A stretch of 64,000 nucleotides of DNA. Origin: Flaccisagitta enflata. Lineage: Eukaryota. This document shows, piece after piece, positions 1 through 64,000 of the stretch (positions within the stretch are counted from its first letter, which is position 1; every line of letters begins with the position of its first letter). The notes under the pieces were generated by a model that was not told the DNA's origin, made no database searches, and was given only the letters and a program-made list of their open reading frames with translations. The DNA is taken from positions 5,022,001 through 5,086,000 of the forward strand of contig OZ231126.1 of assembly GCA_965153355.1 (NCBI GenBank), given 5' to 3'. A program made the position numbers and the translations under genes.

Positions 1-1336
1 TCTGGATAATTTTCACGATCAAAGAAACGCATAGAGTCCCATTCGCGCCGGATTCGACGCAAAGAGAACGCCCGCGGAGGCGAAGGAATGCGGGCATCGA
101 GTCGAGCGCCATTTGCCTTGCATACGATATAAAGTCATGAATAATGTCCCGAAGGCCGTGTCGGGCGCCATCCGATTCACAGGCGGCGTCGTCGGGGTAG
201 TTCGTTCATTCGGTGCAAATAGAAACGGCGTCGAAAAGGCGCCGACATCCTTCCATTTCCGCAGTGATGTTCATCATTGCTGGCATAAGCGATCCGACCT
301 CGGACACTGATTCAAGCCGAAGTGAGATACACGAGATGACGTTGAAGCGGTCGAGACGGTGTCGTCGTTGCGCGCGGCTGCCATTGTCCAATTTCGCTTT
401 AGGAGGTCGGGTAAGAAAAGAATCGAGTCGTTTTAAATTGTTGAAATATAAATTACGCCCCGAGTTTCAACTGGCACTGTCTATGAGCGTCTATCTGACT
501 GACATGTGGTGAAAGAAAGTTGGCCGATTGGAAAATAGGAAGGCGTCGTCTCGTTTATTCCATAAAATTTCAACAACTGAAGAGAGGGAAAAATGAAAGG
601 GAAAGTGGGCGTTAAATGTGATCAGCAAATAAAGATAACATGAAATCGAGATAGGACACAATAAAGGACAGAAACAGCACATGACAACATGTTCATCTTC
701 TTCAGAGCCCATGCCACCTGATAATACCTGCCCCTGCCCCGGCCCATCCCATTAAATTCATCCATATCATCCCTATAGCAAGCTGATCGGGCAAGCGATA
801 AAAACCATACTAAAATCCGGCGATAAAAATAAAGGGCAAAAGACAAAATAACAGACCGGAGGACAAAAATAAAAACAACGATAATAAAAGCAAACACGCG
901 TCTATAAAACTTAGTGAGGCCCGTTGGTTTCAACCACAGTCTGTCGAGTCAAATTAACGTTAATTGTCCGTTCATTAGTTTATCTGCAATAAAAAGATGA
1001 GAGATTATTGAAATTAGTAAATTCCAAGGGCGCATTCAAGCGATCACGAAAAATCAATCAATCACTTTAAGAAGCAATGCCGCAAATAAATAAAATCAAT
1101 CAATCCAAAAATTGGATGACAAGAAAGACGAGATACGTATGTTCGCCTACGTAATAAAAACAAATGGCACAAAATACAAGGCGCAACCATATGGTTACCC
1201 ATCTAGCGTTCAATATAAAAAATGGCGAGAAACAAAAGACGCGGCATTGAATAATCGAAGAAGAGAAAAAGCCAAAAGCACGCAAAAGAGACAAAAGCAC
1301 ACATACCTAAAGACGGACGGACATACATTTCTAACA
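1..1336 (-). mobile_element. 5' end of a second, diverged BEL/Pao LTR retrotransposon (5' LTR ~447-1336 plus gag N-terminal region 1-446), truncated by the window edge
   Basis: 447-1336 aligns to the LTRs at 10355-11270 and 17943-18856 with many substitutions and indels, and ends in the same ...TTTCTAACA. 1-446 aligns to ~17515-17942. Confidence 0.9.
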
Positions 1337-2098
1337 CTTATTCTTTACCTTTTCCTCTGCGTTTAAAAGTTTGAAATTTCACCCTCATTTGATGAATTGA
1401 TGTTATTTTTTTCAACTGAAAAAACAATGGGCCATTTATTGCCATTATGTGCGCGTCACTGATTACAAATGCATGAATGAACGTTTTTGATGAGTGAAAG
1501 TTTCTATTGAATGGATGAGTGCATGAATGAATTAAGGAGTAAATGGTGTTCTATGAGAACCTAGTTTTTATGAAACCCAGGCTTCGAAACGCTCCAAAAT
1601 TAAGAATGTTGCAGTTATTTTACTAGTAGCTATCTCTGTCGCTTTTAAAGGCTTAAAAAAAAAATTATTGAGTTAGAAGTATGGTAAAATTAATACTTCT
1701 ACCGGGCACGCACTTTTCCTGTCGGGCTCGCTATAATTTTGGGGGGTGTGCCCGGCGTGCACGCCCAGAAAAAAAAACTAGTTTCAGGCCTGCATATTAA
1801 GCATTCCATTTTTGGAGTACTTGAGAATTTCAGACTTGTCAAAATTTCAGACATTCAAGTTTAATATACATAAGAGACTTCGCGGAAGAGTTTACATAAT
1901 AAAGTTTAATAGGCATAAGAGAGCGTTAGGCTTAAGCACGGTATTGACTAGGCTTTAAAAAATTGCAAAATACGCTTGTCAAGAGACTACAGCTAGAAAA
2001 CTGAAATTAAACCAAGTCAAAGAAGTTAAGCAAAAAGAGATGGCTACTTTTGTTTTAATTCTGAGACTTATTTTCGGAAATGAAGGTTCAGTATGACT

Positions 2099-2296
2099 TA
2101 GGTTAGGAACACCATGTTCAAAAACAGCTGACAAACGCGGTTAGGAATACCATGGTCAAAAGTAGCTGAGAAACGCGGTTAGGAATACCATGGTCAAATA
2201 CAGCTGAGAAACGCAGTTAGGAACACCATGGTCAAAAACAGCTGAGAAACGCGGTTTGGAACACAACAGTCAAAAACAGTTGAAAAAAAAGCGGTT
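2099..2296. repeat. ~38-bp tandem repeat (GGTTAGGAACACCATGGTCAAAAACAGCTGAGAAACGC), about 5 copies, inside a HINE-like element
   Basis: Direct inspection. A related unit occurs at 60140-60170 next to a GACGG microsatellite and the GATGCG..CGCATCTAAAAA end. Confidence 0.8.
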
Positions 2297-2347
2297 TTTG
2301 CACAGGCGTACCGACAAATGGACAGGTGGATGAACAGACCCTCTTAT

Positions 2348-2960
2348 GACACGGTTTTTTTTTTAATCTGAAATTTTCACTGCCACAGCCAATTTTTCAC
2401 TCCCTAGATAAATTGATCAGACATGTTCAATGAGCCATCTAGAAGTTGTGGATGTGTATTTTTGGTGAGAATTTGCATGGATATCTTATAGGGATGACTC
2501 ATTTAGTGCAAAAAGAATTAATATGTGGGTAAAAATGCAAGTTTTTTATGAAGAAAATTCTCTTTTATCACCAGATAAGCCTCACGAAAAATTCTTAATT
2601 TGCATAGAAAATGACTAAATAAAAAAACTAAAAACATGGCCCTTGTCTAAAGACGTATAAGAAGGAAACCATGTTCCTGGAAATGCAAAAAAGTTCATCT
2701 GGAAGCAGATTTAAAAATTTTTGCAGAACCTTTTCACAATTTTTAGCACTAAATTTTTAGTAAATCGTTTTCCTATTCCCTACCTTTTTCTCAGTATGTT
2801 GTTTAAAAACGTATCCCGGCTACAAATCTAGATTGGAAGAGTGCATTGATTTGATTACCGCTCAGAATCAGCAGAGAAAAGCAATACTGTGAAGAGAAAA
2901 CCATGAAGTAGCGATAAAATATAGCTGACAAAATTATCGCGCGATCGCGCCGAGCGTGTC
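2348..2960. mobile_element. Putative non-autonomous DNA transposon with GACACG...CGTGTC ends and 4-bp TSD TTAT
   Basis: TTAT flanks both ends. It splits the end of a HINE-like element (CCCTCTTAT|GGAGATGCG) that is seen intact at ~60230-60262. Confidence 0.55.
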
Positions 2961-3233
2961 TTATGGAGATGCGTTCCTGACGGACGCATCTAAAAACTTC
3001 TTGTCTTTGGGTCAACTAGAAGTGTGCCTTTTATAGTATTTTTTCTGAGCAGACATTCCAATCTTTTTTGTACAGCAGAGCTGCTTTTTCATATAGATAT
3101 GAACGAATGTTTTGAAAAACAGAAAAGCTAGCTGCGCGGATTTGGACCAATTAAGTAATATCAATGCAACCATCATCATTTTTCACAAGGGTAAGGCCGG
3201 ATCATTACCATCTAATTCTGGAAAACCCATATA

Positions 3234-3500
3234 CAGTCTATGGACATTACAGTATTTGTAGATATGTCAGCAGTTTGGTATATCTCAACCCGTTGAGATC
3301 TTTCATTCTGGCACATTTCAACGCGTTGAGATCTTTCATTCTACTACGACGAATCATTAACATGAGATATCTCAACGCATTGAAATGTGCCAAAATGAGA
3401 GATTTCACTGGGTTGAAATGTCCCAGAATAAAAGATCTCAACAGGTTGAGATATGCCAAATTGCTGACATATCTACAAATACCGTTTTGTCCACTGACTG
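3234..3500. mobile_element. Foldback MITE, Tc1/mariner-like (CAGTC...GACTG, TA flanks)
   Basis: Near-perfect palindrome over its whole length, TA on both sides. Confidence 0.8.
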
Positions 3501-4233
3501 TATAATAAGTAAGAAATGAGTGTTGAGAATCAGGGCTTTAATGTTTGTTGCTCCCCGCGGCCGAAACCAATACATCTGCAATAATTTATGATCATTTCTA
3601 TAAGATGTTAAAATCTTAATCAAAAGAAACCTGTGCTAAGTGATACTGGCTTACTTGGTTGAATTACAAATATCGCTTTAACTTGTTTCAATAGATATGA
3701 TAAAGCCAAATAAGCACAGTTCAAAATGAGAATGCTTCAGTTTTCTGTTTTCCTTAAGATAAAAGATTTCTTTTTTAGTTGAAAATTTTTCATTACCTAA
3801 TCGAAAGGCAGTAAAGCCTATTTCCCATGATCTGGAGCAATCTGCAATGAATGTCCAGCAACCGCATTGAAAGATTAGGGCCAATATCATGGCTTACACC
3901 TGCTGGGCTCACGCCCATGTAGAAAAGGAAGAAAAAAAATCTTAAAAGACCTAAAAAACCACAAGAAAAACAGTAGTAAAAGTCAAATTAAAGGGAAGAG
4001 TCATAGTGTCTATGTGGTTTTTCAACAAAATAAGCTGTAACTTCCGGTAAATCAAGACATATTTTCTTGACAATGTTGCCCTTGGGTGATTTGTTGAATT
4101 TTGTTGAAACAGGTAACAGTCATTTGCCCTATACTTCTTTTGGGCTAGGTTAAGAACGACTTTTTTTCAAATTAGATCAAATAGAAAACTGGAGGTGGTG
4201 CGCATAAATACTACTCAGGAAGGGTTCACAGGG

Positions 4234-4765
4234 GGGCATCCTCTGAATCACGAAATTCGTGATTAAGTTGAAATTCTTTCCACTGAAGCACACCCTAGTG
4301 CTTCAGTGGAATGAAAAATAACTAGTGTCTTTTATAATTTGAGCTTCAGTGGAATTGGAAGTAACTTATTTTGTCACAGTGGAGAAGATAGTAATTCTTT
4401 TAAAGTAATTTTTTGAAGGAATCATGAAATGCCCTCCTTTCTTTCAATCTCTCTCTATTTCTTTTCTATTTTTTTTCATCACCAGCTTTTTCTACTAGAG
4501 AATTTTGATATCAAAAAGAAAACATTTTTATACATTTGCTTATTTCTTATTCTACTAAAGTATTTGCAACCAATAAAAAATTCTCAGTGACTTTTTATTT
4601 CATTGCAGTATAAAAACAGGTCAATTGCAATATGAAAAGATGTCAAGAGTCAATCCACTGAAGCACGAATTCCAATTCCACTGAAGCACGAGGTCGTGCT
4701 TCAGTGGAATGGGTCTTGACTGGCCTAATTTCCGGCCCAGAGTTCGTGATTCAATGGATAGGCCA
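4234..4765. mobile_element. MITE with 9-bp TSD (Mutator-like)
   Basis: TSD TTCACAGGG at 4225-4233 and 4766-4774, imperfect TIRs (GGCATCC..TGAATCACGAA / TTCGTGATTCA..GGATAGGCC), internal TTCCACTGAAGCAC motifs. A paralogous empty site lies at ~25270. Confidence 0.75.
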
Positions 4766-5454
4766 TTCACAGGGCCCTTTTCATTTTATTTCAGTTTGGG
4801 TGTACTTACGCATGTGGGTTGGCAGGTCTAGTGAGTTGTGATAAGTCAAGAGATAGGCCAATCTAGCAGTTGCAATTTGTTGTGCCAGGGAGTGGTAGAA
4901 AACGACCGTAAAATAACAAGACTGCCTTTTGCAAGCTATGGACCAATGGACATATGAACAGTTTGACCGACAGAGCGACAGAGCGACCAATTGAGTCGCG
5001 ATCACGCTATAAAGACGCCGATTTGCGGCAATTTATGTAGCAGTTTTGTAGCGCTTTTGTAGCGCTTTTGTAGCGGTTTTTGTGGCATATGACATAGGGC
5101 AGTCATTGAAAAACTACCAATAAACACAACATAAACCGATCAAACCAACAGACAAACAATCTGAGTAGCTTCTAATTCTGAGTGATGATTTCATCAGCTT
5201 TAGCTTGATTAAATTTAGATCTTTTCATCTTTTTTTAATATGTCATCTCCTCATGAAATTGCTTGCCACGTAACTCACGCGCGGATATCAGCGCCTCTTC
5301 GTAGTAAGGCTTGTATAAAAGCATACATGATCATACATGCTTGAGACGAGTCCAGCACGGACGATATCATACCGCTTAACCAATTTGTCTTAATTCAATA
5401 CGCTCTCACACTCTCTCACAAGATCAAGATTGTCGACCAAGTTTGGCTGTAGAA

Positions 5455-5581
5455 ATGTGGTTGTTGGTGCTCGTCGAGTTTTGGAGCATCTGTCTTTATT
5501 TTTGGGACATTGGTTTGGACATTCTCGTTTGCAAGGAAGGATATGGAAAGACATTCTCCCAAAGACAAGACAAATCAAAAG
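5455..5581 (+). CDS. XK-related protein, probable first coding exon
   Basis: MWLLVLVEFWSICLYFWDIGLDILVC matches the XK-family TM1 D-x3-D pattern, followed by donor G|GTAAAG at 5582. The phase join to the next exon was not resolved. Confidence 0.65.
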
Positions 5582-5620
5582 GTAAAGACAGTCTCGTCGT
5601 TGAGGTGACTTTAGCGTGTA

Positions 5621-6123
5621 CTGTGGAAACCCGATTTAACGACCTTGAAGGGTCTGGGAAATTTTTGTCGTTAAAATCCCAATGTTGTTAAAACGAATTT
5701 CAATTTTTTCTGATAGTTTTAAAACAAGGACAAATAATTGTATTCACGGTCAGGATTCCCGTCATCAAATTTCTCAATTCTAAGGGTCTAAATAAAATAT
5801 GATTTTATAAGTTCTACATTTGTGCAACTGGCCAATAGATACACTAAAAGGTCGATAATCCGCTTCTTAAAAACTCAGTATAACACATTTTTTAGCTATA
5901 GCAATCAAATAAATATGTCAAAATAGTAATAGTACATTGGAGAAAAGTCATCCATGAGACTTAGAAATAGTGTTTTTACATCAGATTTGGATATCAAATC
6001 AGGTATACTTAAATTGATTGAAATTAACGTTGCAAAAGCCTGTAAGAATTTAGGATTTGGGAAACCTGACTGTTAAATCCGAAATGTTGTTAAATCAGGT
6101 GGTAAAAACATGGTAGTCCACTG
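5621..6123. mobile_element. Degenerate pogo/Tc1-like MITE in XK intron
   Basis: TA-CTGTGGAAACCCGATTTAAC ... GTTAAATCAGG..GTCCACTG-TA. Confidence 0.55.
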
Positions 6124-6270
6124 TAGTTCAAAAACCTTATCTCTCTGATCGTGAAACGTTGGAGCGTCTGTCTATATTTTTGAAGTATTGGTTGGGATAC
6201 TACTTGACTCGAAAAAAAGCTGCACCCTATTTTGGGTTGATGAATATGAGAAAAAAAGTTACTTGAACTT

Positions 6271-6475
6271 TTTAGACGCCTGCTACGCGACTCTACACCC
6301 CGCTTTGTTGGTCCGTCCGTTGGTCCGTCCGTCCGTCCGTCCCTTGGTCCGTCACAATTTACTTTTTTTTGGTTTTTGCAGTCTTTGGCCTCATTGCCCC
6401 TGCCCAAATGATCAAGTGACCTCAAATATAGCCCCTGCCCACCCGCACGCGACTGGGGTAGCCGTGTATCCAGCC
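6271..6475 (+). mobile_element. DINE-1/HINE-like (Helentron-associated) element
   Basis: 5' inverted repeat, (GTCC)n microsatellite, 3' CGCACGCGACT subterminal repeat and GTAGCCGTGTATCCAGCC end, T-rich insertion site. Related copies at ~7664-7836(-), 8177-8386(-), 25036-25190(-), 31123-31404(-), 36085-36376(-), 44621-44781(-), 48115-48336, 48686-48882, 49221-49590, 57831-58052. Confidence 0.7.
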
Positions 6476-6834
6476 AGGCGTTCATATTTTGTAAACCTTC
6501 CGAGAGGCAGAAATTTTGCCTCATAAGTTTCCGACATAGATTCTCTTGTTGGTAACCCTTTTTAATAAAGAATTGTAAAATGGTTTACTAAACAGCATGC
6601 AGCATGCATGAACTCTTTTTCACCCAAATTGGCCATGTCATAGAACCAATTGTGCAAAAGGTTTGAAAAGTGATTGAATTCAATCAATCAATCAATCAGA
6701 TTTTTTCCAAGTCTGACAAAATACCACTTAGTTCTCCACAGGCCCTTGCGGTTTTTAATCTTGTTTTGTTTCTTTCTTTGCTTCTTTGCTTCTGTTTTGC
6801 TTCATTTTATTCTTACTTTTTTTCTTTCTTTTTT

Positions 6835-6837
<3 letters not shown>

Positions 6838-6900
<63 letters not shown>
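6838..6900. repeat. (TTTC)n microsatellite
   Basis: Direct inspection. Confidence 0.95.
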
Positions 6901-6901
<1 letters not shown>

Positions 6902-7550
6902 CTTTTTCTTCTTCTTCAACCTCTTCCAAGATTTTCCGACAACTTCCTTAACCTTCCGAGAAGCGGCGCTTCCCGCTTCTTCAAAATATGAACGCCTGTA
7001 TCCAGCCTTGTTTCTGTTGAAGTGGTTTTAAAATTTTTAAGATTTTCTTTTCTTTTAGACCACGCCCAGATCTGTTTCTTGAACGGTTTAAGAGCCAGAG
7101 CTTATCAAAGTGATCTTCTATTTTGTAAAAATGCTTATTTTTCAATAGGAGTGCAAACTGATAATAATAATTTTTCTACTCTTTCTTATGCCATTTCTAA
7201 AGAATAAAGCTACAATTGCCAGATTGGAGCCAAATGAAAGATCTTTCTAAGAGCTTTCTAACGGTCTAAGATTTTACTTCATTTTTTTAAGATTAAATTT
7301 CACAATTTGCCTTTTAAAAGTGCGGCTTTTCTATTTAGTCCAGTAGTATCGGTTGCAATATTGGCTTTGATATTGGGCCAAAAAACTCTTTATATCCAAT
7401 TTCAGTGAACTCAGTAATTCAAGATTCGTATCTCAAAGAATTTATAATCAACCTTTTAGAAATTAAAGGGGATGCTCCCATGTGACTACTTGTCTTTTAA
7501 GCACAATTTTTTTGCATAAGGAAAGTGAAACAAAAAACAAAGATGTCACC

Positions 7551-7554
<4 letters not shown>

Positions 7555-7639
<85 letters not shown>
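7555..7639. repeat. (GA)n microsatellite
   Basis: Direct inspection. (CT)n tracts also at ~33843-33992, 38830-38977, 55337-55423 and 61882-61954. Confidence 0.95.
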
Positions 7640-7640
<1 letters not shown>

Positions 7641-8464
7641 CAAGAGAGAAATATTTGAAAAATAAACGGCTGATTACACAGCTACCCTAGTCGCGTGCGG
7701 GTGGGCAGTATGCTCGAAAAGCTAAAAAATGCCAAAAAAGTAAAAAGGGGACCAACCGACCAATCAACCAAACAACTAACCGACGGAGGGACCAACAGTG
7801 ACGGAGACCGTAGAGTCGCGTAGCACGCGACTAAAAACTGATATGTTCTTTAACAGGATGAGCAGGAAATTTGGCACAAGCAAATATTTGTAAACACAGC
7901 ACTTCAAGGTGGGCAAATAAGCAAAAATTTGGATCATAACCTCATAATGAGTTCCACTGAACAATAGTATGAACCGTTATTCACTTTTACAATTGCTGCA
8001 ACCTTGAGAAGGCTTCAAAATTGAAATGCCCTCTCATATTTTGCAGAATTTTTACTAGCCATTTTTTGCAAAATGGAATCTCTACAAAGTCTTATGTCAT
8101 TCTTTTGAGGTCAGCGTCTTACAGAAAAGGTGTACCAATGGATGATTGGGTCAAGGGGTGAGAAATAACTGTAAAAACAAGTGACGCGGGGTCACAATAT
8201 CGTTGCGGACGGGTGGGCAGGGGCATCCAACCCCTTTCCACAACCCAACCCACCTCCAACACTCAAACATACAAAAAATGTATTGAAAACGCTCGTTTTC
8301 AACTCAATCACCATGACGGACCGACCGACCAACGGACCGACGGACGGACAAAGCCTCTTATAGAGTTGCGTGTCCGCAACTAAAAATGTCAACCATATCC
8401 ACTCCCTAAAAGCAATAAGAGCCATTGAACACTAACCTTATGTTACCTTCGCATTATTGTTTAG

Positions 8465-8808
8465 TTTCAAATCCTTTTACATGAACATGATTTTATTTGA
8501 AATAAAAAAGCTCGATGGAGAATATGTAATGGATAAATTTTGCTTACTTAACAAGCATTCTACTTATCAAGGTATGAAATATGTTTGGGACATCCTGGAT
8601 TTGGTATCTTCTCATGAACTGGTTGACATGGAGGCAATTCACTTTCTGCTCACTTGGCTCTGGATTTTCTTGGGATATCTCGCTCAGTTTGTGATGGTCT
8701 GTCGCCACATCAAAGCGCAAGATTATCTTCCGGCGGCTTATAAATTCTTCATTGTTCTCTCTTCTCTGTTCATGCTTGGCCCAACCATGATTCATATCTA
8801 CTGCATAG
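8465..8808 (+). CDS. XK-related protein, internal exon (5' boundary uncertain)
   Basis: Hydrophobic TM segments HFLLTWLWIFLGYLAQFV and FFIVLSSLFMLGPTMIHIYCIG, including the LGP motif of XK proteins. The phase-1 donor at 8809 matches the phase-1 acceptor at 9410-9411. Confidence 0.7.
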
Positions 8809-9411
8809 GTCACAGTGCAAACGAAGGCAAAATTAGACAACCGTGCATATTCATAACTTGCTCTACTTTTGAGTTTTATCAAATTAAAGATTTTTTTAGT
8901 TTTATTATTCTCATACACAATGCTTGAAAAATAAAACAAACCAAGAAACTTGATATTGCATTGATGATAAACAGAAACAATCACTCATTTGCAAGAATTC
9001 CTTGAAAATACAGTTGCAAAAATTTTAAAAGCAGTCGGGTGAAATTCTAAGACTATTTCTAGATGCAAATTTTTGCATTTGTAAGTACATAGCTCTATTC
9101 TTTTATGTTTTTTGAACGAGGCTATGTTTTTGGAAATACAAATATATCAGTGTAGGAACCAGCTTAGGATACCACCCAAGATAACTCAAATTGCAAAACT
9201 AAATTTCTTTGATGAATTTATAATTCTTGTATTATTTGTCATCACTTTTCTTACATTTAAGTGAGATATCAATTATCTTCCATGCAAAAAAAATCATAAT
9301 GAAAGTAAATAAACCTATGTTTGATTAAAAAAAAATCATTTTATGATGTTAAAAATTGTCTAAAAATGTTTTGACTCATAAAATTTTGTCTCCGTTTGCA
9401 CTGTGACATAG

Positions 9412-10354
9412 GCCTCCTTATTGTTTTCCGATGTATCCCGAGTCCAACTTTGTCGTCACAATCCACAACGATCCAGAATCTCAATCGCGCGCTTCTTTTC
9501 GCCCACACGGTTAAACTGGCGGAAATCTTCTTCGAGTGTATGCCGCAATTTTTGACCCAACTGGTTATGACCAGCGCCAAGGGAAATAACGGTTTAAAGG
9601 AGATGACGCTTTTGCAAATGGGATCTGTAGTCAGTAGTTGTATCACCATCACATGGGGAATCTCTAAATACACTATCCAAAATCACGGGGAATTTGTCTC
9701 TAAAAGTCATTCGAAAATGACGTCGCAATTGGTTCTTATTTTTGTCATTTTGTCCGAAGTCGTTTTTTGCGGGGGTGTGAGTCGGTTTTCATTCGCTTTC
9801 TACAGAGGGCGCATTCCGCTTGTAGCGATGTTGATGCCCCTTACTGCCGTCTCATCCTTTTTTCACATGTGTCAACTTGTCAATGGCGTCAAAGGCTCCA
9901 AATACGGAGATCTTTCATTTCTTTTTGCGCGCTTGTTCATTTGGGTTAGCGTACTTTTCGCTTTCTTTTCCGAACCTTCGTTTGAGAAAGGTGAGAGGGC
10001 GCTGGTTATCAACAATTCGTGGGTAGTTTTTTGCGTAACTATGACGATCGTGGCAGGAGTCAATACTATTGTGGGATTTCTTATTCGAAGACAGACGACC
10101 AATTTTAGATTGTACAACTGGATTGATCAGTGGCTACAAGCCACCTCGACAGCCTTGGTCAAGCGAATTGACGCTGATCCATTTGAAAAGGGGCGTGGAG
10201 AATCAATAAAAGCGTTGACCAACTTGAGTGAAGAGGAAGTGACAGCGGCTTTTAGGAGGAAACGCTTCGCAGAGAGACGGCATAGTGAACCAGTTTCCAG
10301 TATCGACAATGGAGAGCGTGATAACTCTATTTTAGGAGATTTGGATACAACCTG
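9412..10354 (+). CDS. XK-related protein, 5' part of last exon, interrupted by LTR retrotransposon
   Basis: KLAEIFFECMPQFLTQL matches the XK hallmark E-x2-[LF]-E-x2-P-Q-x2-[LT]-Q. It is followed by several TM helices and a hydrophilic tail. The frame runs into the LTR and stops at 10424. Confidence 0.85.
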
Positions 10355-11270
10355 TATAAATTACGCCCACGAGTTTCAACTGGCACTGTCTATGAGCGTC
10401 TATCTGACTGACGACTTGTGGTGAAAGAAAGTTGGCCGATTGGAAAATAGGAAGGCGATCGTCTCGTTTATTCCATAAAAATTTCAACAACTGAAGAGAG
10501 GGGATAAAATAAAAAGGGAAAGTGGGCGTTAAAGGTGATCAGCAAACGCAAAAGATAACATGAAATCGAGACAGGACACAATAAAGGACAGAAACAGCAC
10601 ATGACAACATGTTCATCTTCTTCAGAGCCCATGCCACCTGATAATACCTGCCCCTGCCCCGGCCCATCCCATTAAATTCATCCATATCATCCCCATAGTA
10701 AGCTGATCGGGCAAACGATAAAAACCATACTAAAATCCGGCGATAAAAATGCAAAAAACGCAAAAAACAAGAATAACAGACCGGAATACAAGATAAAAAC
10801 AACGTTACTAAAACGAAAACGCGTCTATAAAACTTACTTTTAGGCCCACTTTCGTTGGTTTCAACCCACAGTCTGTCGATGTCAAACTAACGTTAATTGT
10901 CCGTTCATAAGTTTATCTGCAATAAAAAGATGAGAGATTATTGAAATTAGTAAATTCCAAGGGCACATTCAATCAATCACGAAAAACTCAATCAATCACT
11001 TTAGGAAGCAATGCCGTAAATAAATAAAAACAATCAATCCAAAATTGGATGACACGAAGACGAGATACGTATGTTTGTTTACGTAATAAAAACAAATGGC
11101 ACAAAATACAAGGCGCAACCATATGGTTACCCATCTAGCCTTCATTATAAAAAATGGCGAGAAACAAAAGACACCGGCATTGAATAATAAGAAAAGAGGA
11201 AAAGCCAAAAGCACGCAAAAGAAACAAAAGCACACATACCCAGTAGGCGGACAGACATACATTTCTAACA
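10355..11270 (-). repeat. 3' LTR
   Basis: Direct repeat of 17943-18856. About five differences seen by eye (two substitutions, three small indels). Confidence 0.95.
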
Positions 11271-12318
11271 GAATTTTTTAAATTTCACGAATTTCAAAAA
11301 TCCGACACCTAGTTTCCGGTCGGGGAAACCCTACTAAAAAACCGATACTACCTTCCTTAAAAAAAAATTACACAGACACAGCCCCCGCCCCTCCCCCCCC
11401 GTCCACCGCCTCTTACATCCCCACCCTAACTATCAACAGATCGAAGACTGCACGAATGATGATTTCCGTCCGGAAAGGATCCACCACCAGCAATTTTTCA
11501 ACGATCCAACATGACGCGGATGGAAACGAGGCGGCGGCGAGGAGTTGAGCACCCGTTCTGTAAAATTAAGGGGAAAAGGGAAGGGGCAGACATGGGCACC
11601 TCCAAGCCTGGGATTTGACTTGAAGGAAAATAATAAGTAGGGGCATACTACTAAAAACATGTCATACGAAAGTATTCGTAATAATGACTATAAAAGACCA
11701 TGTCTAAAACAAACACAACAAAAAATACATGTTCCAAGGAACCAAACAAAACAAGACAAAATAAATAAGTTACTAACTATATGTAAAAACGAATATGAAA
11801 GGCGAAAAAATTAGTAAGCATCATGGAACGACCACGTCACCTGCGCCTTCTCCATTACAGAGACGAGCGGGTCATTCCGGAGCTCCAAAACCTCGTCAAT
11901 CCGTGGGCGAAAGGCGATGAATGATGTCGTCAACGGCGACCGCATCGAAAGGCGCAGGTGGAGCCGGATGCCGACGTGACATCTTGACTCCGACGAGCGA
12001 CTTCAAGATGTAGACTGACTTCGTAGATGGAATAACGTCGTCAGCGGAAGCTTTGAAATGTTCGTTATCGCGAACTGATAATGGTAAGAACGGATTTTTG
12101 CACAATAATATGTACATATAGACAGAGCGAATGAATCAGTGTTTTGATGTGTGAGTGGAAATGGATAACATAATTGACAAGAGGAAAGATGAAAGCATGG
12201 ATAATCAGAACCAAATATGAATAATAACAACTCTTTGTAAATATAACAAGTCAGAGTTTCAATCACTCATATCTATAGTTACTAATGGACAGGCCCATGC
12301 TTTTCTCTCTCTCAAAAC

Positions 12319-13050
12319 TTAGCGTTTTTTATGAATCCAATTCCAGCCGCAGACGCTTTGTGCGGTCTTCGTCACGATCTTTTCATCTTGGCGTCGAGGA
12401 TAAGCCCTCCGGACATGAGCTGATGAACCTTCGACACCCATGACGCGTCCTAAACTCCAATTGTGACGAGGCAGCGTTTCGTCCATGACGACGACCATGT
12501 CATCGACCGCAAAGTCTCTCTCGGATCTCGACCATTTGCTTTGCGCGTGAAGAAGCGCCAAATATTCGACCCTCCACGATTTCCAAAACGCATCCACACG
12601 CGATTGCGCACGCCTCCATTGAATCTTCGCTGAGTCGGCGTCAGAGTTGACGCCTTGTTGCGCCAGATCCAGAGGGGCGTGACCGGATGTTGATGGATTG
12701 AGGATATGATTCGGTGTGAGGGCCTCAGAATCATTTGGATCATCGCTGAGCGCTGTCAGAGAACGGCGATTGAGAATTCCTTCAACTTCGACGACAGCAG
12801 TGTTAAAGGCATCGACGTGGAGGATGGTGCCAATAGAGATGGAAGCAAGATGGCGCTTTGATGGAAGCTTGGCCATTCGCTGATTCGCGTTCTTTTTAAA
12901 GTTCTTCTGGCATCTGAAGCACGTGTTGACGACGCTCTTGACAGCCTGAAGACCTTTTGTAATCCACACAAATTGGCGTAATTGGCACAATGTATGCTTT
13001 GCACCCACGTGAAAATCATTATGATGATAATGGCGAATTAATGATTTCAC
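12319..13050 (-). pseudogene. pol: Integrase remnant: HHCC zinc-binding domain plus C-terminal DUF5641-like domain, catalytic core deleted
   Basis: HYHHNDFHVG...WI...CFRC, then a jump after MAKLPSKR to EVEGILNRRSL..LTPNHIL and FWKSWRVEYL..WSLGRV. The DDE core is absent. Confidence 0.9.
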
Positions 13051-13089
13051 ATTCTCGTCTTTGGCGGAAGGATGAAGGGAAATTTAGCG

Positions 13090-14040
13090 TCATGTGCGAT
13101 CGGCATTCTCCAGTTGGCTGCCCGCGAAGGACGCCGTCGTCATCGACGAAAGGTTCAACTTTAGCACCTCCTTGTTCTTGATGATAAAGTCACGACGGCT
13201 TTCTGGCTTAAAGGCTTTTCCCAACTCCAATTGTTCGAAAACGTCGGAATAATGTTGCCGCTGCATTGACTTGACGAGCTGTTTGCGCGCCTCCTCCAAG
13301 ACGTCTTGCGCCACTTCCGGTTTAGGAAGAAGATCCTTTGCTGCAATTGGGCAAAAGTATGTCTTTTTCTCTAACATTTTGCACGCTCTGAAATTTTCAA
13401 GGGAATCGCCCATCTCCTCTTGCGAGACGATTGGTGATGCAAAGTCATGGTAGAAGATGCGGTCAATGTTGCTATTGAGGACGCGATTATCGAGAATGCG
13501 ATCGATGCTGTCGTGGAGGACGCGATCATCCGTTGCGATGGCGTTGACCGATGCAAAATCTCGCCCCCTCTTCCCCGTTTTTCCACATACAGTCCAACCG
13601 AATAAACATCTGAAGCAAGTCAAGGATCCTGAAGGCCCTCGGCGGATTTCCTGAGCGACGGCGGCATCCGCATGCGCCGCTCCGATGATCATCATAACGC
13701 CGCCTTCTGCTTCTGGAAACTTTATATCTCTGATGTGGGGTTGGTCGGATAGGTCGCGGAGAAAAGGAGGAATGTCGCGTTCACTCGTCAACAAATCACC
13801 CACCAACGCGTCGTTGACGTCGACGACATATTCCTCGTCGACCGACTTCATGGTGAATGATGCGATGAAACGATCCTCAACAACATGATTTCCCACAGTA
13901 ATCACCGTCATTTGCACTGTTTTTGTTGGAATCAGAAGACTGCGAATGACATTGGTACTGATCACGTCGCGATCAGCGCCTGAGTCGATCATAGCGTAAA
14001 TCGTCCTCTGCGCACCCGAAGAATTGTTTATGATAGTCAC
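13090..14040 (-). pseudogene. pol: Aspartic protease plus linker, fused to post-RNase H sequence (RT and RNase H deleted)
   Basis: YAMIDSGADRDVIS active site, IIGA and LFGWTVCG motifs typical of BEL/Pao. No YxDD RT motif occurs before the pre-integrase segment LEEARKQLVKSMQRQHY. Confidence 0.85.
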
Positions 14041-14106
14041 TGGAACAATCGGACGGACAACGTCGTCGAATGAAGAGACGGACCGCGACGTTGCCGTCGC
14101 CGCCAG

Positions 14107-17100
14107 TCATGCCGTGACGTTAGAAGAGATCACTTCCGTAGGATTGGCTGCCTCCGCCGTCGACGGAGCTGTTGGTGCTGCTGCAGCCGCATCCTCTGAC
14201 TTGTTGAAGGGAGCCAGCGGTACTTTATTTCCCTGCTTATTCTCTCCTTTCTTCTCTTCCTTTTCTTCTTTCTTGTAGGTGCGCCCGTGGAGAATTGTTG
14301 TGTGCCGTTTCTTGCAGATCTGGCAAGTTGGTCTGTTCGCGCATCCTTTGGCGTTGTGTCCTGGCGCGAGGCAGTGGAAACAAAGACGACGAGACATGAT
14401 CTTTTGAACTCTCGCGTCCACTTCCAACTCTAACAGCTGATGACATTCTTCTGTTTGATGCATTCCACTGCAGACGTTGCAGCGGTCCGTCGACTGCATC
14501 TTTTGCTTGCCATTGGTCAAAGCATCCCCATATGATGATGGCGCTTCTTTTTCTGTCGTTGCGACTGCTGCCACTGACGCTGTTTTGCAGCTTGCACCTT
14601 TGTTGCGCTGAATCACCGCCCATGTTTCAATCATGTTGACCAAGTTGTCGAATGAAAATGACTGTCCTTTTTGGGCTGCTTCATGTTGCTTTTCCCAAAA
14701 TTTATCTGCAAGATGAGGGACCCTCTTATTGAGGATTTCCTGCAGCAGCTCGTCACGATAGCATTGTTGCACTTCTCCACAGGTCCTCGCAATTTTCTTT
14801 GCCTTTTGCAGCCTTGCAGACAGATTGAAATGCCTTGCATGGTCGGCCGACTGGATCTTCGCCTCCGCGACGATTTCGTTGAACATCGCCGCAATATTGC
14901 AGCGCTTGCCATAAAAGACGACGTCCATTTTTGCGAAGGCGTCGTCAATCTCTTCCCTTGCTGTCGCTTCAGTTGCACCAATCGTCGCAGTTTCGATGAT
15001 CTCCTTTGCCGGACCAGCAAACCACTTAGGCAATTCCACTAAAATGTCCATTTGCGTCAAGCCTTCATGCTTTTCAGCATCTTGAACTTCCTCTTCCACA
15101 TCATGAAATCGGTGAAAGCTCCTGCAGAGGCTTCTCAGGTCTTGCTCTCTCCAATGCTTTGAGGCCGACCTCCCTTGCTCGCATATGATCGTTGTACGCC
15201 GCCCTCTCCAAGAACATGTCCAGAGCCGGATTGTTGGGCATCTGTACATGAACTTCCGGTTGACGAGCTACTTGATGATGCTCTACTTGATGATACGCTG
15301 GGGCTTGTTGGGTGAATGCGTATTGACCCCCGACCTTGACCGGCGATCTCTTTTTGGTAGTTTTCACACTCCACCCAACTTCTTCCTGCTGATTCATTTG
15401 TTGTTGACGATCATCTTGATGGAATCGGGGAGCATCAAAATCTTGGCGGACGTACTGCCGCTTTTGTTGTTCTTCTTTGCGTTGTTTCTCTTCTTCTCTC
15501 GCTGCGGCAAGGTCAAAGTCTCTCTGCTGAATCTGCATCTTCAAACTATCCACTTCTTGCTGCAAACGTTGATTCTGCTGGATGACTTCCGCTTGAGGCG
15601 TTGCTAGAGGCGCTTGCGCTACTTCTGGCACCTTCGGCTGCAATCCACTCATTGTCTTCTTAGGAGCGACTTTTCTTCTCTCCTTATCTTGCAGCTGCTG
15701 TGCCAACTTCGCGTCAGCGGCCTCCTGCCTCTGCCTCCTGCGCATCGCCTCCGTTGCATCACCTCCGCTTCCGGCTGTGTTGAAGACCTTTTCCTCTTGA
15801 CGGGGAAGTTCAGTCTCCCTTCTAGTAGAACCAGTCTGCTTCTCGAAGATCACTTCCGGTGCGGTAGGGAGAATCGTTGCTGCTGGGGTTTGATGATGCT
15901 GATAATGATGCTGTTGCTGTTGTTGAAACCGTTGCTGCTGCCACTGTTGATGTTGAAGCTGCTGCTGCTGGTCAGGATGCTGTTGCTGCTCATTCTGCTG
16001 CTGCAGTTGATGCTGTCGCTGTCCTTGCTGCTGCTGCTGCTCCAACTGTTGCTGCTGCTGCATGGCTGACGGACGTTTCCACTGGCTGCACATGCGTTGC
16101 TGCAAGTTCGAATTAAAACCCGTTGAATTTTTTGAAGATGGATCGGTCTTTTGGCGGATGCTGCGGCTGCTGCTTGTCCAGCTCAGACAGTTGTCTAAGC
16201 TTCACATCCCGCTGCTCTAAAGCTCACCAATGCCGCGTCGTTCAGGCTATTCCAGTGCTTTCGTTGCATCTCTGCCGCATTGTTGAATCCTCCTGCCCTT
16301 CTATCTTCATCTCGCTGCTGCTGTTGGCGAAAGCATTCTGTCGTATAATTCTTTGTCTTTTTGTGATGAGCTTCGCTGTTGGAATCCCAATGGCACCGCG
16401 ATGAACGCCTTTGGAGCTGTTGCTGCACCACCACCTTCACCTTCAGCCATCATGCGCAATCGTTGTTCTGCAAGGCGTTGCTGTCTCTCTTCTTCTGTTT
16501 CTTCACTGACATTCATGCTTTCGACAGGATGGTTATTTGACGCTGGAGGATCCACTACTACCGCTGGAATCGCGGCGGAAGGTTGCTGTTGCTGCTGCAG
16601 TTGCTGTTGCATATGTTCCTCTGCAGTATTTTGCCGCTGTTGTTGTTGTTCTTGCGGCTGCGTTACCGGTTGATGTTGTTGCAGCTCTTGTTGTTGCTGC
16701 TGCTGCTGTTGCTGCTGTTGATCGTGTTGTTGCTGTTGTTGAACCACAGATTGTGGCGCCGGCTGCAGGATTTGACGTTGTTGTTGGTCTTGTTGACGAA
16801 ATTGTTGAAGTTGCTGCAACTGCTGCTGCTGCAACAGCTCTTGCTGCTGCCGTTGAGCTGTCGTTTGCTGCTGCTCCTGCGGTCGGTGGAGTTGACGTTG
16901 CTGTTGGAGTTGCTGCTGCTGCATCTGCAATTGATGCTGCTGCTGTTGCTCCTGTTGCTGTCGCTGCTCCTCCTCACGTTGTTGCTGCTGCATATCGTTT
17001 ATCAGCCGACGGCCTTGTCGCATTTCTTCCTCCAGCTGCCTACCCCATCTGTCTCTCTCCGCACTCCTATTGATGAAGCGTCGCCTCGCCCTCTCCTGCG

Positions 17101-17891
17101 GCGTCAGTCCGTTGATGATCCCGCGACCTCTTGCGAGAGCATCGGCGTCGTCGAGATCCGCAAGCATGTCGTCGGCCTGCTCCATCGGAGACGCACGCGC
17201 AGGTTCGATTTCCGATACCAAGTCTGAAACCCACTGATTGACGGCATCTCCTCTTTGAATCGGCGGCAGATCTAAAAATTGGCCGCCAGTTGGAGATTGT
17301 GCACCATGTCGAGGGATTGGAAGTGGTAGATACTCGGATCCGTCGGGGTTTGGCGAAGACGTTCGCATCCTTGGAGTTGGAGCGCCAGTAATATTGTCAC
17401 GGGCGGCATGAGTGTCAGTTGGGAGGCTGTTCCATGAGAAGTCATTGACGGGTCTTTTACGATTCCCAATGTCATTGTGCATTGCGTTCACGATGTCGGC
17501 GTTGGAAGGAAAACCCTCTGGATAGTTTTCACGATCGAAGAAACGCATGGAGTTCCATTCGCGCCGGATTCGACGCAGAGTGGACGCCGCGAATCGAAGA
17601 GGGTCGCCGGGCATCGAATCGAGCGCCATTTGCCTTGCGTATGATATAAAGTCGTAGACCATGTCCCGAAGGCCTTGTCGAGCGCCATCTGATTCACATG
17701 CGGCGTCGTCGAAATCATTCGTCCCTTCGGCGCAAGCGTAACGCGTCGAAAAGGCGCCGGCATCCTTCCATCTCCGCCGTGATGTCGTTCCTCATTGCCC
17801 GCAAGCGATTGACCTCGGACACTGATTCAAACCGTGAGATACGCGAGATGGCGTTGAAGCAGTGAGACGGTGTGCTGTTACGGCGCGCCAT
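14107..17891 (-). pseudogene. gag: Long Gln-rich gag, broken by several frameshifts
   Basis: ORF pieces 17715-17897, 16307-17662, 15101-16105 and 14107-15249. The last has three knuckles: CNVCSGMHQTEEC, CFHCLAPGHNAKGC and CQICKKRHTTILH. Confidence 0.85.
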
Positions 17892-17942
17892 TGTCAATTT
17901 CTTTGGAGGTCGAAGATGTAAAGTCGAGTCGTTTTCGTGAAA

Positions 17943-18856
17943 TATAAATTACGCCCACGAGTTTCATGGCACTGTCTATGAGCGTCTATCTGACTGACGA
18001 CTTGTGGTGAAAGAAAGTTGGCCGATTGGAAAATAGGAAGGCGATCATCTCGTTTATTCCATAAAAATTTCAACAACTGAAGAGAGGGGATAAAATAAAA
18101 GGGAAAGTGGGCGTTAATGGTGATCAGCAAACGCAAAAGATAACATGAAATCGAGACAGGACACAATAAAGGACAGAAACAGCACATGACAACATGTTCA
18201 TCTTCTTCAGAGCCCATGCCACCTGATAATACCTGCCCCTGCCCCGGCCCATCCCATTAAATTCATCCATATCATCCCCATAGTAAGCTGATCGGGCAAA
18301 CGATAAAAACCATACTAAAATCCGGCGATAAAAATGCAAAAAACGCAAAAAACAAGAATAACAGACCGGAATACAAGATAAAAACAACGTTACTAAAACG
18401 AAAACGCGTCTATAAAACTTACTTTTAGGCCCACTTTCGTTGGTTTCAACCCACAGTCTGTCGATGTCAAACTAACGTTAATTGTCCGTTCATAAGTTTA
18501 TCTGCAATAAAAAGATGAGAGATTATTGAAATTAGTAAATTCCAAGGGCACATTCAATCAATCACGAAAAACTCAATCAATCACTTTAGGAAGCAATGCC
18601 GTAAATAAATAAAAACAATCAATCCAAAATTGGATGACACGAAGACGAGATACGTATGTTTGTTTACGTAATAAAAAACAAATGGCACAAAATACAAGGC
18701 GCAACCATATGGTTACCCATCTAGCCTTCATTATAAAAAATGGCGAGAAACAAAAGACACCGGCATTGAATAATAAGAAAAGAGGAAAAGCCAAAAGCAC
18801 GCAAAAGAAACAAAAGCACACATACCCAGTAGGCGGACAGACATACATTTCTAACA
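17943..18856 (-). repeat. 5' LTR
   Basis: Begins TGTTAGAAAT on the minus strand. Direct repeat of 10355-11270. Confidence 0.95.
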
Positions 18857-20647
18857 ACCTGCATTCAAGGCTGTCATGGTGAGACGCCAATATCGAGTGA
18901 GAAAAGCCAGCCAACCAGACAGTCTGCATGTAGCTGCGGTAGGCAACTTTTTCACTGGCTGTTTGCGACATTTTTCTTTGTACTATTCATTTTTTGTCTG
19001 GGCTTCATTTGCAGCAGGCCCATAATTTACAAAAAGCCCGGTTACTACGTGTCTTTTCATTCAAGATACTTTAGCGAGCGTGGGTTTCCATTGGTGCATG
19101 ATGACAACGCGGCTCATCGAGGCTCCATTTGTGTGTACAACAAGACAAATTCTGAGATTCTAAAGGTGGCAATTGTCGTAGCTCGACAAATGGGACTTTT
19201 CCCCCATCCAGTACCCTTCATTGACAAAGAAAGTATCAACAGGCACAGCGGTAACAGGAAGCATTACATCGAGGCTACCACATTACTTGTGGGAAACTTG
19301 GACTTCTCCCGCCAAATAGTGGATCAAGAACCGCTCAAGTTTCCTTTCCTTCAACCTTCATGCGTTGGAAATGAAACCAATATCAAGGAATGCAAAAACT
19401 ACGGCCTCTCAGTTTTGCTAGACCCTGCTTGTTACGAGGGACAAAAAAGGCTGTATGTTAGTATCATCAGGCGGCGGGTGCCTCAATCAAAGCCACTCAA
19501 TTCCGTATATTTCATTACCGATATCGATTCCAACTTTTCTGGTACAAAAGAAAGTTGCTTCAATACAAATCTGTTACCTGTCGCGAAACCTGTAAAAGAC
19601 TCGCACCTTTTCCAAAATGGTGACGAGGAACGAATTTTGTTAATGGATCAATTCAAAATGTTGAATATCACCAAGTTGTGGCTGACTAAAGATAGTTTCT
19701 TGATCACCGATCATAATTTTGGCGCTACTTTTCGTCGGTCAAAAGGTGATGTTGAAAATGGGCTTCAACAGTCAATTTGTAAGGTATATCATGACTTCTA
19801 TCCCATGCAGTGTGGTCCCCGTGGGATTCCACTTTGCGACAATTGCACAGAAGTGGCGTACGTCAGGAACAAGTATTGGGAAATTGAATGTCGCTGTGAA
19901 CCGACGCAATGTCCAGAGGAAAGTTGTCCAAGATGCTCGACGCTCCGTCGCAATTATACAGATCAATGTGGCTGTCAAAGGGTTGAATGCGAAGAGAACA
20001 ACATCTGTGGCAATTTTGGCGCTCGGCGATGTAGGTCATGCGAACTGAAGGCATATGTTGAGAAGAGCAAAGATGGTTGTTATTGCATGGAACCAGCTTG
20101 TAAGCCAACTCGATCTTGTAGCAAGGATCTATTTTTGATGGTCTCAATGGGTCTCAATCATAACCTGACCAGGCCGCCAGGTCCAGGCCCAGATGATGAG
20201 AGCGGCATCGACGATGAGAGCGGCACAAACATTGAGAGCGGCGTCAGCCCTGATAGTGGCACTGATGCTGAGAGCGGCACCAATGAGGAAAGGGGCACTG
20301 AAGCTGAGAGAGGCACTGAAGCTGAGAGAGGCACGGATGCTGAGAGTGGCACCAATGCTGTTAGCGGCGCCAATGAGGAAAGGGGCACCAACGCTGAGAG
20401 CGGCACTGAAGCTGAGAGAGGCACAGATGTTGAGAGAGGCATTGACGCTGAAAGAGGCATTGACGCTGAGGGGGGCACAGATGCTGAGAGAGGCACCGAG
20501 GCTGAGAGTGGCACAGTGGCTCACAGTGGCTCACAGTGGCTCACTGTGGCTCAAGCCCAAGCAAACAAGCAGTGCTTTTTGGCAGCAAGGAAATGCTTTA
20601 GGGCAGCAAGGCAGAAACAAGGAAAAAAAATCAAAGGAAACACATGA
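18857..20647 (+). CDS. 3' part of the XK gene's last exon: TM helix, degenerate SRCR, C-type-lectin-like segment, Cys-rich segment, hexapeptide repeats
   Basis: Open from the TSD in the same frame as 9396-10354 (18857 to 19049 is exactly 64 codons with no stop). Motifs: FHWLFATFFFVLFIFCLGFIC, RGSIC..AIVVARQMG..PSCVGNETNIKEC, and CEPTQCPEESCPRC..CGCQRVEC. Confidence 0.8.
   Translation, partial: TCIQGCHGETPISSEKSQPTRQSACSCGRQLFHWLFATFFFVLFIFCLGFICSRPIIYKKPGYYVSFHSRYFSERGFPLVHDDNAAHRGSICVYNKTNSEILKVAIVVARQMGLFPHPVPFIDKESINRHSGNRKHYIEATTLLVGNLDFSRQIVDQEPLKFPFLQPSCVGNETNIKECKNYGLSVLLDPACYEGQKRLYVSIIRRRVPQSKPLNSVYFITDIDSNFSGTKESCFNTNLLPVAKPVKDSHLFQNGDEERILLMDQFKMLNITKLWLTKDSFLITDHNFGATFRRSKGDVENGLQQSICKVYHDFYPMQCGPRGIPLCDNCTEVAYVRNKYWEIECRCEPTQCPEESCPRCSTLRRNYTDQCGCQRVECEENNICGNFGARRCRSCELKAYVEKSKDGCYCMEPACKPTRSCSKDLFLMVSMGLNHNLTRPPGPGPDDESGIDDESGTNIESGVSPDSGTDAESGTNEERGTEAERGTEAERGTDAESGTNAVSGANEERGTNAESGTEAERGTDVERGIDAERGIDAEGGTDAERGTEAESGTVAHSGSQWLTVAQAQANKQCFLAARKCFRAARQKQGKKIKGNT
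20190..20515 (+). repeat. Coding 18-bp tandem repeat, (G-T/I-D/E/N-A/E-E-R/S)n, about 18 copies
   Basis: Direct inspection. In frame with the ORF, followed by (CACAGTGGCT) about 4 times. Confidence 0.9.
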
Positions 20648-21044
20648 AAAAGAAAGTTTTAATAGCACTAATGGGAGGTTTCATTTATGCTAATTGCAGT
20701 TATTGAGAAATTTTCAATATCTAGAGATATTTAAAACTTTGATAATCCTGAGCAAATTTTGTAGGAAGGAACCTGGAAGAAAATCTAGAATGTGAGCAGC
20801 TAGAAATTTGGCAAGGGTGATTCCGTTTGTTCATACATCTAGAGAGGAGGTGGAGATAGGGGGGCCTGATTTGAGGCCTCAGTGGTCTGGATTGTGGCTC
20901 AAGGCGTCAGAGGGCTGATCTCAAGCCTGTGAGGGATGATATCAGACCTGTGATGGCTCATTTCAAGCCTGTATGGAGTGCATTCGAGCCAAAGAGGGCT
21001 GATTTCAGGCATGAGAGGACTGATTTCAGGTCTGACAGGTCGCC

Positions 21045-21440
21045 CAAGGGCAATATGTGGTCAGCGATACCCGTTGCCCTGCTTTGCATGGTTGTAAATT
21101 GGAATGAGAGGAAGCAGGGCAGCAGCCCCAAAAGGGACGAAGACCTGTAAAACACAGGGGTACTTTCGTTCATCCATTTATTTGTTTATTGGTTTGTCGA
21201 TATATCTCCCCCAGGCCCTCTCAGGCCTAAATTCTACCCTCTCAGGCCTGAAATCTACCCTCTCAGGCCTGAAATCTTCCCTCTCAGGCCTTGAATCTGA
21301 AAGGGCAGGTATAAGACCTGAGAGGTCAGATTGAAAGCCAAGGGCAGATTCAAGACCTGAGAGGGCAGATTTCAGGCCTGAGAGGGCAGATTCAAGGCCT
21401 GAGAGGGCCTGGGGGGGACAAACGGATGAGCAAACAAACA
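21045..21440. mobile_element. Second HINE-like repeat family with internal 20-21-bp repeats
   Basis: GTCGCCCAAGGGCAATATGTGGTCAGC...GGCAGCAGCCCC and CAGGCCTGAAATCT units. Relatives at ~27436-27840, 32480-32920, 37483-37920 and 52870-53270. Confidence 0.55.
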
Positions 21441-21640
21441 AATAAACAAACAAATCTTCATCATTCATTATCGATCGTAGGTCCCACTGTTTGGATGAGG
21501 AAGCTAGCTGGTTGCTGGATCCCAAATTTGTGTTCCTTTGCAATTTAGCCATGACGTCAGCAAGTTGAATTTTTGCAGCAGAAACTTTCGTGACAGCTGA
21601 CAAGAAAAATATGAATTGAAATCCCAAGAGAATTGAATAA

Positions 21641-21891
21641 GGGCGCGCTTCTAGTCATGGACTACCGCATTCTTTACGGGCCACATGGTCGCTCGCTGTG
21701 TTTGTTTGCCCGCACTGCTCATTCCGCTCACTCTGCAGCACTCAGCTTTGCTCACTAACTCTGTTCACGGGCTTACTCACTCACTTTGCTCACTCCCTCG
21801 TGGAATAGTCTGTATTCAGAAATATGTGTTCACGCTGAAAATGTGTTGAACAGGAATACACTCGTTGGTTGTCATCACTAGAAACAGGCCC
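21641..21891. mobile_element. PIF/Harbinger-like MITE
   Basis: TAA|GGGCGCGCTTCTAGT ... ACTAGAAACAGGCCC|TAA. Confidence 0.65.
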
Positions 21892-22232
21892 TAAATGGCG
21901 CGTTGAAACCATCCCTGAAAATTTAGAGTAGTAATTAATAACGCCACACAGCGTGTTTTTCATTTCTTGTTTGTTGCAAAGCATTCGCCAGAGAGTTTTA
22001 TCATTTCAAATTGATTGACGATTTAACAATGCAAAACGGTGTCTTTTGGGAACTATCATGTATCATATCAAGGCCATTAGAAGCGTCCTCTTTCGATACA
22101 GTATATAAGTGATGAAAAAAATCAAGTGAAAAATATCAAAGTCGCATTGAGAAATATTCGCGTTACCGACGGACAGACAGACCTACCAAGGGACACACCC
22201 TTTGATAGAGGTGCGAGGACGCATCTAAAGTC

Positions 22233-22830
22233 ATGATTTTTTCCAAGAATACAGTCGCTTACGATTCTGTCAAGCCAGTAACGCTTGATGGTCTTCCCAT
22301 AGAATATACCAACACCGCTACTTATCTCGGCACGACAATCGTCAGTGAAAAAGGTCTCACATTTTCATGCAATAACGATCTTGCCAAATTTTATCGAGCA
22401 TCAAACTCGATTTTGACAGCAGTCGAAAAGCCCAGTGAAGAAATTGTCCTCCAATTGTTATACACAAACTGCATTCCGACACTCACTTATGCGTGTGCGA
22501 TAAAGACATATTCCTCAAGACAAATGCAAAGTTGCAACACCGCTGTGAATGATGCTCTGCGCCGTATTTTTGGGTATAACAGATGGGAGAGTATCCGTGT
22601 CTTACGTGATTCCTTTGGCTACAAGTCAATAACCGATATCTTTGGCAGAGCAAGAAAAAAGTTTTACACTATTTTCCCGTATCATTACAACTCTGTAGTT
22701 TCTCGTATTGCGCGCAACTTGCCTGATATTGTAGAATAGTTCTTTGCTATGGTATGTCTGATGTGTTTTGTATTTACTGTCACTTTATTGTTGACGAATA
22801 TAAAGAACTCATATCTCTATCTTATCTCCT
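22233..22830 (+). mobile_element. 5'-truncated non-LTR retrotransposon (ORF2 C-terminal end)
   Basis: YLG..KFYRASNSIL..CIPTLTYA..RRIFG..WESIR resembles the RT thumb and C-terminus of CR1/L2-group LINEs. Followed by AATAAA at ~22797 and a short TATCT-type tail. Confidence 0.8.
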
Positions 22831-22941
22831 GCATGAGACAGAGGAAAATGAACGAAGTAAGATTCCTCGATTTCCTATCTACTATTACTATCGTGGCTCG
22901 GATGTAATTCCTTATTGACCTCTTTATCCCCCTTGTCCTTA

Positions 22942-23553
22942 CTAACCTTGGGGAAATAAAAAATGGCGGATTTTGGAAAACTGTTTTTATCTACCTAAAA
23001 TTGAGAAAAACTGTAAAAAATCGGTGACCATTTTAAAGCTGTGTGAATGGTCTTTCAAATGAGACGTTGCTGGTTGTCCTAACTTTATCCGTTTAGAAAT
23101 GGCATTGGGATGAAGAGAGGTTGTAAGGAATATGAGAAATTCACTACAGATCTGCATGTTTTTTGTTTGTTGTTACATAGAAACTAAACGCATTGAGTAA
23201 AAAATTCGTTCTTGGCGCCATTTTAAAGAAAATTCGAAGCTCTTTAATTTGCTCATGGATATCAAGTAGATGTGACAATTCTGAATTGCATTATTAAGAA
23301 AAACCTTGAGACAAAAATTACTAATAGAAAAAAAGACGATATTTGTCCTTTTTCCAATCAGTGATATTTTTCTTCAAACTTATGCCATTTCTAAACGAAT
23401 AAAGCTAGGAATGCCAGAAACGACCCAAATGAAAGATCTTTCGAAGGGCTTTACGGGCATCACCGATTTCAATTCATTTTTCTTATGCTATGGTTCAAAA
23501 GAAAGCTTTCAATCTTTTTAAAAATCCGCCATTTTTTATTTCCCCAAGGTTAG
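22942..23553. mobile_element. MITE with TA flanks
   Basis: TIR CTAACCTTGGGGAAATAAAAAATGGCGGATTTT and its exact reverse complement. Confidence 0.8.
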
Positions 23554-24063
23554 TAGACTGGTAGAATTGTAGCTGATTGATGTGTGCATTGTCGCCTCTC
23601 ATGTTAAAAATGTAATAATGATAACAATTGCGATTCTTTTGATGTCTTTATCCAAACAGGAGCTTTTTAGCACCAAAAACAGGAATGTTGCTTTAATCAA
23701 TCAGCAATAGGACGCACTGAAAATTACCATAGAATTAGCTACCCAAGTCAGATGAATCATGATTTTCTTAAAATCAAATTTGACAAAATTTTTTGTTTGG
23801 ATATTAATAATTAACATGTAAATAGACATATTTTGCATATATTAGTTTTAATAAGTCAGTACAAGTCTTGAATCATGAATTTTATGGTCAAAAAACAACA
23901 CAAAATGCAGTGGAAATGTCCATTTGTTATTATACCATGACCCACACAGAATTCCAAATTTGCATAGGAAATCAAAATCTCAACAAAACAGGAACATAGC
24001 GCGATCCCTAACTCAGTTACTAAGCGCGCTATGTTCTTATTTCATGCAAATTTTGATTTCCTA

Positions 24064-24665
24064 CAGTACCTTCCGAGCAAACCCGGCTAAAACTGGAGGA
24101 TTAATTTTTGTTACTTTAATTTCATTTCCCAAACTTAATTTTTTGTATCTAACTTAATTAAAAGATACTTAATTCCTTGAATATATTTGGCTGTCAAAAA
24201 AAATAACTCGTGAAATCAAAGTGCATGAAGACATCAGAATTGAGTGTTTTAACCCAGACCATTGGATTCGGCAGAAAATTTTACCTATCCTAGACTACAA
24301 GAACAGCTCAGTCAGACAATTATTTCAGATTTTATAGCCATTTCAAGTTTTTAAGGACAATTGTCTCAAAATAATTTAGGACAATTGTCCTTAAAAACTT
24401 TAAATGGCCATAAAATCTTAAATAGTTGTCTGACTGAGCTGTTCTTGTAGTCTAGGATAGGTAAAATTTTCTGTATAATGTCTGGAGAACACTCAATTCT
24501 GATGTCTTCATGCACTTGATTTCACAGTTATTTTTCACAGCAAATATGTTCAAGGAATTTAATTATTTTAATTAAGTTAGATACAAAAAATTAAGTTTGG
24601 GAAATGAAATTAAAGTAACAAAAATTAGTCCTCCAGTTTTAGCCGGGTTTGCTCGGAAAGTACTG
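24064..24665. mobile_element. ~600-bp foldback Tc1/mariner-like MITE nested in the TIR of an older MITE (23942-24689)
   Basis: TA|CAGTACCTTCCGAGCAAACCCGG ... CCGGGTTTGCTCGGAAAGTACTG|TA, palindromic throughout. Removing it restores ATTTTGATTTCCTATGCAAATTTGGAATTCTGTGTG, the reverse complement of 23942-23977. Confidence 0.9.
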
Positions 24666-25909
24666 TATGCAAATTTGGAATTCTGTGTGAGCTGAAAAAA
24701 ATCGATTGTTACTAATTTTTTTACCTTTTCACAACTTCATAGTCAAATTTTCTTCATTCTTATTTACCATTCTACTATTTTTTTATGTAAGATCATTTCT
24801 TTTATGTGATTAAACAAACTAGATTTGAAAAAATAAAGCAGACAGTAACTGAAATAGAAATGCTAATGCGATTGGTTAGTTTGTCCTGAGGGTAAATTTC
24901 TCTATTTTAAGTTTCATTGCGTCATAGGATGAGCTCAATTTTTAGCACCAAAAACAATATTGTTGCTTCAATCCATCAACAATAGGATGGGCGCTATTTG
25001 ATTTCTTCCTTTCGCATTGTCAAATATTCCTGAAAAACAAGGCCGGATACACGGCCACCAGTTGTGGACGGGTGGGCAGGGGCGGAAATGCGCGTTTTCC
25101 CACTTTTCGACTCAATCATTATGGACCAACGGACCGATGGACGGAACGACGGACAAAGCCTCTTGTAGAGTTGCGTGTCCTCAACTAAAAACGTTGCTTA
25201 GAGATCGTTTATAATCGACTGCTACTACATGTGATTAACTCTTCATTTGCAGAGTATTTACTAGTCAGTGAGGGTTCACAAGGCCCTCTTCTATTTATTT
25301 CAGTTTGGGTATAGTGAGGAATATTGTTCCAGAAAAGTGATTCCAGACCATAAAGTTGATTCATGTAGGAATATCAGTTTGATATTTTTTTTCCATTTTG
25401 AGATTGATCAACCGGTACCTTAATGCCCATTCTGAATTTGAGCCCCTGTTCCTTATTTCTAAAGGCAATTGTTGTGACTACCACCTGTAACACAAACATT
25501 GAAAAAAAGATTTTGATACTACTATTTGGATTTGAATGGATTATAAAATTTGCTAAAGCATAAAAAACATTTTATTTTGCTCATGAATTTCATTTGAATT
25601 GATACCGGCTATGTTGAGATATGCCAAAAACTGTGACGGTGTCCCTAATGAAAAAAGCTCCAAAATCACCAAAAAATACATCTCATTTTCAAAAGCATCT
25701 CATTTCTGAAGAAAACCAGATCTAGACATGCGGATTGCGTCATTGCGTAGCTTTTGTAAAGCCCTTCAATTTGATCACGAATTTCAATCAGATTGAATAA
25801 AAGCAACATGGCTTGTATCAAATGAAATGTAAGGATAAAAATCACCATCATCATCCTTTAATGTGTAATTGCTGGAAAATTTGGTCGTTTTAAACAATGG
25901 AAACGGGTC

Positions 25910-27150
25910 ACCATCCGTTCAAACTACCGCCAGGTGGTTTTTAGTATTACTCTGAATTTTTCGCTTGTTTTTACTCAGGATGGACTTACTAAACCAGGAT
26001 CCAGCTTCAAAGAAATCTTTCTTGTAGCGCCTTTTGAAAAAAATCCAAAATTGATTGTTTTTCATCCTATTTTGCACCCAGATTTTAGAGGGCTGTTAGA
26101 AAACCTTTTTAGATAGCATATTTGAATTCCTGATAAAATTTCCTTTCATTTGATAGGTCGCACTATATATTTTTTAAAAGAGATCAAATTTTCAATTTTT
26201 TAGCCACCATTGCAAATCATTATTTATGTTAACGGTGGATTAAAAACAAAGAATTTTATTTCTTCTTAAAAATGTAGAGTGCAACCTATCAAATCAAGTT
26301 CAAGTTCAAGTTCAAGTCAACCGGAAAAGGAAAGCCAGTGGCTTGTGGTCCCGGTGCAGTCAGTCATTCATCTGCATTCTTACGTAACCGTAACAATGTA
26401 AAACAGTGTATCCAGACTTTGGTATGCTTTACCAAAAGCAAGATGAAAAAAGGTGAAGAAAAAAACTCACCATACTTTCGCTTGGTATTACCTTTACCAA
26501 AACATAAGAGAAACTTACTATTTCCATCTTGAGGGGTTCCATTCAGCTACTTTACCATCTCAGTTGGCCTTAAGGATCCTCTCATCAAGGCGATTCTTGA
26601 AGGAATCAAGTGACTTAGCCGCTTTCACGTCTGCCGGAAGTAGATTCCATTTTTGAATGACCCTGTCAGAGAAGAAGGTCTGTCGTTGCTTGCGGCCATT
26701 TGCCGCCATTTTTTTAACCAACCTTGGTCCACCTCTTGCGTCCCGGACCTCCCAGAATATCTCTGGGTTAATTTTCGTGAGTCCTTTGAGCATCTTGAAG
26801 ACTTCACTGAGATCACCTCTTTTTCGTCTTTGTTCAAGAGTCATCAAACCAAGATTCTTCCTTCTTTCTTCGGAGTTCAGCCTTTTAAGCCCCCAAACCT
26901 TGGCAGTTGCTTGAAAGGAAATTTCATCAGGAATTCAAATATGCTATCTAAAAAGGTCTTCTAACAACCCTAAAAATTCTGACTGCAAAAGATGAGGAAA
27001 AATTACAATCAATTTTGGATTTTTTCAAAAAGCGATACAAAAAAGATTTTTTTGAAGCTTGATTCTTATTCAGGAGGTCCATATTCAGTGTAGACAAGAA
27101 AATCCAGAATAATACTCTAAACCATCTGGCGGTAGTTTGAACGGACGGTG
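25910..27150. mobile_element. Foldback DNA element interrupted by a LINE fragment
   Basis: TIR CACCATCCGTTCAAACTACCGCCAG / CTGGCGGTAGTTTGAACGGACGGTG, with long inverted arms. Confidence 0.8.
26295..26908 (-). mobile_element. CR1-type LINE 3' fragment
   Basis: LEQRRKRGDL..VFKMLKG..FFSDRVIQKWNLLP..SLDSFKNRLD is the typical CR1-group ORF2 end. The (ACTTGA)n 3' tail is at 26295-26320. Confidence 0.9.
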
Positions 27151-30100
27151 GGGTAAAATCAAAGATTAGCTGCCTCTTTATATGTTTTGACTTATTTAGA
27201 TTTGACCCAATCATTGTATGAAACTGATAAAAGCAGATTGAATGCAGTCTTTGTGATGCTTATGCAATAATTGTGTCACAGATGTTGCTAGGTCATGAAG
27301 GCTGACTTGCCGATTTCGACTTCAACAATAGATTCTTTGAATGACCGGTTTAAAAAAGACAATGCAAATGCTATGAATTTTTTGCAATTTTGAAGTGCAC
27401 TTCATTTGTCAGCAGCTCATACCAGAACACAGTCTTGAGGTCAAAATTCTAGTGTCAAGGTCCAAATTCTAGCCTCAAGGCTCAAATCTTAGCCTTGAGG
27501 CTCAAATCCCAACCTTGAGGCTCAAATCTCAGCCTTGAGGCTCACATCCCGGCCTCGAGGCTCAAATCCCAACCTCAAGCCTCAAATACCAGCCTAAAGG
27601 CTCAAATCGCAATATCTTGGCTCAAATCACAGCCTTGAGGGTCAAATCACAACCTCAGGGCTCAAATCAGAGCCTCAAAGCTCAAATCCCATAATTAATG
27701 CTCAAAATCAAGCCTAGTGCCTCACTAAGCATAGTTCATCAGTCCTATTGGGGCCGCTGCCCCTATCACCATCACACATCCACATATACTCACATAGGGG
27801 CAATGGGAACTGCTGACCATCTAAAATTTTTGCGACTATTTACTTTTTCAGCGTTTTTGAGCTTATTTAGCTCACTGCTCCTACCCAAATGCCCAAGTGG
27901 TCTTTTCTGTCACTGCCCCTGCCCACCCACACGCAACTGGGGTAGCCGTGTATCCGGCCTTGCTCCCTTTCATATCATTATCTCTTTTTTTGTGTGTGGT
28001 CAGTCCTTCGGTCCGTCTTACTGTCCGTCTGTAACATTTCTGAATTGCGAGCGGTTTTTGCGGTTCCGCCCCTCACAAGCGTGTGGAGCAGAATTTCAAA
28101 GGGCCGTCGGCAACCAGTTTCAGGTACGACAATGCTTCCAGCCTGACAGGGTTTATAATACATTCAGTCCCTTTCTTTTATTACTTTCTTTTACAAGAAT
28201 TTACAGCCTATTAAGAAAAAAATACACAATCTCTTTTATTCTTCCCTTAAGCCTAATTATGATTTGTTTATATTCAAACAGCGCGTATAATTGAATCAAG
28301 AGAATAGGAACAAAAGAAACAAAATTTCAATTGGTAAACATAATCACGCAGAAGATTGAACCTCATTAATGAGAGAACAAATAGTGAGTAGGTAACATAT
28401 CCTAAATGACCGACACTCTAGTGTTCATTAAAATGAGATGATGAAAGTGTTTTTCAAGCGAACTAAACATCGATAGTAAATACCCCCCCCCATCCTCATA
28501 GAAATCGGTTCAGAGTTTAGAACATGAGAGGGCCAACGAATGCTGCTAGCCAGTCAAACTCGGTTTCTAGAAACCGAGTTTGCGGGTCTTAACAAGTTAT
28601 TCCCAAGTGGGTCTGCCCAAAAAAAGCTTAAAGCTGCGTCACACTTTGATGCCACGATGCCATCCTGTTATTCTTTTTCTTTCATTCTTTTTGTTTTTCA
28701 TCTTTTTCTTCTTTAACTATATGGGCTTAAGTACGAAAGTGGTGTACAGGGTGAACAACCTCAAGTGGGGGAAAGTAAAGCTAAAGAACTCAAGATGCTT
28801 CAAATCTGAAATTTGCTACTTGTAGGGAATTGCCTGACATTTATTTTCTTTGCTTTGTATTGACTGAAATGCGTAATTGAAGCAACAATGAGGATATGAT
28901 CATAGTCATGATGGTTTCTCTCCAATAGCAAAAAAAGTAGAAATGGATTCTCAGTCAACTACAGTCTCTTACATAAAAAATGTCAAAGCAACATTCATAC
29001 GGATACAATAACTGAGTATATTATCAATGTGCATCAATTTTAGACCAACAATTGAGTTTTTGGTGCATTTCTTGAAGAATTATGGACAAAGGAGTGAACA
29101 TAAATGAAAATCTACTGGCAAAGAAATCAAGTCTATAGGCTGTTTTTTCAGTGATGTCTGTTTTTGAACATTTCAATGATTTCAACATATCTTCCAAAGT
29201 ATTTGAGCCAATGACTTATACTTCAGCTCAAACAAAACGTCAGGCAATTGTCTACATTACTATAAAAGATGAGGTGTTAGTCAGCAATAGTTTTGCAATC
29301 CTTAGCTTTTACTTTCCCCCACTTGAGCTTGTTCACCATGTACTATACGAATTAAAAAAAAAGACGCACTTTTGAATGGTTGATTGGGCCATTGAAAATA
29401 AAAAAAACTAATTAAAATTTTGGACCATTTTGAAGCCCTTGAAAAACTCTTTCATTTGGCGCCAATCTGGTATCTCTATCTTTTTTTGTTTGGAAATGGC
29501 ATTAGTTTGAGTGAAAATGTTTCCAAATTTGTTTTTGCAGTCCCCTTGAAAAAGATGCAATTCAGCAAAATGGTGTCTCACTTTAGAAAGCTCTAGCTCC
29601 TAAACCGTTAAAGATACAGATCTGGGATTGGTTTAGAATGAAAGATAATTTGAAAATCTTTAAAATCACTCTCTCTAAAAGATTTTGTGAGCATTTTTTA
29701 AGTCAGTTTTATCAACGAAACGAAAGGTGCGTCTTTTTTTTAAATTCGCGTAGTAAGTCCAACAAACAAGGACGTCGGCCAACATCACTTCCCAGACACC
29801 CATGTTGCCCCTGCCCAATTGTCCGCGACTATTGTGCCGTTTATCCGCCCTGATTTTATTGTCGTTGGATCTTATTACCAGTGCCCCCTACCTACGCTTC
29901 CACCTTCTCTGTCATCTTCCCCTCTTCCGTGCGGCCGATGCTAAATATGGTGGTTCCGCTCTCGAATGATCGTCTTTCTTATGATGCCGATCATGCCGAC
30001 TATGGTCTTTGTATCTGCCTCCATCACCTCCAACTCCTCTAGCGTCTTTCTTGTTTTGTTCTCTATCGACGTCCTCATCGGGATCTTTGTCGACCCGATT

Positions 30101-30172
30101 GTTGTCCGTTTGTTTTCCTTTTTTCTCCGTCCACGTATCTTCCTCCTCTTGCGTCAGGAATGTCTTGGGCAT

Positions 30173-30849
<677 letters not shown>

Positions 30850-31444
30850 GCCGGGGAGTCTTATCCAGAGGGGGGTTGTACACGATTTGGCTTCTTCGTC
30901 GTCTTGCGTCTTTTGTAAGAAGGGGAGGCATTAGAAAAGCTGCAGGAGGAGAGCCTGCAAAAAGCGAGAAGTTAAAAACAGTTGATGAAATCATGTCATT
31001 ATTTGTTCTTTCACGACTAACAGCTTCAAAATATCTCATTGGTTGAGATTTCTCTAGTGATACGTGACATGCTACAACACTTAATGGTCATGCAATGACA
31101 ATGCATATATGATAGTGATAAAACAAGGTCATTAGACCTAAGTCGCGTGCATCGGCACTTTCAAAAAATGTCAGGCAGACAGATAGATCATTTTTTTTTT
31201 CAAAAGCACTTTTTAAAAAGCTTTTCACTCCTCCAAGTTTCTTCTCTGCCTTTCAGCGCCATCAAAAACGCGATAAAAAGCCTAAAAAACGACTTTGTTA
31301 CGGACCGACCAACCGACGGACCGACCGACCGACCAACCGACCGACCGACCAACCGACTGACCGACAAAGTGGCTTATAGAGTCGCGTAGCACGCGACTAA
31401 AAAACTGATAATGATGGAAAAAAGTATTCACATGAGAATAACAT

Positions 31445-31680
31445 ACCCTCGGGTGATCTGTTGAATAGTGGTAACTCTGGTAACAATAATTAGCCCTTAT
31501 CTATTTTGGTAAGCATTAGTGTTTTGGGTTAGACTCAGAATGTTTGTTAAGTTAGTTTTGCTAAATGGAAAACTAGGAGTGATGCGCGTAGTAACTAGTC
31601 AGTGAGGGCTCACAAGGCCCTCTTCCATATTTTTAGTTTGGGTGTAGTTAGGGATGTTGTTCCACCTGTCATATTAACAT
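31445..31680. repeat. Unclassified ~230-bp dispersed repeat
   Basis: Copies at 36417-36650, 42975-43207 (inverted), ~4078-4805 (diverged, interrupted) and ~25255-25330 (partial). Confidence 0.75.
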
Positions 31681-31682
31681 GT

Positions 31683-31790
31683 GGGAAGATAACGGCCACT
31701 CTCGCAAAAAACTACAAGAAATCGCTCAAAGAAGATGAAGCGGAGCCACGCTACAATCTCCGAAACACTGCCGCCAATAACAACAGAAGC

Positions 31791-31850
<60 letters not shown>

Positions 31851-31919
31851 CTCAACAACAATCTCAACAATAATCTCAACAATAATCTCAACAACAACAG
31901 CAATCTCAACATTAATCTC

Positions 31920-31969
<50 letters not shown>

Positions 31970-32455
31970 AAAATAGCTTCGGTTGTCATCCCCTACATCC
32001 CGGGCATCGCTCACCAAATGCGTCGCATTCTTAAAAGAATCAGGAATCAACGTAATTCATTCGTCTGGCTAGAGCCTTCCAAACATCATTTCCGGGAAGA
32101 ACAAGGTCAAGTTACCCCCGCAACAGATCATCTATAAAGCGCAAAGTCGATGCAAACCGAAGAAAAACAATGCCTACATCGGTCAATCTTGTCGCATGGT
32201 CTACTGTCGATTGGCAGAGCACATGGGTTACATCCGTCGAGGTGAATGGACCAAGTCGGGTCTCGCAGCTCACAAAGAGAATTGCAAGGAAGAAATTAAT
32301 TGGGAGGAGGACGTACAAATAATCGCGAAATGGCAAGCATCGATTAAGCTCGACTACATGGAAAGCCTCTGCATAAAACTTCGCCGAACTAGTCCCTGTC
32401 ACGGTTTTAATGAAGACGAAGGATACCGCGTATACACCAAACAAGACAAAACGTC
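31683..32455 (+). mobile_element. Penelope-like retroelement fragment (RT-EN linker plus GIY-YIG endonuclease), disrupted
   Basis: DNGHSRKKL..., VVIPYIPGIAHQMRRIL, IIYK..C...AYIGQSCRMVYCRLAEH..SGLAAH..MESLCI..FNEDEG. Contains an internal (AAC)n tract, a stop and frameshifts. Confidence 0.85.
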
Positions 32456-33120
32456 CAATGGTTTCAAAAATTTCCGTTTTTGGGCAGCGGCCCCGAAGGG
32501 ACCGATGACCTATGCTTTTGCACATACGGGAAATTTTTCCTTCTTCTCCTCCTTCTTCTTCTTCTCCGTCCAACCCTCGAGGCTCAAATCCAGCTTTAAC
32601 GCCTAAAATCTATCCATGACGCTCAAATCTAGCCCTCAAAGCTCAAAATCCAGCCTCGAAGCTCAAATCCCAGCCTCCAACCTCAAAAACCAGTCTCCAG
32701 GCTCAAATCCCAGTTTCAAGGCTCAAATCCCAGTTTCCAGGCTCAAATCCCAGTTTCCAGGTTCAAAATCCAGCGTTGAGGCTCAAATTCAAGTGTCGAG
32801 GCCCAAATCCCAGCCTTGAGGCTCAAATCCCAGCCTCGAGGCTCAAATCCCAGCCTCGAGGCTCAAATCCTAGCCTCGAGGCTCAAATCCTAGCCTTGAG
32901 GCTGAAATCCTAGCCCACTCAATTTGATATGAGCAAACTTGCCTTGGCCATTATCTGGAATGAGTGTGAATGGATATAAATACCGGGGTGATTAAATACA
33001 AGCAGAAGAGAGATGACGCGTCTTTGATTCTACAACCCTGCGCCGTGATAACGGCCCCATGGGGACCCCATGAATTTAGCCTTTATCGCGCGAAACCGCT
33101 AACGAGGAAACCTTTTTTTT

Positions 33121-33492
33121 TTAGTCGCGTGCACGCGACTCTACAACCCGCTTTGTCGGTCCGTCCATCCGTCGGTCCGTCGGTCCGTCCGTCCGTCGGT
33201 CCGTCCGTCCGTCCGTCACACTTTACTTTTTTGTACTATAACATCAACTCTTAGGTCATTTTAAGTCATTTTAAGTCATTTATTGTTATTCTAAGTCATT
33301 TTGAGTCAGTCTAAGTCATTTTAAGTCATTTTAAGTTATTTTAAGTTATTTTTTGTTTTTTGTTTTTTAAGTCATTTTAAGTCAATTTTGGTCATTTTAG
33401 GTCATTCTAAGTCATTGAAAGTCATTCTAAGTCATTCTAAGTCATTCTTTGTCTGTAAGTCTAGCACGCGACTTATAGGTGTTGGCCTTGTT
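33121..33492 (+). mobile_element. HINE-like element with central 10-bp TAAGTCATTT repeats (duplicate at 38125-38480)
   Basis: AGTCGCGTGCACGCGACT 5' palindrome, (GTCC)n, 3' GCACGCGACTTATAGGTGTTGGCCTTGTT. Confidence 0.75.
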
Positions 33493-33838
33493 CTTACCTC
33501 ATTTGATTTATGTCTAATATTGGTAATAATGTTTTGATACGATTATTGTTTTCTTTTCTCTTTTATCATTATTTTTTCAATAAGTCAATAATATAGAATA
33601 AGTGGTAAAGAAAAGATACTGGAATAGTATGCCATTAGTATTTTGTAATGACCAGTGCTCCTGCATCGAGTTTATCTAAGCGAATCTTGATGCTGAAAGA
33701 TCAACTAACCTACAAGGAGACAGACAGGGAGACATTAAGACAGACGGACCAAAAGCAGACCCAAACACAAACAAGAACAAGAACGTGTCATTGACTTTTA
33801 GTTGCATGCTACGCGCTTCTACACCCCGCTCTATCTCA

Positions 33839-33995
<157 letters not shown>

Positions 33996-35142
33996 ACCGA
34001 TCCAGCCGATTCACCGTTAAAGACATGCCCGTTATCCAGGGGCAATTCAACATTACAAAAAGGCATATGGCTCATTAAAGGTGCCGTTAAAGGCGCTGTC
34101 AAGGAAGCGGGGTTCCACTGTATCTATTTTTTCAACTGATAGATGTAAATCAATACAGAATGCTCTTGCCTCCTCATTCAAAGGAAAGGAGGGAACGCCA
34201 GATTCAATGTGCAACCAAAAAAGTATTAGGCCTATAAAAAAGAATAAGGCAATTTTTCGAGGGCAACCAAATAAAGACTACGCGGCGGAGAGGAAATGTA
34301 CAACTATGTACTATATGAATTAAAAAAAAAGACGCACTTTTGAATGGTTGATTGGGCCATTGAAAATAAAAAAAACTAATTAAAATTTTGAACCATTTTG
34401 AAGCCCTTGAAAAACTCTTTCATTTGGCGCCAATCTGGTATCTCTATCTTTTTTTGTTTGGAAATGGCATTAGTTTGAGTGAAAATGTTTCCAAATTTGT
34501 TTTTGCAGTCCCCTTGAAAAAGATGCAATTCAGCAAAATGGTGTCTCACTTTAGAAAGCTCTAGCTCCTAAACCGTTAAAGATACAGATCTGGGATTGGT
34601 TTAGAATGAAAGATAATTTGAAAATCTTTAAAATCACTCTCTCTAAAAGATTTTGTGAGCATTTTTTAAGTCAGTTTTATCAACGAAACGAAAGGTGCGT
34701 CTTTTTTTTAAATTCGCGTAGTAAGTCCAACAAACAAGGACGTCGGCCAACATCACTTTCCAGACACCCATGTTGCCCCTGCCCAATTGTCCGCGACTAT
34801 TGTGCCGTTTATCCGCCCTGATTTTATTGTCGTCGGATCTTATTACCAGTGCCCCCTACCTACGCTTCCACCTTCTCTGTCATCTTCCCCTCTTCCGTGC
34901 GGCCGATGCTAAATATGGTGGTTCCGCTCTCGAATGATCGTCTTTCTTATGATGCCGATCATGCCGACTATGGTCTTTGTATCTGCCTCCATCACCTCCA
35001 ACTCCTCTAGCGTCTTTCTTGTTTTGTTCTCTATCGACGTCCTCATCGGGATCTTTGTCGACCCGATTGTTGTCCGTTTGTTTTCCTTTTTTCTCCGTCC
35101 ACGTATCTTCCTCCTCTTGCGTCAGGAATGTCTTGGGCATCG

Positions 35143-35230
<88 letters not shown>

Positions 35231-35353
35231 CTCGTCCATTTCCAATGATTGACCTCGTTCGTTGTCCTTCCCTCGATCGTATCTGCCTCGTATCTCCCGA
35301 CACCCTACCTCCTCCTCACCATCTTGCACCTCCTCCACCTCCGCCGACGCCGT

Positions 35354-35492
<139 letters not shown>

Positions 35493-35494
35493 AA

Positions 35495-35556
<62 letters not shown>

Positions 35557-35689
35557 TTGTTGTTTACTCGTCCATTTCCAATGATTGACCTCGTTTGTTG
35601 TCCTTCCCTCGATCGTATCTGCCTCGTATCTCCCGACACCCTACCTCCTCCTCACCATCTTGCACCTCCTCCACCTCCGCCGACGCCGT

Positions 35690-35811
<122 letters not shown>

Positions 35812-36654
35812 GCCGGGGAGTCTTATCCAGAGGGGGGTTGTACACGATTTGGCTTCTTCGTCGTCTTGCGTCTTTTGTAAGAAGGGGAGGCATTAGAAAA
35901 GCTGCAGGAGGAGAGCCTGCAAAAAGCGAGAAGTTAAAAACAGTTGATGAAATCATGTCATTATTTGTTCTTTCACGACTAACAGCTTCAAAATATCTCA
36001 TTGGTTGAGATTTCTCTAGTGATACGTGACATGCTACAACACTTAATGGTCATGCAATGACAATGCATATATGATAGTGATAAAACAAGGTCATTAGACC
36101 TAAGTCGCGTGCATCGGCACTTTCAAAAAATGTCAGGCAGACAGATAGATCATTTTTTTTTTTCAAAAGCACTTTTTAAAAAGCTTTTCACTCCTCCAAG
36201 TTTCTTCTCTGCCTTTCAGCGCCATCAAAAACGCGATAAAAAGCCTAAAAAACGACTTTGTTACGGACCGACCAACCGACGGACCGACCGACCGACCGAC
36301 CCGACCGACCAACCGACCGACCGACCAAGACCGACCGAAAGTGGCTTATAGAGTCGCGTAGCACGCGACTAAAAAACTGATAATGATGGAAAAAAGTATT
36401 CACATGAGAATAACATACCCTCGGGTGATCTGTTGAATAGTGGTAACTCTGGTAACAATAATTAGCCCTTATCTATTTTGGTAAGCATTAGTGTTTTGGG
36501 TTAGACTCAGAATGTTTGTTAAGTTAGTTTTGCTAAATGGAAAACTAGGAGTGATGCGCGTAGTAACTAGTCAGTGAGGGCTCACAAGGCCCTCTTCCAT
36601 ATTTTTAGTTTGGGTGTAGTTAGGGATGTTGTTCCACCTGTCATATTAACATGT

Positions 36655-36766
36655 GGGAAGATAACGGCCACTCTCGCAAAAAACTACAAGAAATCGCTCA
36701 AAGAAGATGAAGCGGAGCCACGCTACAATCTCCGAAACACTGCCGCCCGTCAATAACAACAGAAGC

Positions 36767-36829
<63 letters not shown>

Positions 36830-36898
36830 CTCAACAACAATCTCAACAATAATCTCAACAATAATCTCAACAACAACAGCAATCTCAACATTAATCTC

Positions 36899-36972
<74 letters not shown>

Positions 36973-37458
36973 AAAATAGCTTCGGTTGTCATCCCCTACA
37001 TCCCGGGCATCGCTCACCAAATGCGTCGCATTCTTAAAAGAATCAGGAATCAACGTAATTCATTCGTCTGGCTAGAGCCTTCCAAACATCATTTCCGGGA
37101 AGAACAAGGTCAAGTTACCCCCGCAACAGATCATCTATAAAGCGCAAAGTCGATGCAAACCGAAGAAAAACAATGCCTACATCGGTCAATCTTGTCGCAT
37201 GGTCTACTGTCGATTGGCAGAGCACATGGGTTACATCCGTCGAGGTGAATGGACCAAGTCGGGTCTCGCAGCTCACAAAGAGAATTGCAAGGAAGAAATT
37301 AATTGGGAGGAGGACGTACAAATAATCGCGAAATGGCAAGCATCGATTAAGCTCGACTACATGGAAAGCCTCTGCATAAAACTTCGCCGAACTAGTCCCT
37401 GTCACGGTTTTAATGAAGACGAAGGATACCGCGTATACACCAAACAAGACAAAACGTC
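36655..37458 (+). mobile_element. Penelope-like GIY-YIG fragment, duplicate copy
   Basis: Same sequence as 31683-32455. Confidence 0.85.
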
Positions 37459-38826
37459 CAATGGTTTCAAAAATTTCCGTTTTTGGGCAGCGGCCCCGAA
37501 GGGACCGATGACCTATGCTTTTGCACATACGGGAAATTTTTCCTTCTTCTCCTCCTTCTTCTTCTTCTCCGTCCAACCCTCGAGGCTCAAATCCAGCTTT
37601 GACGCCTAAAATCTATCCATGAAGCTCAAATCTAGCCCTCAAAGCTCAAAATCCAGCCTCGAAGCTCAAATCCCAGCCTCCAACCTCAAAAACCAGTCTC
37701 CAGGCTCAAATCCCAGTTTCAAGGCTCAAATCCCAGTTTCCAGGCTCAAATCCCAGTTTCCAGGTTCAAAATCCAGCGTTGAGGCTCAAATTCAAGTGTC
37801 GAGGCCCAAATCCCAGCCTTGAGGCTCAAATCCCAGCCTCGAGGCTCAAATCCCAGCCTCGAGGCTCAAATCCTAGCCTCGAGGCTCAAATCCTAGCCTT
37901 GAGGCTGAAATCCTAGCCCACTCAATTTGATATGAGCAAACTTGCCTTGGCCATTATCTGGAATGAGTGTGAATGGATATAAATACCGGGGTGATTAAAT
38001 ACAAGCAGAAGAGAGATGACGCGTCTTTGATTCTACAACCCTGCGCCGTGATAACGGCCCCATGGGGACCCCATGAATTTAGCCTTTATCGCGCAAAACC
38101 GCTAACGAGGAAACCTTTTTTTTTTTAGTCGCGTGCACGCGACTCTACAACCCGCTTTGTCGGTCCGTCCATCCATCGGTCCGTCGGTCCGTCCGTCCGT
38201 CCGTCACACTTTACTTTTTTGTACTATAACATCAACTCTTAGGTCATTTTAAGTCATTTTAAGTCATTTATTGTTATTCTAAGTCATTTTGAGTCAGTCT
38301 AAGTCATTTTAAGTCATTTTAAGTTATTTTAAGTTATTTTTTGTTTTTTGTTTTTTTAGTCATTTTAAGTCAATTTTGGTCATTTTAGGTCATTCTAAGT
38401 CATTGAAAGTCATTCTAAGTCATTCTAAGTCATTCTTTGTCTGTAAGTCTAGCACGCGACTTATAGGTGTTGGCCTTGTTCTTACCTCATTTGATTTATG
38501 TCTAATATTGGTAATAATGTTTTGATACGATTATTGTTTTCTTTTCTCTTTTATCATTATTTTTTCAATAAGTCAATAATATAGAATAAGTGGTAAAGAA
38601 AAGATACTGGAATAGTATGCCATTAGTATTTTGTAATGACCAGTGCTCCTGCATCGAGTTTATCTAAGCGAATCTTGATGCTGAAAGATCAACTAACCTA
38701 CAAGGAGACAGACAGGGAGACATTAAGACAGACGGACCAAAAGCAGACCCAAACACAAACAAGAACAAGAACGTGTCATTGACTTTTAGTTGCGTGCTAC
38801 GCGCTTCTACACCCCGCTCTATCTCA

Positions 38827-38981
<155 letters not shown>

Positions 38982-39189
38982 ACCGATCCAGCCGATTCAC
39001 CGTTAAAGACATGCCCGTTATCCAGGGGCAATTCAACATTACAAAAAGGCATATGGCTCATTAAAGGTGCCGTTAAAGGCGCTGTCAAGGAAGCGGGGTT
39101 CCACTGTATCTATTTTTTCAACTGATAGATGTAAATCAATACAGAATGCTCTTGCCTCCTCATTCAAAGGAAAGGAGGGAACGCCAGAT

Positions 39190-40840
39190 TCAATGTGCAA
39201 CCAAAAAAGTATTAGGCCTATAAAAAAGAATAAGGCAATTTTTCGAGGGCAACCAAATAAAGACTACGCGGCGGAGAGGAAATGTACAACTAAAACTGGG
39301 GAAACCTATGATTCCGGTTCCGCCAAAAAGGGCCAAAGACCCCGCTTTTAACATACCGTCGGCGGAGACTGTTAGGAGGGGAGGCTTCTCGATCTCCGGG
39401 TTGACCGTTTCACACAGCCGCATGGCCTCATCATCTGCCAAGCTGTGAACTTGTTTCAGATGACGCAACAAATTCCCTTTCCAGGACACCTGGCAACAGG
39501 AAAATGATAAGACGTAAAGATATATGGAATGAAGTGGCATGGAAATTGAACTATTACAGAAGGAGAAGGTGGCCTGGATGCACTGTACAATGCAGCAATT
39601 TTAAGGGCATGGAAAGATCAGATAGACTGATGCAGCATGGAGAGATCAGATAGACTGATGCAGATTAGAGAGATCAGAGAGACTGATGCAGAATGTTGGT
39701 ATGCAGATGCAGAATTTTGTGAAATAATGCAGTGTGATAAACTGATGGTACGGAATTCTGAGGCAAGAATATCAAATAAACAATACGTAGTATGAAAATT
39801 CAAACCAATACTAAGACAACGTCAATGATCAAACTACAAAACTTACTTTTCATCCGCAAGTAGGGCAAGCGTACAACCTACGACCTTTATGCAAAGTCAT
39901 ATGTTGGTCGAGGTGATGCTTTTGAGAAAAGGCCTTTCTGCAGCAAACGCAGACGAAGCTTCTTTCTTTCCCGTCAGGCCCTACCATCGATGATGTCGTA
40001 CCATGAGAAGGCGTCATCGCAGACGTCACGGACTGTTTGGCGATGATAGAAGAGAATAATAAACAAATACAGTTACACACCGCTACGGCAGATTCAAGAA
40101 TAGCGGAAATATGCCAATAATCGAAACTCACCTATATTGCGATTAGCACACTTGTTTGGTTCTTTCAAATCCATAAATCTTAAAAACAGCAAGCGTTTAT
40201 GCTTGGGTGTGTGGATAGACTGATGATGCTCTCCTCGAACAGATAGGAATGGTGCTGATGCATGACAATGTGTGGCAAATGGCAGCAACTTAAGGTTCCA
40301 TGTACAAACCTGTGCAAATCCATCGATCTCTAGAATGCTAGCGTCGATCGCGTTGGCGGCGTCGTTGGGCTCGGCGGCGGCTTCACTCGAGGCTTTTGCT
40401 TATATTTTCATGTCGACATTCATCGTCGCCAAGTTACTTCCGCCGCCGCTGCCGATGCTGCCGCCGGGCATGCCGCCCACACTCACAGCCCCGCCTTCCC
40501 CATGCATGAAGCGATGATTTCTTAGGGCGGTGGCGGTGAAGTAGCGCTTACCGCACAAAGAACACATGAATCGTTTTTTGACCTGATGAAACGGAGAGGA
40601 GAAAAGACATATAGGGCCAGTAACAGAGCTATAGCTAACAATGGATCTTTTCATTATCGACGATAGAGCGATAAGACGGCCCTTAGAGGCATTCGCTTGT
40701 CCTTGAGCGCCGTGTATAGATCCTGCGTTGGACAAACTTCTGTCCCCTGAGGCTTCCCCATCAACTCCTATTCCTCCGCATGACGCGATTCCTTCACCAG
40801 ATAATAAACCGCCAGGGGCGCTTCCACCGGATCCACTCTT
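39190..40840 (-). pseudogene. Spliced C2H2 zinc-finger gene (3 fingers) with two in-frame stops
   Basis: Exons ~40840-40310 (possible small intron ending at 40583), 40032-39847 and 39489-39190, all phase 0 GT-AG. Fingers: CSLCGKRYFTATALRNHRFMH, CVCCRKAFSQKHHLDQHMTLH, CPTCG*K|VSWKGNLLRHLKQVH. TAA at 40400-40402, TGA at 39850-39852. Confidence 0.75.
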
Positions 40841-41930
40841 CTGTGACGCCAACGTCAAAGAAAAAGGAAAACAAATGGCCCATATTCAGCATGTCATGTA
40901 TCTTCTTATATTTTCTGTGTGATTCTCCTCATCGACTCATCACAATACTCATCATCATCATCATCACCACACTAATCATCATCAGCAACATTCTCTTCCA
41001 CATCTTCAATATACTGTAAACACTCAAAACTGCTCAACACCCCATCTTCTCCCTCTTCCTCCTCATGCCACAACTTCCTCCTCATAATCAACATCCCATG
41101 ATTTTCCCATCTTTTACTCATCCTCGTCACCATCCCTTCCTCTTCCTTCTCAGCATCCCACAGCTCTTCCTCATCATCCCAACTTTCTCCACATCCCAAC
41201 TTTCTCCTCATCCCAACTCCTTACTTTTCCTCCTCATATCTCCTCCGTCCTCATCCCATCTCTTTCCTCGTCAGCATCCCTTCCTCTTCCTTCTTACCAG
41301 CACACAGTAAACCGTGACAAAAAAAAAGTATGCCAGGGCTTAGTTTATTCATACCAAACCAGCGCATTCTTTTTATTAGTTACCACACCCCGGGATTAGA
41401 GGCAAAAAGAATTTTTCAAAACTCATATTTCAAAGTGATTTTTTTTTTTTTTCCTGATCAATGACTCCAAATTTAGCATAGAAAGTAATGGGAATCCATT
41501 TTACAGGCTCTTCTTGGCTCCAGCGAAGTTCCTATTTTTGTTATTGGGAACCTTACACGTGAGATGGAAGGTCTAAAAGCGTAAGGTCAGAAATTCTATA
41601 CTCCATATGTCCACACACAATCATCACAACATCATATCGGCGAGGTACACACACAAAATCACTAAAACACTCACACACGCGTACACACATCCAGGAACAC
41701 GCACACGCAAATGTACTATCTTGGAAATAAAGAATTTTACTCTTTGAAAGCAAGTTAATTTATTGATATGAAAATGGATATAAGTTGATCGTAGAGCCAT
41801 CAATATTTAGTGTGAGCCCCTTTTGACTGAATCCCATCCGCCATTTTTTAAGGAAGTGTTTTGTAGAGCTTTTTGATTATTTCTGGGGTGAAGACCATCC
41901 AGACAATTTGCATCATTTCCTTGATCCCTT

Positions 41931-44323
41931 TTTTTAGTCGCGTGCACGCGACTCTATACCCCGCTTTGTCCGTCCATCCGTCCGTCCGTCAGTCGGTTGG
42001 TCGGTCGGTCCCCATTTTACTTTTTTTATTCTTTTTCTTCCTATCAAGTCATTTTAAGTCAATTAAGTGATTTTGAGTCAAATTAGATCATTTTAAGTCA
42101 CTTTAAGTCAAATTAAGTCACTTGAGTCATTATTGAATTTTAGTCAATTTAAGTCAATCTAGGTCATTTTAAGTCATTTTAAGTAAATTCAAGTCAATTT
42201 AAGTCAGTTTAACTCAGTATAAGTCAATTTAAGGCAGTATAAGTCAATTTTTATTTACATGATTATAGGTAATTATAGGTCATAATGCAATTTTGGGTAA
42301 TCATAGGTAATTATAGGTCATTATAGGTCATTATGCAATTTCAGGTAATCATTGGTCATTATTGGTAATCATCGGTCATTATAGGTATTTATAGGTTATA
42401 ATGCAATTATAGGTCCTTATAGGTAATTATAGGTAGTTACAGGTAATTATAGGTAATAATTGGTCATTATAGTTGATTATAGGTAATTATAGGTAATTAT
42501 AGGTTATTATGCTATTATAAGTTATTATGCAATTATAGGTCATTATAGGTAATTATAGGTCATTATAGGTAATTATAGGTTATTATGCAATTATAGGTCA
42601 TTTTGGTCAGTATGTAATCATAGGTAAATATAGGAAATCATAGGTCATTATAGGTAATTTTAGGTAATTATAGGTTATATGTAATCATAGGTAATTATAG
42701 GTCATAATAGGTAATCATAGGTCATTATGCAATTAAAGGTCATTATTGGCAGTTATAGGTCATTATGTAATTATTGATAATTATAGGTAGTTATAGGTAA
42801 TTATAGGTAATTGTAGGTCATTTTGTAATTATGGGTAATTATAGGTCATTATAGGTCATTATAGATAATTATTGGTAATAAAAGGTCTTTATGCAATTAT
42901 GGGTAATTATAGGTAATTAAAGGTAATTAAAGGCAATTATAGGTCATTATGTAATTATAAGTAATAATAGGTAAGTATGACAGGTGGAACAAAATCCCTC
43001 ACTATACCCAAACTAAAAATATGGAAGAGGGCCTTGTGAGCCCTCACTGACTTGTTACTACGCGCATCACTCCTAGTTTTCCATTTAGCAAAACTAACTT
43101 AGCAAACATCCATTCTGAGTCTAACTCAAAACACTAATGCTTACCAAAATAGATAAGGGCTAATTATTGTTACCAGAGTTACCAAAATTCAACAAATCAC
43201 CCGAGGGTAACATTGTTAAGAAACCATACCCTTGAAGGATAGAATCGAGGTCAAGCTTAATGCGACCGCCGGACATTCTGATCCAAGGTACTGAGTAGTA
43301 TGACAGGTGGAACAAAATCCCTCACTATACCCAAACTAAAAATATAGGTCATAAAGTATAGGTCATTATAGGTAATTGTATGGTAATTATATAGACAATT
43401 TTCGGTAATTATAGGTCATTATTCAGCTATAGGTAATTATAGCTAATCATAGGTAATTATAGGTAATTATAGGTCATTATGCAATTATAGGTAATTATAG
43501 GTCATCATAGGTCATTATAGGTAATTATAGGTCATTATGTTATAATAGGTAATTATGGGTAATTATGGGTAAACATAGGTCAATATAGCAGGCCTGTATA
43601 TTCTTGAGTCCCCCCCCCCCGTGGGGGGGGGGAAAAAATCAAAGGGTCTGGAGATGGGGAAGGAAATCTAAGGGGGAAAAAAGAGAAAAAAAGGAAATTT
43701 GGGGAAAATCTAACTTTTTACAGTACCAAATCATAAAACTCAATTAGTAAAACACAATTTAACACTATTTAAACCTTAACTACACAGTTTTATTGCTATA
43801 TGGGGAAGAAAATCATGGATATAAAAATGCGACGCGACGCGTTGTGGGGAAGAAAATCAAAGGCAGGGGGGGGAAAAAAATCAAAAGCGACTCAAGAATA
43901 TACACCCCTGCAATATAGGTAATTATTGGTCCATATGTAATTTTAGGTAATTATAGGTCTTTATAGGTACTTATAGGTCATTATTTAATTATAGGGTAAT
44001 TATAGGTAATCATAGGTCATTATAGGTAATTATAGGTCATTATGTTATTATAGGTAATTATGGGTAATTATGGATAATCATATGTCATTATAGGTAATCA
44101 TTGGTCCATATGTAATTATAGGTAATCATAGGTCTTCATAGGTACTTATAGGTCATCATTTTATTATGGGTAATTATAGGTAATCATAGGTCATTATAGG
44201 CAATTATAGGTCAATAGGTAATTATTGTCATTATCGTCATTACAGGAAATAACGTTCTTCTATAATTAGGCGATTATATAAATAAGTAAGTCTCGCACGC
44301 GACTTATAGGTGTTGGCCTTGTT
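41931..44323 (+). mobile_element. HINE-like element whose central 10-bp repeat has expanded to ~2.2 kb
   Basis: Same 5' and 3' ends as 33121-33492. The interior is TAAGTCATTT shifting to TTATAGGTAA/TTATAGGTCA arrays. Confidence 0.8.
43589..43910. mobile_element. hAT-type MITE
   Basis: CAGGCCTGTATATTCTTGAGTC / GACTCAAGAATATACACCCCTG, 8-bp TSD CAATATAG. Confidence 0.9.
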
Positions 44324-44907
44324 CTTTACTGCATTTAGACCTTAAGTAGAGAACGGAAATGTCGCACCTCCAACTTGATGAAAATAATTGTTGAAAATCA
44401 GCTTAATTCCCCGTGGAAATTGGTTGGACATGCAAACACTAACCAATGATTACTTAGTTTTTAGCCATATTTTTGTTAACATGGGTGAAATCATGTCAGG
44501 ACGCACCTGAAAACTATTGAGCAGAATTGCTTCAGTTGACAGTTTCTGATTGAACTACGCAAAATTGAAAGAAGATTTTGACCCAGTTTTTGTTAGGTTA
44601 TCATTGTCTCGTATGTATAAAACAAGGCCCGATACACGGCTACCTTAGTCGCATGCGGGTGGGCAGGGGTGGCAAAAAAAAGCTAAGCGTGATGGATGGA
44701 CGGACCAACGGACCGACAGACCAACAGACCGACCAACAGACGGACAGAGTGGGTTGTAGAGTCACGTGCACGCGACTAAAAAGAACCCCGTCAAAAATTT
44801 TTTGAACAAATACTTTTGAAAACACCTAACATTTGCAAAAAAAACGATGCAGAATTTTTTGGCTTCCCCTTACTACTTAAAGCTCCAAAGAGATTCAACA
44901 AATCCTA

Positions 44908-45158
44908 TAAAAATTGGTGACATAAATGTAGCCCTTCAAATTTATAAGCAGTCTACGCAAATCGCATCTGTCTATCTCAATACATTTAGGAGTAATTCAA
45001 TAAAGAGCAAAATGATATCATTTCTAGATTGTGTAGAATTGGCATAAGCAGAATTGAAATATTTCATTCAAAGTTGAATAACTTTTGAGTTAGAGAGATG
45101 TAGCTTGCGTAGATTGCTTGCAAATTTGAAGGGCTTTAATTTGGTCACCAATTTTTTT
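44908..45158. mobile_element. Degenerate foldback element
   Basis: AAAATTGGTGAC..AGCCCTTCAAATTT..TCTACGCAA mirrored by TTGCGTAGA..AAATTTGAAGGGCT..GTCACCAATTTT. Confidence 0.6.
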
Positions 45159-45387
45159 TAAGATCAGGCTAACAAAACCAGAGATATCAGTTAAAACATG
45201 AATAAAGATTTCTATTTCCAAGATAGTACACACCAACACTGACAGACAATCACGCGAAAAGGGCAATTTTTTGCATCAAAGCCCCTGATATACTTCTGGA
45301 TTAGTTAATGTTATCAAAACGTATGTCCGTTCCCCCCCCCCCATCAGAAGCAGAGCCAAAAGAAGTCTAAACAACCAAAACAAACCT

Positions 45388-47841
45388 TTATAGGGGCCAA
45401 AAAGATTTATGTTTACGCCTCAGATCTTGCATAGGATCAAAGGGAAAGAGTAAAGATTCACAATTCAAGCGCTCAAGAATTACCTTAGGCTTGATGTAAT
45501 AAACCGGTTGCGCGTCTCCATCAACATGAAGTTTCTCAGATTTGTTAGAGGGCAGACAAAACACAACAAATTTGTCAGTTTTGATAAGTAACGGATAGAC
45601 AACAAATGGTTGGTTGTCTGGCCAGTTGAAATTTGAGTGTGTTTGTTTGATTTGTTCTGAAGACATTCTGTCGACAAAATTTTTGACTTTGGCAACTACT
45701 TTCTCTGGCAGACGGCAATCATGGCAATGATGGTTTGAGTGTTCAAAAACCGCCTCCAAGTAGTCTGAGGCTAAGACAGTTTTCAGATTTTCTTCCAAAG
45801 GAAATCGTTTTTCCGCAATAATCATCATCATTTCTTGCAGTATTTCTGCTATGTCAGAGATAGATTCTTTCATGGCAATGCCTGTCTGAATGATTTCACA
45901 GATCATATGAACAAGTCTGAGTTCATCTGCGCTATAGCAACTCTGTAGGATATGCTTCATGAGGTTGAGAATTCTTTGCTTTGAGCGGCTCTGATTGCAT
46001 TTTCTGCGAATTTGCGCCATCGTGCAGCGGAACACTGACAGGTGAGTGTCCTGGAGAGGTCCTTTGGTTACTTGAAGTGGAAGGACAATTTCCTCATGAC
46101 TTAGAAACAAAGAAATGACATATTCTCGACTGTTTCGATGGTAGAATTGGAATACCCTCTCATCGTCATCTCCTTTTTCTTCAAGAATGTCCAGTCTTAA
46201 AACTAGATTCACTTCCTCCTTCTTTAAAAGGTTCTTCAACTCTTCCTGCAAATCGTTTCTGCTCAGATCTTGAAATCCAATGATTGATCGACCATTGCAA
46301 ATGAATACAGCATGACCCAGTTGCACAAGGAGATGCATATTGTTTTTCAGTATTCTGTAGGCATCAGTTTCTAGGATTTGACGCCGGTCCTCTTTGAGAT
46401 CTTCCTTCTTTGTTGCTGAATATTTCTTATCATTTTCCAGTTGAATGTCAATGGATTTCACAAGCTCAGATTTGATGATCATTCCATTGAGTCCATCTGA
46501 AATGTCCAATTGACTTGCAATGACGTGACTCATGCGGTCTTGATTGAATAGACAGCAGATCAGTGCTGCGTTGATTGGTATGGGAAACGCAGACTTGAGG
46601 ATATCATTTGCCTGCCAAACATTGATAATGTCATTCCTTTTTGTATCATGTGACCTTGTTTTGGTAGTGGAAAATGGGAATTTGTTTACAAATTCTTCAC
46701 ATTGCTTTTCATCAAGATTTTTTAGACTGAATTCTATCCTGTCCCGTTCTATTTCATTGAGTATCGGTCTTCCTTCTTCTCTCGTTAGAATCAGGAAAAC
46801 ACTCTCCCTGTAAAAATCTTCATTTCTTTGGAGGTATTTAATGGCATCAACGTGAGAGCGACTTTCATCGAGCCCATCAAGAATCCAGAGAATCGATTTT
46901 TGACATCTTCTTAGAGAATGTTTGATTTCCTCCAGTTGTGGATCTTCAAATTGACCCCGTAAGAATGTGTATTGTTTCAGCAAAGAATCAAATGCATTTT
47001 CCTCGGGATCAGCAATCTTCATTTCAATACGGGCTACAATTTCGAATGGAAGCAAGCATTCTCCTTCCGCCCATTCTAAAACAACTTTTTTGGAAAGTGT
47101 TGTCTTTCCTCGTCCTCCTGCCGCCACCAGTAGAAGGTGTTTGTTTCCCTGCCTCACCTCACTTTCAATTGCCAAAGTTAATCCACTGAAAGAAATCCCT
47201 TGGAACTCATCGAATTCACTTAATTCCTCCTCAACATCAGGTTCATAATCCGTCGCCCTGGCGTTATCCTCTGAGTCTTCTTCTGAAATGTCAGCAATAT
47301 CTGCGTTCAGTGTTTTTGCGGCAGTGTTTCTCTCCTCTTCTTCTTCCTCGGCGAGGACCGGGTTGACTCGTTGATTCAGAACAGCATATTTTAAATCCAT
47401 ACGAATTTTTGATGCTGGGATGAGGATGGTTGAATGATCTTTTCTTACATGCTCTTTTAAGGCTTTTGAAAACTCCCCAAGTAATGGATTATCAGAGGAA
47501 TTTTGAGATGCAATCTTGTCGCGACCTCTATGGCAATAGGCCTGGCAGCACTTTACTGTTGTGTTTTTTATGATAGTGCTTGCACTGTTCAATTCGGTAA
47601 TGGTGCTCCCTTTAACTGAACAATTTACGGAAGCAGCTCCATCAGTATGCTTATCTTCTTGTCCTTCATCTTCATCTTGAGTTTTACCTTTCTTTTGTTT
47701 AGCACCTCCTTTGCTGCTTTTTTTTCGTTTCAACACCCCCTCACAGTCATCAGCTTTCATGTCGTCACTACAATCATCCCCGTCATACTCATACTCATCA
47801 TCAGTAGGACAGTTTGCCCTCCCAGTTGTTTTTGTCGTCAT
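45388..47841 (-). CDS. NACHT-domain (NLR-like STAND NTPase) protein, 817 aa, single coding exon
   Basis: Walker A AAGGRGKTT, Walker B ILWILDGLDE, sensor-1 FLILTR, PINAALIC, and winged-helix FQFYHRNSREY. A splice acceptor at ~48009 gives a 5' UTR. Confidence 0.9.
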   Translation of the reverse strand: MTTKTTGRANCPTDDEYEYDGDDCSDDMKADDCEGVLKRKKSSKGGAKQKKGKTQDEDEGQEDKHTDGAASVNCSVKGSTITELNSASTIIKNTTVKCCQAYCHRGRDKIASQNSSDNPLLGEFSKALKEHVRKDHSTILIPASKIRMDLKYAVLNQRVNPVLAEEEEEERNTAAKTLNADIADISEEDSEDNARATDYEPDVEEELSEFDEFQGISFSGLTLAIESEVRQGNKHLLLVAAGGRGKTTLSKKVVLEWAEGECLLPFEIVARIEMKIADPEENAFDSLLKQYTFLRGQFEDPQLEEIKHSLRRCQKSILWILDGLDESRSHVDAIKYLQRNEDFYRESVFLILTREEGRPILNEIERDRIEFSLKNLDEKQCEEFVNKFPFSTTKTRSHDTKRNDIINVWQANDILKSAFPIPINAALICCLFNQDRMSHVIASQLDISDGLNGMIIKSELVKSIDIQLENDKKYSATKKEDLKEDRRQILETDAYRILKNNMHLLVQLGHAVFICNGRSIIGFQDLSRNDLQEELKNLLKKEEVNLVLRLDILEEKGDDDERVFQFYHRNSREYVISLFLSHEEIVLPLQVTKGPLQDTHLSVFRCTMAQIRRKCNQSRSKQRILNLMKHILQSCYSADELRLVHMICEIIQTGIAMKESISDIAEILQEMMMIIAEKRFPLEENLKTVLASDYLEAVFEHSNHHCHDCRLPEKVVAKVKNFVDRMSSEQIKQTHSNFNWPDNQPFVVYPLLIKTDKFVVFCLPSNKSEKLHVDGDAQPVYYIKPKVILERLNCESLLFPFDPMQDLRRKHKSFWPL

Positions 47842-48030
47842 TTTGAAGGCATTGGATGCAATTTTATCAAGCTACATGTACTCTCATGGAATTAGAGGTA
47901 TGTAACTGTAGAAAATCCAAGTTGAATGAGCGGCGATCAAGAGGTACAAAGGGTGGTGACGGTATCAAGAGAGATTATATTGACCACACTTAAAATTGCA
48001 TGAAGTACCTGTGAAAAAAACAGTTATGTT

Positions 48031-50075
48031 CCGTATTTCTTGCATTTATCGCCCCCCCCTCTAATTAGCGCCCCCCCCCTTTTGATGAGAGAATGAGTTA
48101 ATGACAAATTATCTTTTTAATTGCAGACACGCAACTCTATAAGAGGCTTTCACCGTCCGTCTGTCCGTCTGTCCGTCCGCCCGCCCGTCCGTTGGTCCGT
48201 CAGCACAAGTCAAATAGTGGGAAAATAAGTGTTTCAGATGCTTTTTGGGTATATGTGTAGTGTTTGGGGTGTGGATGGAGGTTGGACGCCCCTGCTCACC
48301 TGTCCCCGACGATATTGTGACCCCGCGTCACTTGTTTTGTGAAGAATCCTTTAAAATTCATTTTGAATTCAGTTTATTTTTTTGTAAAAACCACATGAGT
48401 ACAGCCTGTAATACACCAAAAACTTAATTTCTTAGTATTTTACTGCACTGAAATATAAAAGATTTGTCAAAAAAAGTGAATTTAATGTAACATCTTCTAC
48501 ATTGAATAACGATCTCTTTGTTTTAATTTATAGAGTTAAAATTGAAACGCGTTCTGAAAAAAACTTGCCCCCTGAAGTGTCAAGAGTCAGGCGTAAATCA
48601 CCACCGATCTAGGCTTTCTTGGGTTTGTTTGACGGAGATATGTTTTCTCTCACGGCCCTTGCTAACTAGAATTGTCATTTGTTTTTTTAGTCGCGTGCAC
48701 GCGACTCTATGACCCGCTCTGTCCGTCTGTTGGTCCGTCGGTCTGTCGGTCCATCGGTCACGCTTAGCTTTTTTTCGTCGTTTTACGTCATATCAAGTCA
48801 TTTTAAATAGTATTTTAGTCTTTTAGTCTTTTGGTCTTATGGTCTTAACAACCGCACGCAACTGTAAGGTGTTGGCCTTGTTGTAATAGATAATAGGTAT
48901 ATATATAAAAACAATTGATGATTGACAAACACAACTTCACGTTCAGAGTTAAGAGTCCAGGGACTGAAAGGTCAACTTCAGAGAAGTGAATCAAAATCAT
49001 TTTAAAGCATAAGCATTTCGTCTACGTCAAAACAAGTTTTGTTCTCAAAAACCTTCATCTTTAGAGGTTATTTCCCTTTTCCAACACGATCTACTTCCCA
49101 ACGAGGATGAACACTCATGGTAAAGCGTCTTTTTAAGAGGCTTTTTCTGTGACACTCTGCGTGTCTCACTCTGCTGTAACAAGTTGCACACGTGCACCAA
49201 AACAAACTGAAGATTATCTTTTTAGTCGCGCTACGCGACTCTACACCCCGCTTTGTCGATCCGTCCGTTGGTCGGTCGGTTGGTTGGTCGGTCAGTCAGT
49301 TGGTCCCCTTTTTACTTTTTTGACTTTTTTAGGTTTTTGGGCTCACAGCTCATTCCCAAATGCCATTATAAGTCATTCTAAGTCACTTTAAGTCATTTTA
49401 AGTCATTTTATGTGATTTTAAGTCATATTGAGTTATATTAGGTCACCTAAGTCAATAAGGTCAATATGGTCATTAAAGTCATATTAAGTCATTTTGAGTC
49501 ATTTCAGGTCACCTTGAGTCATTTAAAGTCAATTAAAGTCATCTTAGGCTATTTATGTCCCGCACGTGACTTATAGGTGTTGGCTTTGTTTCCTAAGCAG
49601 ATTGCATTACTCTTACAGTTGCATGCACTCTGATTCAAATTAGGCAGCGCTTTTTAATCCTGAAGACAATCTCCAAAAATTAGTTTTGCTAGGATTTTCT
49701 ACGTTTTTGTAGGAAAGATGGCACGCACTTATACATGTGAAGTGGAAATTTGATTCTGAAAAAGAAAAGTGGGGGCGAGTTTTAGAAGATAAGCGTACAA
49801 TTCATCAACCATACTTTTTTGCTCCTTTTGATAATGAAATTGAAGTTAACATGTAAACAATGTAAGCTGATGAGTTTTGGCCCCGCTAGTTTTTTTTGCG
49901 ACATCAACTTGCATAGGTGGGAAAAAATTCCATGTTCAGATGCGTAAGGAGTTAACTCTCACTTTGCTCTCTATCTACATATAAGTTACCAAGGGGGCGC
50001 TAATTACAGGTTGAAAATGGCAATGTATCATGTTTATTTGGAAAGCGCCCGGGGCGCTAATTACAAGAAATACGG
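48031..50075. mobile_element. pogo/Tigger-like non-autonomous element carrying several HINE-like insertions
   Basis: CCGTATTTCTTG..TAATTAGCGCCCC / GGGGCGCTAATTACAAGAAATACGG|TA. Confidence 0.65.
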
Positions 50076-50832
50076 TAAGTCCAGATCCTACAAAAATCTG
50101 ATCGGGAAAAAAGTCAAAGTCAGTCTTCAACTTTTTCACATATTTGAGAGAAACAGGGTTTTCATTTCTTGTTAGAAAGTTGAAAATCTCCACCAACCGA
50201 ATAGGTCCTCCAATGGAATTGATAGGGTAAGTAAATCTAATAATTCTCTTTCATTTGGCGCCAAGCAGAATGCTCTACAACAAATATTTTTCGCATTATG
50301 ATTTTTTAAAGATTTTTTTTACAAGAATTGTCAATTGAATTTTTTTTGATTTTTTATGATTTTAAGTAGGATCAAACAAGGAGTGTATTTATGTTTGTTT
50401 CAGCGTGCAAATACAAAAAAACATGTTTATGCGCATAGCTGCTCATCTGGGAGGGTGTTTTGGAGGATTCTAGCTCATTTAGCTCATTTAGCTTGGTTTC
50501 TTTTTTTTTATTTTAAATGTGATAAATGAATAAATATTACGATACATGTTTAAGAAAGCAGATATAAAAAAAGTATCAGTGAGCATAACTGCTCATCTGT
50601 GAGAGTGTTTTTAAGCATTTTAGCTCATTTAGCTCATTTAGCTAGGGTCCTAACTTCGCGAGCAATTGAGATGCACAAAGAGTTAAAGCAAGTTATGTAT
50701 GTGTAGTTCAAGTTTGGAAACTATCAAGGTCATCCGTTGAGTGCAATGATTCCACCAAGGACGTTTTGTGACAGGGGGTCCGGGTCATCGGCGGATCTTT
50801 GTCACAAGTGTTCTTTTGTTGACCTTCCTCCT

Positions 50833-53800
50833 TAGGGGGGGGGTCATGCAGGGTTGATTTTGGAAATTCCTTATGGAACTCTGGAATCTGAGGGTTGGTT
50901 GTGTGTAGAAAAGGTTGGAAAATTTTTTGGATATCTCCCTTTCAAGGAAAAATAATCCATTTTTGATCAAAAATAAGGTATCCGATAGGCGAAAATCGCG
51001 AAAATTGAAAAAAATCGCGAAAATTGCTAGGATAGAGGCCATTGGTAGTAGCCATCAGGACACTACAAAACATTCATTTTTGGTTTAGATGATGTATTTT
51101 TGCCTTACCCTTACCATTTATGGTGATAATTAGGCTTTTAATGCAAGATTTTTCTCATTTTCAGAGCTTTATACATTATGCCCTTGAGCGAATGATAAGC
51201 AAAAATCAAAGAGATTATAAAAATTTTTAAAAATGGATAAAATCGTTCAGCCGGTTGTACAATAGAAAAAAATTTTCCTGACTATTCTAAAGATGTTTGT
51301 TTGAATCAGTATTCTTGTTATTCTAATATTCTTTCCCTTGCATGTTAAAAAATATCATTTTTTATCCATAGAATATTTGCAAAAAAAGGTGAAAAAAAGC
51401 AAAATCAATAAAAATTGCAAAAATCAGTGCTCAAGCTTCTTCCTCCAGGACTTGCAACCTGGCATGGGTGTTTTTCTTAATTTCTTTTCTGTTTTTTTTT
51501 TCAGAGTTAATTTGTTTTTTTTTCTTTCAAATCAATGTTTTCGCACCTACACAAATATGGGTAGGGCTTCATGGTCAAACTAGAAACCAGTTTGACAAAA
51601 TCTTTAACCACTGAGGCAATTCCATCAAAAGCGGACAAAAATGTAAAATCACCTTAAAGCACCTAAAGTAGGGATGTAGAAGCGGTCGATTTTAGTGCCG
51701 CTTCCTCCACTTCCATTTTGTAGTTCAAATACTAGTAGCTATCCCATCCACCAAAATGGAAGCGGTCAATTACTTCCACATCCCTAACCTAAAGTACCCT
51801 TAAATGCTCAATTAGGTGATGTAAACCACTAAGGCAAAAATAAATAGTAATGAACATTAAACAATTTGAATTGAAAATTAAATTGAAAAGAAATTGTGAA
51901 GATTAATAACTGAGCGCTTTCTGTGCTAGATCACCAAGACCTCAGTAACAAGTCAAAAAGAAAAGAAAATGCAATGAAGGTAAAAAAGTAAATGAGCGGG
52001 ATTTGTGCAAAATCACAAAGACCTCATTTACTATTTTCAATAATCTCATTCATCATTCTGAGATGAAATCTTCCCTAGCTTCTTGTGCAACACAGCAGCA
52101 GAAGCCTCAGAGACAGATGATGGCCCTTTCCACTGCACTGGGTCTGGCATGGGTAATGAGGTATTTCTTTTTGATAGCAAGTAGTTCAGTCCAAAGTGAA
52201 AGGTAGCTCTGTCAACTTGGCTGATTCCCAGTCAACCTTTGAAGCACCTTTGAAATTTGGTCCACAACACCAGTGCAGTCAAAGACATTTCATCAGCAGG
52301 GTTTATCTTGCAGCAACAGAGGAAAGGGGGGGTTAACTTTTGTGCCAAAGAGGGCAAATATCCTCCAGATGCACCTCATGCAGTAAAAGTGGAGACAGAC
52401 TCCAACCAAACTCCTTGAGCTGGGATATCAATTTTTTGGTAACTGTTTCTGTGAAACCATTTATGGCATGGGGGTGTGATCACAATCATGCTGGTCTGGG
52501 CAAATTCCAACCCATTTCTTGACTATCTCTTTGAAAGAGCATTAAAAGGCAAGAAAGTCATAAGATTGAACGTTTTGATTTTCTTTATGTAATTTGTTCA
52601 AAAAATAAGTCTTTTTATTACCTTTTTTTAGTGTTATGATTTTAAACTGTAATTCTATAAAAGACAATTTCAAATGTTCTGATCCAAGTGACTCATATGT
52701 TTTTTTGCATAGCTAATGGATTTTTAAAAACTTTTACTCAATAAATGAGGTTTTGGTTAGCTGAAACAGCTCCCGCTCAGTCATTTCGTTGTATTTGTTT
52801 ACATTGTTTTTATTCAAAATGTGCACATTTTTTCATGTTTGCTTCTTCATTTGCTCAAGTTCTAAGTGGTTAACAGGTCGCCCCAGGGCTATATGTGGTC
52901 AGCAATACCCATTGCCCTGCTTTGCACGGTTGTGAATTGGAATGAGAAGAAGCAAGGAAGTGGCACTGATAGGGATGAAGTCCTGTAGAACACAGGGGGA
53001 CTTTTGTTTGTTTGTTGTTTGTCTGTCCATCCATCAGTCCCCCCAAGGCCCTGTCAGGCCTGAAATCTGCCCTCTCAGGCTTGAAATCTGCCCTCACAGG
53101 GCCGATTCCAGGCCTGAGAAGACAGATTCAAGGCCTGAGAGGGCAGATTTCAGGCGTAAGAGGGCCTGGGGGGGACAAACAGATGGAAGGACGAATGAAC
53201 AAACGAATAAATGAAATTCCCCCTGTGTTCTACAGGCCTTCATCCCCTTTGGGGCCGCTGCCCAAAAATCAGCCGTTTCATTGAACTGGTTTCTAGTTTG
53301 ACCATAAAGCCCTACCTATATTTGTGTAGGTGCAAACATAGATTTGAAAAAAAAAACAAAACAAATAGACTCTGAAAAAAAAAACAGAAAAAACTTAGGT
53401 AAAAGACCCATGCCAGATCCTGGAGGAAGAAGCTTGAGCACTGATTTTTGCAATTTTTATTGATTTTGCTTATTTTTGCCTTTTTTTGCAGTCATTCTGT
53501 GGATAAAAAATGTTATTTTTTAACATGCAAGGGAAAGGAATCTTAGAATAACAAGAATACTTATTCTTTAGAATAATCAGGGACAATTTTTTCTATCACA
53601 CAACAGGCTGAACAATTTTATCTATTTTTAAAGATTTTGCTTATTTTTGGCTTAACGGCATTATGTATAAAGTTCTTAAAATGAGAAAAATATTGCATTG
53701 AAAGCCTTATTGCTACCATAAATGGTAAGGGTAAGGCAAAAATACGTCATCTAAACCAAAAATGAATGTTTTGTAGTGTCCTGATGGCTACTACCAATGG

Positions 53801-53996
53801 CCTCTACCTTTGCAATTTTCGCGATTTTTGAGATTTTCACCTATCGGATACTTTATTTTTGATCAAAATTGGATCATTTTTCCTCAAAAGGAAGATACCC
53901 GAAATTTTTCTAACCTTCTCTACACACAATCAACCCCCAGATTCCAGAGTTCCATAAGGAATTTCCAAAATCAACCCTGTATGACCCCCCCCCCTA
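50833..53996 (-). mobile_element. DNA transposon with ~760-bp TIRs and a decayed transposase remnant (~52050-52520)
   Basis: TIRs 50833-51592 and 53285-53996, TAGGGG...CCCCTA ends. Frameshifted minus-strand peptide PNF..VDW..LTELPFT..IPHYPCQTQ/AVERAI/VSEAS..REDFI; hATm-like by recollection, not verified. Confidence 0.8.
51669..51786. mobile_element. 118-bp hAT-type MITE
   Basis: TAGGGATGT...ACATCCCTA, 8-bp TSD ACCTAAAG. Confidence 0.85.
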
Positions 53997-55334
53997 TATA
54001 TGGACTTACCCAATTTTTCATTTTGCTTTTCTTGAAATGCTAGCCAGTTGCTTTCGTGCCTAATTTCTCGTTTTGGAATATTTACGCAAATTTAAGGTTT
54101 TTTTTGCAACCTTTGATCCCATCTTTTACCTACTTCTTATAATTAACAGAAAAACAAAGAAGAATTTATATTTGGTTCTTTTTTAGAGGAATCCAAATCT
54201 GCAGTCAGAATTGTATTTTTCAAATTTTGAAACTTTTTCCCAAAAATGGTTTGAAGGGTCGATTTTTGGGTCATTTATGACCTTTGACCCCCATTTTGCC
54301 CCACTAATAATAAAAAAATGTAAAAAAGAAAAGTAGATTCTTCAGCTACTTTTTAAAGAAGAATTCAAATCTGCTTTCAAAATAGCAAAATTCCTATTTT
54401 GAAATTTTTACCAAAAAAATGGTTTGAAGGTTCAATTTGGGGGTCTTCTATGACCTTTGACCCCCTTTTTGACCTACTGATAATAAAAAAATCAAAAAAG
54501 AAAAGTAGATTCTTCAGCTACTTTTTTGAGGAGAATCCAAATCTGCTTTCAGAATAGAAAAATTCCCATTTTGAAATTTTGACCCCCTACAGGGGGTCCC
54601 CTTGTGACCCCTTGACCTTTGACCTCCGTGGTGGAATCATCCCCGACCTTATTTTGACCTTCCAAAAGTGTAAGATGGAAGGTAAGGACCTTATCTCTAA
54701 TGTATTTCTTGTGCATGAGTCAACTCCAAAAAAAACCGCCTGAAGTTAGGGTCCTAATTTAGCTCAGTTTTTTTTCTGATTTTTAATGGGATAAATAAAT
54801 GTTTTGACAGGAGCATGTAAATACAAGAAAGCGTGTCAGTGAGCATAGCTGATTGTCTGGTGGAGTGATTTTGAGCATTTTAGCTCATATAGCTCATTTG
54901 GCTCAGTCCTTTTTTTTCTCTGATTTTCAGTACAGTTAATACATACAATTGCTCTTGATTTGATCAAATAAAAAAAAAAATTTGCAGCGACTTAAGACAA
55001 AAGCTTGGTGAAAATTGATTAATGCTTACGACTTTTTTCCTCACGGCGACAGCGGCCATTACTGGTATGACATATGACATTAACAAGTTGGAATTAAAAA
55101 AGGACGTGATATGCCTTAAAATTTGTGGCAAAGGTTTTGAAGCCTACCTTTTTGAGAACCATGAAAATTCGATATTCAAAATATAAGATTATCCGCAAAG
55201 TAGTCAAATGGTCGGTTGAATACAATTCCACCTTAAACAGCTGCAAAAAAAAACAGATTGTAAGCCCATGAATTGAGAGTTGTCCTGAGACAGGACTTCC
55301 AAAACGCTTCTGGGTTGACACTGGACAGAGGGCG

Positions 55335-55429
<95 letters not shown>

Positions 55430-55848
55430 TTTTTACCAAGAAGACAATATGATCGTAGTTCTCCTTCGGTCGAATCAGAACAGTTCCGCAACTGAAGTTC
55501 CACTGAAGTTGATGATTATCGCTAAGGAGCAGAATTACTAACTACGAAAAGTATTGCTTAAATCGAGACAACGTGGTATCTATCATTACCAATGTTGTTT
55601 GTAAGGTTTCCAAAAAAGATCCTATAGGAATAATCGAAAAATCTCCCCGTAGCGTTGATCTAGAGAAGACTGAATTATGCTAATGAGGAGACAAAGACGG
55701 GCACAGGGATCGCGTGACGAAGAAATTTTCAAATTTTCTACCTTCCCTCAAATTAAATTCAAGAAACTTGAATGATGATATTTGAATTACAGGGAGAGAA
55801 ACAAAAGACTGATGTACAACTTTCCTTGAGTCAGTTAAGGGCCTTTTA

Positions 55849-56608
55849 CACCGTTTTTAGATCGAAATGGCAAATAGTAAACCTTTGTAGCTCCAAAACT
55901 ACTAGCCCATAAGCCTTCAAATTTTCAGTGAATGTTAGTAATAACTGACCATTTTGTCATGCCAAAACTCAGATTTTATATCTGAATAGGTTGGGGGTCA
56001 TTAAAGCATTGAAAAGCTATTAATTTTATGGAAAAAACAATTTGTCCCAGCTATACTTGGAAGAATCTTTTTTCTTTTAATGTTTTTTTCCTGATTAAGT
56101 AAGCTTGAACCCTGGGGTTGGTCTTAAATGAAGAGTTACAAATCATGAATATAAGTTTTGCTTGAAAATTTCATTATTTTATCGTATTCATGAAGATTTG
56201 AATGATTTCCAAATGATTGACAGTTTGGATTTTAGCAATGATTGCCAAAAACCAATGATAACCTCAATCTATATCCAACTTTTTTCAATTTTTTAGGTAA
56301 ATGTGTAATCTCTGAAAAATTTCCTATCATTTAAGACCAACCCCGGAGTTCTAGCTCAATTTTTTTGACATCTGTACATTGATAAAGACAAGTCTTTTCA
56401 GATAAATCAAGAAAAAAAATTCAGCCCTGAAAATTGGGCATATTTTGTTTGTTTTACTGACCCCAAACTATTCCGTATCAAAATCCGAGTTTGGACATGA
56501 CAAAATGGTCAGTTGTTACCAACATTCACTGAAAATTTGAAGGCTTTCAGGCTAATAGTTTTGGAGCTACAAAGGTTTACTATTTGCCATTTCGATTTAA
56601 AGACGGTG
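55849..56608. mobile_element. Foldback MITE with TA TSD
   Basis: TA|CACCGTTTTTAGATCGAAATGGCAAATAGTAAACC ... GGTTTACTATTTGCCATTTCGATTTAAAGACGGTG|TA. Confidence 0.85.
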
Positions 56609-59292
56609 TAAACGCACGGATTTGAGTAGCTCTGCAGTCAATCGGCAACATTTTCCTGGGAGTTTAGCTTGAAATTTGACATGGGTCAGCCCCAAGTGAA
56701 TTTCTTCGAGTATACAAAGCCATGAGTTTTCTTATGGTTGCAAGTAGGAAACATTAGATTCTTAAATGCATTTTTTTGCTCTTTTTTAATGTTTCTACAT
56801 TTCTGTATTGCAAAAAACTACTGCATTGGCTTCAAACTTGACGCGTGTCATATCTTTAGTAGATATCTTTTGAAAAAACAAAGAAACCCAAAAGTTTTTC
56901 CCTAGTAAGATAAAGAAACAAGTGACGCGGGGTCAAAATATCGATGAAGATGGGTGGGTAGGAGCGTCCAACCTCCACCCAGACACTCCCCACACACACA
57001 AAAAAAAACAAAAAAAGTATCTTAAACGCTTGTTCTTCCACTTTTTAACCCAATCATTACGGACAGACTGACGGACCAACAGACTGACGAACAAAAAGCT
57101 TCTATATTGAATGATTGAAAAAAAATTATTTTCTTCAAATCTTGTTCCATTAATAAAAACCTTGCCATTTTGTGAACAGTAATCAGCCTAGGAATCCGGT
57201 CTTAAAATCGAAATGAGCCACTGGTGTGCGATTATTGCCCATTTAAAGAAAAATATCGAGTTGGTTTGAATGATCATAAACACACTGCAAGGAAGTATAC
57301 ACCTCTTTTAGTCGCGGACACCCCTCTACACCTCGCTGTGTCAGTCTGTCTGTCAGTCTGAAACATATTTGAATTGCGGGAGGTCTTAACATTACTGCCC
57401 CTGCCCAACCTTTCGCGTATGTCTTGTTGTATCATATAGCCGTTTTCTACTCATGTTGTACAGGCAAAACCTCAGAACACTCGCTGCTTAGGTGAAGCTT
57501 AACCTTAGCAAGATCTTTTTCTGTAAATTTTTTTTTTTCTTTATTCAGTGCTAGAAAATTCTGTCACATTTCAGGATGAAAAAAAGAAAATCTTCACTAG
57601 AATTCTTTTGTATAGCCTATTTAAGCAAGTATTTTGACCAGCTAAACCTAAGACTGAAAATGAACAAGTGTAAACACAACAATTTGAAAAGTGAGGTTGA
57701 CAGTCTGATATGTTGGACAATTGCTTAATCATTCATTCCCAATGCTTATCTGTTCAACCAAAATATGTGGAAATGAACTTTAATGAAGATTTATTTCTTG
57801 TAGTTATGGAGAATTCATGTTAAAGATCTTTTTAGTCGCGTGCTACGCGACTCTACACCCCGCTTTGTCGGTCCGTCGGTCCGTCCGTCGGTCCGTCCGT
57901 CCGTCCGTCTGTCCGTCGGTCCGTCACACTTTACTTTTTCGGCGTTAATGGGGTTTTTGGCGATACCGCTCCTGCCCAAATGCTCCACTGACCTCAAATA
58001 TGGCCCCTGCCCACCCGCACGCGACTGGGGTAGCCGTGTATCCGGCCTTGTTAGATGAAAAAAGCTCCATGCAATTTGCTAATCTATAAGTTGCACTCCT
58101 GAGTTAACGTGCTACTTGACGATGACTTCATTGTCTAAACAGTAAGCCACAAATGGCTGATTTATCAGTTTGGTACGAACAAAGGAAATTAAACAAAACA
58201 GAATGGGTCAGTTTTAAATAAATCTATTCTACATTAAAAACATCTACAACTACGTGCACAGTCTCGTATCAATTATCAAAGTACAATGCAACGCTCTGAG
58301 ATTCACAATATACGTAAACAATTGAAAAAAATAACTTATTTCATTTCAAGAAATTAGAAATCAAGTAAACGGACTCATGGAATGGGAGAATGAGAGAAAG
58401 GTTGTTGGTCCATGAAATTGGATTATTTAATATTCATGAATATATGATAACATGTGGCTTTAAAGAAAAGACTCTGTTTGGGAATTCAAGGCTGGGATAA
58501 TATGTACGTCTTTAAAGAGTGATCTAGTCATGGGTGAGACAATAAGTAAAGAATTGAAAACATGAAACATGAAAGAACAGCGTTGAGGATCAGTTAGTAT
58601 TCCGGCAAGAAATAAGACAAAGTATGATGTAAATCAGAAAATGATATGACAAGGAAATCAATTCAAAATGATTGTATGTATATTCTCTCTAATTTTTTGG
58701 TGACTGTAAACGCAACCTCTGGATTTTATTCTCAAAAAACGCATCCAGCTCAGCGTACAGACTCATCAGCCCATTTGCAATTTTTTTTGCAATTTTCTTA
58801 CGCAATTTTTTCTAAAAATACAAACACGGATGATATGTTTATCATGGATACAACTTACAAGTTATGGATCGTAAAATCTATGGATCATAAAATTTTCAAT
58901 TCATGATTTCTCTCCAACATCATTAAAAGTTGACATTTAGAATTCCAACCTTCAAAAGAAAAGTTAATGAAACTTTTTCCCACATCTTTTCCCAAAGGAG
59001 ACTTCTCCTCAAATGTCTCCTTTTGATTTTTGTCACAAAAATAATCACTTCGTTAACAACTCCCTGCGGCTTTAAAGCTATCTCCTGCAACGTCTCCTTG
59101 AGTCTCAAAAATACTTTTCCCCAAACACAAAAATATCTCTCAATTTGTCTCCTTGCGTGTGTTGCGTCTCAAATGATGGCTTCCCAAACATCTCACGTCA
59201 GCGTCTCCTCACATTGGTGTCTCCTTGTGACTCAAAAGATGTCTCTCAGAATGTCTCTTTGCGTCTCAAAAGACGTCTTCTCAAACGTCTCC

Positions 59293-60561
59293 TCACGTCG
59301 GCGTCTCCTCGCCCTGCGACAAGGCCTTGATCACTTGTTCCAATTCTTGTTTGACAGTGACTCTGTCCGAAGCGCTCTCTGTCGTCGCTGATATGCAACT
59401 CATGCCATTTGTTTCCATCGCAGTTGGCTCCAATTTGAAGCGCAAAGTGGCAGCGTTGATTTCTTGATGCGATCCCGGAGATCCTCCGCGGCCATCGACT
59501 ACTTGACCATCTGGATAATTTGATTGCAAATGAATGAAGAACTTAATGGATGGATGGATGGATGGATTGATTGGTTTATGGGTGAATGATTGGATAATGA
59601 AATAAATGAATGATTACATGGTTAACTGAGTGAAGGAATGAATGAATGAATGAATGAATGAATGAATGAATGAATGAATGAATGATTTAGGCATAAAAGA
59701 ATGAATGGATGCATAGGTATATAAAAGGATGGATAAATGGATGGATGGCAAGATAGTTGATCTTATAGGTACAAGGGTAAATGACAGAGAGAGAGAGTCA
59801 GAGAGTATGGTTTGAGTCCTCACCAAGAGATCCCTCGTCATCATTAGAATCTTCTACTTCATGAGGAGCTCCACTTTGTTGCATCAATTCCAGATATCTG
59901 AAAATTCAATTATAATTTACATGGTGATGGGTTCAGAAGGCCTTCTTCCATTTATTTCTGTTTAATAGGGACACTGTTCCGTTTCTCATAAAACAAGCCC
60001 AACCGGGCAACGATGCGTCCAGGCTGTGTCTTTGCGTGTATTGATCATGTGATATATATGGAGAGACAGATGGACGAACAGATGGGTGGAATGACTTAAT
60101 ATGTTAGTTGATCATTTTTTTTCAGTAAAGGATCTCAACGCGGCCAAAAACAGCTGAGAAACGCGGTTTTAGCACTTGCGTAACGGACGGACCGACGGAC
60201 GACGGGCGACGGACCAACCGACGGACAGACCCTCTTAAAGAGATGCGAGGACGCATCTAAAAATGCAACTACAGAGCGGCAATGAAAGCAGAGTCAATTT
60301 GAAAATTTATCTATTCAGTGACTTTAATAAACAGTAAATGAAGGACTTTACAATGATTTTTAGGTAAGGAATAAAGCAAAATAATGATTATGAATTTATG
60401 ATTACCTGTAAATTCCATGTCTCTGGAAAATGTCTTGTTGTTCTATGAACAATTCTCGCGAACGTCGTTTTAATGTCTCCATCTCTAATTCAATCGAGTC
60501 CACCTAAAGATACATTCAAGATGTTAAAAACATGTTGAGGTTGTTGGTGTCGTTGCTGTCG

Positions 60562-60651
<90 letters not shown>

Positions 60652-60827
60652 TTGTTGTTGTTGTTGCCGCTTTTGTCGTTGTTGTTGTTGTTGACTTTTT
60701 GTCATTGTTGTTTAATCTTTTTTTTGTTATTGTGGTTTTTGTTGTTGTTGTGGTTGTTGTTGTTTTTTGTTGCTGTTGTTAGGGTTTTATTGTTTTTTGT
60801 TTTTGTTGTTTGTTGTTTTTGTTGTTC

Positions 60828-60923
<96 letters not shown>

Positions 60924-60926
60924 TTT

Positions 60927-60966
<40 letters not shown>

Positions 60967-60992
60967 GGTTGTGGTTGTGGTTGTGGTTGTGG

Positions 60993-61042
<50 letters not shown>

Positions 61043-61878
61043 GCTTTTTTTTTTTTTGTTTTTTTGTTTTTTTTTCTATTTCGCTTATATTTACCTTTAC
61101 CGAGGAGTGTGGTTTCCTTGTTTCCATTTCCAATTGTTGTTTGAGATCATCTAATTCATTTTGATTGTCGTGGATTTCATTTGTGATATCAACGAGACGA
61201 TCCTCAACTTCCTTGGGCAATTTTGGAGGCGAGATCCCAGCTGAAGTGATAATGAGTGAAGTGGCAAAGGGCAAGAAGGGGTAGGGGCAGTGAATTGAGC
61301 AGGGGATAAGAAGTGTGGAAGTAATACAAGAAATAATGGTAGCTTTGTAACCCAGTGTCTCTGTGACTGAGCAACTGAGGGCCAGAGCGACTGAGCGCCT
61401 AAGCAACTGAACAAATGAAAGCCAGAGTTGAGCGACTGAGTGACTGAGCGACTTGTTCTACTGACCAGAGTTGGGAGAACTTATGTCGTGACTGTCGGAA
61501 TCGACAGTCACACCCCATGGTGTCGGTCACTCGACATCATGGTCAAAAACCGTCACGACCTACTGACTGACAGACAGAGGAAAAGGTGAAAAAAAAGAGG
61601 GAGCGACAGAACTAGAGCAATCACTTGTAATTTCATGATCGAGATACAGTGCAAAGAAAAACATAAGTTAGCCAAACTTTCTAATCCACATTGAGAAACA
61701 TCATCAGAAGCCTCTGATGATGTTTCCCAAAGTGGATTCAGAAATCTAGGCTAACTGATCTGTTTTGCTTTGCACTGTATCTCCATCATGAAATTACAAG
61801 TGATTGTTCTAGTTCTACTACCGGTGCTTGCAATGACGATTTGCTAAGAAAGAGACAGACTTATGACTTTTTATATTC

Positions 61879-61959
<81 letters not shown>

Positions 61960-62941
61960 ACTCAATCCTGGATCACCTACAATTTTTTTTTCTTGCTCAC
62001 TGACAAGATTCTCTCCTAGTCTGTTTGCTTCTATTCTTGTTCCATATCGCTATTTTAAACCATTTTTTTTTCAGCATGTCTTTTTTTTTTCAGCATGTCT
62101 TTTTCAGCATGTCTTTAAAAGGTTGTGTCTGTTGGTTGTTTAGTTGGTTGGTTGGTCAGTTGGAAATGCTTTCATTCTACTATCCGAATGGCGCCTATGA
62201 TAGCCTACTTAGCCTTGTTTTCTTTTGTTGGAGATAATCCTTTCATGAGGCTTTCAAACAATGCAGGATACACGGCCAATTAGTAGTCACTTGCGTGTTG
62301 GCAGGGGCAGTTATGAGGATTGACAGAAGCTGTACACGGTAGAGCAGGGGCTGTGATCTGGCAAGGCAGGGGCAGTGATGCATAGAAATTTCTAGACTAA
62401 AAAGTGGAAGAAAACTACCATCTAATTACTAAATTGTTTCTCACAAAAAGGGAAAATGTTACAAGCGCATCATTCTTTCATTCATTCATTCATTCATTCA
62501 TTCATTCATTCATTCATTCATTCATTCATTCATTCATTCATTCATTCATCAATTCATTCATTCATTCATACAACCTTTGTTTATACGCAAAGCATATATC
62601 AGTAACATATGTAAACTGAGACAGAATGAGAACCAAAAACATGTTTTACAGTCTGCTGCATACTGTAGAAACAAAATGGAAATGGCATGACGGCAACGAC
62701 ATTTAGCAGTGACGATGTCGAAACTTACAACAAGACATTTAAGGGAAACGAAACTTTTGATGACCAATTGGTTTTTAGCTAGTGTCGATGATCTCTACTA
62801 CTGACTCACTAAGCTACCAAGGCGATATAACACTTACCCTGAGTCGGCGGCGGATTTTCAGCGGCATCTTCATTGAAAAATCCAGTTTCGCCTTTGAATC
62901 TTTTGGCTTCATTCTCAATTTTCTCGACGTAGTTTTGTCCT
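59293..62941 (-). CDS. Multi-exon gene of unknown product with coiled-coil character; 5' end lies further right
   Basis: Phase-compatible GT-AG exons 62941-62838, 61240-61095, 60503-60406, 59897-59823 and 59510-59297 (or to the stop at 59293). They read GQNYVEKIENEAKRF..EVEDRLVDITNEIHDNQNELDDLKQQLE..VDSIELEMETLKRRSRELF..RYLELMQQ..VKQELEQVIKAL. Confidence 0.8.
60553..61043. repeat. Intronic (TTG)n-rich tract
   Basis: Direct inspection. It lies between exons 61095 and 60503. Confidence 0.9.
61607..61817. mobile_element. ~210-bp hairpin MITE in intron
   Basis: AGAACTAGAGCAATCACTTGTAATTTCATGAT mirrored by ATCATGAAATTACAAGTGATTGTTCTAGTTCT. Confidence 0.75.
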
Positions 62942-63180
62942 CTGAATGGAATAACATCAAATGTAAGGAATAACATCAAATGGAATTGAAACAGAATAAG
63001 CCTGAAATAATGACTTTGTTGACTGTTGAGAGTGAAATGCCATGTGGGACCTTAACTGTTTTTTTTTATTGGATTAAGAAAAGACGTACAATACTTCTTG
63101 AATTTCCATAAAATATTCTTAAATAACAGTACCTAGTATCTCTTGTCTCTTTTATTGGGAGTAACTCTTTACTACATATT

Positions 63181-64000
63181 TTTAACCTGGAACGGCCTTT
63201 TGAGTATTGGTATCCACTTTCTCTGACCACTTGTCTTGCCAGTGGGAATAAATCTTCATTGTATACTTATGTACATATTGTGTACTTGTGTTACAAAAGG
63301 AATACTTTACCTGGAATGGCCTTTTGAGAACTGATATCCACTTTCTCTGACCACTTGTCTTGCAAGTCGGAATAAGATTGTCTTGTGTAATTTACCTGAA
63401 ATTCCCTTTTGAGTATTGATATCCACTTTCTCTGACCACTTGTCTTGCAGGTGGGAAAAGATTTTCATTGTGTACTTATGTGTATATTGTGTATTTGTAT
63501 TACAAGTGGAAATATTTTACCTGGAATGGCCTTTTGAGTATTGATACCCACTTTCTCTGACCACTTGTCTTATAAGTGGGAATAATCTTCATTGTATACT
63601 TATGTGCATATTGTAAACTTGTATAACAAGTGGAAATACGTTACCTTAAATGCTGTTTTGAGTATTGATATCCACTTTCTCTGACCACTTGTCTTGCAGG
63701 TGGGAAAAGATTTTCATTGTGTACTTATGTGTATATTGAGTACTTGTATTACAAGTGGAAATACTTTACCTGGAATGGCCTTTTGAGTATTGATATCCCC
63801 TTTCTCTGACCACTTGTCTTGCAAGTGGGAACAAGTCTGTATTGTGCAATTTACCTGAAATTCCCTTTTGAGTATTGATATCCACTTTCTCTGACCACTT
63901 GTCTTGCAGGTGGGAAAAGATTTTCATTGTGTACTTATGTGTATATTGTGTATTTGTATCAGAAGTGGAAATACTTTACCTGGAATGGCCTTTTGAGTAT
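63181..64000. repeat. Tandem array of 124/125-bp and 85-bp monomers with ~459-bp higher-order period, running off the window
   Basis: Core starts at 63187, 63311, 63396, 63521, 63645, 63770, 63855 and 63980. Confidence 0.95.

What the first reader, a model, noticed from the sequence alone, without database searches (positions are those of the whole stretch)
5455..20647. Hidden XK-scramblase / SRCR / lectin-like / Cys-rich fusion protein, revealed by excising the retrotransposon
Seen: deleting 10355-18861 (element plus one TSD copy) gives ...GDLDTT-CIQGCHGETPISSEKSQPTRQSACSCGRQLFHWLFATFFFVLFIFCLGFICSRPIIYKKPGYYVSFHSRY..., joining ORF 9396-10424 to ORF 19049-20647 with no stop or shift, a ~2.7-kb exon. 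Established: characterised XK/XKR proteins (Xk, Xkr4/8/9, CED-8) are multi-pass lipid scramblases with cytoplasmic C-tails and no large ectodomain; Xkr8 uses a separate single-pass partner (basigin/neuroplastin). Inference: here the tail is followed by one more TM helix and a disulfide-rich, sequon-bearing ectodomain built from pattern-recognition-type modules, so this is a candidate ligand-sensing or adhesion-coupled scramblase. An annotator would call two unrelated genes.
Basis: partly seen in the sequence, partly recalled or inferred. Interest (0 to 1): 0.85.

Follow-up and report, generated by a model that had tools for sequence, protein, structure and literature searches.

The report
XK-like protein fused to receptor ectodomain
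An animal gene for an XK-family membrane protein that carries its own extra membrane helix and a cysteine-rich outer domain has been cut in two by a recently inserted retrotransposon, and relatives elsewhere show that the two halves are one protein.

Summary
An 8,502-bp LTR retrotransposon (10355-18856, flanked by the 5-bp duplication ACCTG) sits inside one long exon. Removing 10355-18861 restores a single frame. With two upstream exons that have GT-AG introns of matching phase, this gives a 1,030-codon ORF with no internal stop.

The fusion is not a chance frame match. Twelve of 12 relatives long enough to judge carry both halves in one protein.

The N-terminal half is a divergent XK-related domain. 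Pfam PF09815 hits 22 of 38 family members but not the window's own exons. The three XKR structures in the library rank 1, 2 and 5 of 48,161 chains against the model.

After a cytoplasmic linker comes a ninth TM helix. It is followed by an SRCR-like module (Z 7-8) and a compact C-type-lectin-like module (Z about 5). These two are supported by fold only, with no sequence-profile hit. A Cys-rich region and acidic repeats follow.

This architecture was not found in the literature searches made. It resembles a covalent version of the XKR8-basigin or XK-Kell pairs. Scramblase activity, ligand sensing, expression and the existence of an empty allele remain untested. Two contigs from other runs leave the window exactly at the insertion point.

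The parts
5455..5581 (+). Predicted exon 1: ATG, then a hydrophobic helix (putative TM1) containing W-D-I-G-L-D (D-x3-D). It ends in phase 1 before GT at 5582-5583.
   Evidence: Sequence read. The phase fits exon 2 and the joined ORF is open. There is no homolog or RNA support for this exon, and no Pfam hit on its own.
8572..8808 (+). Exon 2: loop plus putative TM2-TM3, with the family-invariant ...H..LTWLWI...QF... motif. AG lies at 8570-8571 and GT at 8809-8810.
   Evidence: 7 of 7 relatives hit 8595/8625-8810; invariant columns. The exon 2/3 junction is matched by P0002 and by an intron-less contig joint 8803>9411 in run X1.
9412..10354 (+). Exon 3, left part: the rest of the XK-like domain (to about 10103, with K-L-A-E-I-F-F-E and PQFLTQ), cytoplasmic helices (to about 10277), and the start of the linker. 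It is cut by the insertion after 10354.
   Evidence: model pLDDT 82.6. XKR9, XKR4 and XKR8 at Z 10.9, 10.5 and 10.2. PF09815 in 22 of 38 relatives.
10350..10354 (.). Target-site duplication ACCTG, left copy.
10355..11270 (-). LTR (3' LTR in the element's own orientation), 916 bp. In this allele the host frame runs on into it for 23 codons to a stop at 10422-10424.
   Evidence: Depth in the runs is about 1e3-fold above the flanking exon.
11271..17942 (-). Internal part of the LTR element on the minus strand. It holds Q-rich ORFs (17791-16307, 16201-15101), a gag-like ORF with a Cys/His knuckle (15267-14107), a protease-like ORF (14106-13090), and an integrase zinc finger plus DUF5641 (13083-12319). 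No RT, RNase H or integrase-core hit was found in the 5 ORFs tested.
17943..18856 (-). LTR (5' LTR in the element's orientation), 914 bp.
18857..18861 (.). Target-site duplication ACCTG, right copy.
18862..18934 (+). Exon 3, right part: end of the cytoplasmic linker.
18935..19015 (+). Extra (ninth) TM helix.
   Evidence: The model shows a helix at residues 25-51 with pLDDT about 90. The helix is present in 13 of 13 sequences checked. K+R on its N-flank versus C-flank is 46 vs 24.
19037..19483 (+). SRCR-like module with 4 family-invariant Cys and the motif P.L.P.C.G.E.....C...GL.......C.
19502..19792 (+). Compact C-type-lectin-like module with two conserved Cys and no EPN/QPD or WND motif.
19802..20122 (+). 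Cys-rich region, modelled with low confidence. It is shared in full only with P0002.
20186..20530 (+). Acidic tandem repeats (18-nt, 6-aa units of the E-S/R-G-T-D/E-A type), predicted disordered and not shared with relatives.
20531..20647 (+). Basic C-terminal helix and the stop codon (20645-20647). Whether this tail belongs to the mature mRNA is not shown.

Best explanation
The region holds one animal gene for a protein of about 1,030 aa. The protein has a divergent XK-related (XKR-type) polytopic domain, a cytoplasmic linker of about 110 aa, a ninth TM helix, and an extracellular part. The extracellular part consists of an SRCR-like module, a compact C-type-lectin-like module, a Cys-rich region and an acidic repeat tail. 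In this assembly a young, internally deleted BEL/Pao-like LTR retrotransposon sits antisense in the linker codons of the large last exon. This allele can therefore make at most the XK-like domain plus 23 LTR-encoded residues. These points are shown: the insertion anatomy, the restored frame, conservation of the fused architecture in the family, and the family's membership in XK-related. The following is inferred. The XK-like domain acts in phospholipid scrambling, because it keeps the D-x3-D and K/R-x2-E-x3-E spacing of the charged path residues reported for human Xkr8. The ninth helix plus ectodomain is a built-in equivalent of the separate single-pass glycoprotein partners of XK-family proteins (basigin/neuroplastin for XKR8, Kell for XK). 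It would serve surface delivery and possibly outside-in control.
For: Insertion and frame. Fusion conserved: P0002 covers both halves in one ORF. Twelve of 12 family proteins with at least 150 residues after the XK-like region carry the C-terminal part, and the alignment is. XK-related: PF09815 is the only recurrent Pfam family, found in 22 of 38 members with best E 2.8e-8. Three of 14 relatives score above the gathering cut-off: P0009 30.7, P0004 27.3, P0005 25.9 bits. The window's exon 3 matches those relatives at E 1e-44 to 1e-53. The exon-3 model (pLDDT 82.6) has rXKR9, hXKR4 and hXKR8 at ranks 1, 2 and 5 of 48,161 chains. These are the only top rows that align 212-219 residues. Charged path residues D26, D30, E137, E141 and R134 of hXkr8 are named in passages of PMC8500837. 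The window has D-x3-D in exon 1 and K-x2-E-x3-E in exon 3, and the latter is nearly invariant in the family. Topology: XKR8 and XKR9 have 8 TM helices and a cytoplasmic C-terminal helix (passages of PMC8500837 and PMC8298096). The extra helix is present in 13 of 13 sequences, with K+R 46 on its N-flank versus 24 on its C-flank. Eleven of 13 have more on the N-side and 2 are ties. The ecto part holds 24 Cys and 7 sequons, against 1 sequon in each of the other parts. SRCR-like: 39-40 of 41 Foldseek rows are SRCR proteins by title. VIA gives CD6 Z 8.0 (101 aa, rmsd 2.6) and SCARA5 Z 7.4 (105 of 109 aa). CTLD-like: mannose-receptor CRD4 Z 5.6 (87 aa, rmsd 2.7) and many other CTLDs. Young insertion: the LTRs differ by 2 substitutions and both ORF halves are intact.
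Against: None of the window's own exons hits PF09815, even at E <= 10. Family profiles find no XKR, SRCR or lectin chain among PDB sequences at E <= 10, apart from a non-significant echicetin B hit at E 0.46. Foldseek gives no match at E <= 0.001 for either model and shows no XKR among its rows for the TM model. The XKR fold matches have rmsd 6.2-6.5 A and Z below the tool's caution line of about 13 for helical proteins. The SRCR and CTLD Z values (5-8) are within what that tool calls common. The modelled TM piece lacks TM1-TM3. Exon 1 has no homolog or RNA support. The SRCR-like module has 4 conserved Cys, not the 6 or 8 of canonical SRCR (recalled). The lectin-like module lacks the sugar and Ca motifs. 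Nothing here shows scrambling, ligand binding or expression.
Confidence: 0.75

Rival explanations
1. The polytopic domain is XK-derived but no longer scrambles lipids. The protein would then be a surface receptor or adhesion molecule that uses the XK-like bundle as an anchor or as a docking site for a lipid-transfer partner, as XK docks VPS13A.
For: The subfamily is very divergent. phmmer from the window's exon 3 reached only 36 clusters among 1.84 billion representatives, none shown to be a canonical XKR, and the window's own exons miss PF09815. Purified XKR9 showed no scrambling in liposomes (passage of PMC8298096), so activity is not automatic in this family. The XK-VPS13A partnership is known (listing and abstract of PMC9436381).
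Against: The spacing of the charged path residues is kept, and the E-x3-E is nearly invariant in the family. That would not be expected for a mere anchor.
Confidence: 0.25
2. The two extracellular modules are not true SRCR and C-type-lectin homologues. They would be a lineage-specific disulfide-rich domain pair that only resembles those alpha/beta folds.
For: There are no SRCR or Lectin_C Pfam hits in the window or in any of 38 family members. No PDB sequence-profile hit was found. Foldseek E values are all above 0.001. VIA Z of 5-8 is within the tool's 'common' range. Mean model pLDDT is 55.5, and 65-88 in these modules. The Cys count is non-canonical.
Against: Two independent aligners return almost only SRCR domains for residues 59-204. 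They cover nearly whole targets (105 of 109 residues of SCARA5). Almost only CTLDs are returned for residues 197/214-310. The C.G.E.....C...GL.......C motif resembles the C-terminal half of SRCR domains (recalled).
Confidence: 0.3
3. The copy in the window is a dead allele or dead paralog, and the working gene lies elsewhere. That could be the intron-less copy seen in run X1 or the 90%-identical P0001-type copy.
For: The insertion truncates the ORF. A contig in X1 joins exon 2 to exon 3 exactly at the splice junction with two synonymous differences, so a second, intron-less copy or a cDNA exists. P0001 is 90% identical and diverges in the linker.
Against: Both halves are free of stops over 1,030 codons, and the LTRs are about 99.8% identical by substitutions. 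The disruption is therefore recent and may be polymorphic. Contigs of X2 (230 nt) and X3 (362 nt) fit up to 10354 and then run on for 90 and 180 letters that are not the LTR.
Confidence: 0.25
4. These are two unrelated neighbouring genes that happen to fall in frame once the element is removed.
For: A frame match alone has a 1-in-3 chance. No transcript was seen here.
Against: Twelve of 12 relatives long enough to judge carry both parts in one ORF, collinear with the window.
Confidence: 0.03

Closest known systems
XKR8-basigin / XKR8-neuroplastin scramblase complex (human, PDB 7DCE, 8XEJ)
   Same: An XK-family polytopic domain works together with one further TM helix that carries a glycosylated extracellular domain. 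The fold match to 8xej_X has Z 10.2 over 219 residues. The spacing of the acidic and basic path residues is kept.
   Different: Here the extra helix and ectodomain are part of the same polypeptide, attached through a cytoplasmic linker at the C-terminus, where XKR8 has its regulatory tail. The ectodomain is SRCR-like plus lectin-like, not immunoglobulin. The sequence is so divergent that the window's exons miss PF09815. Whether the ninth helix docks where the basigin helix does is unknown.
XK-Kell complex of red cells (recalled, from no call)
   Same: An XK-family protein is covalently tied to a single-pass glycoprotein with a large ectodomain.
   Different: That link is a disulfide between two gene products, and Kell is a type II zinc endopeptidase. 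Here the link is a peptide bond and the ectodomain has no protease-like part.
XKR9 and XKR4 (PDB 7P16, 9BOJ) and CED-8
   Same: These are the best fold matches (Z 10.9 and 10.5, 218 and 212 residues). Helices follow the last TM on the cytoplasmic side.
   Different: Those proteins end in a cytoplasmic tail that caspase cleaves and have no further TM helix or ectodomain. A caspase site in the window's linker is not established. An x-x-x-D motif shortly after the helix is seen by eye in only some members.
SRCR-domain and C-type-lectin-like receptors (CD163, CD6, SCARA5, DMBT1; mannose receptor, selectins)
   Same: Fold-level resemblance of residues 59-204 and 214-310 of the C-terminal half.
   Different: No profile hit. 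The SRCR-like module has 4 conserved Cys and an insertion of about 40 residues. The lectin-like module has a short loop region and no Ca/sugar motif. None of those receptors is attached to a polytopic XK-like domain.
BEL/Pao-type LTR retrotransposons
   Same: LTRs of 914-916 bp, a 5-bp target duplication, minus-strand order gag-like, protease-like, integrase zinc finger, DUF5641. The link of DUF5641 to BEL/Pao is recalled.
   Different: No RT, RNase H or integrase-core hit in the 5 ORFs tested, so the element looks internally deleted. It carries about 2.7 kb of Q-rich ORFs of no known family upstream of gag.

Membership tests
XK-related (Pfam PF09815) | Profile match of the protein itself at or above the gathering score (24.8 bits) | tested here: not met
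   No window exon matches, at E <= 1 (4 pieces) or E <= 10 (3 exons). The exons could only be scanned separately, which lowers the score.
XK-related (Pfam PF09815) | Profile match in close relatives (transitive membership) | tested here: met
   22 of 38 family members match at E <= 0.01, best 2.8e-8, and it is the only recurrent family. Three of 14 are above the cut-off. The window's exon 3 matches those relatives at E down to 1.9e-53.
XK-related (Pfam PF09815) | XKR fold: two four-helix repeats, each with a half-inserted helix | tested here: met
   The exon-3 model (TM4-TM8 part only, pLDDT 82.6) has 7p16_A, 9boj_B and 8xej_X at ranks 1, 2 and 5 of 48,161, with Z 10.9, 10.5, 10.2 and 212-219 residues aligned. 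Caveats: rmsd 6.2-6.5 A, Z under the tool's caution line for helical proteins, and Foldseek listed no XKR.
XK-related (Pfam PF09815) | Charged residues of the lipid path (hXkr8 D26, D30, R134, E137, E141) | tested here: inconclusive
   The same spacings are present: D-x3-D in exon 1 and K-x2-E-x3-E in exon 3, nearly invariant in the family. The residues are named in PMC8500837 passages. Equivalence rests on motif spacing and recall of the hXkr8 sequence, not on a computed alignment.
XK-related (Pfam PF09815) | Phospholipid scrambling activity | not testable with these tools
   Needs a cell or liposome assay.
SRCR domain (Pfam PF00530 / PF15494) | Profile match | tested here: not met
   No hit in the window pieces, in P0002 at E <= 10, in 14 relatives or in 38 members.
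SRCR domain (Pfam PF00530 / PF15494) | SRCR fold | tested here: inconclusive
   Foldseek: 39-40 of 41 rows are SRCR proteins, best E 2.5e-3, TM 0.6-0.68 on single-domain targets. VIA: CD6 Z 8.0, SCARA5 Z 7.4 with 105 of 109 residues. The matches are consistent, but Z is in the tool's 'common' range and module pLDDT is 66-88.
SRCR domain (Pfam PF00530 / PF15494) | Six (group A) or eight (group B) conserved cysteines (recalled definition) | tested here: not met
   The module has four family-invariant Cys: C90, C167, C177, C190 of the C-terminal half.
C-type lectin-like domain (Pfam PF00059) | Profile match | tested here: not met
   No hit. There is only a non-significant PDB profile hit to echicetin B (E 0.46).
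C-type lectin-like domain (Pfam PF00059) | CTLD fold | tested here: inconclusive
   About 30 of 50 VIA rows are CTLDs on model residues 197/214-310. Mannose-receptor CRD4 gives Z 5.6 over 87 aa at rmsd 2.7, and L-selectin Z 5.1 over 82 aa at rmsd 2.2.
C-type lectin-like domain (Pfam PF00059) | Ca2+/sugar-binding motifs EPN or QPD plus WND (recalled definition) | tested here: not met
   None is present in the module's sequence as read. If it is a CTLD, it is of the non-lectin, compact kind.
LTR retrotransposon (BEL/Pao-like) | Two near-identical LTRs, a target-site duplication, gag/protease/integrase remnants | tested here: met
   LTRs; ACCTG twice; Integrase_H2C2 2.3e-9, DUF5641 7.2e-18, weak Asp_protease_2.
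LTR retrotransposon (BEL/Pao-like) | Reverse transcriptase and RNase H | tested here: not met
   No such hit at E <= 0.01 in the 5 minus-strand ORFs of 254-494 aa tested. Shorter ORFs were not scanned.

The most novel reading that the evidence does not exclude
This small family is a natural single-chain version of the 'XK-family scramblase plus single-pass glycoprotein' pair. An SRCR/lectin-like pattern-recognition ectodomain would be wired through a ninth TM helix and a cytoplasmic linker to the position where XKR8/9/4 carry their autoinhibitory tail. Ligand binding outside, or cleavage of the linker inside, could then switch phosphatidylserine exposure directly. That would be an outside-in gated scramblase, which has not been described. 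In this allele the retrotransposon uncouples the two parts.
Probability: 0.15. Interest if true: 0.8.

Novelty: new variant of a known kind. Interest (0 to 1): 0.6.

Why it matters
XK-family proteins are known to need or bind separate single-pass glycoproteins: XKR8 with basigin or neuroplastin, and XK with Kell. Why they do so is not settled. A conserved natural fusion of an XK-like domain to its own extra TM helix and ectodomain works as a 'Rosetta-stone' argument that this pairing is a general feature of the family. It also offers a single-polypeptide system for asking what the ectodomain subunit does: trafficking, gating, or ligand coupling.

There is a practical point too. The gene is invisible to ordinary annotation in this assembly, because a young retrotransposon splits its main exon and no exon reaches a Pfam threshold on its own.

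Tried and rejected
RNA evidence: the look-up of sequencing runs listed no RNA holder. The one RNA run of the same study (X9) laid 0 reads on 8400-10700 with about 6% of the run read. This is no test of expression.

Empty site: read laying was limited to 8400-10700 so that the stretch did not contain both LTR copies. The letters of the 90-nt and 180-nt overhangs of the X2 and X3 contigs were not among the loose ends shown, so a match to 18862 onward could not be checked. A scan of JGI metagenome contigs with peptides of the C-terminal half found no relative; 71 pattern matches were all unconfirmed. An exact 24-base word starting at the right-hand duplication found 0 matches.

Complex prediction (collected) used the three XK-like exon products plus the C-terminal half as partner. 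It scored 0.00 in two runs with no verdict, and the alignments were not used. It is no evidence either way.

Foldseek against PDB listed no XKR chain for the TM model and nothing at E <= 0.001 for either model. VIA rows say nothing about folds that are not listed.

Profiles of alignments A1 and A2 against PDB sequences gave no XKR, SRCR or lectin hit of note. phmmer of the two halves against PDB gave only low-complexity or chance hits.

The last homologous-protein run (A4, 'longer') searched only 1,527-4,360-aa proteins and found none. It therefore gave no named full-length relatives.

Earlier findings of this scan: nothing by place, sequence or words.

Literature: 'XK-related' + 'SRCR' gave 1 unrelated paper. 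'XK-related' + 'C-type lectin' + 'domain architecture' gave 2 unrelated papers on a diatom parasite. 'XK family' + Xkr + evolution + orthologs showed nothing on fused architectures among the 10 listed. These three searches are the whole basis for 'not found in print'. InterPro architectures could not be queried.

A caspase site in the linker was considered. An x-x-x-D motif a few residues after the post-TM8 helix is seen by eye in about 6 of 11 aligned sequences, which is too weak to claim.

Full report
**1. The observation**

The window looks like animal DNA: about 38% G+C, with GT-AG introns. Between 10355 and 18856 lies an LTR element. Its LTRs are 10355-11270 and 17943-18856, and they differ by only 2 substitutions and 3 small indels. 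The pentamer ACCTG stands directly before the left LTR (10350-10354) and directly after the right one (18857-18861).

Taking out 10355-18861 joins ...GAT ACA ACC TG to C ATT CAA GGC.... In the assembly as it stands, the left ORF instead runs 23 codons into the LTR and stops at 10422-10424.

**2. Gene model**

- Upstream, an ATG at 5455 opens a 42-codon hydrophobic exon. It ends in phase 1 at 5581 before a GT.
- An AG at 8570-8571 opens exon 2 in the matching phase. Exon 2 ends at 8808 before a GT.
- An AG at 9410-9411 opens the large exon at 9412.
- Joined by coordinates in a script, 5455-5581 + 8572-8808 + 9412-10354 + 18862-20647 give 1,030 codons and a terminal stop, with no internal stop.

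The exon 2/3 junction has two independent supports. First, P0002 aligns across it without a gap: its residues 10-71 match 8625-8810 and residues 70-327 match 9408-10166. Second, one contig of run X1 joins 8803 to 9411 with four letters between. Read against the window, this is the exact spliced junction with two synonymous third-position changes. That contig also shows that an intron-less copy, or a cDNA, exists in that run.

Exon 1 has no such support and remains a prediction.

**3. The two halves are one protein**

A search with the C-terminal half found P0002, one 825-aa ORF on a 2,752-bp contig. It matches the left half at 49% identity and the right half at 40%, in order.

An exhaustive phmmer search with the 326-aa translation of 9375-10352 (exon 3's left part plus 13 upstream codons) against 1.84 billion representatives found only 36 clusters at E <= 0.001. 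This is a small family.

Among the 37 family proteins in hand, 12 have at least 150 residues after the XK-like region. All 12 carry the C-terminal part. The rest are fragments too short to tell. Seven of 7 long relatives hit the window collinearly and nowhere else in it. Chance juxtaposition of two genes is therefore excluded for practical purposes.

**4. The N-terminal half is a divergent XK-related domain**

Evidence against, or absent:
- The window's own exons give no Pfam hit for XK-related, at E <= 1 or E <= 10.
- Neither phmmer nor a family profile finds XKR chains among PDB sequences.

Evidence for:
- PF09815 is the only Pfam family that recurs in the relatives. It hits 22 of 38 members at E <= 0.01, best 2.8e-8.
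- Three of 14 relatives are above the curated cut-off. Those relatives match the window at E down to 1.9e-53.
- An AlphaFold2 model of the same 326-aa translation, built with the 38-sequence alignment, is confident (pLDDT 82.6, pTM 0.72).
- Compared with 48,161 representative chains without any Foldseek prefilter, that model has rat XKR9, human XKR4 and human XKR8 at ranks 1, 2 and 5. Their Z values are 10.9, 10.5 and 10.2, with 218, 212 and 219 residues aligned. The other top rows are four-helix bundles aligned over about 110 residues.

Caveats on the fold match: rmsd is 6.2-6.5 A, Z is below the tool's caution line for helical proteins, the model lacks TM1-TM3, and Foldseek listed no XKR.

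The passages I read of the Xkr8-basigin paper (PMC8500837) name D26, D30, R134, E137 and E141 as residues of the lipid path. The window has D-x3-D in exon 1 (W-D-I-G-L-D). It has K-x2-E-x3-E in exon 3 (K-L-A-E-I-F-F-E), and the latter is nearly invariant in the family. The equivalence is by spacing and by my recall of the hXkr8 sequence, not by a computed alignment.

**5. Linker, ninth helix and topology**

XKR8 and XKR9 have eight TM helices, two half-inserted helices and a cytoplasmic C-terminal helix (passages of PMC8500837 and PMC8298096). In this family the XK-like domain is followed by a variable linker and then one strongly hydrophobic 21-mer. That 21-mer is present in 13 of 13 sequences checked. 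K+R counts are 46 in the 15 residues before it against 24 in the 15 after it. Eleven of 13 sequences have more on the N-side, and the window itself is a tie.

The part after this helix holds 24 Cys and 7 N-x-S/T sequons. The XK-like region and the linker hold 1 sequon each. All of this fits an extracellular C-terminal part. The retrotransposon sits in the linker codons.

**6. The ectodomain**

The model of the C-terminal half has a low overall pLDDT (55.5) but is usable in parts. The TM helix (residues 25-51) has pLDDT about 90, module 1 (59-207) has 66-88, and module 2 (214-310) has 65-80. The Cys-rich region and the repeats are below 50.

- Foldseek against PDB gave no E <= 0.001. However, 39-40 of the 41 rows shown are SRCR-domain proteins by title: CD5L, CD163, neurotrypsin, DMBT1, SCARA1/5, CD6, factor I, LOXL2. 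TM-scores on single-domain targets are 0.6-0.68.
- The Foldseek-independent search put SRCR proteins at nearly all of ranks 1-12. Examples are CD6 at Z 8.0 (101 aa, rmsd 2.6) and SCARA5 at Z 7.4 (105 of 109 residues).
- Below those ranks, most rows are C-type lectin-like domains on residues 197/214-310. Examples are mannose-receptor CRD4 at Z 5.6 and L-selectin at Z 5.1.
- No SRCR or Lectin_C profile hits the window or any relative.
- The SRCR-like module has 4 invariant Cys, not 6 or 8. The lectin-like module has no EPN/QPD or WND motif (definitions recalled).

I therefore call them SRCR-like and compact CTLD-like by fold, with homology not proven.

The Cys-rich region is shared in full only with P0002. 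The acidic 6-aa repeats (20186-20530) and the basic terminal helix are private to the window.

**7. The element**

On the minus strand the order is as follows:
- two Q-rich ORFs of no known family;
- a gag-like ORF with a Cys/His knuckle;
- a protease-like ORF (weak Asp_protease_2);
- an ORF with Integrase_H2C2 (2.3e-9) and DUF5641 (7.2e-18).

No RT, RNase H or integrase-core hit was found in the 5 ORFs tested. The element looks like an internally deleted BEL/Pao-type copy; the family assignment through DUF5641 is recalled.

The near-identical LTRs and the intact host ORF on both sides mark the insertion as recent. In the runs laid, the LTR has roughly a thousand-fold the summed depth of the neighbouring exon. 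That depth is not a copy number, but it does show a highly repeated family.

**8. Is there an intact allele?**

This is not settled. In run X1, which may be the source of the assembly, a contig ends exactly at 10354. In X2 (same organism label, another sample) a 230-nt contig fits 10215-10354 and runs on for 90 letters. In X3 (labelled marine metagenome) a 362-nt contig fits 10173-10354 and runs on for 180 letters. Neither overhang fits the LTR that follows in the window. This is what an empty site would look like, but the letters were not shown and I could not compare them with 18862 onward.

**9. How it most likely works**

Shown: the architecture, its conservation, and its interruption.

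Inferred: the XK-like domain is a lipid scramblase or scramblase-like lipid-handling module. The ninth helix with its ectodomain plays the part that separate single-pass glycoproteins play for other XK-family members. Basigin and neuroplastin bring XKR8 to the plasma membrane (PMC8298096 passages). The XK-Kell disulfide pair is recalled. Because the ectodomain is attached where XKR8/9/4 carry their regulatory tail, coupling of outside events to the cytoplasmic gate is conceivable, but nothing here tests it. The allele in the window would yield only the XK-like domain.

**10. Novelty and verdict**

The family belongs to a known kind (XK-related), but its domain architecture did not turn up in three full-text searches. 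I could not query InterPro, and I could not learn the names or taxa of the relatives. I rate it a new variant of a known kind and of moderate-to-good interest. The retrotransposon insertion itself is ordinary.

Noticed in passing
window 45388-47871 (-): An 827-aa open frame with a NACHT domain (PF05729, E 1.3e-9). It is an NLR-like gene about 25 kb downstream of the XK-like gene.
   Followed up: no
window 8803/9411 (run X1): One contig of a run guessed to be DNA joins exon 2 to exon 3 exactly at the predicted splice junction, with two synonymous differences. This points to an intron-less second copy (a processed copy or intron-loss allele) or to cDNA in that run.
   Followed up: partly
window 8785-9477 (intron 2): Summed contig depth is 10 to 500 times that of the flanking exons in X1-X3, with many alternative joints. 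The intron is filled with a repeated element.
   Followed up: no
window 15101-17791 (-), inside the LTR element: Two long Q-rich open frames (366 and 494 aa) lie upstream of the gag-like ORF and have no Pfam family. This is unusual extra coding capacity for an LTR element that has lost its RT.
   Followed up: no
P0001 versus window about 10240-10300: A 194-aa fragment from another source is 90% identical to the XK-like exon but diverges completely after ...EEE-TAA in the linker. It could be a paralog, another species, or a different rearrangement at nearly the same place.
   Followed up: no
window 32073-32609 and 37076-37612: Two pairs of open frames of identical lengths (177 aa on +, 165 aa on -) lie about 5.0 kb apart. 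This suggests a direct duplication or another pair of long repeats (possibly a second LTR element).
   Followed up: no
window 20909-21408 and 21178-21654 (-): Just downstream of the gene's stop lie 21-nt and 42-nt tandem repeats. They overlap a 158-aa minus-strand open frame with a repetitive peptide.
   Followed up: no
window 6765-6910 and 7554-7639 (intron 1): Long microsatellites (TTTC)n and (AG)43.
   Followed up: no
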